DNA from: Rhizaria sp. SCN 62-66
Lineage: Eukaryota
Direction: 5' to 3'
Assembly (NCBI GenBank): GCA_001724265.1
Contig: MEDY01000007.1
Coordinates: 62,001-126,000 of the forward strand
DNA: 64,000 nt
The notes beneath the pieces are model-generated. The model did not search any database. It was not told where the DNA came from and was given only the letters and a program-made list of their open reading frames with translations. The translations under genes were made by a program, and so were the position numbers. Below, one piece after another: positions 1-64,000 of the stretch (within the stretch, counting starts at the first letter, position 1; the number at the start of each line of letters is the position of its first letter).

Positions 1-1
1 C

Positions 2-3000
2 GTCATGCTCGGCTTCGATCGCTTTTTCACGCGCTACTGGATGCTCGGCGTGCCCGGCGGCCCCACGCTGCTCGCGGCGGAGCGCAACCCGCACCCGCTG
101 GCCGCCACGGTCGCGCTTCCCGTCGAGCCCCCCGCGCCCGCCACCGCCACCGCCGCTGCCGCCGCGGCTGCTGCCGGGGCAAGTGGGCTGACGACGCCGG
201 TCGGCACAGCCGCCGCACCGGCCGGCGCGGCGGGCACAGGCATCTCGGCCACCGACGCCGCGGCCCCCGCCGCCGCGCCGGCGGGCCCTGTCGCGCTGAC
301 CGGCGCCGACGAGGCCGCCGTGCGCGCGACCCTCGCCGCGCCGGTGCCGCTGAAACAGCACTGGACTCTGTACAACGACGAGAACGACGTCAAGACGCTG
401 CTGGCTAGTCTATCGACCGTGGGCACGCACGAGGTCGCGCTCCGGACCGCGATTGAGCACGCCATCAAGGACTGCAACACGCAGGCCGCGAACAGCGGGA
501 ACGGGGACAGCGCGGGCGCGGTGGCAATGAGCGACGACGCCGACGCCGCTACCGCGAGCGCGAGCGCGAGTGCGACTGCTGCTCCTGCTGCTGCTGCTGC
601 TGCTGCTGTGTGCGTCCCGTTCACGATCGCGCTCCCGCTGCCCCCCGGCGCCCCCATCGCCTTAACCCCGGCCTCGTCCGCAAGTGGGAGCGCGGATGGG
701 CACACGGCGGGGGACGTCGCGACCGTGGACGTGGGCGGCGTGCCCGTGGCCGCGCCGTTCCCCGTCGCCGCCGCCATGACCGACATCGAGGCGTTTAGCT
801 TCGAAACGATGGCCAAAGTCCTGCGCTCGACTCTGCGCGCCGCCGTGTTCTCTCCGCTTACGAGCTCTGCGGCGACCGACGGCAGTGACGACACCGCCTC
901 TGCGTCCGCTGCTGCCTCTGCCGCTGCCCCTGCTGCTGCGGCGGCGGACGGCGTGAACGCCATCTGCACCGAACCCAGCGCGGCGGTCTGCAACGGGTGG
1001 CACCTGTGCCACGTCTGCGTCGCCCCGGTGCACGCCGCGAGCCAAGAGGCCTTTGCCGCCAGCCAGTCCGCCTCGGTTCGCACTGAGCAGCTGCAGCAGT
1101 GGCACTGCGGCGCGTGCCACACCACGCTCTTTGGCGTGACCGCAGTCGAGGCCGCCGCGCACCGCGGCGCTTGCGACGGGCAGCCCTCAGCGGAGGCCGC
1201 ATCGGGGCTGGATGTGCTTTCGGGGTCGGACTCCGAAGACAAGAAGGCGGGTTCTGACGCCGACGAGAGCGTCGGCAAGGACGGCAAGAAGGTCGCTGCG
1301 AGCGACGCCAAAGAGGTCAAGATCGAGCCCAAGGACACTGATGTCAAGCTTGAGATTCCCGCTGGTGACAAGATCGGTACCGATGCTCTCGCTGCCGATG
1401 TCACCAAGATCAAGACTGAGAACCAGGCGATGACCGACGCGGACTCTGAGAGCAGCAATAGCGCCACCGCGGACCCCAGTGCGAGCGCGTGTGCCGACGC
1501 GGCGCTTCTGTCCGTCTCCGAGTCCCCGAAGACAGACTCCGACAAGGACGACAGCAAGGACGCTACCGACGCGAAGGCCGACAAGAGCAAGAGCAAGAGC
1601 AGCGACGACGACGACGATAGCGACGACGACAGCGACGCGGAAGAAGAGGATGACGAGCGCGAGTGGGAGGGCCAGATGGCTGAGCAGGAGACGCGTGAGT
1701 TCGCCCGCCACCAGTGGCGCGCCACCGCCGACGCCGCCTCGCTGGCGGCGACCAGCGCAGAGTTCCGCGCGCTCAAGGCGAGTCTGTTCATCATCGAGTC
1801 GGCGCTGCCGGCCGAGGCGTTCCGGCTCCCCGGCTGCAAAGAGGAGAGTCTGGACGACATCGTGGCCGCCGCGGCCGCGTTGACGATGACCAGCGACGAG
1901 CAGGACGGCGACGGTGACGGCGACGACGACGAGCTCATCGACGACGACGACGATGAGAGCGCCGACAGCGAGGACGACGACGACGACGACGACGACGACG
2001 ACAGCGACGACGGCGTCGGGCTGCCCCGCAGTCGCCGCAGCGCCTCCTCCCGCTCTAGCAGTGCTGCGAGCAGCAGCAACCGCCGCCGGTCGAGCACTGC
2101 GGCGGCCGCAGGCTCTTCCGGCTCGCGCGCCGGCCGCCGCAGCTCGACGGCGCCCAGCCAGCGGCCGCGCCCCGCGGCGTCGGTCACCGTGCCCGCCGCC
2201 GCCCCCGTCGTCGGCACCCCGGTCGCCATCGCTGCGCTTGCTCACCGCCGCCTGCGCTGGCGTCTGCGGCTCGCGCGCTCCTTCACGCTGCAGTCACTGC
2301 GGAACCGCGTGATCGAGTTCGCCGCCTCGCTGCGCGTCTTCTGGATCCGCTCCTGGCTCGACGCGAGCGCGGTGCGCCACTACGCAGAGCTCACGCGCAC
2401 CGTGCCACAGCTCGCGTTGCTTGTGCACGACATCGACAGCGCGCTGGCCTTCTCGCAGGCCGAGGCTGACGAGGTGCGCGTGAGGCTGATCCAGTCCTCC
2501 GCGCACCAGGCCGCGATCTCCGCCCACGCGCAGGAGACGCGCGCCGCGAACCAGGCGGCCCAGGCCGCGGCCGCCGCAGCTGCCGCGCTGGCGCAGAAGA
2601 AGGCGCGCTCGGACCCGCGCGCCGTGCCTGGGCTGGACATTAACTACTGCCGCGTGTGCGGCGACGACAAGCTCATCACCGAGCCCGACAACGTGGAGCT
2701 CGTCTGTGAGGGCTGCGAGCTGCTGTTTCACCTCGAGTGCCTCACGCCGCCCCTCACCGCGGTGCCCGAGGGGGACTGGTTCTGCCCGATCTGTCTCGCG
2801 CGCCAGAAGCGCCGCGCGATGCCCAACATCCCCGTGCCGCAGCGCCCGCACCACCACAAGCCGCGCGTGGTTCCGGCAAACCTGGAGCAGCTGCAGTCGC
2901 GCGCCAAGGCCGCGGGCGTCAAGGCCGACGCCTCGAGCAGTAGCAGCGGTAGCAGCAGCAACAGCAGCAGCAGCACTATCAAGAAAGAGTCCGCTGCCGC

Positions 3001-3409
3001 GAAGTCGAAGAGCAAGGGGACGGACAAGGCTAAGAAGCCCAAGGCCAAGGCTGCGGCTGCCAAGAGCGGGAGCCGTCGCGTCCTTGCTGATGATGACGAC
3101 GAGGACAACGACGATGATGACGAGAGTGACAGCGCCGATGATGACGATGACGACGAGGACCATGCGTCTGGTTCCGATGACGGCAGCAGCAGCAGCAGCA
3201 ACAGCAGCTCGAGCAGCTCGAGCAGCAGCAGCAGCGGCAGCGACGATAGCAGCGACGATGACAGCGACGACGACAGCAGCGAGGACAGCAATGACGACGA
3301 TGACGATGTCAGCGACGGTGGCCACCGCCGCAAGCGCAGCCGCGGCGTTAGCAGCAAGCCCGCGCGCACAAGCTCTCGCAGCAAGGGCTCATCTTCGCGT
3401 CGCCGTTAA
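2..3409 (+). CDS. 5'-partial ISWI-partner chromatin protein (DDT/WHIM family, BAZ/RLT-like) with WHIM2, WHIM3, a Cys/His ribbon and a PHD finger
   Basis: Open frame from the window edge to TAA at 3407-3409. WHIM2-like LGFDRFFTRYW; WHIM3-like WTLYNDENDVKTLLASLSTVGTHEVALR; C4HC3 PHD finger CRVC...CEGC...FHLEC...WFCPIC (~2645-2795); acidic/Ser-rich tail. Confidence 0.8.
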   Translation, partial: VMLGFDRFFTRYWMLGVPGGPTLLAAERNPHPLAATVALPVEPPAPATATAAAAAAAAGASGLTTPVGTAAAPAGAAGTGISATDAAAPAAAPAGPVALTGADEAAVRATLAAPVPLKQHWTLYNDENDVKTLLASLSTVGTHEVALRTAIEHAIKDCNTQAANSGNGDSAGAVAMSDDADAATASASASATAAPAAAAAAAVCVPFTIALPLPPGAPIALTPASSASGSADGHTAGDVATVDVGGVPVAAPFPVAAAMTDIEAFSFETMAKVLRSTLRAAVFSPLTSSAATDGSDDTASASAAASAAAPAAAAADGVNAICTEPSAAVCNGWHLCHVCVAPVHAASQEAFAASQSASVRTEQLQQWHCGACHTTLFGVTAVEAAAHRGACDGQPSAEAASGLDVLSGSDSEDKKAGSDADESVGKDGKKVAASDAKEVKIEPKDTDVKLEIPAGDKIGTDALAADVTKIKTENQAMTDADSESSNSATADPSASACADAALLSVSESPKTDSDKDDSKDATDAKADKSKSKSSDDDDDSDDDSDAEEEDDEREWEGQMAEQETREFARHQWRATADAASLAATSAEFRALKASLFIIESALPAEAFRLPGCKEESLDDIVAAAAALTMTSDEQDGDGDGDDDELIDDDDDESADSEDDDDDDDDDDSDDGVGLPRSRRSASSRSSSAASSSNRRRSSTAAAAGSSGSRAGRRSSTAPSQRPRPAASVTVPAAAPVVGTPVAIAALAHRRLRWRLRLARSFTLQSLRNRVIEFAASLRVFWIRSWLDASAVRHYAELTRTVPQLALLVHDIDSALAFSQAEADEVRVRLIQSSAHQAAISAHAQETRAANQAAQAAAAAAAALAQKKARSDPRAVPGLDINYCRVCGDDKLITEPDNVELVCEGCELLFHLECLTPPLTAVPEGDWFCPICLARQKRRAMPNIPVPQRPHHHKPRVVPANLEQLQSRAKAAGVKADASSSSSGSSSNSSSSTIKKESAAAKSKSKGTDKAKKPKAKAAAAKSGSRRVLADDDDEDNDDDDESDSADDDDDDEDHASGSDDGSSSSSNSSSSSSSSSSSGSDDSSDDDSDDDSSEDSNDDDDDVSDGGHRRKRSRGVSSKPARTSSRSKGSSSRRR

Positions 3410-3886
3410 ATGCTTGAGACGACCGTGAATATCACTTCTCTTTTTCATGCGTTTTCAAGTACCGCATTGCGTAGACTCGTCGAACTTGTGAACTCGTTCT
3501 CCTCGCTAGTTAGTAATATTTTTAGTCGTCGTAGTGGGACAAAGGTGCTTATTTTGCTAGATGCAAAGTCTTAGCTTAAGTCCCGGCGATGGACTGGTAC
3601 TCATTGATTTATAAGTTGACTATTATTTCTCTATTTGACATTGCAATACATGTATCGCCCTGTACTCTTAACAAGTTGCCTATCGGATGTAATCAGTCGC
3701 TGAATGCATTAAAAACTAGTAACATGGAAAGTCATTCTCGCCCCACTTTTGGTTCGTTGTTCAAGTATGTGTATATGTATTAGTTCTAAGTAATAACATT
3801 CCACAAAACATAATCCGAGACAATTTCAAATTCAAATATACCTCCGTGGATCGAAGGGCAAGCGACGAGCAACGCTTACATTGAGC

Positions 3887-4146
3887 TTAGTCGAAGAGGC
3901 CGCCGCCGGACTTGCCGCCGGTCGAGTCGCCAAAGAGGTCGTCATCGTCGAACAGACTGGCGGCCTTAGTCGCCTTGGTCGCCGCGGGGGCGGCAGCGGC
4001 GGGCTTCTTGGCGGCGGGCTTGGCGACCGAGTCTCCAAATAGGTCGTCGTCGTCGCCGCCACCACTGAGCAGCGTCGCGGCCGCGGCGGCGGGCTTCGCG
4101 GCAGGCTTGGCAGCAGCAGCGGCCGGCGCCGCAGCGACAGGCGAGG

Positions 4147-4183
<37 letters not shown>

Positions 4184-7100
4184 GGCGGGCTTGGCGGGGG
4201 GCTTGGAGAATATGTCGTCGTCCTCGTCGTCGCCGAACAGCGAGGCTTTCTTGCTCGCGCTGCTCGAGCTGGCCACCGGCGACGCCGCAGGGGCGGCGGC
4301 AGCAGGGGCGGCAGCGGGAGCGGGAGCGGGAGCCGGGGCAGCAGCAGGAGTAGCAGCAGGCGCGGGCGCGGGCGCGGGAGCCGCGGCGGGCTTGGCGGCG
4401 GGCTTGGACGCGGAGCCGAAGATGTCGTCCTCGTCGTCGTCGCCGAAGAGGCTCGCGCTCTTCTTGGGCGCGGGGGCCGCAGCAGCCGCGGCGGGAGCGG
4501 CAGCAGCGACGGCCTTGGCCTTGGGGGCCGAGCTGAAGATGTCGTCATCGTCGTCATCGAAAGGGCTCTTGGCCGACGCCGTCGCAGTCGCGGGCGCCGC
4601 CGCGGCAGCCGCGATGGGCTTGGCGGGCGACATGACCGGCACGGCCATCGCGGGCACAGCGGGCGCCGGAGCCGCAGCGGTAGTGCTGGCGGCGGCGGCG
4701 GGCTCGGCCTCGTCGTCCTCGGCGATGCTGTAGCCGCTCGCGGCCGTGGCGGCCGCTGCAGCCGCGAAGTGGCTCTGGCTCGCTGTCATGCTCTGGCTCT
4801 GGCCCTTGGCGGGGCTGGCGATCGCGTCGGCGGGGTCCGCCGTAAAGCCCGCGCGCAGCGTCGACGCGCGCTTCGTGCGCCCGCCGATCTTGGGCTTGGA
4901 GAAGTGCTTCATCTCGGGCGCTGGACCAGCCGCGGCCGCCGCGGCCTCGGCCTCGGCCTCGGCCTCGCGCTGCGCGGTGGCCTTGGCCAGCACCTCCTTG
5001 GGGATGCCGCCCGCGGGCGGTGCGCCGAAGGGGTTAAAGCCCGCGGGCAGGCGGCTCGCCAGCGCGGCGGCCTTGCCCGCCACCGAAGGCCGGTGCGCGG
5101 CCTTTGACGGGGATGACGCGTCCGGAGCGGCGGCCTCTGCCTCGGCCTTCTTGTCCGTCTCAGCCTTCTTGGCAGCCTCGGCCTTGGCATCAGCCTCAGC
5201 CTTAGCAGCAGCCTCAGCCTTAGCCTTAGCCTTAGCATCAGCCTCAGCCTTGGCCTTAGCATCAGCCTCAGCCTTGGCCTCAGCCTCAGCCTTAGCCTTG
5301 GCATCAGCCTCGGCCTTGGCCTTAGTCTCAGCCTCGGCCTTAGCAGCAGCAGCCGCAGCAGCGGCAGCGGCAGCAGCCTCAGCCTCGGCATCAGCCTTGG
5401 TCTTAGCCTCAGCCTTGGCCTTAGCCTCAGCATCTGCATTGGTCTTAGCAGCGGTTTCCTCCTCAGCCTTCTTGGCGGCGGCGGCAGCGGCGTCAGCCTC
5501 AGCCTTCTGGGCCGCAGCGGCCGCGGAGGTGGCGGCAGCAGCGGCAGCCTCCTCCTCGGCCTTCTTGAGCGCCTCAGCGTCGGCATCAGCGGCAGCGGCA
5601 GCCTTCTTAGCGGCGGCCTCCTCCTCGGCCTTCTTGGCAGCAGCAGCAGCAGCAGCTTCAGCCTCGGCCGCAGTCGCAGCGGCGGCAGCAGTGGCAGCCT
5701 CGGCGGCCTCGGCATCCGCCTTGGCCTTAGCAGCAGCCTTCGCTTCAGCGGCAGCCTTCGCCTCAGCGGCAGCCTTCGCCTCAGCGGCAGCCTTCGCCTC
5801 AGCGGCAGCCTTCGCATCAGCGGCAGCCTTAGCCTCAGCCTTGGCCTTGGCTTCGGCCTCAGCAGCAGCGGCGGCCGCGGCGGCAGCGGCAGCGTTGTCG
5901 TTGCTGGCGGCCTTCTTGGCGCTCACGGCTCCGAACGGGTCGTCCTCGTCGTCATCGTCGAACAGCGCGGCGGCCGCGGCCTTCTTGACCGGCGCCGCAG
6001 CGACGGGCGACGCGGCGGCAGCGGCAGCCGGGGCGGCCGCGGGCTTGGCGGCGGGCTTAGCGCCGAAGAGGCCGCCCGCGTCGTCGTCATCGTCGCTGTC
6101 GAATAGGGACGCCTTGCTCTTGGCGGCGCTCGCGGCGGCCACGGGGGACGCGGCGGGCGCGGTGGCGGCGGCCGCGGGGGCCGCAGCGGGGGCGGCCGCG
6201 GCCGCGGGCTTGGCGGCGACGAAAGGCGCGCTATCGTCGTCGTCGTCGCTGTCAAAGAGACCAGAGCTCTTCTTGGCGGGCGCGGCGGCGGCAGCAGCGG
6301 CAACAGGGACAGCGGCAGCCTTGGCCTTGGCCTCGGCGGCGGCCTTGGCGGCGGCGTCCTCCTTGGCCTGTGCCTCAGCCAGGCTCACCTTGGCGGCGGC
6401 AGCAGGCGCAGCAGCGGGGGCGGCGGCGGGTTTGCCGAAAGCGTCGTCGTCGTCGTCGCTGTCGAATAAGCTCGCGCTCTTTTTCGCGGGAGCCGCGGCG
6501 GGCGCGGGCGCGGGCGCAGCGGCGGGCGCAGCGGCGGCGGGGACAGGGGCAGCGGCGGCGGCCGGCTTGCTGGAGCTGGACGAGGCGAACATGTCCTCGT
6601 CGTCGTCATCGCCAAACAGCAACGAGCCACCGGCAGCGGGCTTCGCAGCTGCAGCAGCGGGGGCGGCGGAGGCGGCGGGCTTGGCAGCGGCGGGCGCGGG
6701 CGCGGGGGCGGCGGCGACCGGTGCGGGGGCGGCGGCGGCGGCGGGCGCGGCAGGCTTGGGGGCGATGAGCGCGGCAAACTGGTCCTCCTCCTCGTCGTCG
6801 TCGCCGAACAGCGATGACAGCATCGCGTCCGTCTTGGCCGCGGCGGCCGCGGCGGCCGCGGACGCGCCCGCGGGGGCTTTGCCCGCGGCGCCGGGCTTCG
6901 TGCCGGCGGCGGCGGCGGAGGGCTTAGCGAAGAAGCCACCCGAGAGGAAGCTCTCGTCCTCGTCATCGTCGAAGTCGTCGAACATGGGCTTATCCTGCTC
7001 CTCCTGCTGCGGCTCCGGCGCGGCCTCGGCCTCCTTGGCGGCGGTTTTGGCGCCCTTCTTGCCCTCGGCCTTGGTGCCGCGGCGCGGGCGCGTGGTGGCC

Positions 7101-7384
7101 GCCGCGGCGGCGCCGTCGTCGTCGCCGAACAGCGAGGCGTCGGTCGCAGCCTTGACGCTTGCGGCCGACGGCTTGACGGCCGACGACCCGGCGCGCGCGC
7201 GGGGCTTCGAGTCGGATGCGGCGAACGCAGCCTCGGCGGCGGCGTCGGCGGCGGCCTTGGCGTCGGCGGCCGCGGCGGCCGTGGACTTAGTGGGCTTCGC
7301 GGCGGGGGCGGCGAGCTTGGCGTTAAGCTGGTCCTTGAACGACGCGGGCTCCGCACTGGCGCTAGAGCTAGAGCTGCTGCTCGA

Positions 7385-7440
<56 letters not shown>

Positions 7441-8708
7441 GCTTGGTGGGGGATGCGAAGAGGGCGTCGTCGTCGTTGCTGGGCTTGCCCTTGCTGCTAC
7501 GGGCGGGAGGAGCGGCAACCTCGTCATCGTCGTCGTCATCGTCGTCGGACTCGGGCGCGGGCGGGCGGCGGGCGGGGGCCGCGGCGGGCTTGGTGGGGGG
7601 ACGGCGGGCGTAGACGTCCTCGTCGTCCTCGTCCTCATCTTCGTCCTCATCTTCGTCCTCGTCCTCGTCTTCCTCGTCGTCGTCGTCCTGGTAGCGGGCG
7701 CGGCGGGACGAGGACGCGCCGCGGTTGCGCGCGGGAACAATGTCGTCATCGTCATCGTCGTCGTCCTCATCTTCGTCCTCATCCTCGTCCTCGTCCTCGT
7801 CGTCGTCATCGTCAGAGAACTCACTGTCTTCCTCATCTTCGTCGTCTTCATCATCCTCGTCCTCGTCCTCCTCTTCCTCGTCGTCGGGGTCCGCGGGGAC
7901 GTTGATGCCGGCCGTGTCGTCCTCCTGGAACGCGCGCGAGCCGATGATGAACGGCAGCGCCTGCTTGTTGTAGGGGTCGAACTTGGCGGGCTTCCAGACG
8001 CCCATGGGCGCGCTGTGGGCTGTGTCTTCGTCCTCGTCTTCGTCCTCGTCCTCGTCGTCGTGGTCGGGGAACGCCATGTGCGGGAAGTAGTCGACGGCGG
8101 CCAGACCGGCGCCGAGCGCGGCTGTGAACTGCTGCTGCACGTCGAGCTCTTGCTCCGGCTCGGCGGCCGCGGCGTCAGCGACGGGCTCGGGCTCGTCCTC
8201 CTCCTCGTCGTCATACACGCGGTTCTCAACAAACTGGGAGCTGGAGAGCATCATGAGATCGTTGAAGCACGTGTTGAGGCGGACCTCGGTAGCCTTGCTC
8301 TCGTACGACAGCGTTTCGAGGTCGTTTTGAAGTGTGGCGGTCTTGGAGATGATGCTGCCTGAAAGGTTCTGCAGCAGCGCCAGGAGGCGCTTGTCGGAGC
8401 CGAGGCTCCAGTTGCGGCATTCAGCGCGGAGTTCTTCCATGCTAGTGCGCGCTCTGGGTCAAAACAGAAAGGGTAAAAATAGCAAAAGCGGGGGGAAACG
8501 GTGAGCCACAAGGGGGAAGGCGCACATAGAGAACGGGGCCTTCAGGCGACCTCTGTCCGGAGATTTTAGCAAAGTATCTAGCACCCAGAAATAAAATATA
8601 AGAGACATCAAACACATCAACCTCTTAATAAAATCCCAATTTCTATAACGACGAGACAGAAACGCTCATATCTGACCTGGAAGAACATCGACGTCGGCGC
8701 GGCTTCAT
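3887..8708 (-). CDS. WASHC2: WASH complex subunit FAM21/WASHC2; main exon 8453-3887, possible short first exon 8708-8677
   Basis: N-terminal MEELRAECRNWSLGSDKRLL...LNTCFNDLMMLSSSQFVENRVYDD and LPFIIGSRAFQEDD match the FAM21 head. About 12 LFa-type motifs (e.g. SLFDSDDDDDAF, SLFGDDDEDDIF). Acceptor AG at 8455-8454; a 32-nt ATG exon (donor GTCAGA at 8676) joins in frame but is uncertain, the alternative start being ATG 8440. Ends TAA. Confidence 0.9.
5730..5840 (-). repeat. 18-nt coding tandem repeat encoding AEAKAA (about 5-6 copies) in FAM21
   Basis: Unit cagcggcagccttcgcct repeated directly, within a larger Ala/Glu/Lys-rich segment (~5150-5870). Confidence 0.8.
7385..7438. repeat. (GGC)18 perfect trinucleotide repeat encoding poly-Ala in FAM21
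   Basis: Read directly from the sequence. Confidence 0.9.
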
Positions 8709-10304
8709 TTTGATCTGGCGAGGACTGTGGGCACTCTTGCTTCAGTCCACCAACAGCAGTCGGTCCGCGTCGTTCGTGGTTGACCGAGGAGGGGGAACAT
8801 ATTGCAAATTGCTAAAGTGCGGATTTCTTACTGAAACAAATGTCACAAAGGATATGCCTGCGTTGACATAATGGGCATGTATTGCTCTATAAAGAAACAG
8901 TTGTATTATTGAGTCTCGTGTGGATTATTCTCGTCTTAGACTCGTTTTGAAGACTTACACTGAGGAGATTCCTGGAAGAGTAAGTGTAATTGCACAGACA
9001 GGCGAACCAGGACATAAACAGCTGAAGACAAAACGCAAAGAGTAACGCGACAAATGGTAAAGGACACATGCGTGATCACGCTATAACAACGGGAGACAAA
9101 ACAACAAAAACCAAGGGCGAGAGCAGCAGGCAGTCTCACGGCCAGAAACACTAGACAGCAGCAAAACAGCATCGAGTCATGCGTGCGCTCTCCAGAAGTG
9201 CTCCAACCGTGTGCAAAAAAGGCACACATATCCATACATAGGCAAGTTCAATGCAAGGGAGTCCATTTGTGTAGCACGAAGAGTTGGTGTGATCGAAGTG
9301 CGCAAAAACGCGGCGACACATTCATGATATGATCAGCAAACAACACGCACCGACACACGACATCGCAAAGCACTAAAAGGCACCAACAAAGAGACATGAG
9401 ACGGTCGCGCATACGGACCCTTGGGTTGCAATATACACACAAAAGAGTAACAAGCATAACATTTTGGTGTGTCTACGTAACGACCGAAAACACATATGAT
9501 ACAACAAAGATCAATAGAAACGATATGATAAGCGAGAAACATATTGAGAGACACGACAGGCAATTGACCATGGTGAATCATAGATAATACGCATATACAA
9601 CGAGAGATGTCACAAGACAACGCGTCGCAGATGGACAGCCTGGCGCATATCTCAGGAGAACATGAGTAGACAGTACAAACATGTGTCGCAACAGCAGCAC
9701 GTGTGTGTACAGATCACATAATATCGAACATGTACAACGTCATTACATGGCGCAGCGGCGTGTGTGACAAGCAGAAAACATGAGGGAAACGGGACGCGCC
9801 GCAGAGACAACAAGCGTAACATTGCAACCACACAGGTACACATGCATGCGACGTGAGTGAAACACGCATGTGCGTGGGTGAAGCTATGCGTGAGCGGGCG
9901 GGCGCGCGGGGTGTTGCGAGTGGCAGGAAGTGAGTGCAGAGCAAACAACACCGGATTAGTAGTAGTACAAAATACACAAGGTAGAAAACGAAAACAAACT
10001 TAACTGACTGAAACAAAAGATACGATCACAGAAACCGAAGAAAAAAAACCATTGACATCTGCAAACAAGGACACATAACAGCGTACAAAGGCATGGTTGA
10101 TGTTGTTCGTCGTCACAAGGATTGGTGTCGGCAATAAAAATATCCACCTGATAGCACGAGTAACCAGACGAAACATAAAGCATCTTATCACAAAAAGCGT
10201 GTGTCAAACGAAACATTCTGAATCAATTTTCCGCTTATCTTGCAAAAACAAATTGAAATACTCGAATTCGCATCGATCTCAATGCGCCATGCGCAGTGCG
10301 GCAC

Positions 10305-13300
10305 TCAGTCACTCATCGCGACCGGGCCCGCGCGCTGCGCCGCCGCGTACTGCGCCGCGCTCTGCATCGCGCCGCCCGCCGCCGCAGCGCCTGCGAGGCC
10401 GCCGCTGACCGCGAACTCGCCGCTGCCAGTGCCCGCGAGCGCACCGCCGCTCGCGAGCGCAGGGGGAACCGCGAGCGTGCTGCCGGCCGGAGCTGCCGCA
10501 GTACCCGCGAGTCCACCAGCGGCGGCCACGCTGGCGGCTACGCTGGCGGTCACACCGACGGGTGCAATGGCGGGCGAGCGGCCCCGTGCCGGAGACGCTG
10601 CCGCTGCCGCTGCGGCAGAGACGGCGGCGAGCGCGGCCAGCGTTGGCGGGCGCGAGGCAAAGGGCGTGCCCTCGAGAGGGATGAGGGCCAGCGAAGCCGG
10701 CGGCGGCGGCAGCAGGAACGACATCAATCCTGCAGCGCCAGCGCCAGCGCCAGTAGTGCGACCGAAAGAAGCTGCCGCAGCTGAGGGACTAAATGCAGCA
10801 GCAGGTGTGTTATTGTTGACATTACCGTTGTTGTTGGTTACGTCGCTGAGGCCGGTGGCATCGCTGCGGCTGTACTCCGTGTTGGAGCAGCTGCAGCTGC
10901 AGCTACCGGTACTGTTGTTGCAGCTGTCGCACACGCTGTTCTCCGTGTTGTTGAGCGACGCGCGCCCGCTGCACGTGCTGCCATCGCTCTCGGCGCGCGT
11001 CAACGGCACACCGGACGCATCAGCGCCGGCCGCCGCCATCTTCGCCGCAGCCTTAGCCGCGGTCGCCGTCAGCACAGATGCGCCTGTGCCGAGCAGGTCG
11101 AGCCCAGGCAGCCCGGGTGGCAGACGCGTCATCGACATGGCGTCGGCGGCCAGCTTGCCCGCCAGCGTCGGTGGCAGCACCGGCTCCACCGCGTCCGCCG
11201 CCGCGCTCGGCGCCGGGGCGGCGGAGACGGCACTGACGGCGGCGGCCGCGGCCGCGGCGGCCGCGGTCGAGGTGATGGGTGCGTCGGGCACCATGACGAG
11301 CGCGTCGGCGAGCTGTCCGAAACCGACGACGCCGACGCCGCCCATCACTGCGGCCGCCGCCTCCGCAGCAGCAGAGGCGGCCGCGGCAGCGCCGGGGACC
11401 GCGCCCCCAGAGGAGGACGAGGAAGAGGACGACGAGTCGCCCACAGCGACAGCGGCCGCAGCGGCTCCGGCGGCAGCGGCTGCGGCGGCTGAGGCCGGCG
11501 ACTCCCCGCGCTGCGCCGCGGCCGCAGCCTCCACAGCGGCGACAACCGCAGCGGCCGAGGCTGCAGGCGCGGTGAGCGCCAGGCGCGGCGGGCCGGTCTG
11601 CGCGGCGACGGCGACGATGGCGTCGGGCGTCGACTGGAGCGCGAGGCGGCGCGAGGCCGCGTTGGAGTCCACGCTGAGGCCGAGGCCGGGGCCGGAGCCC
11701 AGGCCGAGACCGCGGGTCAAACCCAGAGAGTGACCGTGAGCAGAGTGACCGTCGGCGCTGTAGACAGGACCGTGGGCCGGCGTGTTAATGTGACTGTGCG
11801 CCAAATGACCGTGGCCGTGACCGTGGGCAGTGCTGCGGCTCGCGGAGGCCACGCCGGCGCTGTAGAGCTGCTGCAGATAGCCCGCCTCGGCAGCCAGCGA
11901 GCCCGCGGGACCGGGGCCAGACAAGGTGACCGTGGGCAGCGCAAATGGCACTGCGGTGACGGGGCCGAGCAGCTGCTGGCCGTCAGCAGTAGAACCAGCT
12001 GAGACAGCGCTGTCAGCAACTGAAACTGGCCCCGCTGCGGCCGCAGCCGCCGTCGCCGCGGCGGCCGCAAAGTTGCTCATGGCCGTGGCTGCGCCCGGGT
12101 GGCTGTGCAGGTTGTGGCCGTGCGCAGGCAGTGTGCTGGGGCCGTACGCCTGCGTCCACGAGCGGCGCGCCCCTGCACTTACACTGGCGTAAGCGCCCAC
12201 GGGGCCCGGGTAAGGGGCCGCGGGGACGAAGTTGCTCGGCAGAGGCAGCGGCAGCGAGTGAGCGTGGTTCTGAGACAGCGCTTGGAGCTGCGCAGGCAGC
12301 TGTCCCTGCCCCTGCCCCTGTGTCTGCACGTGTGACGGTGACTGGGATGGCTGCTGGATCTGCCACGTCGGCAGCGGCGCAAAAGCGGGCAGCGGGGGCA
12401 GCGTGTCGTGCACTCCGGTGTAAGGGGCTCCGGTGTAAGTACCCGCGCTGCCGAGAGAGGATGCGGCAAACGGGGGCCGCTGCAGCATGCCGCGCTCTTT
12501 GCCGCCCGGCGGGGGCATGCGGCGCGACTCTGCGCCGCCGTCCACACCGCCGTCCACACCGGCATGCACACTGGCGTCCACACCGGCAGGCGCGCTGGCA
12601 TCAGCAGCGTTGTCGTCAACGGCACTGCGGCTGACAGCAGCAACAGAGGTGGCCGCATCGTTGCTGCTCGCATTGCTGCCACCTGCCGCGTCGCACAGGG
12701 ACGGCGGCGCGACTGCTGCGTCCGCCGCGCCCGCACCGGTCGCGGCCGAGACAGACTGGGCGGGCGCGGGCGCGGGCGCGGGCACGGGCTGGTGCATGAA
12801 CGGGGTGGCCCGGCTCGGCGGCGGCAGCGACGACGGCGGCGGCAGCTGCACGGGATGCGGCAGCACGAAGCCAGGGGGCAGTACAACGCCGTTGCCGCTG
12901 GCACTGCCGCCGGCGCTAGCGTGGCTAGAGCTGTGAAGGCTAGAGCTATGACGGTGCCCATGACCGTGAACGTGGCTGTGTCCGTGTCCGTGACCGTGAC
13001 GGCTCTCCTTGTCGAGGCTCTGGTACGGGCGGTACATACTGTATAGCTGATCGCTAATCTTGACCTGGTGCGCGGACGGGGCCTGCGTACCCATGTGTTC
13101 CCTGAGGTGACCGTGGGCGACCTGGGCCAGGTAGGCATGCGGCAGAGTGACGCTCGGGTTCGCGGCGCCGCAGTCGCAGCGACTGCGGCTGCGGCTGCGC
13201 GAACTACTGCTGCTGCTGCTGGCGCTGGTGTTGCGGTGGAGGTGGCGGTTCAGGTGGCGGCCTCTCACGTCCACGGCGCGACTGCGGCCGCGCACCGCGT

Positions 13301-16054
13301 CACTGCCGCCGAGGCCGTTGCAGTCAGCGCAGTAGTGCCCCTGTTGGACGTGTATGTGCGTGCGCTGGTGCTGGAAGGGGTGGCCGGGCTGGGGTGGGCA
13401 GCGCTGCTCCCCGGTCTCGCCCGCGTCGGCGTCGGCGTCGGCACGGCCCCGCAGGCCCGCGATCGCGGGCGCGCCGACCGGGCCGGGGCACTGCTGTTGC
13501 TGTTGCTGCTGCTGCTGTTGCTGTTGCTGCTGCTGTTGCTGTTGCTGATGGACATAGTGCGCCATCATGAGCTGCTGCTGTTGCTGCTGCGGCGACATCG
13601 GCAGCAAGGGGTCGGCCACGAACGCCGTCACCGGGTTGCCGTTGCTGTCGACACTGCCGGTGAACATCGCATACCCACCGATGTTGCCGTGGTCGTGGCC
13701 ATGGCCGCGGATGTGCGAGGCGTCGTCGTCGTCGCCGACGAGCCCGGCGCGGCCCGTGGGCGTGGCGTGCGTGCGCACTGGCAGGGAGCGTCGGCGGCGT
13801 TGGCCGCGCGGCTGCGCCTGCGCCAGCGCCTGTGTGCCGCCGTGCGGGGAGAACGCGCCCGAGCCCGTGGCAGCGCCGGGACTGGCCTCGGCGGCGAGAA
13901 GCCCGTGGCCATGGCCGTGATTAGGCATGAGGAGGCCGCTAGGCAGGGGCAGCACCACCGCGTTGCCGTGGTGGTTCGCGAGATGCGAGCTATCAGGGCG
14001 GCCGATGTGGTTGCTGTGACCAATGTTGTGGTGAGGATCGAACGGGTGCTGCGAGCGCATGTGCGCCGTGAGCGCGTGGTGATGTTGTTGCTGCCGTTGC
14101 ATCTGCATCTGTTGCTGCTGCTGCTGCTGGAGCGCAGAGTGACCGTGAGCAGAGTGACCGTGGTGGCGGCTGCCAGTGCCACCGGGAGTCAGAGTCGCCG
14201 TCGCGCTGGCCACCGCCGCCGCGGCCGCCGCCAGCGCGGCTCTGGTGGCCGCCGCCGCGCGCGCCGCGGCCGCCGCAGCCCCGCTGCCCCGGGGCTTTCG
14301 CGCGGGCGGGACGAAGTCGACGCACTGGTCCTCGCGGCCGTGGCGCTGGCAGCGCGTGCAGGGCCGCTTCTTGTCGCACGCCATCTTCTGCTTGCGGCAC
14401 GGCACGCACGCGCACCGCACGCGCTTGCCTGTCGACGTGTGGATGAAGCCGCTGTTAGCGCTCGCCGAGCTTGCGGGGGCTGAAGCGACAACGCCGCCGC
14501 CGGTGCTGGGAGCACGGGCCTCGGAGACAAGCGGCGCCGCAGCGGCAGCCGTGGCAGTGAAGGCGCGAGAGCGGGCGTTGCTGTTGTTGCTGATGTTGCT
14601 GTGGGCGTTGCGTTTGCCGTTAATGGCCGCAATGGGAGACGGATCCTCCTCGTCGTGGGCGTCGTGGTTGTGCGCATGGTCAATACCACCATCATCACCA
14701 TCGCCGTCGTCGTCGCCGTCGGCGTCAGCCTCGCCGTAGACGCTCGCGTCCTCATCCTCGTCGTCACCCTCGTCGCCGTCGTCGATGCCATCATCACCGT
14801 GCACGCCGTCGTCTGCGTCGCTTTCGCCAGTGAAGTCAAAGTCGGCGCCGGTAACGCCGACGGCAGTGTCAGTGCCGGGCAGCGGCGACGCGACGGCGCC
14901 CGGGGACGCGAGGGCGTCGCCGTCGTACATGTCGTTGGTATTCGTGACAACAGCGTTATTGGTGTTGTTGTTGTTTGTAGTCGTGCTCTTGCGCCCGCGT
15001 CCGCGACCGCGAGTGTATCCACCCACATCGGCAGCAGGCGCGTCAACGGCGGCGACAGGGCTCGTGTTCGCGGAGCTGCCGTGAGCGCCCGTCTCACTGC
15101 CGCGCGCCACACTCGCGTCCCGCATCTCGTGAGAACTGGCACCAACACTGGCGCTGGCGCTGGCGCTGGCCCTAGAGTCGGTGCCTGTGCTGGCGCTGTT
15201 GCTGGCACCGCGCAGCGTCCGCGCTGCAGCACCCCCGACGCCGTTGCTGTGGCCGCGGCCGGCGCTAGCGGCGCTGAGGCCGCGGCCGGCGCTGTGGCCG
15301 CGAACCGAGCTGCTGCCGCGGACTGTGCTCGTGTCGCTGGCGCTGGGCACATCGGCGATGGCGTTGCGCCGGCCCGCACTTACGCTCGTGTCCACGTTCG
15401 CGCCCGCGGCGTTGGCGGCGGCGTTACGGCCGCCGCGGCCGCCGCGCCCGCGCCCGCGGCCGGGCCCCCCGCGGGACACAGTGGCGCTGCGACCTGCCAC
15501 CGCCTCCGTATCGCCGTCCCTGTCCGCATCAGCCTCGGCCTCGGCTGCAGCCTCAGCGTCGGCGTCGGCGTCGTTGGCATCGTGGTCGCTGAGACTGCGC
15601 AGCGGGCCGCTGCGGCGACCGAAGCCGCGGCCGGAGCCGTTGCCGTGGCCGGAGCGGGAGGCCGGGCTCGCGCTCGGCGCAGCGACACCGGGGCTCGCCG
15701 TCTCGACTGGCGTGGCGCCAGCGGCGGCGGCGGCGAAGGCGACGCCAGGACTGCCCAGCCCCTGGACGGCCGGCGGGCTGGCCGCAGAGACAGAGGGGCT
15801 GGCGCTGGCGCCGGCGCGGGCACTAGCGCGGGCCGCTGCCGTGGCACGGCGACTTGCACCGGCGCCAGTCATCGCTGCAGCGTCGGCATGCGACTGTGTC
15901 TGTGCGGCGACCTGGGCAAGCGCGTCTCTCTCGGCGGGCGTCGAGGGAAAATACAGCGTGTCTGCGAACGAGCGACGGGCGCCCCTGCTGCCGCTGCCGC
16001 TGGTGGCCGCAGCAGTGCTCGCGGCGGCCGCCGCACTCGGCGCGGTGTTGGCGA

Positions 16055-16089
<35 letters not shown>

Positions 16090-17414
16090 TTGTTGTTGTT
16101 GTTGTTGTCCGTGGCGCGGGGAGTGCCGCGGGAGCGCGTCGCCGGCTGGCGCTGAGGCTGAGGCTGAGGCTGCTCACGGTCACCCCCACGGTCACGGTCA
16201 GTACGGTCGCGAGCGCGGGTGGTGCGCGACTGCAACGCAGGCGACGACGATGACACTGTGGTATCGCTGTTATTGTTGCTGATATTGTTGTTTAGGAGGA
16301 TGTAGGCAGGAGCAGCTGCAAGCGCCGGGAACGTGTGGATACCGTTGCTGCTGTTGTTGCTACTGTTGGTGTTGCTGTGGATGTCGTTAGGCGCAGCGCT
16401 ATCTCCGAACACCAGCGACTGCGACTTCAGATGCAAGTGCGCGTGCGACCGCGGGTACGGCGACGGGCCTGCGTTGCCGCCGCTGTTGTTGTTGCTAAGA
16501 ACGCTGCTCGCGATTGCATCAGACATCATGGGCATCGCGGCAGCAGCGTTGTTGACGGCGGCGGAGACTCTGGTCCGAGCGGGCGCGGTAGAGCCGAACG
16601 CACCGATCGATTCAGACTTAGAGTCAGAGTGCTGCATGCGAGCAGCGTTATTGTTAACTGCGGAGGGCATGCCCAGCACGGATTGCGTCAGCCCCAGCGT
16701 CGACGGCAGCGCACCGAGCGCCAGCGAGGAAGACGAGGCTGACGCCGTCAGTGCCAACGACGACGCCGCCGCCACAGAAGACGACGATGACGACGCCGAC
16801 GGTGCCGGTGGCTGGGAAGCAGCGGCAGCGGGGGCGAGTCTGGGCGGGTTGGACGGGGTCGGTCTAGACGCCTCGCCGACCGACGGCAGCGCGTCAAGCG
16901 ACGGCGCCGCGTCCACCGCAGGCGCTGCAGCAGTCGCCGCAGCCGCCGCCGCCGCTGCGTCGTCGGTCAGAGAGGGCCGCGGAGAGACGGCACCGTGGGC
17001 CTTGACGACGAACGGCGAGTCGGGCGACTGCTCCTGGTCGGCATCAATGCCGGCACGGACGCTAAACCCGCCGCCCGTGCTGCTTGCGGTCACCGAGCCG
17101 CGCAGCGAGCCCGTGGGGGCAGAGGAGGGGGTGAAGGTGGGGACGGTGGCGGCCCTGGCGGTGGGCGCTGGGACGGGCGGGGAGGCCGCGAAGTCGGACA
17201 TGGCCTGCTGTGTGATAGAGATGGGCGCGAGTTTGCCCAGGAAAATCCCCGCCGAGGGCGCGGATGCGTTGGCGGGCGCGCAGGCGAGGCGCGGGGCGGC
17301 CTGGGCAGCGGCTGTGTGGACTGAGGGCGGGGGCACCTCGATGGGGGCAACGGCGAAGCGCGCGCTAAACGCCCCGCCACGGCCGCCACGCCGGGCGGGA
17401 AATGCGTCAGACAT
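10305..17414 (-). CDS. Zn(II)2Cys6 binuclear-cluster transcription factor, 2369 aa, otherwise low complexity
   Basis: Single long ORF, ATG to TGA. KRVRCACVPCRKQKMACDKKRPCTRCQRHGREDQC (~14323-14427) fits the Cx2Cx6Cx5Cx2Cx8C pattern; poly-Gln and His-rich tracts follow. Confidence 0.85.
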
Positions 17415-17989
17415 GGCGGGGTAGGGGCACGTGCAAGTGCTGCAACGGGAAAGTGTGGGTTCGGAGGCTGCTGCAGGGATATTACAGGTGGGTACGAGGC
17501 CCAGTGGCTAAGGGCAAGCTGCAAATGGGGCCTGCTAGTTCTGAGTGTATGGGCTCCGACGAGCGCTTAAATAAACCTGAAACAAAATAATAGTACAATA
17601 GGGGTAGTGAGAAAATATAAGGTTAGTCTCATAGCTCTCATGGCACGCGTTAGAACTGTAAAATGGTTTCTTTCGAAGATGACTCGTCTCGGTCAGACAG
17701 TCACTGCAGCGGTACCGAAAAATCTCACCTCTTTGAACAAAAACCATTTGTGGTGAAAACAGTTTTACTGATGCAAACCCATGCTCATCTCGTTAAACTT
17801 AGCTTTATAATGTTAAAAGCGATATTAAATCTTGTCATACATACTATACTGTATTATATCATAAGGGTGTTACCATAGTGCATGTTACATCCTTGAGTTC
17901 ACGTCTGGCCCTAGACAATAAATACTGTCACTTAAACAACCATCAGGTACATGCGCGCATTCTCGAGTCATCGACAGCATCCGTCTTGC

Positions 17990-18985
17990 TCAGTGTCCAT
18001 GCGCTAAAGAGCAGCTCTCCCCCGGTCCGTGGCTGTGCCCGCACTGCGACGCCGCCGCCTTGGAGGACTTGCCCGCTGCCAGCAACGTTGCAATGAAGTC
18101 GTCCCCTTGGCTGCTGCTGTTGGTCTTGCTGCTGGACGAGTGTCCTGGCACTGTGCATACGCCGCGCCGGTGCAGCTCGATAGCCAGCACCGTCTCCGCG
18201 CGGTCCCAGTTAAGCCCGTCGCGGATCACGTGCTCCACGAAGCTCGCCCGCGCCGCGGGGTAGTCCAGGTACCATGCGTGCTCCCAGAGGTCCAGCGCTA
18301 GCAGCGGCACCGCGCCGCGCGCCACGGGGCTCTCGCCGTCCTTGTAGCTCTCCACCGTCACCGTGTTGTCCGCGTTAAGCTGCAGGAACACCCATGCGGA
18401 GCCGAAGACGGCGTTAGCTTTCTGGCCCAGCTCGACCACCGCGGCGCCGGGGGAGCCGAAGTCGTAGCTGAGCTTGTGCGCCAAGTGCCGGTGCACGTGC
18501 AGGTCGAAGTACGCCTCAGCGCTAAGCGACTCAAAGAACACGTTGTGGTTGAGCGCCTGGCAGGCCGCGTTGGCCAACGCGACCACCGGCGCAGGGGCCT
18601 TGGCGGCGGTGAGCAGAGCCTGCTGCTTCTGCGACTGCGGGGAGCCACTCTGGCCGTCGACTGCGACGGGCTTGTGAAGAGCGAGCAGCGCGGGCGTGCG
18701 CGCGACGAGATCGTTCAGCGATAGTGTCAGCAACGACGGGTCGTTCGTGGCCGCGGCCACGGTCGGCAGCAGCGTGTTGATCGTGTTGTAGTAGCCGCGC
18801 TGGTGCTTGTCCCAGTGCACCTCGAGTTGGCGCGGGGAAATCGGCAGCTCATCGTGCGCTGTCGCGGCCGGCAGCGGCGGGAGCACGTGTTGTGTGAATG
18901 TGGGGGCTGTGGAGAAGGAGCGCAGTGCGGCGCGCAAAGGGTGGCGCGCGACGACGCGGAGGGCGGAGGACGACCGAGCGAGCAT
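17990..18985 (-). CDS. Fe/Mn superoxide dismutase, probably Fe-type, with mitochondrial presequence
   Basis: HWDKHQRGY, ACQALNHNVFF, FGSAWVFL and DLWEHAWYLDY retain all four metal ligands. Arg/Ser/Leu-rich acid-free N-terminus ending RSFST. Ends TGA. Confidence 0.9.
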   Translation of the reverse strand: MLARSSSALRVVARHPLRAALRSFSTAPTFTQHVLPPLPAATAHDELPISPRQLEVHWDKHQRGYYNTINTLLPTVAAATNDPSLLTLSLNDLVARTPALLALHKPVAVDGQSGSPQSQKQQALLTAAKAPAPVVALANAACQALNHNVFFESLSAEAYFDLHVHRHLAHKLSYDFGSPGAAVVELGQKANAVFGSAWVFLQLNADNTVTVESYKDGESPVARGAVPLLALDLWEHAWYLDYPAARASFVEHVIRDGLNWDRAETVLAIELHRRGVCTVPGHSSSSKTNSSSQGDDFIATLLAAGKSSKAAASQCGHSHGPGESCSLAHGH

Positions 18986-19754
18986 CGGGTCGGTGTCTAG
19001 AGAGATATGAAAGTGGGGATATCACAAAACATTTAGCGCCTGGTGACGTATTATTATAGCATAATATGTCAGCTCTCGGTTTAAATCTAGATTTGGCAAT
19101 CAACATCTATTTGACGGATGTCTGTGCGAGTTCATAGCATGCCTGAGAAGGTTAACGTTAAACTCGACTCGATATAGCCGCTCTAAGTGAGCATCAATTG
19201 ATACCCAATATGCGCTTTAACAACATCGTTATGCCGTCTGCGCGTGGTATGGTGCACAAGGAGTTGTATTATCTATTTATTTTGAAGCATGTTGAACCCG
19301 ACTCTTAGATAAGCTCTGGAGCCCAGTAAGGTTGTGGAGGAGTCAAGCATAGCATCTCGCTGCTCTTCACAACTTACGATGCTTATGATAGAACACAGTC
19401 GAATGAGATTGAACTTTTCGTGTCGAGATGTAGCGGATGGGTAACCTGATTAAGGCCTGCACCTGCTACAGCCTCGTATATCACTCTGCCCCTGTCAAAA
19501 TTCTGTTCGAATAAGACCTGCTCGATTTGCATGCTGTTTAAACAAAACTCCGAGATATGACACACATAGCGTTCGAATTAGTGTACACCCGTAAAGTATA
19601 GAATGTGCGTTGTTGTATGATAACTTAATATTTTTGTCACTACTCTACCTTCGATTACACTCTGTAGATAACCTTTCAAAGGTAATACTCGCCACTCTTA
19701 ACTGCTTCCTTACCCTGTGGTAACAGTAGTACGGCACCGCGTCCCAGGACTGCC

Positions 19755-22700
19755 ATGTCCACGGCGATCCGCGCCGGCGTGCGCGTGCTGGTCCGCGTGC
19801 GCCCTCTTCTCCCCTCTCTCAACGAAACATCATCATCCTCACAAAGCAGCAATGCAAACAGCAACGGTGCAACTGCCACTACGAGCATCCCCGTGGCCTC
19901 GCACCTGCAGCCCGACCCAGACGGCCGCTCCCTGTCCCTGCGCGTCAAGGACACGCTGCACCAGTACACCTTCGACGCCGTGCTGCCGCCTGCCGCGAGC
20001 CAAACAGACGTCTTTGCCCGGGGCGGCGTCGCGGGCATGGTCAGAAGCGTCGTCGACGGATACAGCGCGACTGTGTTTGCGTACGGGCAGACGGGGTCGG
20101 GCAAGACGCACACCATGGACGGCGTGGGAGCGTCGGTCGGGGCTCCGGTGAACGCTGACAGCAATTCTACCTCAAGTGACAATTCTGATATTGATGGCAC
20201 TACAAGCGCGGACGCAAATGCTGGTGCAGGCTTAAGCGCGACAACTACGGTTGCTGTCGACGGGCGGCTTAATGAAGCCAGTGGCGTGACATCAAGGGCT
20301 ATTCACTCGTTGTTTGCGCAAATTGCTGCTGAAACGTCGGATAGCAACAAGAACTCCAAAGCGAGCACTGAGGACTCTGAAGTCTCGTTTCATGTGACCT
20401 GCTCATTCGTTCAAATCTATCAAGAGCAAGTGTACGACCTCCTCTCCTCGTCTCTCTCGATCTCAAGCCATAACACGAGCAATACTACCAGTTCTGGGTC
20501 GCATACAACGGCAGCCGGTGGTGCCGGTTTCGATGCAAACCGTGGTAGCCTCCGCGTCCGCTGGGCTCAGGGACGCGACTTTTACGTTGACGGGCTCACC
20601 GAGACCGCGTGCACAACTCCGCAGCAGGCCGTCGCGTGCTTCTTGGCTGGGACGAAGCGCAGGGTGGTTGCCCAGCACAGGCTCAACACCGAGTCGTCGC
20701 GCTCGCACTCACTCTTCATGCTCACAGTCACCAAAACGACGATGACGCGCTCCGCCAACAGCGCGAATGTGAGCGTTGGCTCGACGGCAACTGTGACAGG
20801 GGCTGCGAGTGGGGGTTTGAGCAACGCTGAGACAGTAGTGTCCAAGCTCACACTGGTTGACCTGGCCGGCTCTGAACGCACTTCGCTGACCGGCGCTGTC
20901 GGACAGATGCTGGCACAGGCAGTCAGCATTAACAAATCCCTCTTTGTGCTCCGCAAAGTTATCAAAGCGCTCGCAACTGGCACGAGTACGAGTACGAACA
21001 GTGGCAGTAGCAAAGGTGCGAGTGCGCACGTGCCGTACCGCGACTCAACGCTGACACGCTTGCTGCAGCACTCTCTCGGCGGCAACTGTCTGACGCTTAT
21101 GATCGCGTGTCTGGCGCCCTTAGACGCGTACCAGGACGAGAATCTAAGTACTCTTAACTATGCGGCACTGACAACGAAGATCGTGAACCGGGCTACTGTG
21201 GGCGAAGATCCTAAGACTGCGCTGATTAGGCAGCTCCGCGCTGAGAACAACGCGCTCAAAGAGATTGTTGCGCGGGCTAAGCGGCTATGTTTGATGACCG
21301 GGGTTGCGACAACAGGAGCGTTTGCAAACAACACCGCTGGTGAGAATATGCAGAATGACGACTCTTCATCTGCGAGCAATGGCAATAGCAACGACGGCAG
21401 CACTGTGTTGTGGAGTGATGTCGAGTCCGGCGCTTGGAACGGTGTCTCTACACTTCTTGGCAACAGCATTAACGCCACAGGCAACAGCAATGCAATCTCT
21501 GGTGCAAGTAGCGGTAAGACCGCGACTGCGCCCGCGCCTGGTTGGGCTCGTGGCCCGCAACGCAAGCCCACTGCAACTGCAACCGCCTCATCAGCAACAG
21601 CAGCAGCTGCAGCTGTTGGTGCACCAACACCGGCTGCATCAGCTGCAACAGCGCCAACGAACAATGTAACTGCTGTCACGACGTCTTCTGGTGGCCTGAC
21701 TTCCTCAGAGGCAGCTTTGCTTCAGCACCGCCTCGTGGCGACCGTGGGCATGGCGCACGCACTATTGGACGAAAACGCGTCGTACAACGCCCGTGTGGAG
21801 TCGCTTGAAGCCGAACTCGAGGAGGCGAACGCTGTGACGGAGGAACTCGAAGGCGAAGTGGGGCAATTGCAGTATGAGAACGCGGACTTGAGGGAACGAG
21901 TGTTATTTCTTGAGACCGTGCTGGTCGAGGGCAACGGCATTGCGAACGGCAAAAGTGACGAGAAGAACATTGGCAGTGCAAGTATTGCGATTGAGTCTGA
22001 GGCTGAGGATGCCAATGCTGATGCTGACACGGATGCAAAGACAGTCGGAACCGCTAGCCGTTCAATGTACGCCAATGATAAGGCTAAGAAACAACAATTG
22101 CCCAACAACAAATTGAGCAACAACGCCAAGGAATCTATGTCCTGCAATGCTCTATCAAGCTCAAGCGACAATGCGACAGTGAATGCAAGCGAGACAACGC
22201 AGTTGCGCGAGCTCGTGCTCCACGCGCGCTTCGAAGCGCAAAAGGAGGCTCGCCGCTCGCAGCAACTTGCAGCGCAGCTTGCGCGGCTGCAGCAGTCAAC
22301 CGCGCTGCAGCAGAACAACATCGCTGGCGCGTACCGGCCCTACTCTCAGCAACCACAGCAGCACGGGGGCTCTCAGGCACTCTCGCAGTCGATTTCGCTG
22401 TCAGGAGTGCCGCGGGCGGGCACGATGCGGGTCGGCACCGCACGGGCAGCGAACTACGCGCCGAGTGGCGGGATGACCTATCGCGCCAGTTCGAGCGCTG
22501 CGAACGGTGCCAATACGTATCGGCCGGGCACGAGTAATGGGTCTATGACTGTAAGGGGTGGCCCGAGCGGTGCTTACACAGGAAGTCTAAGTACGCCCGG
22601 TGTAAGTGGCGGGACGACGCTTTATGGCAACAGGCCCAGTACGCGGTCTTTCAAGCGCCGTACGCGGCGCCAACAGCAGCAGCAGCAGCAACAGTTATCC

Positions 22701-23369
22701 CAACAGCAACCGCAGCAGGCTCAGTACCAGGATGGCTACCGCGTCATCAACCACCGTAACAATATCGGCTACTCTGCGCACAGTGCGTTTGCAGAGCCAG
22801 GCAGCAGCAGGCTGGGTGCGTACCAGCAGCAATTGATGCAGCGACAACGCGAGCTATACGCGCAGCTGAGTCCGTACACCGCCCAGTCGCAGGCGCAATC
22901 GCAAGTGCCGCAGTCATCTGTGCCGATGGCGCTGCCGCCGCAGCAGCAGGCTTACCTTGAGCATCAACGCCAGCAACAGCAGCAGCAGCAGAAACAACAA
23001 CAGTCTCGAAACCCTGTCCCGCCTTCAAATAGTTTATACAATGGCACTGCGAACGGCTACTCTGCTCACAGTCAAGGCTTGCCGCCGAGGCCGTCTACGA
23101 CACCAAGCTCTCAAAGCCACCTTGCTCACGGCCCCAGCAACAACAACTACGGTGGCATTAACAATACTGCTTACGCGTACAATACCTCCGGCAACGTTGA
23201 TAACAACGGCCAACAAAGGCAGCAGGGCCCGCGCACTGCGCAGACGCACGCCACGATGCTGAACGCAATGATGGCGAACGCAGCAGCGGGCCGGACCAGT
23301 GCGCAGGCCAGGGCAGCGGCCGTTGCGGCGGCGGCAGCATCGCAAGGGCAGGGACAGGGACAATGGTGA
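19755..23369 (+). CDS. N-terminal motor kinesin, KIF12/kinesin-16-like
   Basis: VRVRP, P-loop GQTGSGKT, NTESSRSH, LVDLAGSE, HVPYRDSTLTRLL. LRVRWAQGRDFYVDGL resembles the KIF12 signature as I recall it. Coiled coils and a Gln-rich tail follow. Ends TGA. Confidence 0.9.
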   Translation: MSTAIRAGVRVLVRVRPLLPSLNETSSSSQSSNANSNGATATTSIPVASHLQPDPDGRSLSLRVKDTLHQYTFDAVLPPAASQTDVFARGGVAGMVRSVVDGYSATVFAYGQTGSGKTHTMDGVGASVGAPVNADSNSTSSDNSDIDGTTSADANAGAGLSATTTVAVDGRLNEASGVTSRAIHSLFAQIAAETSDSNKNSKASTEDSEVSFHVTCSFVQIYQEQVYDLLSSSLSISSHNTSNTTSSGSHTTAAGGAGFDANRGSLRVRWAQGRDFYVDGLTETACTTPQQAVACFLAGTKRRVVAQHRLNTESSRSHSLFMLTVTKTTMTRSANSANVSVGSTATVTGAASGGLSNAETVVSKLTLVDLAGSERTSLTGAVGQMLAQAVSINKSLFVLRKVIKALATGTSTSTNSGSSKGASAHVPYRDSTLTRLLQHSLGGNCLTLMIACLAPLDAYQDENLSTLNYAALTTKIVNRATVGEDPKTALIRQLRAENNALKEIVARAKRLCLMTGVATTGAFANNTAGENMQNDDSSSASNGNSNDGSTVLWSDVESGAWNGVSTLLGNSINATGNSNAISGASSGKTATAPAPGWARGPQRKPTATATASSATAAAAAVGAPTPAASAATAPTNNVTAVTTSSGGLTSSEAALLQHRLVATVGMAHALLDENASYNARVESLEAELEEANAVTEELEGEVGQLQYENADLRERVLFLETVLVEGNGIANGKSDEKNIGSASIAIESEAEDANADADTDAKTVGTASRSMYANDKAKKQQLPNNKLSNNAKESMSCNALSSSSDNATVNASETTQLRELVLHARFEAQKEARRSQQLAAQLARLQQSTALQQNNIAGAYRPYSQQPQQHGGSQALSQSISLSGVPRAGTMRVGTARAANYAPSGGMTYRASSSAANGANTYRPGTSNGSMTVRGGPSGAYTGSLSTPGVSGGTTLYGNRPSTRSFKRRTRRQQQQQQQQLSQQQPQQAQYQDGYRVINHRNNIGYSAHSAFAEPGSSRLGAYQQQLMQRQRELYAQLSPYTAQSQAQSQVPQSSVPMALPPQQQAYLEHQRQQQQQQQKQQQSRNPVPPSNSLYNGTANGYSAHSQGLPPRPSTTPSSQSHLAHGPSNNNYGGINNTAYAYNTSGNVDNNGQQRQQGPRTAQTHATMLNAMMANAAAGRTSAQARAAAVAAAAASQGQGQGQW

Positions 23370-23988
23370 ATATGACTTCAGCACAATTGAGAGTGAATGG
23401 TGATATGAGCCAACTTTTAATTAATTTGATTTGTGATTATATGTGTTACATTAGTATCTGGGTGATCGACAATCATGTATCACTATTCGTAGACATGTGC
23501 GTCGACCAATGCTTACATTAGCTTAAAATACACGTTACGTTGAAATTCACAATAGTATTGGCAATATTATGACAATTTCGTTGGAGTCGAAACTCATAGT
23601 GTAAACGATTTCACCGTGATGTGTAAGTACAAGTACGATGGCATCAATGACTTGTCAACAACGCTAATGTTTGTATTTTTCGCTGAACTGAAGACATAAC
23701 ACAAAGATATTACACCATTCATAACGATCGCGACTGCCAATAGTATGTACACAAAGCAACGACTGACATGAACAGAAGTCGTAAAACTGATGGTACACTA
23801 CGATCAATTACAGTAGCAAGCATTTTTCATAGTGACGAATTGCACTAGCACAAAAAAAACACAACTGGGATTTTCATTACTCTTAAAACAAAATGACACA
23901 ATTTCTTCTTTAATTGTGTGTCGCGATGTAGTTTCATACTCTAACAGTGATAGCAGTCGTGGCTTACCGCCTGTCAGTCCGCGTGTCA

Positions 23989-26900
23989 TTAGTCGCGCGA
24001 GACAATGTTGTTGTCAACGCAGGCAAACGTGCGCGAGTCATAGCACGCAAACCCGCACACATCGGGCAGCTTTGTGGGGCAAATCGTGTTAGCCGTGCAC
24101 ACGAACGCGCTGACGTCGTAGCACAGCGTCTTGACGCCGTCGAACACAGTCAGACACGCCGCCGTCTGCGGCGGGCAGATGACCCACACGGAGGGCCCGC
24201 CAAGCGGGTTGGTGAGCTCGGTGGACCCGGGCTGGTTGGGCGCCGCAAGCAGCGCGCGGCCCGGTGCGGCGCCGGCGGTCAGCACGGGCGGCGAATCACT
24301 GCTGCTGCTGCTGCTACCGGAGTTGCGCGTGTCAGTCACAAACAGCGGCTCTTGGCTCGGACTGCTAACGGCGCCAGAGCTACTAACAATAGTACTTGTT
24401 GCGGGGACAGCGCCGACAGGGGCGTTGACTGTGGTAGCGGTTGAAGTTGTGGGAGCGCGCGAGGCTGAGCCAGTCACGGCGACAAGTGTCGACAGCGCAT
24501 CAACGGGGGTTGGCGCCAGGCCCGGAACACTGGTCGCGAGCGTGCGCATGACGGTAGCGGCGCGAGACAGAGAGTCCTTCATGCTGAGCGTACTGCTGCT
24601 GCTTGTGCCGGTGCTGGTGCTCGGCGGCGACGGCGGGGTGAGAGCTATGGCGACGTTGAGCGCAGTCGACAGCGGGTCAGTGCCGGGCTCGGGGGCCTTG
24701 CCGTGGAGTGGGTCCGCGATCGTCGGATGCGCGCCGGAGAAGGCGTTCAGCAGACCGATGTCGCGGTCAATAACGGGGTCGCCCGTGGTGGGGACAACAA
24801 CGCGCGTGCCGGGCGCGGGCGGCGTGTGCGCAACGACGGCTGCGGTCAGCAGAGAAGCCGGGGTCGGCACGCGGATGGCCGGGGTCGACGAACTTGAAGT
24901 TGAAGTTGAGGTGACAGGCGCTGCAGTGGTGACAAAGGGGGCGGCAGTCGTGGTGGCTGGAGTAGCAGTGCCGGTGAGAGCCGCGACGGGGACGTTGTTC
25001 TCAGTGAAGAAGTCGTTGTTCACACCGAGCGTCGCGTACGTGTGGCGGCCAGTCGCGGCCTCGAGCGCGCTATGTGCGCTCAGCACGGCAGCGGCGCGCT
25101 CGGCAGCCTTAAGCACTTGGATGCCGATCTCCATCTTAGACGCCTGGTCCGCAATAAAGCCGATGGGCGAGACCGCAGTGTTTGTAACACCTGCAATAGG
25201 GCCTTGAGTGGCAAAACCAAATGCCTGGCCAGTGGCGTCAAACAGCGGCTTTGACGTGGAGCCAGTCGTGGGAATGAGAGGGTTTGTCGTGCCTGTGCCG
25301 GAGTTGGCATACGCGTCCTTGGTTGTGGAGCCGAAGAGACCGCTAACATCGTAGCTGCCGCCGTTGAGAGAGTTACCCAAGTTGCCGAGCACGCCAGAGC
25401 TGTACGTGCCAACGCCGCCAGTGCTAGGACTAGTCGAGCCAGTGCTCGTGCCAGTGCCAGAGCTGGTCGACGCGGCGGTGGCGGCGGCGGAGGGCGTCGC
25501 GCCGGTAATGCTGCTGAGACTGGGCAGAATGCCTGCGAACGCGGTGGCGCCGTTGCTCGCGCCCTGCTGCCCCAGCAGCATTGAGCTGAGGCCGGTGCCG
25601 CTGCTTGTACCGCTCACCGCATTGCCCGCGTTGCCGCCGTTCACGAGCGAGGGCGTCATTGAGCCGAGCGCGAGCGGTACGCCAGTGGTCGCTGCAACAA
25701 TTTCGCCACCGATAGGCATTGCAGTGGCGCCATTGAGAGCCGAGAGCCCGCTGCTGGCGCCGCTGAGGAGGCTGGTCATTGAGGACATAGTCTCCACAGT
25801 GTGGCCCTGGGCGTTCTGAGCGCCGAAGTGGTGCCCGTTGGCCGGGACCGCGAAGGGGCGGATCAGCCCGGGGGACGCGGCGGCGGCGGCGGCGACGGTG
25901 GAGCTGCCGATGAGCGGGTGCGTCGCGCCGACTGAGTCCGGCTGCGGCGGCGTGGCGATAACGTTGCTCGCGGAGACTGACGCGGCGGCCAGATCGCTCT
26001 GGGCGCGCGCGGCACCGGGGATGCTGTTGGCGATGTTGAGCAACCCGTTGCCGGAGCTCGTGCCAGTCGATGACGTGGTGGATGCCGCGGTGACGACGCC
26101 GTTGCCCATGCCCGGCAGCGGCTGCGGAGTGGGCAGGTTTGCGCTCGAGATAGGGCCCGAGGCAACGGCGCTGGTGAGCGCGCCAAGCACGGGGTCGGAG
26201 CCGATGTTGGGCAGCACGCTGCTCAGCGAGCCGGGGCCGATTGTGGAGCCAGTGGCGCCAGGGAGCGCCGGCAGCGAGGCCGAGGTCAGCAGCGTGCCGA
26301 TGGGGTCGCTGCCGGCGACGGCGCTTAGAGAGGGCAGGTTTGACGTGCCGGGCGCGAGCGCGCTGAGCGACGGCAGCGTGGGCGCGCCGGTGGCCGCAGC
26401 GGTCGATGCGAGGGCGGCGAGCGGGTCTGTTGCAGTGGACGCAGCAGTCGTCGCAGTTGTCGTAGCGGCGGTGATCGCAGGGGCAGCAGTAATTGCGACG
26501 TCAAAGCCGGGCGCGACAGTCGCGCCGACAACGCTGGTGTGCATTGTGTGGCCGAGGTTGAGGCCGAGAGTCTGGGCGTTGGCAAAACGGACTGTGGGAC
26601 CCGTGGTGCCGCCGATGGTTGGCAGCGCGGGTGCGGAGCCAGTGAACCCGGGCGTGGTGAAGGCGGTACTTGCGCCAGCGGGGACAGTAGCCGCGGGGAC
26701 AGTAGCCGTGGGGACAGCAGGCGTCGTCACCGCTGTGGGCGCTGTGACTGCAGGTGTCGTGACCGTGGGCGCAGCGACCGTGGGCACAGCGACCGTGGGC
26801 GCGGTGACCGTGTTGACGCCGGCAACAGCGGCCACGGCGGGGTCGTTGACCGTGGGCACTGCGGGGGTATTGACTGTGGGCATATTGACTGTGGGCATCG

Positions 26901-29055
26901 TGACAGGGTTGAGAGGCCCCTCTTGAACGCCAGTAATAGGAACAACGTTGTTGTCAGGGATAGCGACAGTCGGCACAGCAGCATTAGCACTGGGGAGATT
27001 GACAGGAACTGGGTCCACAAGAGCCGCACTAGGAGCAGCGGGTGCAGTCGGAGTCGCGGGCACCTCAGGCGTCACCGGCGCAGTCGGCGCAGTCGGCGTT
27101 GTTGGCGCAGTCGGCGCGGTCGGCGTCGCAGGCACTGTCGGCGCGGTTGGCGCAGTTGGTGCCGAGGGAGTGGTGGGCACACTGGGCGTAGAGGGAACAG
27201 TGGGCGTAGAGGGAGTGGCGGGCACAGTGGGTGTCGCGGGCGTCGCAGGCGCGGTAGGTGCAACAGGCGTCTCTGGGGTCGTCGGAACTGTGGGCACAGC
27301 GGGCACGTTTGCGTTCACGTTTGCACTGTTAGACGTGGGGAATGCGGGCACCTCGTGGCTGATGAACTCGGTGCCGGCGAGCATGGGCGACAGCGGCGCG
27401 GGGCCGGTCGCGACCTCAGCCACCGGAACAGCGGCCGCATTCTGAAGCGGGGCGAGGTCGACCGCGACGGGCTGCGCCGCGGCGGCCGTAGATTGACTGG
27501 GGAAGCCGGGGAAGCCCTGTGGCAGAGTCGGGAACCCGGCGCCGCCGGCCCCGCCGAGCGCGGCCGTGGGATCAACGCCGCCCGGGAAGCCCTGCGGCAG
27601 CGAGGGCGCTGTGGGCACAAACGCGGGAAGACCGGAGGAGAAGAGCCCGGGGTTGTTCAAGAGCACGCTGCCGCCGGCGCCGGCGACCTGGAGCGTTGCC
27701 ATGGTGTGCTCGGCCAGAGGAAAACCGGACGCGGTTAGGAACGGGCGCGGGAGCGACGGCGGGGTAAACGTGGGCGCGGCAATGGTCGGCAGCGACGGCG
27801 GCGTTAGCAGAGTCGGGAAAACGCTTGTCGCAGTCGTGGCAGCAGGCGTGGCAGTGGTGGTAGTTGTGGTCGTGGTGGTCGTGGCGGCGGCGGCGGGCTC
27901 GGTCGCCGTGGGCGTCAGTGCAGCCGCGGTGGTGAGCGACCCGACGGGCAGGAACGACGACGTGGGGCCGCCAGTGACCGCGACATTGCCGGTATCAGTG
28001 GCCGTGTTCGCAGCAGCGACGGCGGTCGCGAGCGACGTTGGCACAATGCCGGTGTTAGCGTTTACGTTGACAGGCGTGCCAAGGGGAACCGGAGTGCTCG
28101 CACCGGTACTAGAGCTCGAGCTCGAACCAGAGCTAGGGACCGCGCCTGCGTTGGTGTTCGTGCTGGAGACCGGTGCCGGCAGAGTAACGGCAGTGTTAGT
28201 GCCGCTCGTCGACGGCGCAACCGTCACAGCTGCAGCTGTCGTCGTGGCCGTCGTTGCCACGTTAGTGACGCCGGGAACGATCGGCGACACCGTGCGCACC
28301 GGCGCGGCCTGGTCGCCGTAGTACACCGCGGCTCTGGTCAGCACGCCCTTGCCGAGCGGGTTGGTGCCCTGCACCAGGAACAGCCCGTTGGTGATGAAGA
28401 TGTGGCCGTTAGAGCACGGCACCGAGGCCAGGATGTCCAGCTGGTCCAAGTTCTCGTTCAGAATGGCCTTGAGCTTGCCCGTGTCGGCGCTCTTGGAGAC
28501 GTAGAGCGGCTTGTTGAGCGCGTTGGTCTCGCGCTGGAAGACGGGGTACTCGGCCGACACGTCGAGCAGGCCGGAGATGATGTGCTGGCGCAGCGTCGTC
28601 GCGATGTCCTCGGTCTGCGTGCCAGTCATTTGGATCTTATCCAACACGTCTTTAAGCGGGAGGAAGATCGTCGTCTTCTCGCTGGTGCTGCTGAGCCGAC
28701 TGAGGAGATCGCTGGCGCTCGAGGACTGCATCACGGGCTCGAGCTTGGAGCCGATGATGCTGCGGAGGTTGATGCAGTTGGCCAGCACAGTGTTCGCGGA
28801 GCTCACGCCGGCCGGAATAGTCACGGTCGTCGTGGTTGCGGCAGTCGTCATAGAGGTGGTTTGCGCAGCGACCGAGGTTACGGTGGTGGAGGACGTGAGG
28901 AAGATGATGATGACGGCCGAGGCCAAGAGCATCAAAGTGCTGAGTCGAGAGAAGCGGGCCTTGGAGAAAGGCTCCAGTGGCGTCCACGGGCCGGGCGAAA
29001 GAAAGCCCAACATGTGGAGGCGGCTGTCTTTAATGAAAAACAAGTTGCCAGACAT
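23989..29055 (-). CDS. Secreted/cell-surface glycoprotein: signal or anchor helix, FAS1 (fasciclin)-like domain, long Thr/Pro/Ala mucin-like stalk, C-terminal Cys-rich CBM52-like module
   Basis: Hydrophobic LMLLASAVIIIFL; FAS1-like TTIFLP...LRQHIISG...CSNGHIFITNGLFL (~28370-28790); C-terminal CYDVSAFVC...ICP...CGFACYDSRTFAC. The true start may be ATG 29013. Ends TAA. Confidence 0.75.
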   Translation of the reverse strand: MSGNLFFIKDSRLHMLGFLSPGPWTPLEPFSKARFSRLSTLMLLASAVIIIFLTSSTTVTSVAAQTTSMTTAATTTTVTIPAGVSSANTVLANCINLRSIIGSKLEPVMQSSSASDLLSRLSSTSEKTTIFLPLKDVLDKIQMTGTQTEDIATTLRQHIISGLLDVSAEYPVFQRETNALNKPLYVSKSADTGKLKAILNENLDQLDILASVPCSNGHIFITNGLFLVQGTNPLGKGVLTRAAVYYGDQAAPVRTVSPIVPGVTNVATTATTTAAAVTVAPSTSGTNTAVTLPAPVSSTNTNAGAVPSSGSSSSSSTGASTPVPLGTPVNVNANTGIVPTSLATAVAAANTATDTGNVAVTGGPTSSFLPVGSLTTAAALTPTATEPAAAATTTTTTTTTTATPAATTATSVFPTLLTPPSLPTIAAPTFTPPSLPRPFLTASGFPLAEHTMATLQVAGAGGSVLLNNPGLFSSGLPAFVPTAPSLPQGFPGGVDPTAALGGAGGAGFPTLPQGFPGFPSQSTAAAAQPVAVDLAPLQNAAAVPVAEVATGPAPLSPMLAGTEFISHEVPAFPTSNSANVNANVPAVPTVPTTPETPVAPTAPATPATPTVPATPSTPTVPSTPSVPTTPSAPTAPTAPTVPATPTAPTAPTTPTAPTAPVTPEVPATPTAPAAPSAALVDPVPVNLPSANAAVPTVAIPDNNVVPITGVQEGPLNPVTMPTVNMPTVNTPAVPTVNDPAVAAVAGVNTVTAPTVAVPTVAAPTVTTPAVTAPTAVTTPAVPTATVPAATVPAGASTAFTTPGFTGSAPALPTIGGTTGPTVRFANAQTLGLNLGHTMHTSVVGATVAPGFDVAITAAPAITAATTTATTAASTATDPLAALASTAAATGAPTLPSLSALAPGTSNLPSLSAVAGSDPIGTLLTSASLPALPGATGSTIGPGSLSSVLPNIGSDPVLGALTSAVASGPISSANLPTPQPLPGMGNGVVTAASTTSSTGTSSGNGLLNIANSIPGAARAQSDLAAASVSASNVIATPPQPDSVGATHPLIGSSTVAAAAAASPGLIRPFAVPANGHHFGAQNAQGHTVETMSSMTSLLSGASSGLSALNGATAMPIGGEIVAATTGVPLALGSMTPSLVNGGNAGNAVSGTSSGTGLSSMLLGQQGASNGATAFAGILPSLSSITGATPSAAATAASTSSGTGTSTGSTSPSTGGVGTYSSGVLGNLGNSLNGGSYDVSGLFGSTTKDAYANSGTGTTNPLIPTTGSTSKPLFDATGQAFGFATQGPIAGVTNTAVSPIGFIADQASKMEIGIQVLKAAERAAAVLSAHSALEAATGRHTYATLGVNNDFFTENNVPVAALTGTATPATTTAAPFVTTAAPVTSTSTSSSSTPAIRVPTPASLLTAAVVAHTPPAPGTRVVVPTTGDPVIDRDIGLLNAFSGAHPTIADPLHGKAPEPGTDPLSTALNVAIALTPPSPPSTSTGTSSSSTLSMKDSLSRAATVMRTLATSVPGLAPTPVDALSTLVAVTGSASRAPTTSTATTVNAPVGAVPATSTIVSSSGAVSSPSQEPLFVTDTRNSGSSSSSSDSPPVLTAGAAPGRALLAAPNQPGSTELTNPLGGPSVWVICPPQTAACLTVFDGVKTLCYDVSAFVCTANTICPTKLPDVCGFACYDSRTFACVDNNIVSRD

Positions 29056-29774
29056 GAAGTTGGTGCATATACAAGCGAAATATTGAAAGAGTTGTGAGTG
29101 TTCAAGTTGGTTTGTTGCCTCTAAGACGACTGCATTTCAAAGCGAGAATATATGCAATAAAACACGGATGTGGAGAGTGGTTTTGAATGATTCAAGGCAA
29201 ATTGTTGTAATAAATTTGCACAAAATGAAAACATTTCGCCTGACGATCACCATTCTGCCGTCGCGTGACTTTATATCGTCTGGACTTCAAGTCGTCCAAG
29301 ACAAGATGTTGCTGCTGCACTGGCGAGCCGGTTGAATCACAGTCAACCTATCGAGACAGCACGGCTTAACTTCATGCACTAGTGGCTATCATTATTGCGG
29401 CAATAACAAATCAACTTGAAGGACATGTATACACGTTTCCTGGTGTGTTATATGAACTTAAAAGACTTTGACATTGATATCTTCAATTTGTTTAAGTCGT
29501 AATCTAAGCATTTTGTGTCACTTCGAGTTCTTTTATCGAGGGATCGCAGCGGTCTGCGCATTGCAAAGAAAACATTTTGCTGTGATTCGTCTGATATGTA
29601 AAGCAAGCTTCATGTAAAATAGAAACATTGTGTATTCGTTAGAGGTTTGTTCGACCTTATTGTTGTCACTTTGATATCTGTACATTATCGAACGTCTCAC
29701 AGTCAATCATTCGATGAAACGCATCTCAGTCCTCTCAGTCGCTTTGCATTAAGACTACTTGGAGCACCAGCCGC

Positions 29775-31528
29775 TCAGTCGAAGGACGGGAACACGATCT
29801 CAGGCCCGGCGTTGCGGAAGTTGTACTCGGACGCCATGACGCGGCCGTAGGCGCCCGTGTTGTCAATGCACACGACGTCTCCCTCGTCCGTGGCCGCGGG
29901 AAACACGCGCGCCTTGCCCAGGAAATCGCCCGTCTCGCAAATGGGGCCCACAACGTCCACGATCAGCGCCGTGCTGCTCTCCGCAGCGGCTGCGCCGGAG
30001 ACGAAGGTGTGGTTGGCCTCGTTGCCGTCGGACGCGAGACCGGCCGCGCCCTGGCGCAAGTAGACCGCGTCGAACCGCGAGAGATTGACGATGTGGTGGT
30101 ACGCCTCGTAGAGCGCGGGACGGATCAGGTGCGTCATGCCGCATGATACGCCCACGAAGCGGTGCTTGCCCTTGGTCTTGAGCTGCGACACGCGGGCCAC
30201 CAGAGCGCCCGACTGGGCCACGAAGAAACGGCCGGGCTCGATGCAGAACGTGATTGACGGGTTCGCCGCGGCAACAGGGAGCAGCGCGGCGTCCAGGGCG
30301 GGGAGGTCGAGGTGGCCGTCTGTGAAAAAAAAAAAGTAGAGTCGAGTCAGAAAAAGCGAAGTGATGTTAGAAAAGATATACAGTTGACGTCAAGAGCATA
30401 CAGTTGACGTCAAGAGCATACAAAATCGAATTAAGAAGAAAAAAAAACATGAGTCAATAAAAATAGCATCTGCATTATATTTTTAGGACTCTCGGATTTG
30501 ATGATAATTTCGTGTGATATACGGGTAAACGTACCGTTGGGCTTGTACGGAACGCCGAGCCCGCCACCGAGGTCAATGAGCTTAACGTGGGGGAAAACCT
30601 CAAGCAGGCCAACGAGCGAGGTGGCGGAGCGCGCCCACTGCGCGGGGTCTGCGATGCCGGAGCCCTTGTGCATGTGGAGACCCGTGACGGTGATGCCGCA
30701 GTCTGCGATTAGCGCGGCAAAAGCAGGAGAGCGCAGGACCGACTGCTCGATGCCGAACTTGGAGCCCGAGCCGGTGTAGACGTGCGCGTGGTGGCCGTGG
30801 CCGTCCTCGCCGGGGTCAACGCGGAGGAAAATGCTCGCGCCGCGGAAGCACTCTGCGCCCCAGCGCTCGAGGATCCAGCTGTTGTCGACAGTGATGAACG
30901 GCAGCAGCGCGGCGTCCGCGCCGTGGGCCGCCGCGACGGCCGCGGCGCGCGCAGGGGAGGTGAAGAGCGCGGGCACGGCGAGGAACTCGCGCTTGGAGGC
31001 AAAATTGGGCGTGTATAGCACGCGGGAGCCCGGGATGTCGGGGAACAGGGTGAGGATGAGCTGGAGCTCGCCCAGCGACACGCACTCGAAGGAAACGCCG
31101 TGCGAGTTGAGCTCGCGCAGGATCTCATGGTTGCAGTTCGCCTTGATCGCGTAGAAGAGCCTAAAGCGCAGAATGAGGTCATATGCAATACAATAACAAC
31201 ATGGATGCATGGTGGGCGCGTGAGCGGATGAGCCGGACGATGTAGGGAGGAGGGGCGAGGAAAGTAGCGGAGTCGAATGTGGGGTTTTGAGGGAGATATA
31301 TTGCATGTGGAGGAGCGACACGTACTTGTTGATGCTCTTAAGCGCGGTGAGTTTCTTCATGTTCTCACGGAGAAAAGGCAGGGAGTAGACATAGACGCCG
31401 CAGACGTCAGTCTCGCCCTCAGCCCAGACCTTGTTGGCGGCAGCGATGATCTTTGCGCGGGCCTTCTCCTCCGCCCACCATGGAGTGTCGCGGACGGGCG
31501 CAATTGGCAAAAGAGATGCAGTGTCCAT
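29775..31528 (-). CDS. lysA: Diaminopimelate decarboxylase (type-III PLP fold), 3 exons: 31528-31326, 31160-30535, 30319-29775; 457 aa
   Basis: Spliced frame is continuous: PLP lysine in FYAIKAN, FECVSLGEL, HMHKGSG, DLGGGLG, IEPGRFFVA, LIRPALY, VVGPICETGD, GAYG. Both introns are GTACGT...YAG. Ends TGA. Confidence 0.9.
30378..30422. repeat. 20-bp tandem duplication (2.25 copies) in lysA intron 2
   Basis: atacagttgacgtcaagagc twice plus ataca; each unit contains the palindrome TTGACGTCAA. Confidence 0.9.
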
Positions 31529-32275
31529 CCTAAAGTAGTATGCACAAATTGACACAAGCGCTGACGGATGTTTCAGCTCGGAAATCACGCTTCCGTTACA
31601 CGCTTTTCCGCAGCCCCACACTCGCGCATCGCCGACCCTCGGCCCGAGACCACAATTCGATAGCAAGCTGTCAGGCCAGAAACCCAAACAAGGCAATAAA
31701 GCGGGATCTAACGGACACCAATTCGGATATAGATGACAGATTGGTTGTTACGATAAGTTGATTGTATTATATTCAAACTCAAATCTCACTTGAATAATCA
31801 TATAATCTCCGCAAATCACCAAAACGCGACTCGGAGCGAACTACATAGACTAACGTAATGTTCTAAAAAGACATATAAATGCTTGTAATATCAACATCCA
31901 TCTCTCTGGCGTTATCATCAACATAAAGCAACACGTCACAGTGTCTAGGAAACACTGCGTCGTGCCGTATCATGAACAATCACGTCACACATGGTAATAA
32001 CACAATATCAACAAGCAGTGGCCCTGAACCTCATCTAACTTTACACGACAGCCACCACCAGCACAAAAGCATCATCGCATATCGAAAGTCACCGAGCCGC
32101 CAAGCAAGCGTTGCCTAATCTACGCAGTGTACGCACTCGCTACGCGCGCACATCACTCAGACGCCAGTCTCTCGACTCAAGCCACAGACTATCGACTCCA
32201 AAGCACAGTCGGTTTGATGCGACCGGTGTTTAGCTTAGCTCATTGCAACTCCAGACTCGGACTGACTCGACTCAC

Positions 32276-35200
32276 TCAGATGGGCAGGTCGGGGAAGTTC
32301 TCCGCCACGGCCTCGCCCGTGGCGGCCTCCTCGGCGGCCGCCGCGGCCTCGACTGCGGCGGCGGCGACGCTGAAAGACGCCGCGCTCGCCTCGGCCTCGG
32401 ACAGCAGCGGCGCCGGCTGCGGGGGCGCGCCGGGCGGCGGCGGCGGCGGCAGCATGTCGTCCTCGTCCTCGTCACCGCCGTGGCCGCTGCCAGACGTCTT
32501 GCCGAAGTCTGCGCTGAGCGTCATGACGCCGCCGGCGCCGGCGCCGTTCGCACCGTCGCCGCGGGGAGACGGCACGGGCAGCGCAGCGCCGACCGAGCCG
32601 TCGAGGAAGCCCTTGCTGGTGCCGGGCAGCGCGGCGCCGGCCGTCCCGGGCGCGGGGCTGCCACTGGCTGGCACGGCGGCCAGCGCGGGGTGCGCGGGCG
32701 TGCGCGAGCGCGCGGGCGGGGGCGCCGCTGCGGGCACGGCCACGGGCGCGGCCACCTTGGCGGGCGCGATGTAGTTATAGCTCGCGCCGTCAACGCCCGT
32801 GGCGAGCGCAGCCGCGTCGGTCTCGCCGTTGTTGTTCTCGCCGTTGAGGTTCGAGGCGTCCGACTGCGCGCGCGAGCGCGACCGCGCGGGCGGCGGGGGC
32901 GCGCTGGGCAGCCCGTTGTTCCCCGCCACAGTCACCTTGGTTGCGCTGGCGCCGACGCTCTCGGCGGCCGGCGCGGCGGCGGGGACGACGCTCGCGAAGT
33001 CGTCGTCGTCGTCCGCGGGCGGCGGGGCCGGCACGGGCGGCGCTGTGACGGGGCGCGGCGGCGGCGGCGCGGCGTCGTCCCCGGAGCTGTTGTCGCCGTC
33101 GTCCGCGTCCGCGGGCGGCGCGGGGGGGATCGGCGGCGGGGCGGCGGCGTCGGGCGCGGGGGAAGCGGGAGCGGCGTCGTCGTCGTTGCCGCCGAAGAAG
33201 CCGCCGAAGAAGCCCTTGTCCTGGGCGGGCGCGGGTGCGGCGGCGGGCGCCGGGGGCGGCGGGGGGGCGTCGTCGCCGTCGTCGCTGTCGTCGGCCGGGG
33301 GGGCCGGAACGGGCGGCGCGGGCAGCGAGGGCATCGTCGAGGGCGGGCGCGAGGCCGGCGCGGGCGGCGGCGGCGCGGCGTCGTCGCCGGAGCTCTCACC
33401 GTCCTTGTCGCCGCCGAAGAAGCCGCCGAAGAAGCTACCGCCGCTCTTCTCGGTCTTGGTCTCGGTCTTGGTCTTGGAGGCCTCTGCGGCGGGCTTGGGG
33501 GGCGGCGGCGGCGCGTCGTCGTCGTCGCTGCTGTCACCCTTGCCGCCGGAGCCGAACAAGCCGCCGAAGAGCGACTTGCGCTCCGCAACGGGGGCCGCGA
33601 CAGGGGGCTGAGTCTGCGTCTCAGCCGGGGGCTGCTGGGCCTGGGCGGCGACCGAGGGCGGCGGGGGCAGCTCGTCCGCGTTGTCGCCGGCGTTGGCGGC
33701 GGCCGCAGCGGCGTCGGCGGCGGCGGCGGCGCTGTCAGCGGCGGGCGTGACGCCGCGCGAGGGCACGGTGCTGGGGGGGCGGAAGCGCGACACGGGTTTG
33801 ACGGGCTCCGAGTCCGAGTCTGAGTCGCCCGCGGCGAGCCCGGGGACAGGCAAGGGGACGCCCGCGCCGGCGTCGGCGGCAGAGGGCTCGGCGGGCGGCA
33901 ACGCGTCGGCCTCGTCATAGTCGGGGTCGCCCGGCATCGCGATGTGCGCCTTGCCGGTGCCCGTGGGCGTTGGGGGCGCGATCGCGGGGCCCTGGATGGA
34001 TGGAAACAGAAAGAGAGAGATACAACATCCAGAAAAAGATAAAAAGTTAGATAAAGTTGGAAAAATCGACATAGTCCATAGAAACACTACAATGTTGAGA
34101 AACATGCGATATATGTTATTAATGCGCTATGACATACCTGGTAGTTGCGGGCGGAGGAGGGCGAGGCGCCGGGTGCGGTCGACGGGGGCCGGTAGCCGAA
34201 GGGGACCTTCTCGCCGCTGGCGCTGGCACTGCTGTCGGCCGCGGGGGCGGTGGGGGGCGGGGAGTCGGAAGCCGAGAAGAAGGATGAGAAGAAAGATGTG
34301 GTCTGGGGCTTCTTGGCGGCCGCGGCCGAGGCGGCGGGCTCGACCGTCACGCCGCCCGCGCCGGGGGGCGGCGGCGGGGGCGCCGAGTCGTCGTCGCTGC
34401 TGTTGTTGTCGCCGCCGAAAAAGCCGCCCAGGAGCGATTGACGTTCAGCGCGCGGCGCCGCGACGTTGCTGTCGCTGCTGCTGCTGCCGCCGAAGAGGCC
34501 GCCGAACGCTGGCGCGGCGGCGCCGTCAAGCGGCGGGGGCGGCGGCGGCGGCGACAGCGCGCCCTCGGGCGGGATGATCGGGGGGCCCGTGGGGACGACG
34601 GAGGCGCCGAGGCCGGTGCCGGGGCGCGGCGGCGGCGGGGGGGGGATGTCTTCGTCGTCGCCCAGGAACATGATCGAGCGGGGGTCGAACGGCAGCGGCG
34701 GCGGGGGCGGGGGGATCTCGTCGTCCTCGTCATCGTCCGAGTCCGCCCAATGGTGGTCTGCGGCCGTCAGCAGGGCGGCCTGGTCGCTGTCGGCGCCGTA
34801 GCTCGAGAGGTCGGCTGCCGAGGCCGAGCCGGAGCCCGCCGAGGCGGCGTACGAGGGCTCGTAAGACATGTCGTCATTGTTGCCGGCGCCGCTGCCACTG
34901 CTGGAGTTGCTGCGCTGCACGTTATCGGTGAAGCCGGCCGAGTTGAAGGCGTCGATGACGCGCTTGCGGACGGCGTACCCGGCGGGGGAGTTCCAGTAGT
35001 GCGTGACGAAGTCGTGGATCTGGCGCCAGTTGGCCCGCGTGCGCGCCCTGAGCGAGGGCCGCACGGCGCGGATCTGCGCCTCGGCCTCCTCGGGGGTCAG
35101 CCCGTGGGCGATGCACGTATATGCCACGGCGACGGTGCCCGAGCGGCCTTGACCACGGCGGCAGTGGAGGTACACGCGGCGGTCGTAGGACGCGTAGAGC

Positions 35201-35978
35201 ATGAGCGTGGCGACGCAGTAGGCGAGCGACTTCATCGGGATCACGGTCCAGTCGGGGGTCGAGCGGTTCACGTGCACCATGCCGAGGTCGTGGAGCACGC
35301 CCGAGGACTGGAAGGCAGACTGGCGGCGCACCTCGTCGAGCTCGCGCAGCGCGTCCTTGTCGTGCGCGGCGGCGCGCCGCTTGAGGTCCTGCAGCTGCTT
35401 GCGCTTCGTGCGGCGCTCCAGGGTGTTCTGAACCTCAGAGGAGAAGCAGGGTGGAAGCTCGTAGGTCTCTTGGATAGACATGACGCACGAGATGGCGTGC
35501 TTGCGGGAGAGGTAAGACAGGTCGGCGCGGGAAGTGGGCATGCCGCCCAGGATGATGTGTTGGTCGATCCAGTTCATGTTCTTGCGGAAAACACTACGGA
35601 TGGGAGATATGGGCGCAATGTAGTGTAGAACGTGTGCATTTTAAGGAAATGTGATGTAAAGAGAGAGTCGAAGTGAGATTAGAAAGAGACAGAGCGAGCG
35701 ATACGTCAGAATGACGTTGGACGGTTGGTGAGTGAGGCGAGTGAAAGCGGACAAAAGAAAGCAGACACAAATACAAGAAGAATGGGGAATAGTGTAGGTG
35801 TAACGTACGGCTCGCCCTCATTCCAGCAGCAGCACATGTCTTTGCAGCAGTAGCGAAGGCGGCAAAAACACGAGAACAGAAACCGTGGCTTTCGAAACAT
35901 AGTGCCCACGATGCCTAGCACGACGAGCAGTCCCACGAGCGGGACGACGACCGCCGCAGCCAGAAGGCCCGGGTGCAT
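32276..35978 (-). CDS. Dual-specificity/lipid phosphatase (PTPMT1/DSP8-like) with N-terminal TM helix and long Pro/acidic tail; exons 35978-35809, 35593-34138, 33991-32276; 1113 aa
   Basis: CX5R motif VYLHCRRGQGRS, WIDQHIILGGMP, TPDW loop, IRAVRP. Introns GTACGT..TAG and GTATGT..CAG keep the frame. TM LLAAAVVVPLVGLLVVLGIVG followed by a Cys cluster. Ends TGA. Confidence 0.85.
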
Positions 35979-36673
35979 CTGCGCAGGGTGTAAGAGAACG
36001 TGAAAAAAGGAAATAAAAGTGCGTGAGCTGTGTCGGGTGTCGTGAAAAGCGGCGCAGCGGACAGATATCGAGCACCGGAGGCGAAAGGCAAAGGAGAAGA
36101 GGACGCGAATCTGCCGCACTCCCGGGACAGGCACAGACTGCCGTTACTCAACAAAACAAACATAAAGAATGCAGTTCAACGCACAAACTCACTTGTCATA
36201 GCCCCAAGTTATCCTCTGCTCGGTTCCAACTCGCCTTCAAACCACTTCCAATTTGCCCGCCTCAACCCTTCCTGGGCAACGCTTTGTAGCTCTCTCCGGT
36301 CACCGCTGTCGGTCGAGTTTGACCGGCTGGTCGTCAGTCGGACGAGCCCACTGGAGCGGCTAAACTTCTTGGAAAGCAGAGTGACCAGCACTCAAATCGG
36401 TCTCAAGCGAGGTCTTAGAAGTGTCCTGTTGATTAATAGTTTTTTGCACATATATTAATCAGCTTTTGCATTTATCGTGTGCCACCTGTTAAGCGCCTTG
36501 GCGGAAGCGTGGGGTCAATCTAGATGCTCCCTTGCCCCTCTGAAGCCCCTTCCCCTTTGCTTCGAACCACTCTCCAATCTGGGCCCGACGCCCTCCGCAG
36601 CCCCTGCTTGACCTATAACCCCGCTCATACGTTTTCCCTTGCTCTTTTCTATTCCGCTTTGCGTCTGCAGTGT

Positions 36674-38656
36674 ATGATGCAGCGGGTCTTTGTGCCCCTT
36701 GCCTCAGTGCTGCTGATGGCACTCCTCTCTCTGAGTGCAGTCAGGTTCGTCCTCTCCCCCCTCTCTCGCTTCCTCTCTTGCCTCATCATTATCAGCGGTG
36801 CCAACATCGCTCCGTTCCTGCATTTACGCTTACGTATATTATTGCCTCCCACTTCGCTCTCGCTCCTTGTGTTCCTCCGTAGCGCGTCCCCCGAGCCGTC
36901 TCTGCTCCAGGCTGAGTCGACCACGACGTCGGCCTCTTCGTCGCAGTCCCAGTCGCTCGCCGACTACTTCCTCGAGCAGCTCTCGCGCCCGCCCGTCGTC
37001 TGCGACCTGCTCTCCTCCTCGGGCATCTGCGCCACCAACTCCGCCTCGTCGCTGACTCCCGGCCGCGCCACCGTTGCGCCCCCCGCGCTGCCCCCCGCCA
37101 CAGCGGCCGTCTTCTCGTTCGACGAGCTGCTGCACGGCCACACCGTCGACCGCTCCGGCAACGGCCGCCACGGCGTCGTGCTGGCCACGGCCACGGGCGA
37201 CACCGCGCACCTCGCCTCGGCGCCCGACCGTCTCTCGGGCTCCGGCGCGTCTGCGACGTTCACCGGCGCCGCGTTCGTCGCCGTGCCCAACATCCTCACC
37301 CCATCGGCTAACAGCGCTCCCTCGATCGCCGTCGCGCCCGAGGGTCTCACCATCTCGCAGTGGGTCTTCCTGGCCAGCGAGAAGGTCGTCGCGTCGTCCC
37401 CCAAGCACGGCTGCCACGTCTCCGGCGCCGGCCCCACGACGCTGGCGCTGCTACCGTCACGCCACCTGGCCATTCACGCCGGGTCCTACTCGTTCAAGTC
37501 GCACGCGCGCCTACGCCCCATGGTGTGGACCCACGTCGCGCTGACGTACAACACCGCTGATCGCTCGCTCGTGCTCTACGTCAACGGCGTCCGCGACGTC
37601 CACGCGCGCAACCTGCCCCTCGCGCCGCTCACGCTCGACAAGTCGATCCTCGCCGCCTCGGCCGCGGCCGCCGACACCGCCGCCCCGGGCTCCGCGCTCT
37701 CCAAGGTTGCCGCGCTCGACGCGCAGTCGATCCTGTACCTCGGCGCGCTGCCCTCGGCGCACCCACGCGCGTCCAAGTGCGACGTCCGCTACTTCCTCGA
37801 CGACGTGCGCGTGTCGCTCCGCGCGCTCACGGCCAACGAGGTCGCCGCCGAGTCGTTCCCCTCGCTCGGCGCCGTTGAGCCCAGCTTCATCGCGCTCGGC
37901 TGCGACCGCGGCAACACGTGCGCGCGCCCCCAGGCCGCCCGCGCGTGCCCGGCCAACTACCACCTGTGCACGCAGAGCGAGCTCGACGCCGGCGCGCTCG
38001 AGGCCGCCGTGGCCATGGGCTGGGTCGAGTGGGGCGACGAAGTCTGGGCCGCGCCCGAGCCCAAGCTCGCCACCGAGGCCCCCGCCGGCGCCCGCGCCCC
38101 GCCCCGCCCGCGCTCCGCCGCCGCCGTGACGCCCGCTGCTGCGGCCGCGGCCGCGGTTGACGCCGCCGCCGCCGCTGCCGCGGGCACGCCCCCCGTGACA
38201 GCGTTCCTCGAGCTCGAGAGCGAGCTGTACGCGCGCCTCAGCGCTGGTGCGGCCGCCGGGTACAACCCCTACGCGGACGTCGAGGCGCTGGACCCGCAGT
38301 ACAGCGGCAAGGTCGTCCGCGAGGACTTCTCGCTCGCCGAGCTCCTCGCCAGCAGCAGCAGCGGCAGCGGCAGTGATGCCGAAGCTGAGGCGCCCGACGC
38401 TGCCGCTGCTGCTACCGCCGCTGCTCCTGCCGCTGCGGCTGCCCCCGCTGCTGCTGCGACGACTGCGGCTGCTGCGGCGGCCGACAGCACCGCCGCCGCC
38501 GCTGCGACGACTCCTGCGAACGACGGCGAGGCCGTGGTGCGCGAGGTGACTTCGCGCGAGTATAGCGAGTACCTGCCGGCCGAGCCCACTTTTGCGGGCC
38601 CCGGCTCGCCGCAGCAGTGGGTCGCCAAGGTCGCGCTGTGCTGCGCGTTTAACTAA
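36674..38656 (+). CDS. Secreted LamG/ConA-like jelly-roll protein with Cys-rich C-terminal module; exons 36674-36744 and 36883-38656; 614 aa
   Basis: Signal peptide MMQRVFVPLASVLLMALLSLSAVS; FSFDE..VDRSGNGRHG, TISQWVFL, WTHVALTY, LYVNGV, FLDDVRVSLRALTANEV. Pyrimidine-rich intron 36745-36882 (GTTCGT..TAG). Ends TAA. Confidence 0.8.
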   Translation: MMQRVFVPLASVLLMALLSLSAVRFVLSPLSRFLSCLIIISGANIAPFLHLRLRILLPPTSLSLLVFLRSASPEPSLLQAESTTTSASSSQSQSLADYFLEQLSRPPVVCDLLSSSGICATNSASSLTPGRATVAPPALPPATAAVFSFDELLHGHTVDRSGNGRHGVVLATATGDTAHLASAPDRLSGSGASATFTGAAFVAVPNILTPSANSAPSIAVAPEGLTISQWVFLASEKVVASSPKHGCHVSGAGPTTLALLPSRHLAIHAGSYSFKSHARLRPMVWTHVALTYNTADRSLVLYVNGVRDVHARNLPLAPLTLDKSILAASAAAADTAAPGSALSKVAALDAQSILYLGALPSAHPRASKCDVRYFLDDVRVSLRALTANEVAAESFPSLGAVEPSFIALGCDRGNTCARPQAARACPANYHLCTQSELDAGALEAAVAMGWVEWGDEVWAAPEPKLATEAPAGARAPPRPRSAAAVTPAAAAAAAVDAAAAAAAGTPPVTAFLELESELYARLSAGAAAGYNPYADVEALDPQYSGKVVREDFSLAELLASSSSGSGSDAEAEAPDAAAAATAAAPAAAAAPAAAATTAAAAAADSTAAAAATTPANDGEAVVREVTSREYSEYLPAEPTFAGPGSPQQWVAKVALCCAFN

Positions 38657-39920
38657 GCATCGCATGGCAGCACCCTTCAGCTGAGTAAGTGACTCGGAGG
38701 GAAGGGATGAACTTAGGGACGAGGTAAAGAAAAAGAATGAAAGGGGGGGAAGGGAACTGAAAGGAAAGGAAAGGAATAATGGACAGAATTTGGCTGTGGG
38801 TTTCCTCGGTGTGGTGTTGTTTATGGTATGCTTTTTGTTGTTGTTTACATATTTTACCCTTTAAACAAAAAGATATACGCCAGACACGCAGTTCGTTGCG
38901 AACTTCATTGTGTGAACGCACTGGTGACACACAAATAGCCCACTTTTGAGAGAAAGAAGAAAGGAAGTATAGAATGAGAATTGTATGGGAGGAAGAATCT
39001 GTCCGCGAAGTCCTTGTCTTTGCGTTGGGTGAATTGCAGCAGTCAAGTTTGTCATGGTTTGTAAGTTTACGTTTGTTGTGCTACTGTTTCTTTTATTGTG
39101 TGACAAAGCCTAAGATGCTGGAATATGATGAACAAATTAGCAAAAGAAATAAATATATAACAATTTATTATCACTCTAGAACTTTGTAACGTGAGAGACC
39201 CACGCGTACTGTCCGTATGATAACCACACATACGTACTCATGATAAACGTATTCGAATTGTAGATCAAGTCCAGTACTTATTCTCCTGCTTCGTCACAAG
39301 TCACTGGTAACAGGACGCTGCCGACGTTTTACGTTCAGCGTTTGCGCCAGCAGCGGTGCGGCCTCGGAGAGCCCGGAGCCGGCGGTGTCATTTGCCGCTG
39401 ACGATGAGCTGGTTGCTGCTGCGAGGCAATCGGACATGCACACGCTCGTTGCATTGATGAAAGGGTGCATATGATAGCGAATGACTGAGTATTGTATTGA
39501 TAGCACATGATACAAAAATCGACCGGCAATAGCACAGCGTGTAAATGAGTATGCATACTTGTAGGATTGAATAGGCACGGTCAACAAAGAAGAATCAACA
39601 ACTGATACAAATGGGAGACAAAACTAATATAGCATCGGTCGAATCATGGAAACAACACAAAATAGAGAAAGATTAGACATGGAACAAAAGAAAACGAGTC
39701 GCGCAACAGAAGCAACACACACAAAACAGCCGAAGAACACGCGAACATCAAAGCAAACACACAATGGTTGCAAAACAATGACTTCTGACAATACCAGCAA
39801 CAAATGTGGGGTCATTCATTCATTGATCTATAGTTGTGCACATGCATGTAGGTGAGGTTAAACGTGTTCATATAGACTTACGCGTCAACATAAAGAGATA
39901 TCGATATCAACAGCTTGACC

Positions 39921-42900
39921 TTACTGCTTCTTGTTGCTTTCGTTGGCAAGCCTCTGCTGGCGCGCGGCCGCCGCAGCCGCCGCAGCCGCCGCCGCGTCGG
40001 CCGCCGGCAGCCGGACGGCGCCCGCAGGGACCGCAGAGGGCGTTTGCGGCAGCCACAGCGTCGGCTGCTGCTGCTGCTGGGGAGACTGTGGCGCCAGCGG
40101 CGACTGCGGCTGCGGCTGCAAGGGAGCGGGCGACAGCGCCTGGGGCGGGGGCGGGGGCGGCACGGCCTTCGGCATCGGCGGGGCGTGCTGTTGCTGCTGT
40201 TGCTGCTGCATGTTTTGAGCTGAGTAGTACGACGCAGGCATCGTCGTCGCGTTCTTAGGTGGCGGCGGCGGCGGCGGCGTCGCCAGCGGAGACGACGGCG
40301 CCGCAGCAGCGGAAGCGGGAGCAGCAGGCGAGCTTGCGCCTTGCGGCTTCGGAGGGGGCGGCGGCGGCACGGAGATAGGAGTGACCGTGGGCAGCGGAGT
40401 GACGGCGGGCGCGACAGGCACCGCCGGGGCAACGGGAGGCAGGGGCTGGAAGCCGGAGACGGCTGGCGCGTTCACAGCAGCAGCGTTGCTGTTGCTGCTG
40501 CTGTTCGCAGACGCAGCGGAGGGGGACTGCGGCGGCGCAAGCGAGAGCATCGCGGGGGCCTTGTTGGATGGCGTGTACGGGGCGGGACGGCCGGCAGTGT
40601 ACGTCGGCTGCTGTTGCTGAGGCTGCTGCGGCGGCTGCTGCTGGTAATACGCGAAGGGCGACGGGGCAGCGGCGGCAGCTGTGGGGGAAGCGGGATTGAC
40701 AATACGCTGCGTGTATGTGCCTTGCTGGTTCGTGTAGCTGGGCTGCTGCTGCTGTGCGGAGGTCGGCGTCAGCATCACGTCGCCAGTGCTAACTGCAGCC
40801 GCACTCGCGCTCGCAGGGCTACTGATGACGTTCGCGCCCGTGGCAGCGTTAGCAGTGCTGCTGTTGGTGTTGGTGTTGTCGCCGTCCGTCTTGCTGCGGC
40901 ACTTAAGGTAGGTCGCGATGACGACCGCGGCCAGCACCAGCGCGCCGACGACCGCGATGACGATGATCGCCCACGTGGGCAGCGCGGCGCCGCTGTCGTC
41001 GGTGGCCAGAGTGACGGCGTCGCCGAAGCCGGCCGCGCGGCACGCCGCCGGGGTCGTCAGCACAGCCTTGCTGCACACGGCGCTGGCGCCGGCGCCGTCG
41101 GTGGTGGCGGCCGAGCTGTCGCCGCCGCCCGAGACGGGCTAGCAGCGGCCCGAGCTGGGGCAGTAGGCGCACAAGCCGCCTGCGGCAGGCGCGGTGCAGA
41201 AGCCGCACGACGTCGCGGGGGGGCACACGGTGGCCGTGGCGAAGAGCGAGGACGAAGACGAGGACGAAGACGAAGAACTGGCCGCGGCCGAGGCGGAGGC
41301 CGACAGGGCGGACTCGAGGGCGGAGCGGACCGCGGCGGCGGAGCGCGAGTCCGCCGCCGCGGTCGCAGCGGCGGAGAACGAGCGAGAACGGGTGCGAGAG
41401 CGGGCGGCAGTGGTCTGCATGATGTTGCTGGCGGCGTAGCTCTTGCCGCTGCCGCTGGGGAGCGACGACTCCGGGTCAGGCTCCGTGAAGGCGAGGTTGA
41501 GCACAATCAGCTTGCCCGCCGTCACAGCCGCAGTCTTGGCAGTCTTCGCAGACTTGGTGGTCGAAGCAGCGGCGAGGCGCTTGAACACAGTGGCCGACGC
41601 AGCAGCGCTCAGCGTCGTTGCAGCAGCAGCAGAAACTTTCGTCACGGCGGCAGTGGCGTTGCCGAGAGCGGCGTCGACGGTGCCCTTGGCGATCGCAGCC
41701 GCCCGGCGCGCGATCTCCTCCAAGTTCTCGATGTCCGTCGTGGAGACAAGCTGCAGCACGAGGCGCGCGGTGTCGGTCTCCGCGAGCTCCGCCAAATCAG
41801 CGGCGACGAGGTCGAGGAACGCGTCGACGTCGCTGTTGAGCGCGAACGAAGTCGGCACACGCCAGTCAAGCTCGACCGCGAAAGCAAAGCGCGTCCAGGG
41901 CAGTTCGCGCGCGACGGGGAAGGCGCATCCGTGAAGCACGTTGAGCGTGTAGCCCTCCCAGATCGACCAGGACCAATCGCCCTTGGTCCACTTCTTCAGC
42001 GCGTACGCGTGCGCGTGCGCCTCGGCGGACACGGCCGCGACGCCGGCCTCGACGTGGTAACGCAGGCGGTGCGGCACTGTGCAGTCGCCCTTGCGCCAGA
42101 GCGCGGACGCGCGCGTCGCGGCCGCGGTCGCGTCGTCCATGGCCGCAGTCACGGCAAACGCGTTCGCATTGACAGCAGAAGATGTCGCGGTGGATGGCGC
42201 GTCGGCGACGCTGGCGGCGTCAGGTAGCGCGTTGAAGCCCTTTGTGGTGGCTTCGAGCTTGCCGCGCACGAAAAGCGGCGCCGAGATCGAGGCGTCGATG
42301 ATGCTGCTGAGCTCGAGCGCGATCGTGGGCACGACTTCGACCTGCAGAGTCGCCTCGCCGGCCAGGGTGAGCGCGGCCTCGACACCAGCAGCGAGGGAAG
42401 AGGAAAACACGTCGCCCGTGGAGTCGCCGTAGCGGATGATCGTCGTGAAAGCGGGCTGCTTGACGGTGCCGACAACGGTGACGATGCCGCGCGCCGAGGC
42501 TTCGTAGCCGAGCGCGATGACAACGCCCAGCGTGAAGTCGAGGTCGAAATCAATGCCGGCCACTGTGAAGGAGAACCCGCCGAAGCGGTAGCCGATGGTG
42601 GCGAGCTCGGCGCGGCCCGTCAGCGAGAGCTCGAGCGACGCGTCGAGCGCGAGCTTGGCCTCGAGCGAGCCCGACACGGTGGCAACGAAGCGATCCGTGG
42701 CGCTCGAGCCGAGGTCGAGGCGCACGCCGCCGACGCCGATGGAGCCGGTGAAGTAGCAGTCGGTGCAGTCGACCGTGGCGTGAACGTCAATGCCGGCGTC
42801 GCAGAGGGAGCACTGGGCGCGGGCGAAGAAATTCGACGGCGAGGGGGCCGGGCACGTGGCCGTGGCGCACGACGAGTCGAGCAGGGTCTTGCTCTCGACA

Positions 42901-45190
42901 GAGGACTGCGCAGAGAAGAAGAGTGAAAACATACCAAAGAGTGTGAGCAAAATGACCAATTTCTTATAACATACCGAGATTCATCAAATAATCGTTGCAG
43001 TAAATGACCCGTACCTTAGTGGTCGCGTCGTAGTTCCACTGCGGGGTAAAGAGCCTGGGAATGGTGAAATAGGGAGACTCCCAAGTCGAGCACGAGTACA
43101 CGACGCCCAGCGCCTTCTTGCACCCATACTTGATCTGGATATAGAACGGGTACATCGAGCCGTCATCGCTGGCGAATGCGATCTCATGCGTCGCGTCACC
43201 GGCCGGCAAGTTGAGCGACTTCTCCTGCCGCTCCTCGTCGCGCAGCGCCACAAGGCGGAAGCGCATGAGGCGAATCTCGCCGTCCTCGAGCGCAGAGTCG
43301 TGGTGGTAGCGCAGACGCACCGAGAATGCCGCGTTGGGCGCGCGCACGCTGCCCGCCGCGGGGTCAACGAGCGTGAAGCGGTCCAACGACTCGGAGAACA
43401 AGAGGAACTTGTCGGGCGCATTGGCCGACGCACACGTGGGGTCGTCGAGCGAGCACACGGGCACGACTGTGTCGGCCGCGGCGCAGGGCGTGTACACGGT
43501 CTCCAGCCCCAGATCCTTGTCCACGGCGCCGGCGTTCTCCGCGGCGGGCAGCACCACGGTCGGCGTGCCGGTCGCGCTCGAGTTGGTAAAGACGCATATG
43601 TCGGCGTAGACCTTGTCGCTCCGCAGCAAGCTCTGCGTGACGGTGAAACGGATGGTGCCGTCGCCGGTCGTGGTGACCGTGGGCACGGTGACCGTGAGCG
43701 AGCCGAAGAAGGTGCCCTCGCCGCGGTCGAACGTGCTCGCGTGGGAGTAAAACCGCACGCGCACGGCGGCAGCCGTCGTCGTCGGCGCCGTGGCCGATGT
43801 GGTAAGGTTGTAGTGCATGTGGAAGGCGTCGTTGAGCGCGAACACGCGGCCGTCGTTGTTGCCGAAAAAGGCCGTGTTGAGCAGGACCCCGGGCGGAAGC
43901 GCGAGCGTGGCCATATTCGCATTGCCAGAAGCAGCAGCAGCAGCCGCAGCAGGAGCACGAGTGTGGGGTCGACGGCGCGCCAAAGCAGCATGCGGGTTAC
44001 TCGACTGAGCGCTAGTGCTGGTGGGAAGGAACTCGAAGGCGTCGGCGTACTGCGCGCGGACCGCGGCCTCGGCCTCGGGCATGCTGTCCAGCTGGCCCGC
44101 GGTGGCGGCGGGGCCCCAGAGCGCGGCCGCCACCGAGTCGGCGAGCGGGCCGAAGACGGAGTCGGCGCGCGCGGAGAGGCTGCTGCGCGCCGCTGCGATC
44201 GCGGGATGCGCCGCGATGTTCGCCCAGTCGCGGGCCGAGGGCGCGCCGGTGTCCAGCGCGACGGAACCGGAGAGGAAAAGGTCCGCGGGGTCCACGGGCG
44301 CAGTCTGCAGCGTCACGCGCCGCGCCGCAGTCGCATTCGCGGACTGGGGCTCGATTGAGACAGCGGTGATCACGCGGTAGAAAGGGCGCGGGGCGCCGAG
44401 GCGGGAGAGGGAGCAGCGGAAGCGGCGGCTGCCGTGGAGGTACGCGCCGGAAACCAGCGCGGCAACAGCAGCGCCAGCATTAGCGTCAGTTGCTGCGGGC
44501 AGGTTGAAGGATATGGAAGTGGGGTTGGTGCACGAGAGGCTGAAAGCAGCTGCGGAGGCGCTGAAAAAAGAGTCATCGTTGTTGCCAAGGCCAGCGTTGT
44601 TGACGCTGCTGCTGCCACTATCGATAGCACTATCTTCGTTGCCGTTGTTCTTGCTGTTGTCGTTGAACAGGTTGGAGAAAGTGGCGATGTTGACGACATT
44701 GGGCTTCAGAGCAGCATTGTACGCCAGCGAGACCTGCTCGCCAGTGGCCAGAAGCGTGCGCGCGGCACCGGAGTAAAGCGTAGCGGTAGAAGCAGCATCC
44801 TCGGTGGTGGCGGTAGAAGTAGGGGAGAATAGAGAACTGGAGAGCGCAGCAGAGCCGTGTGCCGAGCTGCCGGCGGCTGCGAGAAGCGTGGGGCGATGCG
44901 ACAGAAGCGATGTCACGGGCTCGACTGCATGGCCACGACGAACAGCGACCGATGACCGTGCAAGCTATGGAGAAGAAGAAAAAGAAAGAATGTAGATCAT
45001 GAGAGAAGATGCGGCCAAAAACATAATGTTTCTACAGCGTGAAGTGCAGCAGACGACTGCAAAGTCGAGCTGAAGAACTGGCAGGCCGAGAATGATGCAA
45101 AAGACGTACCAGTACACCGAGTGTAGTGACTGCAAGAGCAAGAATACTTGCAAAGATTGCAGTTCCAACAATATGGTTCAACCTCTTCAT
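39921..45190 (-). CDS. Type-I membrane surface protein, paralog A (beta-rich ectodomain, PSI domain, TM, Pro/Gln-rich tail); exons 45190-45110, 44964-43015, 42905-39921; contains an in-frame TAG at 41141-41139
   Basis: Signal peptide MKRLNHIVGTAIFASILALAVTTLGVL; two phase-0 introns. The exon junction WNYDATTK|SSVESKTLLD aligns with paralog B WNYKPSTGAASESKTLLD. Track ORFs 41139..42959 and 39921..41078 share one frame and are separated only by the TAG. Final stop is TAA. Could be a pseudogene allele. Confidence 0.8.
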
Positions 45191-45418
45191 GCTGGGAAGC
45201 AACTTGACGATATTCTCGCGACGGAATTCACACCTTTGCAAAGCAGACGAGTTCTCCTGTCTGGCTCAGTTCAGTGAGCGACGACTATCCCCCTTCGCAA
45301 GGTTCCGAAAAAATCGACTTTCCCACCTCCTCCGCTCAACCAACAGGATGACGACGTAACTCGGGCGAACATTGATCGGCTTTGCTCAGGCACCTGGCCG
45401 TTGTTCATTCTGTTTGTG
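45191..45418. promoter_or_regulatory. Putative compact bidirectional promoter/5' leader region between the two divergent paralogs
   Basis: Only 228 bp separate the two divergent ATGs (45190 minus, 45419 plus). Inferred from geometry; no motif identified. Confidence 0.5.
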
Positions 45419-48400
45419 ATGCAGAAGATCATTGTTGGTGCGTGTGTAGTCGCAGCTACGGCTGCTGCTTCAATGCACTTCGAAATCAAGGTATGTAGCC
45501 CCGTCAAAATAGTGCCGTTTTATACTCGTGTCACTTTCTCCCCCGTCACTCTGCATTTTCATGTTTTTTCCAAAGATCTCGTTCTTCTATTATGCTTTTC
45601 AGTGGTATTCCGACTCATTGTGCGCATTTCACACCCTGTGCCCCCTTTTTTATTGCCATCTCAGAACGAGAAGACCCCCTCGTGGGGCGGCTCGCTCCTC
45701 TCCAAGGACGTCCCCTCCGTGGGCACGAACGAGGCTGGCGAGCGTCTCTACGAGCATTCTGCGCGCATGCTTGCTCCCAACGGCAAGCAGTGGTTCTTTG
45801 ACTACAACGCCGCTGTTAAGACCAACACCGTCGTGCTCCAGAATGCCGGCATCGCGGCTTCTCAGGTCACCTGCAGCGAGAACTCGCTGTTCCTGACGCT
45901 CACCGACGCCGAGGTCGCTGCCCTCAACCTCCAGGAGGGCTCGCTCATCCACGGTGACTCTCGCTACGGCTGCTACAACACCGACGTCGATGGTGCGGGT
46001 CCTTTCTACCGCTCCGTCAGCTCTGTTGCCGGGGACGAGGCCGGCAAGGTCGTGCTCACGACCACCGACGTCGACCCCCTGGAGCTTTTCTCCGACCTCA
46101 ACCTCGACCTCAAGGAGTTCGACATGGAGCAACAGGACTGGCAGGCGCTCAAGACCAGTCCGGCCCTCGCGTCGCTGCAGTCCGCGCTGGGCACCGTTGC
46201 CACGGGCACCCGCAACGACGACGACGAGCTGACATCTTTCCCCGACCTCGCCACCGAGGAGGCGCGTCTCACCAGCTCCAACTTCGTTGAGCTCCCCCTC
46301 ACCCCGGCCTCGCTCGCGCGCTTCCGCGCCGCCGTGCCCGCCGCCGAGGTCCGTCTCGCCGAGGACCAGGCCCGCGCCGAGCAGCTCGCCCGCAACTCGC
46401 GCCCCGACAATGCCATCTCGAGCGTCTACGCCCCCGTCGCCGCGGTCGATGGCGACGTCGCGGTCGCCGTGACCGGCCCCACCATCTCCGGCGTGTACTT
46501 CGAGTCCGACGACGCGACCGTCTACACCGCCGGTGACGCCCTCGGCATCTCCCTTGAGACCTCCGGCTTCGCCTCGGGCGCCCAGGTCAAGGTGCGTTTC
46601 TTCACTGCCGCCGGCTCGGCGTTCCCCAAGACCGAGGCGTCGTTCCTAACAAGCGTCAACCTCGCGATCGACGACTCGCTCAACATCCCCATCACCAAGG
46701 TCTTTGCCGGCGAGAACAAGATCTACGCTGACGTGTGCTTCTACACCGGCTCCGTCGAGGACAGCGGCATGTCGTGCGCCACCGCGCCCCAGGTCGTCGA
46801 CGTGTGCTCGCTCGACGACCGGCGGTGCAAGACCAACTCCGTCTTCGTCGTCAACGCCAGCGCGCTCTTCACCATGTCGACCCCGACGGCGAACGAGATC
46901 CTGACTGCGGGCAAGCCTGTGCAGACCAAGATCGCCTTCCACGGCCCCAAGATGGAGGACGTGACAATCCGCCTCATGCGCTGGCGCATGTTGGCTTTCT
47001 CGGACGAGGAGATCGGCAAGCTGGACACCACGATGCGTCCCTCGTACACCACCACGGTGACGTTCAACCCCACCACGGGCGTCGCGGGCTCTATCTACCC
47101 GTACTTCGTGCAGATCAAGTACGACTGCGGCTGGTTCCGCTGCAAGAAGTGGAACTCCCCGTTCTTCTCCATTCCTAAGGACATCGTCGCCACCTGGAAC
47201 TACAAGCCCAGCACCGGCGCCGCGTCCGAGAGCAAGACGCTGCTGGACGTCGACTGCGGCGACATGTACGGCAAGTGCACGGCGCAAACGTCGTGGGTCC
47301 GCAAGGCGCAGTGCAACGCGTGCTCCAAGCTCCACGTGCAGACCAAGGTCGTGTGCGAGGACTGCTGGGTCAACGGCAACGTCGCCGTTGGCGGACTCCG
47401 CGTGCGCCTGATGGACCGCTCCGAGAACCGCTTCGGCATGACCGTGCTCGGTGAGTACGATGCCCATTTCGGCATCAAGGCCACGCTCGACTACGCCACC
47501 GCGGGCGAGAATACCATCGCGTCCGTCGGCTACAAGATCGCGGACTTCGAGTTCACTGTCGCGGGCATCGCGTTCACGGTCGTGCTCAAGCTTGCCGTCG
47601 ACCTCGGCGTCGGCTACAAGATTCAACTGCACGGTGTCGCCAAGTACTCCGCCAGCATCCAGCAGCCCAAGTTCACGACCATCATCAAGTACGGCTCGTC
47701 AACCGCCGCCTCGCAGCCCACGGCGACGAAGCAGGTCACGTCTTCGATGTCGTTCGCCGGCGAGGGCACCCTCTCGGCCCTTATCACCCCTACCTTGCAG
47801 GTCACCATCTCCAAGCTCATCGACGCCTCCGTCAAGCTGCCGCTGTTCATCGACCTCACCGCTAAGGCTGACACCGCCGGCCTCGTCCCCATGTCTAAGC
47901 GCCCCGCTGCGGCCGCCCAGTTCGGCGATTGCGGCAAGGACCACCGGCTCGAGTACCTTGGCGTCGCCGGCGCGCGCAAGTTCACCGCCCACGCCGACAT
48001 GAAGGTCTTCAAGGCCTGGGGCGCCAAGGCCTGGGACTGGACAATTTGGGACGGCAACCAGTTCAACCTGCTCCAGGGCTGCGGCTTCACCATGCCGGCC
48101 AATGGCTTCCGCTTCCGCGCTTCGTTCGCCGGCGCGTGGACCTGGGAGGTGCCGGACGACTTTAACACATACGCCACCACTGCGCAGTTCCTCGGCCTTC
48201 TCGCCGAGGACCTTGAGACCATCACGGGCGCCCCCATCGGCCGCTTTGTGCTCTCCGCCGTTAACCAGTACCCCGACCCCAACGCCGTTGCGGGCAGCGC
48301 CATCGTCACCGCCGGTGCCGGCGAGTCCGAGATAGACGGTGCGAGCATGGCGGCGATCATGCCGCTGATGACCGAGGCCGAAGCCGAGAAAGCCGCGTCG

Positions 48401-49060
48401 ACTGGCATGCTCACCGTCTCGCTCGACTCGCCCGAGACTGCGCGCCTCTTCACCCGTCTCTCCTCGCTCCTGAACCGGAACAAGAAGGACGACACCGAGG
48501 TCAACGCGTCCGTCGGCGTCGCCCGCCGCGTCGCCGTTGTCGAGATCGGCGTGCTCGAGGACGATACCAACGCGCCCAAGGACCCCAAGGGCCGCACGGG
48601 CACCGCGCTGCGCAATGAGATTGAGGCGCTGCTGGGCAGCCCGGCGAGCCACTCCAAGACGTTCCTTGTCAAGGACGGCATCTGCGCGCCCCAGAGCACG
48701 TGCACCGCCTGCGCCAAGACCATCGGCTGCGCCTACTGCCCCACCAACAAGCGCTGCGAGGCCACGGGCTCCAAGTCCTCCTGCGCTAAGTCCCTTATTG
48801 CCAAGCCCGCCAACTGCCCCGCCTCGCTCACGTCGCCCCTCGACGTCTTCGACGCCGCACCGCGCAGCGTGTCTGCGGGCGAGATGATGGCCGCCGAGGA
48901 CGCGTGGGTCGACAAGGTCGTCTTCATCGGCTGCGGGCTCGCCGCGCTGGCCGCTGCGATCGCCGGCGCCATGTTTGTGGTGATGCACAAGCGCAAGCAG
49001 GTGCAGGAGGAGGAGAAGGAGGCCACGGCCGAGGACGTCTACGTCGCGCTCTCTGAGTAA
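45419..49060 (+). CDS. Type-I membrane surface protein, paralog B (same ectodomain, PSI domain, TM, short tail); exons 45419-45490 and 45665-49060; 1155 aa
   Basis: Signal peptide MQKIIVGACVVAATAAA; intron GTATGT..CAG 45491-45664; PSI-like CAPQSTCTACAKTIGCAYCPTNKRCE...C...NCP; TM VVFIGCGLAALAAAIAGAMFVVM; tail ends EDVYVALSE, then TAA. Strong C/G third-position bias. Confidence 0.85.
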   Translation: MQKIIVGACVVAATAAASMHFEIKVCSPVKIVPFYTRVTFSPVTLHFHVFSKDLVLLLCFSVVFRLIVRISHPVPPFLLPSQNEKTPSWGGSLLSKDVPSVGTNEAGERLYEHSARMLAPNGKQWFFDYNAAVKTNTVVLQNAGIAASQVTCSENSLFLTLTDAEVAALNLQEGSLIHGDSRYGCYNTDVDGAGPFYRSVSSVAGDEAGKVVLTTTDVDPLELFSDLNLDLKEFDMEQQDWQALKTSPALASLQSALGTVATGTRNDDDELTSFPDLATEEARLTSSNFVELPLTPASLARFRAAVPAAEVRLAEDQARAEQLARNSRPDNAISSVYAPVAAVDGDVAVAVTGPTISGVYFESDDATVYTAGDALGISLETSGFASGAQVKVRFFTAAGSAFPKTEASFLTSVNLAIDDSLNIPITKVFAGENKIYADVCFYTGSVEDSGMSCATAPQVVDVCSLDDRRCKTNSVFVVNASALFTMSTPTANEILTAGKPVQTKIAFHGPKMEDVTIRLMRWRMLAFSDEEIGKLDTTMRPSYTTTVTFNPTTGVAGSIYPYFVQIKYDCGWFRCKKWNSPFFSIPKDIVATWNYKPSTGAASESKTLLDVDCGDMYGKCTAQTSWVRKAQCNACSKLHVQTKVVCEDCWVNGNVAVGGLRVRLMDRSENRFGMTVLGEYDAHFGIKATLDYATAGENTIASVGYKIADFEFTVAGIAFTVVLKLAVDLGVGYKIQLHGVAKYSASIQQPKFTTIIKYGSSTAASQPTATKQVTSSMSFAGEGTLSALITPTLQVTISKLIDASVKLPLFIDLTAKADTAGLVPMSKRPAAAAQFGDCGKDHRLEYLGVAGARKFTAHADMKVFKAWGAKAWDWTIWDGNQFNLLQGCGFTMPANGFRFRASFAGAWTWEVPDDFNTYATTAQFLGLLAEDLETITGAPIGRFVLSAVNQYPDPNAVAGSAIVTAGAGESEIDGASMAAIMPLMTEAEAEKAASTGMLTVSLDSPETARLFTRLSSLLNRNKKDDTEVNASVGVARRVAVVEIGVLEDDTNAPKDPKGRTGTALRNEIEALLGSPASHSKTFLVKDGICAPQSTCTACAKTIGCAYCPTNKRCEATGSKSSCAKSLIAKPANCPASLTSPLDVFDAAPRSVSAGEMMAAEDAWVDKVVFIGCGLAALAAAIAGAMFVVMHKRKQVQEEEKEATAEDVYVALSE

Positions 49061-51074
49061 GCCGTAGGCTGAGTCGGCGACATTGAGTCGTCGCGCTCCG
49101 CTCCTGTTCCTCTTTTTCTTTTGTCTCTGTTTCACCATCTACCTTCCCATCTGTTCATATTAACTTGTTATTTGTACATGTGCACATACATCTATAATCC
49201 TAATTTGCATCATGACTCTGTAAAATCCACTCTTCCTCTTTTTTAGTCCGCTTACGAATCGCAACCGTCAACGTATGATAATGCGGGCGAAGCATAGAAT
49301 TAGTCAATAATGCGAACCATGCATGCCTCATCACTCATTATAAACGTATTGTTTCTTTCTCTCTACGCTCCGTCCAGGAGTACTGCGTACATGTACGTGT
49401 ACGTATTGCGACGATAGAAAATAAACAACTTGTTCTCATATCTGCCTTGTGATGCTTTCCTTGTAATACGTGGTGTTTAGCGAAGTTGAAAATGGCAACT
49501 TGTGTATTTTGTTTTTTGATTATGGCGGCTTTGGGGTGGTGTTATAGTACGGACACGCCGTTTACATGTGGTTGTTGTCGTCTAAAGGAGAACGAACACT
49601 AAAGTACTACGATTTTCGGGTTAAGTACAGCAGTGAACGTAAAAGCGAAGCTGCTGCTGTTGCAGCTACTGCTCATGTTCTATCATAACGGCAACCCACA
49701 AAACGCAGATGTAAAACTTGCAACTGACGTCGCAAACTAAGACAAGTACGAGCAATCAAGACCGACAAGATGAACTCAAGCTCAAACACTGTCGTTGGGA
49801 TGCAAGTAGTAGGCGATGCTTAGTCGCAGAAACATTAGTTAAGTCGCGAAAAGGGTTATTCATAATCACAATTCCAGATTAATGCTCACATAAACTTTCA
49901 ACATGCAACTGTCGCAACAAGTTCTGAGTCTTATGATATTCACGCACTCGTGCTGACGCTAATACTGCCGCGAACACGGACAACTGCTGGAGATATTAGT
50001 CACAGCGCTGTTCCGCAAAGCTCAGTGGACAAAGACAAGTGTCTGTTGATATTCGTGTTTTGTGACAATATTAATCCTCGATAGTTCGAGTGAGGAATTG
50101 TACATGAGCACTAGTGTGATGGTGTAACAAGCAGTGAACCGGGCATTGTGTGAGTAAGTGTGAAAAAATAAACCGGTGACAAGAAACGTACGTATCAATA
50201 GAAGAAAACGGACAGCAAGGAAGGAACAGCAAGAAAATGTGCTGTTATTGTTGGAGCCACTCAGTAGTCGCGAAGAATTGTGAGAGGCGGAAACGCCGAA
50301 AACTAAGACAAAAGCGGATACTATGAGAGCAACATCAGCAGCAACAGCAAACAATCAAGCAAACAAGCGATATGGAAATGCAATATCGCCCGTGAGAAGG
50401 AGAACAATAGGGTGATGAAGCTAAACACAAAAACCAACAAAGGGGAGACACTACATTGTGCAAGGCATCACAATAGACAAATGATCCAATGCACTAGGTC
50501 GTTGCTGCAAGTTTAAGTAAAGTACGTCAAATCAAGATAGACAGACAAGATGGAACAAAACAGACAAAAAGCAACAAATAAACAATCTGATAAAAACGAA
50601 ACAGCACAAAGCAGTAACAAAAGCTATAAAACACAACCTGTAACAAGAAACAAGTGGAGCACAAAAGAAATGCCAAAACATCAGCTCTTTTAAAGTTAAC
50701 AGACACCACACCACGCATACTCTGGAACACGCTGCAGACACAAGACAAGAATAGAACTCGTTCTTGCGTTACTGCTTTATGAACAGCAGTAAACATGTGT
50801 GTGGCGTCAAAAAGACTAGCATAAAAACAAAATAAAATCATTTCTCCTGAAGTACCAAATAAGATACTAAAAGACTGCTTCATTGGAGATAGATGTGTCG
50901 TGTGAAACACGACAACATTGAAGCCTTGGGTAAGTTTAATGTAAAAACCTGACTGTGTTAACTAGTAGAGACAGTCATTATCATCCATAAACTACTCCTT
51001 GGATTCAGTCGACCGATCACACGTAGTTTTGTGTTCTCTCACATGCTCTAGATCGTGATCACTGTGACAAATTC

Positions 51075-51384
51075 TTATTCGATATCCGTGACCTCAGGGA
51101 GCTCAAAGTCGTGAATGCCCATCCCGGCACCGTGACTGACGTTCACAGCCGCAGAAGCATCGCCCACAGGAGCCTTGGCGCTCTGGGTGCGGGCGCTGCC
51201 GGGACGGGACTGCGACTGCGACGGCGGCTGCGAATGCGGCTGCGAATGCGGCTGTGACGGCGGCTGCAAGTGCGCAGGCGAACGCGACTGCGACCGCGAC
51301 TGCGCCCGTGAGTTGAGCTGCGAGTTCAGCTGAGACTGGGCGTTCGAGTTCGTGTTCGAGCGCGAGTTCGACTGCGAGTGCTGC

Positions 51385-51416
<32 letters not shown>

Positions 51417-52084
51417 GGGGGCGGGACTCATGGCGCGAGGCGAGGGCAAGTCGAACTCGCCACCATCGTCGATCACGAAGTTGTCATCGCCGTGGCTCAA
51501 TGCGGAGTTAAGCGCGAAGCCGCCGCGGCCGGACGCGGCCGCCGCCGCCGCCGCCGCCGCGGCAACGACTGCGTTGGGGTCGACACCCGCGCCCTGCAGC
51601 GTATACACGCCGTTCGCAGCAGCAAGAACGATGTCCTCGCCGTTGGCGTCGTTGCTGTCGGAGGCGGCGGTCACCACGCGCGCGCCGCGCGTCGCAGCGG
51701 CCTGCGCTGCGGCGCTGTTGGGCGACAGCGCACCCTCGACCGCGCCGGCTGCGTTGCTCGGACTGTGGTCGTTGTTGTTGTTGCGGGTGAGCTGCTCGGC
51801 GGTGAACTTGGCGGCGCTGCGCGAGAGCCGCGACTTGCCGCCGCGGCCCGCGGTCGCGCTCAACGGGGGCGCGGCCACGGACGCCGTGGCGAACGCCTCG
51901 GCCGCGGCCGCGCTCGTGGTCACCGTGCTCGTGCCGGCGGCGGCGTGATTCTTGCGGCGGATGTGGGCGAGCTCGACGCTCTTGCCGCCCTCGGCGCCAG
52001 AGTGCGAACGCTGGCGCACGCGCCCGGCCTTGCGGTGGCCGGCGCGCCCGCCCTCCTCGTCGTTGCCGTCGTAATCGTCGCCGA

Positions 52085-52116
<32 letters not shown>

Positions 52117-55100
52117 ACGCGCTGCATGCCCGCGCGGGCGCCCGCGCGCGACCAGCACGAGCAGCCGTACCAGCAGAGCCCGCAAAAGACCTGTGTGAGC
52201 ACGCGCCGCACGCCGCCCACGCGCGCTCTTTTGTCGCTGCTCGCCTCGCCCACCTCGACGCCGTCGCCGACGCTGGCGTTGGCGCCAGAGGAGGCGGCGG
52301 CGGCAGCAGCAGCGGCGGCAGCGGCTTCGGGGCTGCTCCTGCGGCGGCGGAGCGAGAGCGCGGCAAATCCAGCGAGGCAGATGAGCGACGAGCAGATAAT
52401 CGCGATGCCGATGTAGGCGTCGTCGGCCGTCGACGCCGTCGCACCCGCGGGGTCGGCGTTGAGCGGCGAGAGGTGGTGCACGGCCAGTGTGAACGACACG
52501 TCGTGGCAACAAAAGCCGCGCACGCCGATGTGCACCGCGTGAACGCCGATGTCGTTGTACACGCCCGCCGTCGCCAGCCCGCGCTCCGGCCCCGCCGTGT
52601 TGGCGTACCGCGTCGCCGCCGTGTGTGTAAGCTTCTGGTGAGCCGCCACCGCGGCCTCGGCGCGCGCGCGGTGCATCTTGCCGGCGGCCATGAGGTCCTG
52701 GCGAGTCAGAGTCACGGTGCTGTAGCGCTCGCCGACGCGGACCGCGATGTTGCCGCTGCCGCCGGAAGAGCTGGTGTCAGGGAACAATGCGTCCGACACA
52801 CCCGCGCCAAAGATGTAGCTGTCCCACGAGTCGTTTGCGCGGCGGAACCAGCGCTCCGAGGGCAGCGACGTGCGCGCGCCGCAAGGGGCGAAGACGGACT
52901 TATCGGGCTTGGTGCTGCTCGACGAGTGTTCGACGATGGTGATGTCGCCGACGTCGGTATCGAGTGTGATGTAGACGTCGGGGTCGCCGAGGGACGACGT
53001 GCGCGTGAGCACGATGTACAGGTCGCCGAGCAGCAATGACAGCGGGACAGGGCTGGCGGCCTTGTCGGCGGCGTCGTCGTCAGTGCCGGTGTCGTCGTCG
53101 TCGTCGTCGATCGCACGCACGCCGCTCTTGTTCTCACTCTGACTTAGCGTGCGCTGGCTCTTAAGGAGGGCCTTGGCGCGGCGCTTGGCGGCGCGGTTCG
53201 CAGCGGCCGAGGCGGCGGCGGCAGCGGCGGAGGCAGCGGCGGCGGCGTCCTCGTCGACTTGCGAGGTCGCGGCCGCGCCGACACGGCGCAGACGGCGCGC
53301 GGGCGCGAGCGTGTCGCCGCGCAAGGGCAGCGTGTAGTGCGCCCACTGCTGCGGCGGCAGCGTCGCCGAGACCGTGGCCACGGTCGGCAGCACGCGCGTC
53401 ACGATGCCTGACGAGACGATATCGGGGAACGCGCCGCTGTCGCTGGCGCTGTCACTCATCGTACTCATGGACGCCGCGGTGGCAGCGGTGGCGGCGGCGA
53501 AGGCGACGGGATCGTAGAAGTCGTCGTAGTCGCTGTCGGGCGAGTCATAGTTGTCGTAGTAGCTGCGACGAGCGTTGGAGTTCGCAGCCTTGTCGTTCGC
53601 TCTCGAGTTAGAGTTAGCCGCGTTATCGCTGTCGCCGGTGATCTCGTTCTCAGACTCGCTGTCGTCACCGCTGTCGGAAATCGCGGCGAGGTCATCGTCC
53701 TTGATGACGGCCTGCGTGCCGAAGGCCTTGCCGCCCTCAGATACGGCGCGCACACTGGCGTCGGCGACGACGTAGCTGCCCTCGCACCCGGCGGGCACCA
53801 AGGACTCGAACCCGTCCTCCGCGGCGGCATTGACGTAGTTGTTGCCGTTGGCCGCGGCGGAGCTGGTGCAGGGCGAGAGCTCCTGAGTGACGAGGCTGCA
53901 GTCGGCGCCGGCGAAGAGCACGGGCGCGACTGCCGCGCCGGTGCGGGGGTCGCGCAGCTCCGGCACGGGCCAGTGGAAGTGCACCGGCACCGCGGGCGAC
54001 AGCGATGCAGCCGTCTCGGGCGCGCCCGCGGACGCGGCGGCCTCAGCCGCGGCGGCGACGGCGTCCGCGTAGTCGGTCGGGTGCGCCCAACCGCAGTGGC
54101 AGGAGCCGCGCAGACAGCGGCCGCGGCGCGAGCAGGCGCGCGGACACAGCACCGACGACACCGCGGACGTCGTCGTTGAGCTCGCAGTCGCCGCGCCCGC
54201 GGTCGACTTGGTGCTGTTGCTGCCCTTAGCGCCAGCAGTCTTCGCGGACTTGTTGCTGAGCGTGTTGACGTGGCTGACGCTCGCGCTGGCGCTATTGGTG
54301 TTGCTAAGGGTGGTGAGCGGGGCGCAGACCTCGGCGCCCCACTGCGGGCCCTGGCCGGCGCCCGTGCTGTCATCCGCAGCGGCCGACTCGACCAGCTCGG
54401 CGCCCGTCACCACAAGCGCGTAGTGCTGCTGCGGGGGGCCGGTGGCCGCGGTGCCGGCAGAGCGCGTCACCACGCGGCCTGCGCGCACGGCGACGAGGAG
54501 CGGGATCGACCGGCCCTTAAGCGCGGCCTCGACCTCGGCCTCGGTCGCCGTGACAGGCGCCATCGACCCGTCGGGCTGCTGCTTCTGGCGCGTGATGACG
54601 TGCGCGTGCAGGAACGCCGACAGCGGGATCACGGCGCGCTCCAACGGGTTCGCGCCGTCCTTGTGCACGGCGGGCGTCAGCGACTCGGCACGCAGCGCGA
54701 AGGCCGCGCTGGTGGCGTCGGCGACCGAGGCGGCGGACGAGGCGGCCGTGGCGCTCGAGGGCCGCAGCAGCGCAGCGCTGGGGGCCAGCCAGTCGACGGT
54801 GCTGTCAACGTCGGGGAAGTCGGCCGAGTCCGAGAACGCGCCCGAGGTGCCGTAGGCGGGCGTCACGGGCGAGACCGGGGTGGCCGTGGGGGACAGCGAG
54901 CGCGGGACGCCCAACGCCACGCCGTCCGCGTTGCCGAACGAGACCACGGTGTGCGGGACGGCGCCGGCGACAGTGCTGCCGCTGGAGCTGGAACTGGAGG
55001 TGACTGTGGTGGCGGGGAGCTCGACGATGAGGTCGAGGTCGTTGTTAAGCACAGAAGACTGCGCCAACAGCGTCACGACGTCAGCCTCTGCGTCGGAGTC

Positions 55101-58100
55101 GGCATCGCTGTCGCTGTCGATGTCACTGTCGCTCAGCGGCTTCACACCGCCAGCAGCGCTAGCGCCGTTCTCGCGGGCACTGGCGCGCGCGGCGGCGTGC
55201 GCGGCCGAGGCGGCGACAGCGATGGCGACGCCGTCCTCGGTCGCAGAGGCCGTGGCCTGCGCGGCGGCGTGCGCGGCGGCGGTCTTGGACGGCAGCGCGG
55301 GGTCGCTCCATGCCAGCGCCACGGTCACCACGGCCGGGTCGGGGTCCGTGATGTAGCGCGACGACGGGTTCACGCGCCACGCGCGCGCGCTGTCCTCGGC
55401 GTCGCCGTCGGCGGCCACGCCCGCGGTGGCCCTCGAGAGGTTGGCCGCAGCGGTCGAGTCCGCGCGCGTGTAGGTGAGCTCGTGTGCGGCGCGCAGGGCG
55501 AGCACGTCGTCGCCGTGGATGACAAGGCAAAACACGTGCATCTCGCCCTCTGCGAGTGCGGTGCGCGTCGCGGTCGTCGTCGCGGTGTCGGCCGCACTGT
55601 AGCCACTCTTAATCCAAGTCGCAGTCGCGCTCGCGGTTGCGGGTGTGCGGATAGCGCGGTCGACCGCGTTCCACGAGCGACGGCGGGCAGTGACACTCGA
55701 TGCAGTCGCAGTGGAGCGCTTGGCGTGCAGAGCGTCGACCGAGGCAGCGAGACCGACGCCGCCGCCGTTAAGCACGCTCTTCACACTGCTGATCGCGATA
55801 TTGTTGGTGTCACTTGCGGTGCGGGTGTCGGGGATGGCGGGGCTCTTGCCATCGGAGCTGTCGTCGACCTCGGCCGTGGCGTCGCCGGCGGCCTCGTCGC
55901 GGTCTTGCTCCCACAGCGTGTCGACGACGAGGATGCGCCGCGCGAGCGACGCAGGCGCCGCGGCTGCGGTCCCGTCGGTCGAGTCCGTGGCGGAGGCATT
56001 GAGCGCGAGCGGCAGCACCGTGTCCAGCTGCAGGCGGCCGTAGCCCGCACCGGGGCTAGGCGCCTTGCCGGCCAGCGCGACGGGCTCCATGTGCGTGCCC
56101 GAGGGGGAGCCGGCGCCGGGGAAGTACGCCGGGGTGGCCGGGTGGAGGTTGCGCGTCGAGACGGTGCCCTGGACCGGGACGCCGCCTGCGACGGAGATGG
56201 CGCGCAGCAGCGCTGCGGTCGGGGTCGCGCTCTGGGTCGCGTCGGGGCGGCCCGTGGCGGCCCAGCCCTGAATGGGGAAGAAACAAATAACAAAAACACG
56301 AGACAATGTGAGTGAGATACATTACAATTAAAGCAAAAATAGTACAAAAAGCAAATATAATAAAAGGGGAGATGATACTAATTAAAACTATATGAGCGAT
56401 ATATCATTGTTTCCGTGCGTACCTGGCGGATGTACTGGCGCGCCATCGCGGTGACGCCCGCGACGAGCGGCGCGGCCATCGACGTACCGCTGCTGGAGCG
56501 CACTGGCGAGTAGGACGACATGACGTTCGACGCGCGGCAGTTGAACGAGTTTGTGTTGCCGTCGCTAGTCGCTGACACGATGCCGCTGCCCGGGGCGAGG
56601 ATGTCGGGCTTGACACGGCCGTCGGGGGTCGGGCCGCGGCCGCTGAAGTCGCTCACCGCGTGGCCGTAGCCGTCCTCAGTCACGGTCGAGACCGGGCCCG
56701 TCACCGCAACGCTCACGCTGCTGTCCTCGGCGGTGGCGTTGGCGGCGGCGCGGATCCAGTCGCCCGCGGCCTTGCTGATCATCACGGCAGGCACCATGGT
56801 CGCCGCGACAACCGCTTTCGAGGGCAGCTGCGCCGTCTCGGCGGGCGTCGCGCCCATGATGATCGCGGGGCCAGGCGCGTTGTTGTCGATGACGACTGCT
56901 TCAGCGCCCAGCGAGGACACGTACTCGACCTTAATCACGAACGGACACCCGCCGCGGCGCACCAGCGCGACCTTCCCCTTGACGGTGTCGGCGGACAGCT
57001 TGGGCACCGTGGGATACAGCCGTGGCGGACAGCCCAGCTCGGGCTCCACGATGGCCAGCGGGAACGACAGCTGCGACAGCGGGCGCGGGTTGAACTGCGC
57101 CTCGACGATGAACACGCCAGCCAGCTGCTCGGACGTCTTCGAACTGCCGCTGTCAGTCGTCGTATTCGGCGTGGTCGTAAAGGTCAGCGACGGGCGCTTG
57201 CGGTGGTTGACCGTGGAGCCCACCGCGAGCACGTTCTTGCAGTTGGCGGGCGTCAGGATCGTGTTGAGGCCCTGCACACCGTCGTTGCCTGCGGCGTACA
57301 CGCCCAGCTGGTACGGCGCGCGGCCGTAGTAGGCGTCGACATTGAGCGAAAACTCGCCGTAGTCCTTGTCGCCGCCCCAGGAGAAGGAGCCCACGGGGGT
57401 GTCGAGCCCCCACTGATGCACAAGAATGTCGTCCACGAAGGTGTCACGCACGTTGAGCTCCGGCACGTTGTTGCGCTGCAGGTCGTACATTAGCATCAGC
57501 GAGTCCTGCGCCGAGCCAGAGTGGGGCTCCAGCGCCGCGGTCTCGGCCAGGTCGTAGTGCGCCACGTCGCCGGCGAGCGAGCCCGCGACGTGGGTGCCGT
57601 GGCCGTAGCGGTCGTCGCCCGAGTCGCCGAACTCGGTGATGTACAGCCCGATCTTGCGTCGCGCCGGGTTAAGCACCGCAGTCGACCGGGGCCCGATGTG
57701 GGCCGTACTCCCGTCGCCGTCGCTCGCCTGCGGACTCGCCGGCGAGCGCATCGACGACGCGCGGCTCGACGCCAGCGCGGCCGCAGAGACCTTACCCGTG
57801 CCGTTGACACTGAGCGCGGCCGGCGGCGCCTTGACGTCCCAGAAAAGGCAGTGGTCGTGGTCGATGCCGGTGTCCGCAACGCCTACGCGCTCACCGACGC
57901 CCGTGAGCCCACGCGTCCAGAAGAGCGAGCGCGTGCGCCGCGCATCCTGCAGCAGGTACTTGGCGAACTCGTTCTGCGGCCGGAACGACGGGGCGCGGCC
58001 CACACGCACCACGCTCACACTGTTAGAGCCCGGAGCCGTGGCAGTCGCGCGGGGCTGCGCGGAGGACAGCGACTGCGACTTGGAGTCCGCGGCAGTGTTG

Positions 58101-58746
58101 GCTGCGGAGAGAGCGGCGGCGCAGAGCGCGGCGCAGGCGGGCTCGAGCACGGCGACGCTGACAACGCGGTGTAAGTACCCCGACCCCTTAGCCAGTGGCG
58201 CGGACACGGCGGCGGCGGCGCGGACGGGCTCGCCCGCGGCGGCGGCGGCGGCGGCGGCGGCGGCCTCGGCCACGGCGGCCGCCTCGGCGGCGTCGGTGCC
58301 GGTGCGTGCCACGGCGAAGGCGGCGGGCAAGAACAGGGCCGACGCGCACGGGGAGGCTAAGGGGGTACTTAGAGGCGAGGGACAGGTGGCGGACAGACCG
58401 GCGGTGGCGCGGGACGGCGACGCGAAGCTGGTGATGTACGGGGCCGTGGCAGCAGTCAGCGAAGCAATAGACGCCTCGATACTAGTCTTAACACGGTCAC
58501 TGTTGCTGTTGCTGTTGCTGGAGTAACGATTGAGAGTGGCAGCCGCGGCAGAGAGAGCGGCAGCGCGGGACGCCAAGCCGTTGTGCTTGAGGGTCAGTGC
58601 GGCCGCCGCAGTCACGGCAAGGGTGGGAGTCGTCTCGGCACTGGTGTAGAGCGCGATGCGGGAGATGACCGTAAGCAGACGTGACGCCTCGGCCGCGACG
58701 GACTTAGCAAGCGCAACCGCAACGGCGCTGACGCCAGTCTCCTTGC

Positions 58747-58821
<75 letters not shown>

Positions 58822-61099
58822 CGCCGCTCTGGGCACTGTGCAGCACTGCGGCAGCGGCGGCGGCGGCAGCGCGGGCCGCAGCCCCCGTCTCGGCCACCAC
58901 GGCGCCGTCCCGGCCGCGAGCGTCCGCGGCGGCGTCCGCGGCGGAGCCCGCGGCGGCGGCGACCGAGGCCCAGAGCAGGAGCCCGTGGTGGCGCAGCGGC
59001 AGCGCCAGCTCGGGCAGCACGACGCGGGAGCCGAACGCGAGCACAGCGCCGTGGGGCGCGTGGGCGACGCTTAGGGACGCGAGCAGGGCCGGGGAGGTCA
59101 GCGATAAGCCCCACGGGGTGGCGGGGCTGGCGACGCCGGCTAAGGGGGTACTTACATGGCGGGCGGTGTCGACGGGGGAGGATGACACGGTCGCGTTGGT
59201 GGCGTCAGTCGCAGTGCGAACCGCAATCTCCGTAGCGGGAGCAGTCGCAGTATTAACAGCGCTGTGAGCGGCAGGGAACGCGTGGGGGGACACGTGGGGG
59301 GACATGTGGCCGTCGGTCTCGACCGGGGTGTCGAAGCGGTACAAGCTCTCGTCAGAGTCGGTGTCGATGACGAAGTTGCGGAAACCTTCACGCTCACTCG
59401 CGAGCACGACAGCTGCGTCCTTACTACTCTCAGTCGCAGTCTCGGTCTCGCTGCCACTTGTAGCGTCATAGTTGTCCATAGACCGCGTGGGGCTGAGATG
59501 AAGGCGGGAGAGGTCAGCGCTGGCCTGCGCGACGCGGGGGGGCACGGCCGAGACAGCGGCGCCGACACCGGCTACATTGTGACTGCGCGAGACGCTGTGG
59601 AGGAGCTCGAGCGCAGCGGCGACGGCGGCGGCGGTCGCGGACGACAGGAGGGCGTCGGCCTCGGCGCCCTTGACCACGCTCACAGCCGCCGTCGCAGCCG
59701 CGGTCGCGGCATTTGAACTGCTGACGTCGGCCTCGGCAGCGGCAGCGGCCACGGCGGCAGCGAGGTCTGACGAGAGACTGGTGAGCATCGTCACAGGCAC
59801 CAGCGCCGCGGCCACAGCAGCGGCGGCGACGGAGCGGTGCGCATTGGCGGAGGGGCCGGTGGCGGGGAAGGGCAACGAGGAGTGCAAGGGCAGCGCGGCG
59901 GCGGAGATCGCGGTCAGAAACGACTCGAACGCAGCCATACTCGCAGGATACTCAGCATGCGTGGCATCATCATCACCCTCACGAGGTGTGTTCGGCAGAA
60001 CGGGGCCGGAGAGCAGCACAGTGGCCTCGGACGGGGACGCGCTCACGACAGAGCCTACAGCCACGGCAGTCGCAGTCTGTGTCACACTGGTCAGCGCGGT
60101 GGCCAGAGCGACGAGGTCCCGTTCGGCGGCGGCGCGCTTCAGCCGCAGCAAATACAGCCGCGGGCGCGTGGCGGGGCGCTGGGACGCGCTGCGGAGGCCG
60201 CGCAGCAGCGCCAGCGGTGACGGCGACTGGGACTCGGACTGGGACTGTTCACGGTCGCTCCAGTAGCGCTCGAGCGCGATCACAGAGGGAGGCAACTCTG
60301 ATGTTACTGAGGCGGGGGCGGCGACGTAGCTTGCGTAGAGGTCGGCGACGGCGGCGGCGGCGCGGGCCGTGTCGGCCGCGGCGGCAACCGTGAGCTCGAG
60401 CAGCGAAGCGTGCGCGCCCAGAGGCAGGAACGAGGACGCGGGCAGCGAGTGGGCAGCCGTGGCAGTAGTGTTGGCAGCATGCGCACGGGCACTTGCGGGA
60501 GACGCTGTGGCTGTGGCAGCACTCTGGGGGTTGCCGTTGCTGCCGGGGACTGAGATTAGAGTGGCTGGGGGCAGGAACGAGGTGGCACGTAGACCAACAC
60601 CTCCAACAGCCGTCGCAGACAGCTGCTGGGACCGGTGAAACTGCAACTGCGACAGAGAGTCAGACGAGGTGAAGATCGATGTCAGCCACGACAGCGACGA
60701 CGTGCCAGCAACAGCAGTGGCCACCGAGTCCAATTCGGAGCCCGTGCCGGCCACGGAGTGCGTGGTGAACGTCAGCGACAGCAGCGCATAGTACAGCGAA
60801 CCCGCCAAGACAACCGCGAGGGACACAAGCGCCAGCGAGCGCAGAGCGGCGAACACGCGCTGCCCGTCCCGGCCGTCGTCCGCGGCCTTATGCGCGGCAT
60901 CGGGGGACTGGTGGGGCTTCAGAGGCCGCTGCTGCAGTCCCTGCGGCTGCGGGCTCTGCGGCTGAGCGGCGGAAGCAGCGACAGGAGAGGGCGGCGACTG
61001 CGATCCGGCCTGCGGATCAGCCGGGACGTGCAGGGACGCGGAGGGAGGCATTGGAGGCGGCGCAGAACCGGCGCGAAGGCGCTCAGATGTGCGGGTCAC
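51075..61099 (-). CDS. Very large membrane-anchored subtilisin (S8A, KP-43/Dictyostelium Tag-like) with PA domain, EGF-like domain and C-terminal TM; exons about 61099-56423 and 56267-51075; about 3280 aa
   Basis: Triad VGVADTGID, YGHGTHVAGS, SGTSMAAP; oxyanion AAGNDG; PA insert KGKVALVRRGGCPF; KP-43-like GYGRLQL, LAWSDP, LNNDLDL, YALVVTG. Intron 56422-56268 (GTACGC..CAG) joins RQYIRQ|GWAATG. Start uncertain (first ATG 61051; acceptor near 61212). Ends TAA. Confidence 0.9.
58748..58819. repeat. (GTT)24 perfect microsatellite encoding poly-Asn in the subtilase pro-region
   Basis: Read directly from the sequence. Confidence 0.9.
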
Positions 61100-61938
61100 G
61101 GGCGGAACGGGCCAGTGCGCGCGGCAGAGCGCGGGGAACGCGGGGAGAGCGGCGGTGGAGAGTCGTTGGAAGGAAGGCTGGACGAGTTAAACGGGTATCG
61201 TGTACGCGTCTCTGCGGATCGAAAAAGAAGGCAGAGGCTATGTGAGACAAATATGTGGAAGTTTTGTGAGTGGAGTATCGGGATAGAGCGCGGAAATCCA
61301 TGAAAGTGGACAAGAAAGTGTTGTGGCGAACAAATGTGGAAACTAGACGATCCAAGCAGCAGCGTTTGGAGTGGTCGCGATCAGAAAGAAATGACCTCGA
61401 ATTCAGGCAACCATGATCGTCCTGACGCATAATAAATAAGACAGAGCAAATAGTTTTTCTCATCAATCTCCCCCACAGTCAAATGTAACGCCAGATAGTG
61501 CACCAAAACCACAATGCATATCACTCAAGATGGCTGAACGAGTCGCTTTTGTCTGTCCTTCCAGCCACAAACAAACAGCCAGCCTGCCGGCCGGTTCGCA
61601 AAAATGGCACTGTGGCGGGCAATAGGAAGTGGGGAGCGCAGGACATCGCTATTTGCTCGCTCATTTATCGTCATAGCAGTATGGGCTTGTTTCTATAGCA
61701 TTAAACTGCACTGTAGTTGTCTTTACTCTATTTGTATCTTTCATCAAGCCCGCCTTGCCTGTCTAGTAGAAGGACTTCGACGCGCTTAGGAAGACCACCA
61801 TGTCCGTGGCGGTCCAGCCCCGGGCATTGCTCACTAGAAGCCCTAAACAAAACCTAACGACTCCAAGTCAAACACAGTATGTTAAATCTCACTCTGAATT
61901 ACTCCGCCATGTTGCTCTTGCCCCGTTTCAGACTCGTC

Positions 61939-62481
61939 ATGCGCCCCCTGAGCGAGGAGGAGACGAAGAAGGTCTTCGAGAAGCTGACCAAGTACATCGG
62001 CCGCAACCTGCAGCTGCTGCTGGAGCGCAAGGACGGCAACTACGCCTTCCGTCTCCAGAAGGACCGCGTCTACTACATGTCCGAGGCCGTGCTCAAGATT
62101 GCCGTCGGCGTGCCCCGTGACAATCTGGTCTCTGCTGGCACGTGCTTCGGCAAGTTCACCCACTCCGGCCGCTTCCGCCTCAACATCACCGCGCTCGACT
62201 ACATCGCGCAGTTCGCCAAGTACAAGATGTGGATCAAGCCCTCCGGTGAGATGAACTACCTCTACGGCAACAACGTTCTTAAGGCCCACCTGGGCCGCAT
62301 CACCGAGAACACCCCCACGCACCAGGGCGTGGTCTTCTACACCATGGCCGACATCCCCGTCGGCTTCGGCGTCTCCGCGCAGAGCACGCTCGACTGCCGC
62401 AAGGTCGAGGCCACCGCCATCGTCGGCTTCCACCAGACCGACATCGGCGAGTATCTCCGTATCGAAGAGAACCTCACCTAA
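61939..62481 (+). CDS. NIP7: 60S ribosome biogenesis protein NIP7, 180 aa
   Basis: [48 protein letters not shown] and [10 protein letters not shown] match NIP7 along its full length. Ends TAA. Confidence 0.97.
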
Positions 62482-62920
62482 ATTCCGCGCTATCTCGTTG
62501 CAACATCAAAGCACGTCCTTGGCTGCTGTTGTTGCTTATGAAACGTAGTCAATGTTGTCTGTTTTTTTTATAAAAGAAGTAAAACACTTGTTGTGGTGTG
62601 ATTATGATTATATTAATATGATGCGCTGTTAAATAGCCTAGCAAATCCTCCCTTTTTTTGTACGCATACATACATACACACACATTTATAAACACAAAGG
62701 CTGGAGTAATGCGCAAATCGAGATTAAAAAAAGCACGAGACTGTATTGTACTTAATCAAACGATACTGGCCTCCTCAAAATCACACTTCATGTACATGAC
62801 ATAATAAATACGTTGCGGTATATCAAAACAAAACTCACTCACACAGAAACATACATCACTCGTCCTCAGTCAACTCTGACTTCGCAGTCGCAGTCGATCA
62901 GCTAAGTGCACGCCTCGCGC

Positions 62921-63910
62921 TCACGCGGTCTTGGTCATGAAGAACTCGACGGTCTCCTCGACCGTGGCGGCGGGGCGGATGAGCTCGAGCTTGATCTCGG
63001 CCTCCTCGTCCACGGTCCCGTCGGCCTTGAAGGTCTCGGTGAAGCAGTAGAGCGCGGGAGCTTGACGGCAGTTGTAGTACGACCACGCCGAGTGGAAGTA
63101 CGCGCCTGTGTCGTGGAACAGCACCAAGTCGCCCTGCTGCGCAGGCGGCAGCGGGCGCTGCGAGGGCGCAATGACGTCGTCGATGCAGCAGGGGCCTGCG
63201 ACATCGGCCGGCAGCAGGAGCTCCGTGCTGTCATCGGCGGGCGGGAACGGGGAGCCGTCGGCGCGCAGGGCCGTCACGCGCAGCGGCCAGACCTCGGGCT
63301 TGTACACCGTGCGGACTGCGATGTCGGCGCCCGCGTGCTGGAGCAGGACGCGGCGCCCGCCCGCCTGCTTGACGTACTCGACGCGGCTCGCGATGAAGCC
63401 CTGCTTCGCCAAGTACCGACGGCCCTGCTCAGTGATAACGTTGTACTCGCCCGTAAAGAGCGCGGGGCACGACGCGCGCAGCTCGGCGGCCCAGTCGGCG
63501 AACGCGGGCGTGTTTTCCTCGCTGGCGAAGTTGACTGGCAGACCACCGCCGATGTCCACGGTCGCGATCTGCTTCGCCAGGCCGCGGGCGACCGCGGAGG
63601 CGTTGACCTCGGCGGCAAACGACAGCATAATCTCGATGGCCGACGCGAGCTGGCGCAGCGAGTAGGTCTGGGAGCCCGCGTGCACGTGCATGCAGTTGAG
63701 CCAGGGGCGCGCGGCGTAAGCGGCGAGCACTTCGGCGCGCAGCTCGGTCGCGGGGACGCCGAACTTGGACCAAGGCTTAGAGACCGAGTGGGTGACAATG
63801 GCGCCCGCACCGATCTGCGTGTTGAGGCGGATGCCGATGAGGGAGGTGGGCAGCGCGCCGTCGTGGCGGGACTGGTAGTCGGCCACGGCCTTGTCGACGC
63901 GCTCGAGCTC
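62921..63910 (-). CDS. Last exon of a second type-III PLP-dependent decarboxylase (ODC/DapDC-like, uncharacterised subfamily); 5' part lies outside the window
   Basis: Acceptor AG at 63912-63911, then ELERVD, GIRLNTQIGAG, SKFGV, MHVHAGSQ, DIGGGLPVNF, TEQGR, VAGPCC, HDTGAY. Ends TGA. Confidence 0.85.
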   Translation of the reverse strand, partial: ELERVDKAVADYQSRHDGALPTSLIGIRLNTQIGAGAIVTHSVSKPWSKFGVPATELRAEVLAAYAARPWLNCMHVHAGSQTYSLRQLASAIEIMLSFAAEVNASAVARGLAKQIATVDIGGGLPVNFASEENTPAFADWAAELRASCPALFTGEYNVITEQGRRYLAKQGFIASRVEYVKQAGGRRVLLQHAGADIAVRTVYKPEVWPLRVTALRADGSPFPPADDSTELLLPADVAGPCCIDDVIAPSQRPLPPAQQGDLVLFHDTGAYFHSAWSYYNCRQAPALYCFTETFKADGTVDEEAEIKLELIRPAATVEETVEFFMTKTA

Positions 63911-64000
63911 CTAGATATGACGAGATATAACACAGCAAAAAGAAGATGTTAGGACGTAAAAACACAATAAAAAAGTTATTTGTTGATTATAATCAAAGGC

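Follow-up and report, generated by a model that had tools for sequence, protein, structure and literature searches.

Described settings that come close to an in-frame stop codon with a conserved reading frame behind it include genes with translational readthrough and nuclear genetic codes in which UAG has become a sense codon. For the former, the sections of PMC4615788 cited here state that a C directly after the stop codon (position +4) generally lowers termination efficiency, put the basal readthrough of UAG in mammalian cells at about 1-2%, and list UAG-CAAUYA among the readthrough motifs. For the latter, the cited part of PMC5304391 reports the terminators of the UAG-sense rhizarian exLh (56 UAA, 15 UGA, and 0 UAG) and of Iotanema spirale (104 UAA, 15 UGA, and 0 UAG), and its main text counts 384 in-frame UAGs in 71 genes and 204 in 126 genes, respectively. 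The phyllopharyngean ciliates are given as a further UAG-only reassignment in the cited passage of PMC11687900.

The gene considered here, paralog A, is located on the minus strand of a 64-kb stretch of DNA that was analysed as a whole (the window). It is predicted to be a three-exon gene encoding a type I membrane protein, in which a signal peptide would be followed by a large beta-rich ectodomain, an eight-Cys juxtamembrane module, one transmembrane (TM) helix, and a Pro-rich cytoplasmic tail. Exon 1 (45110..45190), as read from the sequence, contains the ATG and the signal peptide (MKRLNHIVGTAIFASILALAVTTLGVL) in 27 codons, after which GTACGT opens the putative intron 1 (44965..45109; GTACGT...CATAG; 145 nt, GC 0.44), whose removal restores the frame into exon 2 (43015..44964). 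This exon is an ORF of 650 codons for the N-terminal ectodomain; it is present in the protein collection as P0125 and aligns with the N-terminal half of the homolog P0002. Intron 2 (42906..43014; GTACGG...CGCAG; 109 nt, GC 0.39) is a predicted splice across which the homologs are continuous (WNY...ESK). Exon 3 up to the stop (41142..42905; the ORF of P0001) adds 588 codons for a beta-rich ectodomain, a linker, and the first six Cys of the Cys-rich module, with GC values of 0.61/0.60/0.87 at the three codon positions. Gene callers fragment paralog A, and P0125 and P0001 are two of the pieces.

The upstream frame ends with ...LCAYCPSSGRC and continues behind the stop with PVSGGGDSSAATTDGAGASAVCSKAVLTTPAAC and the hydrophobic helix WAIIVIAVVGALVLAAVVIATYL. 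The original prediction had placed an in-frame TAG at 41141-41139 in the context TGC TAG CCC, followed by a TM helix and a long tail in about 405 stop-free codons, with the last two module cysteines behind the stop, and each of these points was borne out on the minus strand. The TAG (41139..41141) reads CGC TGC TAG CCC GTC in the window and in three further contigs described below (X3, X5, and L001), and the downstream frame (39924..41138) encodes in 405 codons a 14-residue insertion, the last two conserved Cys (41075-41073 and 41042-41040), the predicted TM helix (about 40976-40893; residues 641-668 of the AF2 model), and a tail rich in Pro, Gln, and Ala that contains PPPPPPPK motifs. A TAA (39921..39923) closes the full-length frame, after which a G and an AT-rich spacer (GC 0.43) follow. 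Otherwise the gene is undamaged: the start codon and the signal peptide are present, both introns are canonical, and its 1671 codons hold neither a second stop nor a frameshift, the TAG being the sole lesion.

Paralog B (45278..49060, plus strand) is oriented head-to-head with paralog A and runs uninterrupted through the Cys-rich module, the TM helix, and a short tail to a TAA. Its sequence at this point is CAYCPTNKRC-E-ATGSKSSC, with GAG (48758-48760) as the Glu codon, as had been predicted from the alignment of the TAG with the Glu of this paralog; of two MAFFT alignments, one places the TAG in the Glu column and the other adjoining it, at the head of the 14 extra residues that paralog A has between the sixth module Cys and the next. 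Glu follows directly after the same Cys in all three uninterrupted homologs, i.e., paralog B, P0002, and P0124, the latter two being known from metagenomes only. A comparison with orthologs from related strains had been proposed earlier; the searches found no ortholog closer than these homologs, in which the codon is a sense codon three times out of three. Because all three homologs have Glu and the codon of paralog B is GAG, the TAG is derived and specific to this lineage. P0002 is the A-type homolog and runs on through the TM helix and a Pro-rich tail. The TM helix and tail are present in P0002, P0124, and paralog B, and the stop in paralog A falls 405 codons ahead of the homologous end. Eight Cys columns are common to paralogs A and B and P0002. 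Judged by identity to P0002, the part downstream of the TAG (35/67 residues) is as conserved as the upstream part (274/498). In the protein collection only P0001 and P0002 reached E <= 0.001 among 7998 candidates scored, and a scan of metagenome contigs for an A-type ortholog from a related strain gave 218 pattern matches and a single confirmed locus, L001, which is the window's own sequence.

The label of PSI domain in the original prediction was not confirmed. Pfam searches up to E = 10 returned no PSI family for paralog A (read through with the TAG as Glu) or for P0002, and neither PF01437 nor PF17205 was reached at the gathering score; the PSI_integrin match of paralog B (E = 0.53) scored 10.5 bits against a cut-off of 27. 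On the whole proteins and on the Cys-rich part, Pfam gave no family for either paralog or for P0002. The AF2 model of paralog A read through with Glu at the TAG, built on 27 aligned sequences, has a mean pLDDT of 64, with residues 1-330 of the exon 3 part mostly above 70 and the Cys-rich module below 50. Foldseek against the PDB found no match at E <= 0.001, a search of the protein atlas with P0124 reached a best score of 0.76, which is below lead level, and the best Z of a wide VIA-align search was 7.0, with none of 8 or more and all within the stated background. The pore-forming MACPF, porin, autotransporter, and SEA-like rows were not taken as relatives. Paralogs A and B establish a family of large type I membrane proteins without a Pfam family or a clear fold match.

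The TAG is not an assembly error. The ORF that it terminates (P0001) was found on six contigs from three sources (JGI/IMG, Logan, and ENA). L001, a separate JGI contig of 6938 nt, is 100% identical to positions 37212-44149 of the window, TAG included, and contigs from a DNA run (X3, 39942-44170) and from a polyA RNA library (X5, 40974-41227) span the TAG with no other letters and no gaps. X5 stems from an independent study of 2025; its listed pieces cover neither intron, and carried-over DNA is possible. No alternative letter at the TAG is listed in the four runs; of these, X3 and X5 alone contribute a listed piece that crosses the site. The stop is unvarying in samples filed from 2015 to 2025, and the locus is nearly monomorphic between runs, with one C>T (at 42824) in 5.4 kb. 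Since the X5 contigs cover paralog A on either side of the TAG and reach at least 975 nt past it, paralog A is probably still transcribed.

Downstream of the TAG, no sign of decay was found in the 405 codons, neither a frameshift nor a second stop. The frame has GC values of 0.68/0.64/0.83 at the three codon positions, with a GC3 of 0.93 in the first 110 codons; the real spacers of the window have a total GC of 0.37-0.46. The openness of this frame exceeds what composition gives, because few shuffles stay open for 405 codons (182 of 20,000 that preserve codon positions and 31 of 20,000 mononucleotide shuffles). If the 1215 nt were untranslated, the intact frame would allow up to about 0.015-0.09 neutral changes per site (95% level).

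Since the three uninterrupted homologs have Glu and the codon of paralog B is GAG, the nonsense half of an option raised in the original prediction, a recent GAG>TAG change, has become the best-supported reading, and we consider a young, fixed mutation of this kind somewhat more probable than all other explanations together. A single G>T would have turned the conserved Glu codon after the sixth Cys into TAG in this lineage, and the change would then have become fixed in every sample covering the site. Termination at the TAG would yield a secreted ectodomain of 1265 residues lacking the last two Cys together with anchor and tail; the 1.2 kb that follow would be a remnant that has not yet decayed, carried as a long, GC-rich 3' UTR, and any full-length product would come from basal leak only. 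The TAG is a genuine, unspliced, and derived stop, and the gene, which thereby ends prematurely relative to its full-length homologs, has no other lesion. We infer that the TAG terminates translation and that it is young. A young age is plausible because the locus is nearly monomorphic across runs and because of the limit on neutral changes set by the intact frame. Further lesions or relaxed constraint, as a disrupted gene accumulates them, were not found, so paralog A, if it is a pseudogene, would be a very young one. The absence of downstream decay, a downstream similarity to P0002 equal to that of the upstream part, the otherwise flawless gene, and its cover in the RNA library all weigh against this reading, as do the weak stop context TAG-C, the absence of TAG from all 14 gene ends, and the possibility of an unseen intact allele in the same population.

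In PSI domains, the last two Cys pair with upstream ones. If the module of paralog A were built alike, the truncation, which leaves six of its eight Cys, would presumably leave two of them unpaired and give an awkward product; the AF2 model of the module (pLDDT about 30) is too poor to show the pairing. Instead of a dead gene, paralog A may represent a newly secreted form or a leaky allele. A young nonsense allele would be an ordinary event in a lineage-specific surface-protein family, with little import beyond annotation.

Functional readthrough would mean that the TAG is leaky and that one mRNA gives mostly the secreted ectodomain together with a smaller full-length, membrane-anchored share, selection on which would keep the 405 downstream codons intact. 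We regard this as unlikely, although several observations fit it. The base at +4 is C, unlike at all 14 genuine stops of the window, where a purine comes next in 13 cases and C in none, and none of these stops is a TAG. Behind the stop, the frame is intact, resembles coding sequence in composition, and is conserved against P0002 to the same degree as the upstream part, the TAG is fixed in the samples filed from 2015 to 2025, and the RNA-library contigs extend at least 975 nt beyond it. A young mutation, however, equally predicts an intact downstream frame, and the comparative signature of programmed readthrough, a stop conserved in orthologs together with coding conservation behind it, is absent since all three homologs have Glu. 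The hexamer behind the stop, CCCGUC, is no known stimulatory one (the site reads UAG-CCC-GUC, neither UAG-CAAUYA nor UGA-CUAG), and the stop is directly preceded by the bases G and C, while it is A residues at these positions that are linked with readthrough in the cited sections of PMC4615788. Nor is the RNA structure exceptional: for 131 nt around and 3' of the TAG, z was +0.45, and 136 of 200 shuffles folded at least as well. With the programmed switch suggested in the original prediction, the C at +4 and the intact, conserved downstream part remain compatible; the unconserved stop, the lack of a motif, and the ordinary fold argue against it.

An unseen intact allele is less probable again and seems distinctly doubtful. 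Here, the organism would be diploid or the population mixed, a GAG or other sense allele would have been lost by the assemblers, and function would rest with the other copy. All four runs were compared as contigs, which drop rare variants, and X4 and X6 (depths of 0.76 and 0.49 in the TAG-holding bin) have no listed piece over the TAG. On the other hand, X3 and X5, the two contigs crossing the site, are unbroken there, no intact near-identical protein of 545-1736 aa was present among the 7998 candidates scored from the collection of 5.8 billion proteins, and HMMER found no further A-type protein among 1.84 billion representatives.

There is a small chance that UAG is no longer an efficient terminator in this uncultured and deep-branching wastewater protist, whether by an incipient capture of UAG for Glu or Gln or by a genome-wide suppressor. 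That none of the window genes ends in TAG would then be accounted for; the TAG of paralog A would be translated, the full-length anchored receptor would be made, and the genome, GC-rich and keeping UAA and UGA as stops, would show a UAG-only reassignment at its earliest stage. The narrower proposition, in which UAG encodes an amino acid or is beginning to do so through a suppressor tRNA, with a full protein of 1671 residues carrying Glu or Gln at the site, is slimmer still. It finds some support in the terminators of the 14 window genes (8 TAA, 6 TGA, and 0 TAG), a pattern like that of exLh and Iotanema spirale, albeit one expected with P = 0.044 at a normal TAG share of 20% and P = 0.23 at 10%, so that the absence of UAG from gene ends counts weakly. 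In addition, the TAG is located where all three homologs have Glu, and no close relative of the organism has been sequenced, its kinesin being at most 41% identical to any other protein among the matches listed. Against this, the 14 genes with their roughly 17,600 codons contain a single in-frame TAG versus 559 GAG, which makes UAG as a general sense codon unlikely; GAA and CAG occur 69 and 420 times. Read with the standard code, all 14 genes stay open across 17,212 codons. Many in-frame UAGs at conserved positions would mark a UAG-sense code, and 1.6-5.4 per gene are known from UAG-sense protists in the part of the literature cited; at the per-gene rates of exLh or Iotanema, the probability of finding one or none is 4e-9 or less. 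Moreover, the many polyQ and Glu-rich tracts are all free of TAG. Apart from the TAG of paralog A, no sense-strand in-frame stop has coding-type composition on both sides: of the eight other flagged stops, seven are antisense to a gene and one is off-frame. Two more TAGs terminate long ORFs, both within AT-rich GTACGC/GTATGT introns. Neither tRNA genes (ARAGORN; uninformative for the code question) nor an eRF1 gene were found in the 64-kb window. Of the earlier suggestion that UAG is a sense codon, the general code has become unlikely, and an incipient state is still compatible with 14 genes that never end in TAG. In an organism without a sequenced relative, it is this pattern that gives the remaining doubt its value, the question behind it being whether activated sludge harbours a eukaryote that avoids or reads UAG. 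The organism itself recurs in samples from wastewater and bioreactors, filed between 2015 and 2025.

Splicing of a cryptic intron or RNA editing that would remove or change the TAG in the mature mRNA is highly improbable. Within 300 nt either side of the TAG, 85 in-frame GT..AG pairs could in principle serve as an intron; their GC is 73-80% throughout, as opposed to 39-44% for the two real introns of the gene, the GTA (or GTAYG) start of the four real introns examined is missing from all, and every one would delete conserved cysteines. The X5 RNA-library contig (40974-41227) is collinear with the DNA and leaves the TAG unchanged. The 15 joints listed of 67 include no plausible intron around the TAG; two of them bridge it, with skips of 1356 and 1493 nt and a shorter side of 21-22 letters. 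GC within 60 nt of the TAG is 79%. The original prediction that no intron removes the TAG is thereby corroborated. An assembly or sequencing error, the other half of the option that included a nonsense change, can be dismissed at the level of contigs, as the same TAG is present in the window, L001, the X3 and X5 contigs, and the six contigs from three sources.

Set beside the known systems, the Cys-rich module of the two paralogs resembles a PSI (plexin-semaphorin-integrin) domain in being a short extracellular eight-Cys module with a CxxC-like CAYC core just outside the membrane, but it has neither a significant Pfam match nor a confident model, and the likeness is a resemblance only. The UAG-only nuclear codes (exLh, UAG = Leu; Iotanema spirale, UAG = Gln; cited part of PMC5304391) share with this locus that only UAA and UGA are seen as terminators and that a UAG occupies a conserved amino-acid position, here a single one in paralog A; they differ in having one to several in-frame UAGs per gene, whereas one was counted here in 14 long genes. 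With programmed readthrough genes (Drosophila kelch and headcase, the peroxisomal LDHB and MDH1 extensions, and viral UAG-CAAUYA sites; from the cited sections of PMC4615788 and general knowledge), paralog A has in common an in-frame stop followed by C and a long, open, coding-like extension that would add a functional module, in this case a TM anchor and tail. In those genes, however, the stop is conserved among orthologs and lies at the natural end of the ORF, often with a defined 3' motif or structure, whereas that of paralog A interrupts a domain, has no counterpart in any homolog, and comes with no motif or exceptional fold. A young nonsense-disrupted paralog is matched by the single premature stop where the homologs' sense codon differs by one base (GAG/TAG), by the intact paralog next door, and by the lack of any other lesion; paralog A departs from it in still being present in a polyA RNA library and in a downstream part without any relaxation.

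Paralog A, a surface-protein gene on the minus strand, has three exons. Exon 1 (45190-45110) provides the start codon ATG together with a signal peptide of 27 residues, exon 2 spans 44964-43015, and exon 3, which starts at 42905, runs through 588 open codons up to TGC TAG CCC, where the in-frame TAG lies at 41141-41139 (-). Both introns (45109-44965, 44% GC, and 43014-42906, 39% GC) are predicted from sequence and homologs. Behind the TAG the frame stays open for 405 codons until a TAA at 39923-39921, and it encodes two cysteines aligned with ones conserved among the homologs, a hydrophobic helix that is also modelled as a helix by AF2 (fragment residues 641-668), and a Pro/Gln/Ala-rich tail. 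The uninterrupted paralog B lies head-to-head with A on the plus strand, with roughly 230 nt between the two start codons (A ATG at 45190, first plausible ATG of B near 45419; the pair spans 39921-49060). Both genes have an AT-rich intron directly after the signal-peptide exon. Their tails differ, that of B being short and acidic and that of A being 300 residues long and Pro/Gln-rich.

The TAG reported in the original prediction was confirmed. The TAG-ended ORF P0001 (597 aa, from a prokaryote-style gene call) is on record from six contigs of three sources, and L001, a separate JGI metagenome contig, matches window 37212-44149 at every one of its 6938 bases. Four public runs (X3, X4, X5, and X6) were aligned to 39700-45100, all as contigs, which lose minor variants. 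A DNA contig of X3, possibly the source sample or a sibling, covers 39942-44170 with zero differences, TAG included, and a 254-nt contig of X5 crosses the TAG (40974-41227) with zero differences and zero gaps; X5 is a polyA metatranscriptome library of a different study, filed in 2025, and may contain some DNA. No piece from X4 or X6 is listed at the TAG site, and over the 5.4 kb aligned a single base difference is listed, a C>T at 42824 in X4. Since the six P0001 contigs, L001, X3, and X5 all contain the same TAG, a sequencing or assembly error, which had been considered earlier, is all but excluded. Behind 42289, in exon 3 of A, one contig per run (all four runs) has a 4-base insertion that is absent from other contigs (e.g., X5 equals the window at 42230-42713); a frameshifted variant or a brief match belonging to a different organism may be the cause. 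Low-complexity stretches draw many foreign contigs in these alignments, with depth peaks at 40062-40423 and 43863-44043.

A word-indexed protein search matched only A's own ORF and P0002, a 1214-aa JGI protein (2 of 7998 scored candidates), and a full HMMER search against 1.84 billion representative sequences returned 36 proteins at E <= 0.001, the homologs all being of metagenomic origin. Five matches fell below 1e-30, namely P0002, P0124, the two ORFs of A (P0001 and P0125), and that of B (P0123). After the sixth cysteine, B, P0002, and P0124 read C-E-A, with the next cysteine eight residues on and GAG as the Glu codon in B, compared with C-TAG-P and 14 extra residues ahead of the next cysteine in A. 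MAFFT places the TAG either in the Glu column or at the head of the 14-residue insertion beside it, and because none of the three homologs has a stop there under either alignment, the TAG of A is derived. P0002, an A-type relative, extends through a TM helix to a Pro-rich tail, and its identity to A is 55% upstream of the TAG (274/498) and 52% downstream (35/67).

The TAG is best explained, with modest confidence, by a young GAG>TAG nonsense substitution that is specific to this lineage and fixed in the sampled population. Such a recent change was one possibility in the original prediction, and it now leads, with Glu in all three homologs and GAG in B. The substitution would be so young that the anchor and tail have yet to decay; its outcome may be a truncated, secreted version of a former membrane protein or the onset of a pseudogene. 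Single-base changes would create a stop in the downstream 405 codons in 88 of 3645 cases, and, for indel rates set at 0-20% of that of substitutions, the chance of an intact untranslated remnant falls to 5% at 0.09-0.015 neutral changes per site. This age limit, good to an order of magnitude, is consistent with the mutation being recent in a population whose runs differ at a single SNP over 5.4 kb.

Pfam contains no family for A, B, or P0002, and the name PSI domain, initially given to the Cys-rich module from its cysteine pattern, finds no further support. An AF2 model of A, built from 27 aligned sequences with the TAG taken as E, shows at usable confidence a beta-rich ectodomain made of very long hairpins, and its Cys-rich module is poorly modelled. 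Foldseek gave no match at E <= 0.001, VIA-align gave nothing above background (best Z 7.0, none >=8), and a protein atlas search gave nothing usable. The ectodomain (41142-42896; model residues 1-330 and 330-552) is a predicted sheet with beta-hairpin strands of 28-43 residues and no fold match above background, and weak SEA-domain-like rows (Z 4.8-6.4) come from the stretch ahead of the Cys-rich module.

The window is eukaryotic DNA. In its long ORFs, GC amounts to 58-75% at codon positions 1 and 2 and to 64-92% at position 3; the spacers between them have 37-46%, and its short, AT-rich introns begin with GTACGT, GTACGG, GTACGC, or GTATGT. Among 18 runs listed (9 studies; bioreactor, wastewater, and activated-sludge metagenomes), 16 contain at least part of the stretch and 5 at least half of the sampled words. 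The organism is without a close sequenced relative; among the matches listed (7773 of 8000 scored candidates at E <= 0.001), the kinesin motor reaches at most 41% identity to other proteins, the best named ones coming from oomycetes and chlorophytes (38-40%). Other genes include a very large subtilase with a PA domain (51075-61186, -; about 3350 codons in two exons separated by an AT-rich intron starting near 56421 with GTACGC) and an intron-containing ornithine-decarboxylase-type gene (29775-31747, -; Pfam ODC match). Inspection of translations by eye suggests a NIP7-like ribosome-biogenesis protein (61858-62481, +), a Fe/Mn superoxide-dismutase-like protein (17990-19021, -), and a second PLP-decarboxylase-like ORF (62921-63910, -). 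Poly-Gln, poly-Ala, poly-Ser, and poly-Asn runs abound in proteins at 10305-17507, 19686-23369, 39924-40800, and others.

Functional readthrough is the main rival to the nonsense substitution, albeit an unlikely one. The base after the TAG is C, unlike all 14 genuine stops of the window (G 10, A 3, T 1, C 0; purine in 13/14), and the available parts of PMC4615788 state that a +4 C generally reduces termination efficiency and put basal UAG readthrough in mammalian cells at 1-2%. The downstream frame is intact, as in only 182 of 20,000 position-preserving shuffles, its GC3 is high (0.93 in the first 110 codons, 0.79 in the tail), and similarity to P0002 is equal on both sides of the TAG. However, no homolog shares the stop, G and C precede it, none of the readthrough motifs in those parts of the review agrees with the 3' hexamer CCCGUC, and the 131-nt stretch that surrounds and follows the TAG has a fold unexceptional against shuffles (z = +0.45; 136/200 at least as good). 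An intact allele that the contigs failed to capture is less probable still, although all four runs are contigs, in which minor variants are lost.

That UAG is a sense codon in this organism seems very improbable. Fourteen genes (nineteen ORF segments) comprise 17,212 codons with zero stops, including 559 GAG, 69 GAA, 420 CAG, and 82 CAA. A scan for all stops with at least 80 open codons and GC3 >= 0.8 on both sides flagged nine, of which seven are antisense to a gene, one is off-frame (GC peak at position 2), and one is the TAG of A; two further TAGs ending long ORFs lie inside clear introns. In favor of such a code, TAG closes none of the 14 genes (TAA 8, TGA 6), for which the probability is 0.044 at a normal TAG share of 20% and 0.23 at 10%. 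TAG is unused as a terminator although GC3 is about 0.85. The 64-kb window contains no tRNA genes.

Splicing or editing of the TAG in the mRNA is scarcely credible, as the X5 contig is unchanged and gapless at the site (consensus contigs only, and X5 may carry DNA), the 121 bases centred on the TAG have 79% GC, far above A's two introns (44% and 39%), and the 85 in-frame GT..AG pairs drawable around it, all of 73-80% GC and none starting with GTA, would each delete conserved cysteines; the earlier statement that no AT-rich intron removes the TAG thus stands.

The evidence of the window argues against a settled UAG reassignment, as envisaged in the original prediction, whereas a very young or partial one may exist, judged on 64 kb. 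According to the available parts of PMC5304391, the gene ends of the rhizarian exLh and Iotanema spirale are likewise without TAG; their in-frame UAG codons, however, number 384 in 71 genes and 204 in 126 genes, respectively. At such rates, 14 genes would show one in-frame UAG or none with a probability of no more than 4e-9.
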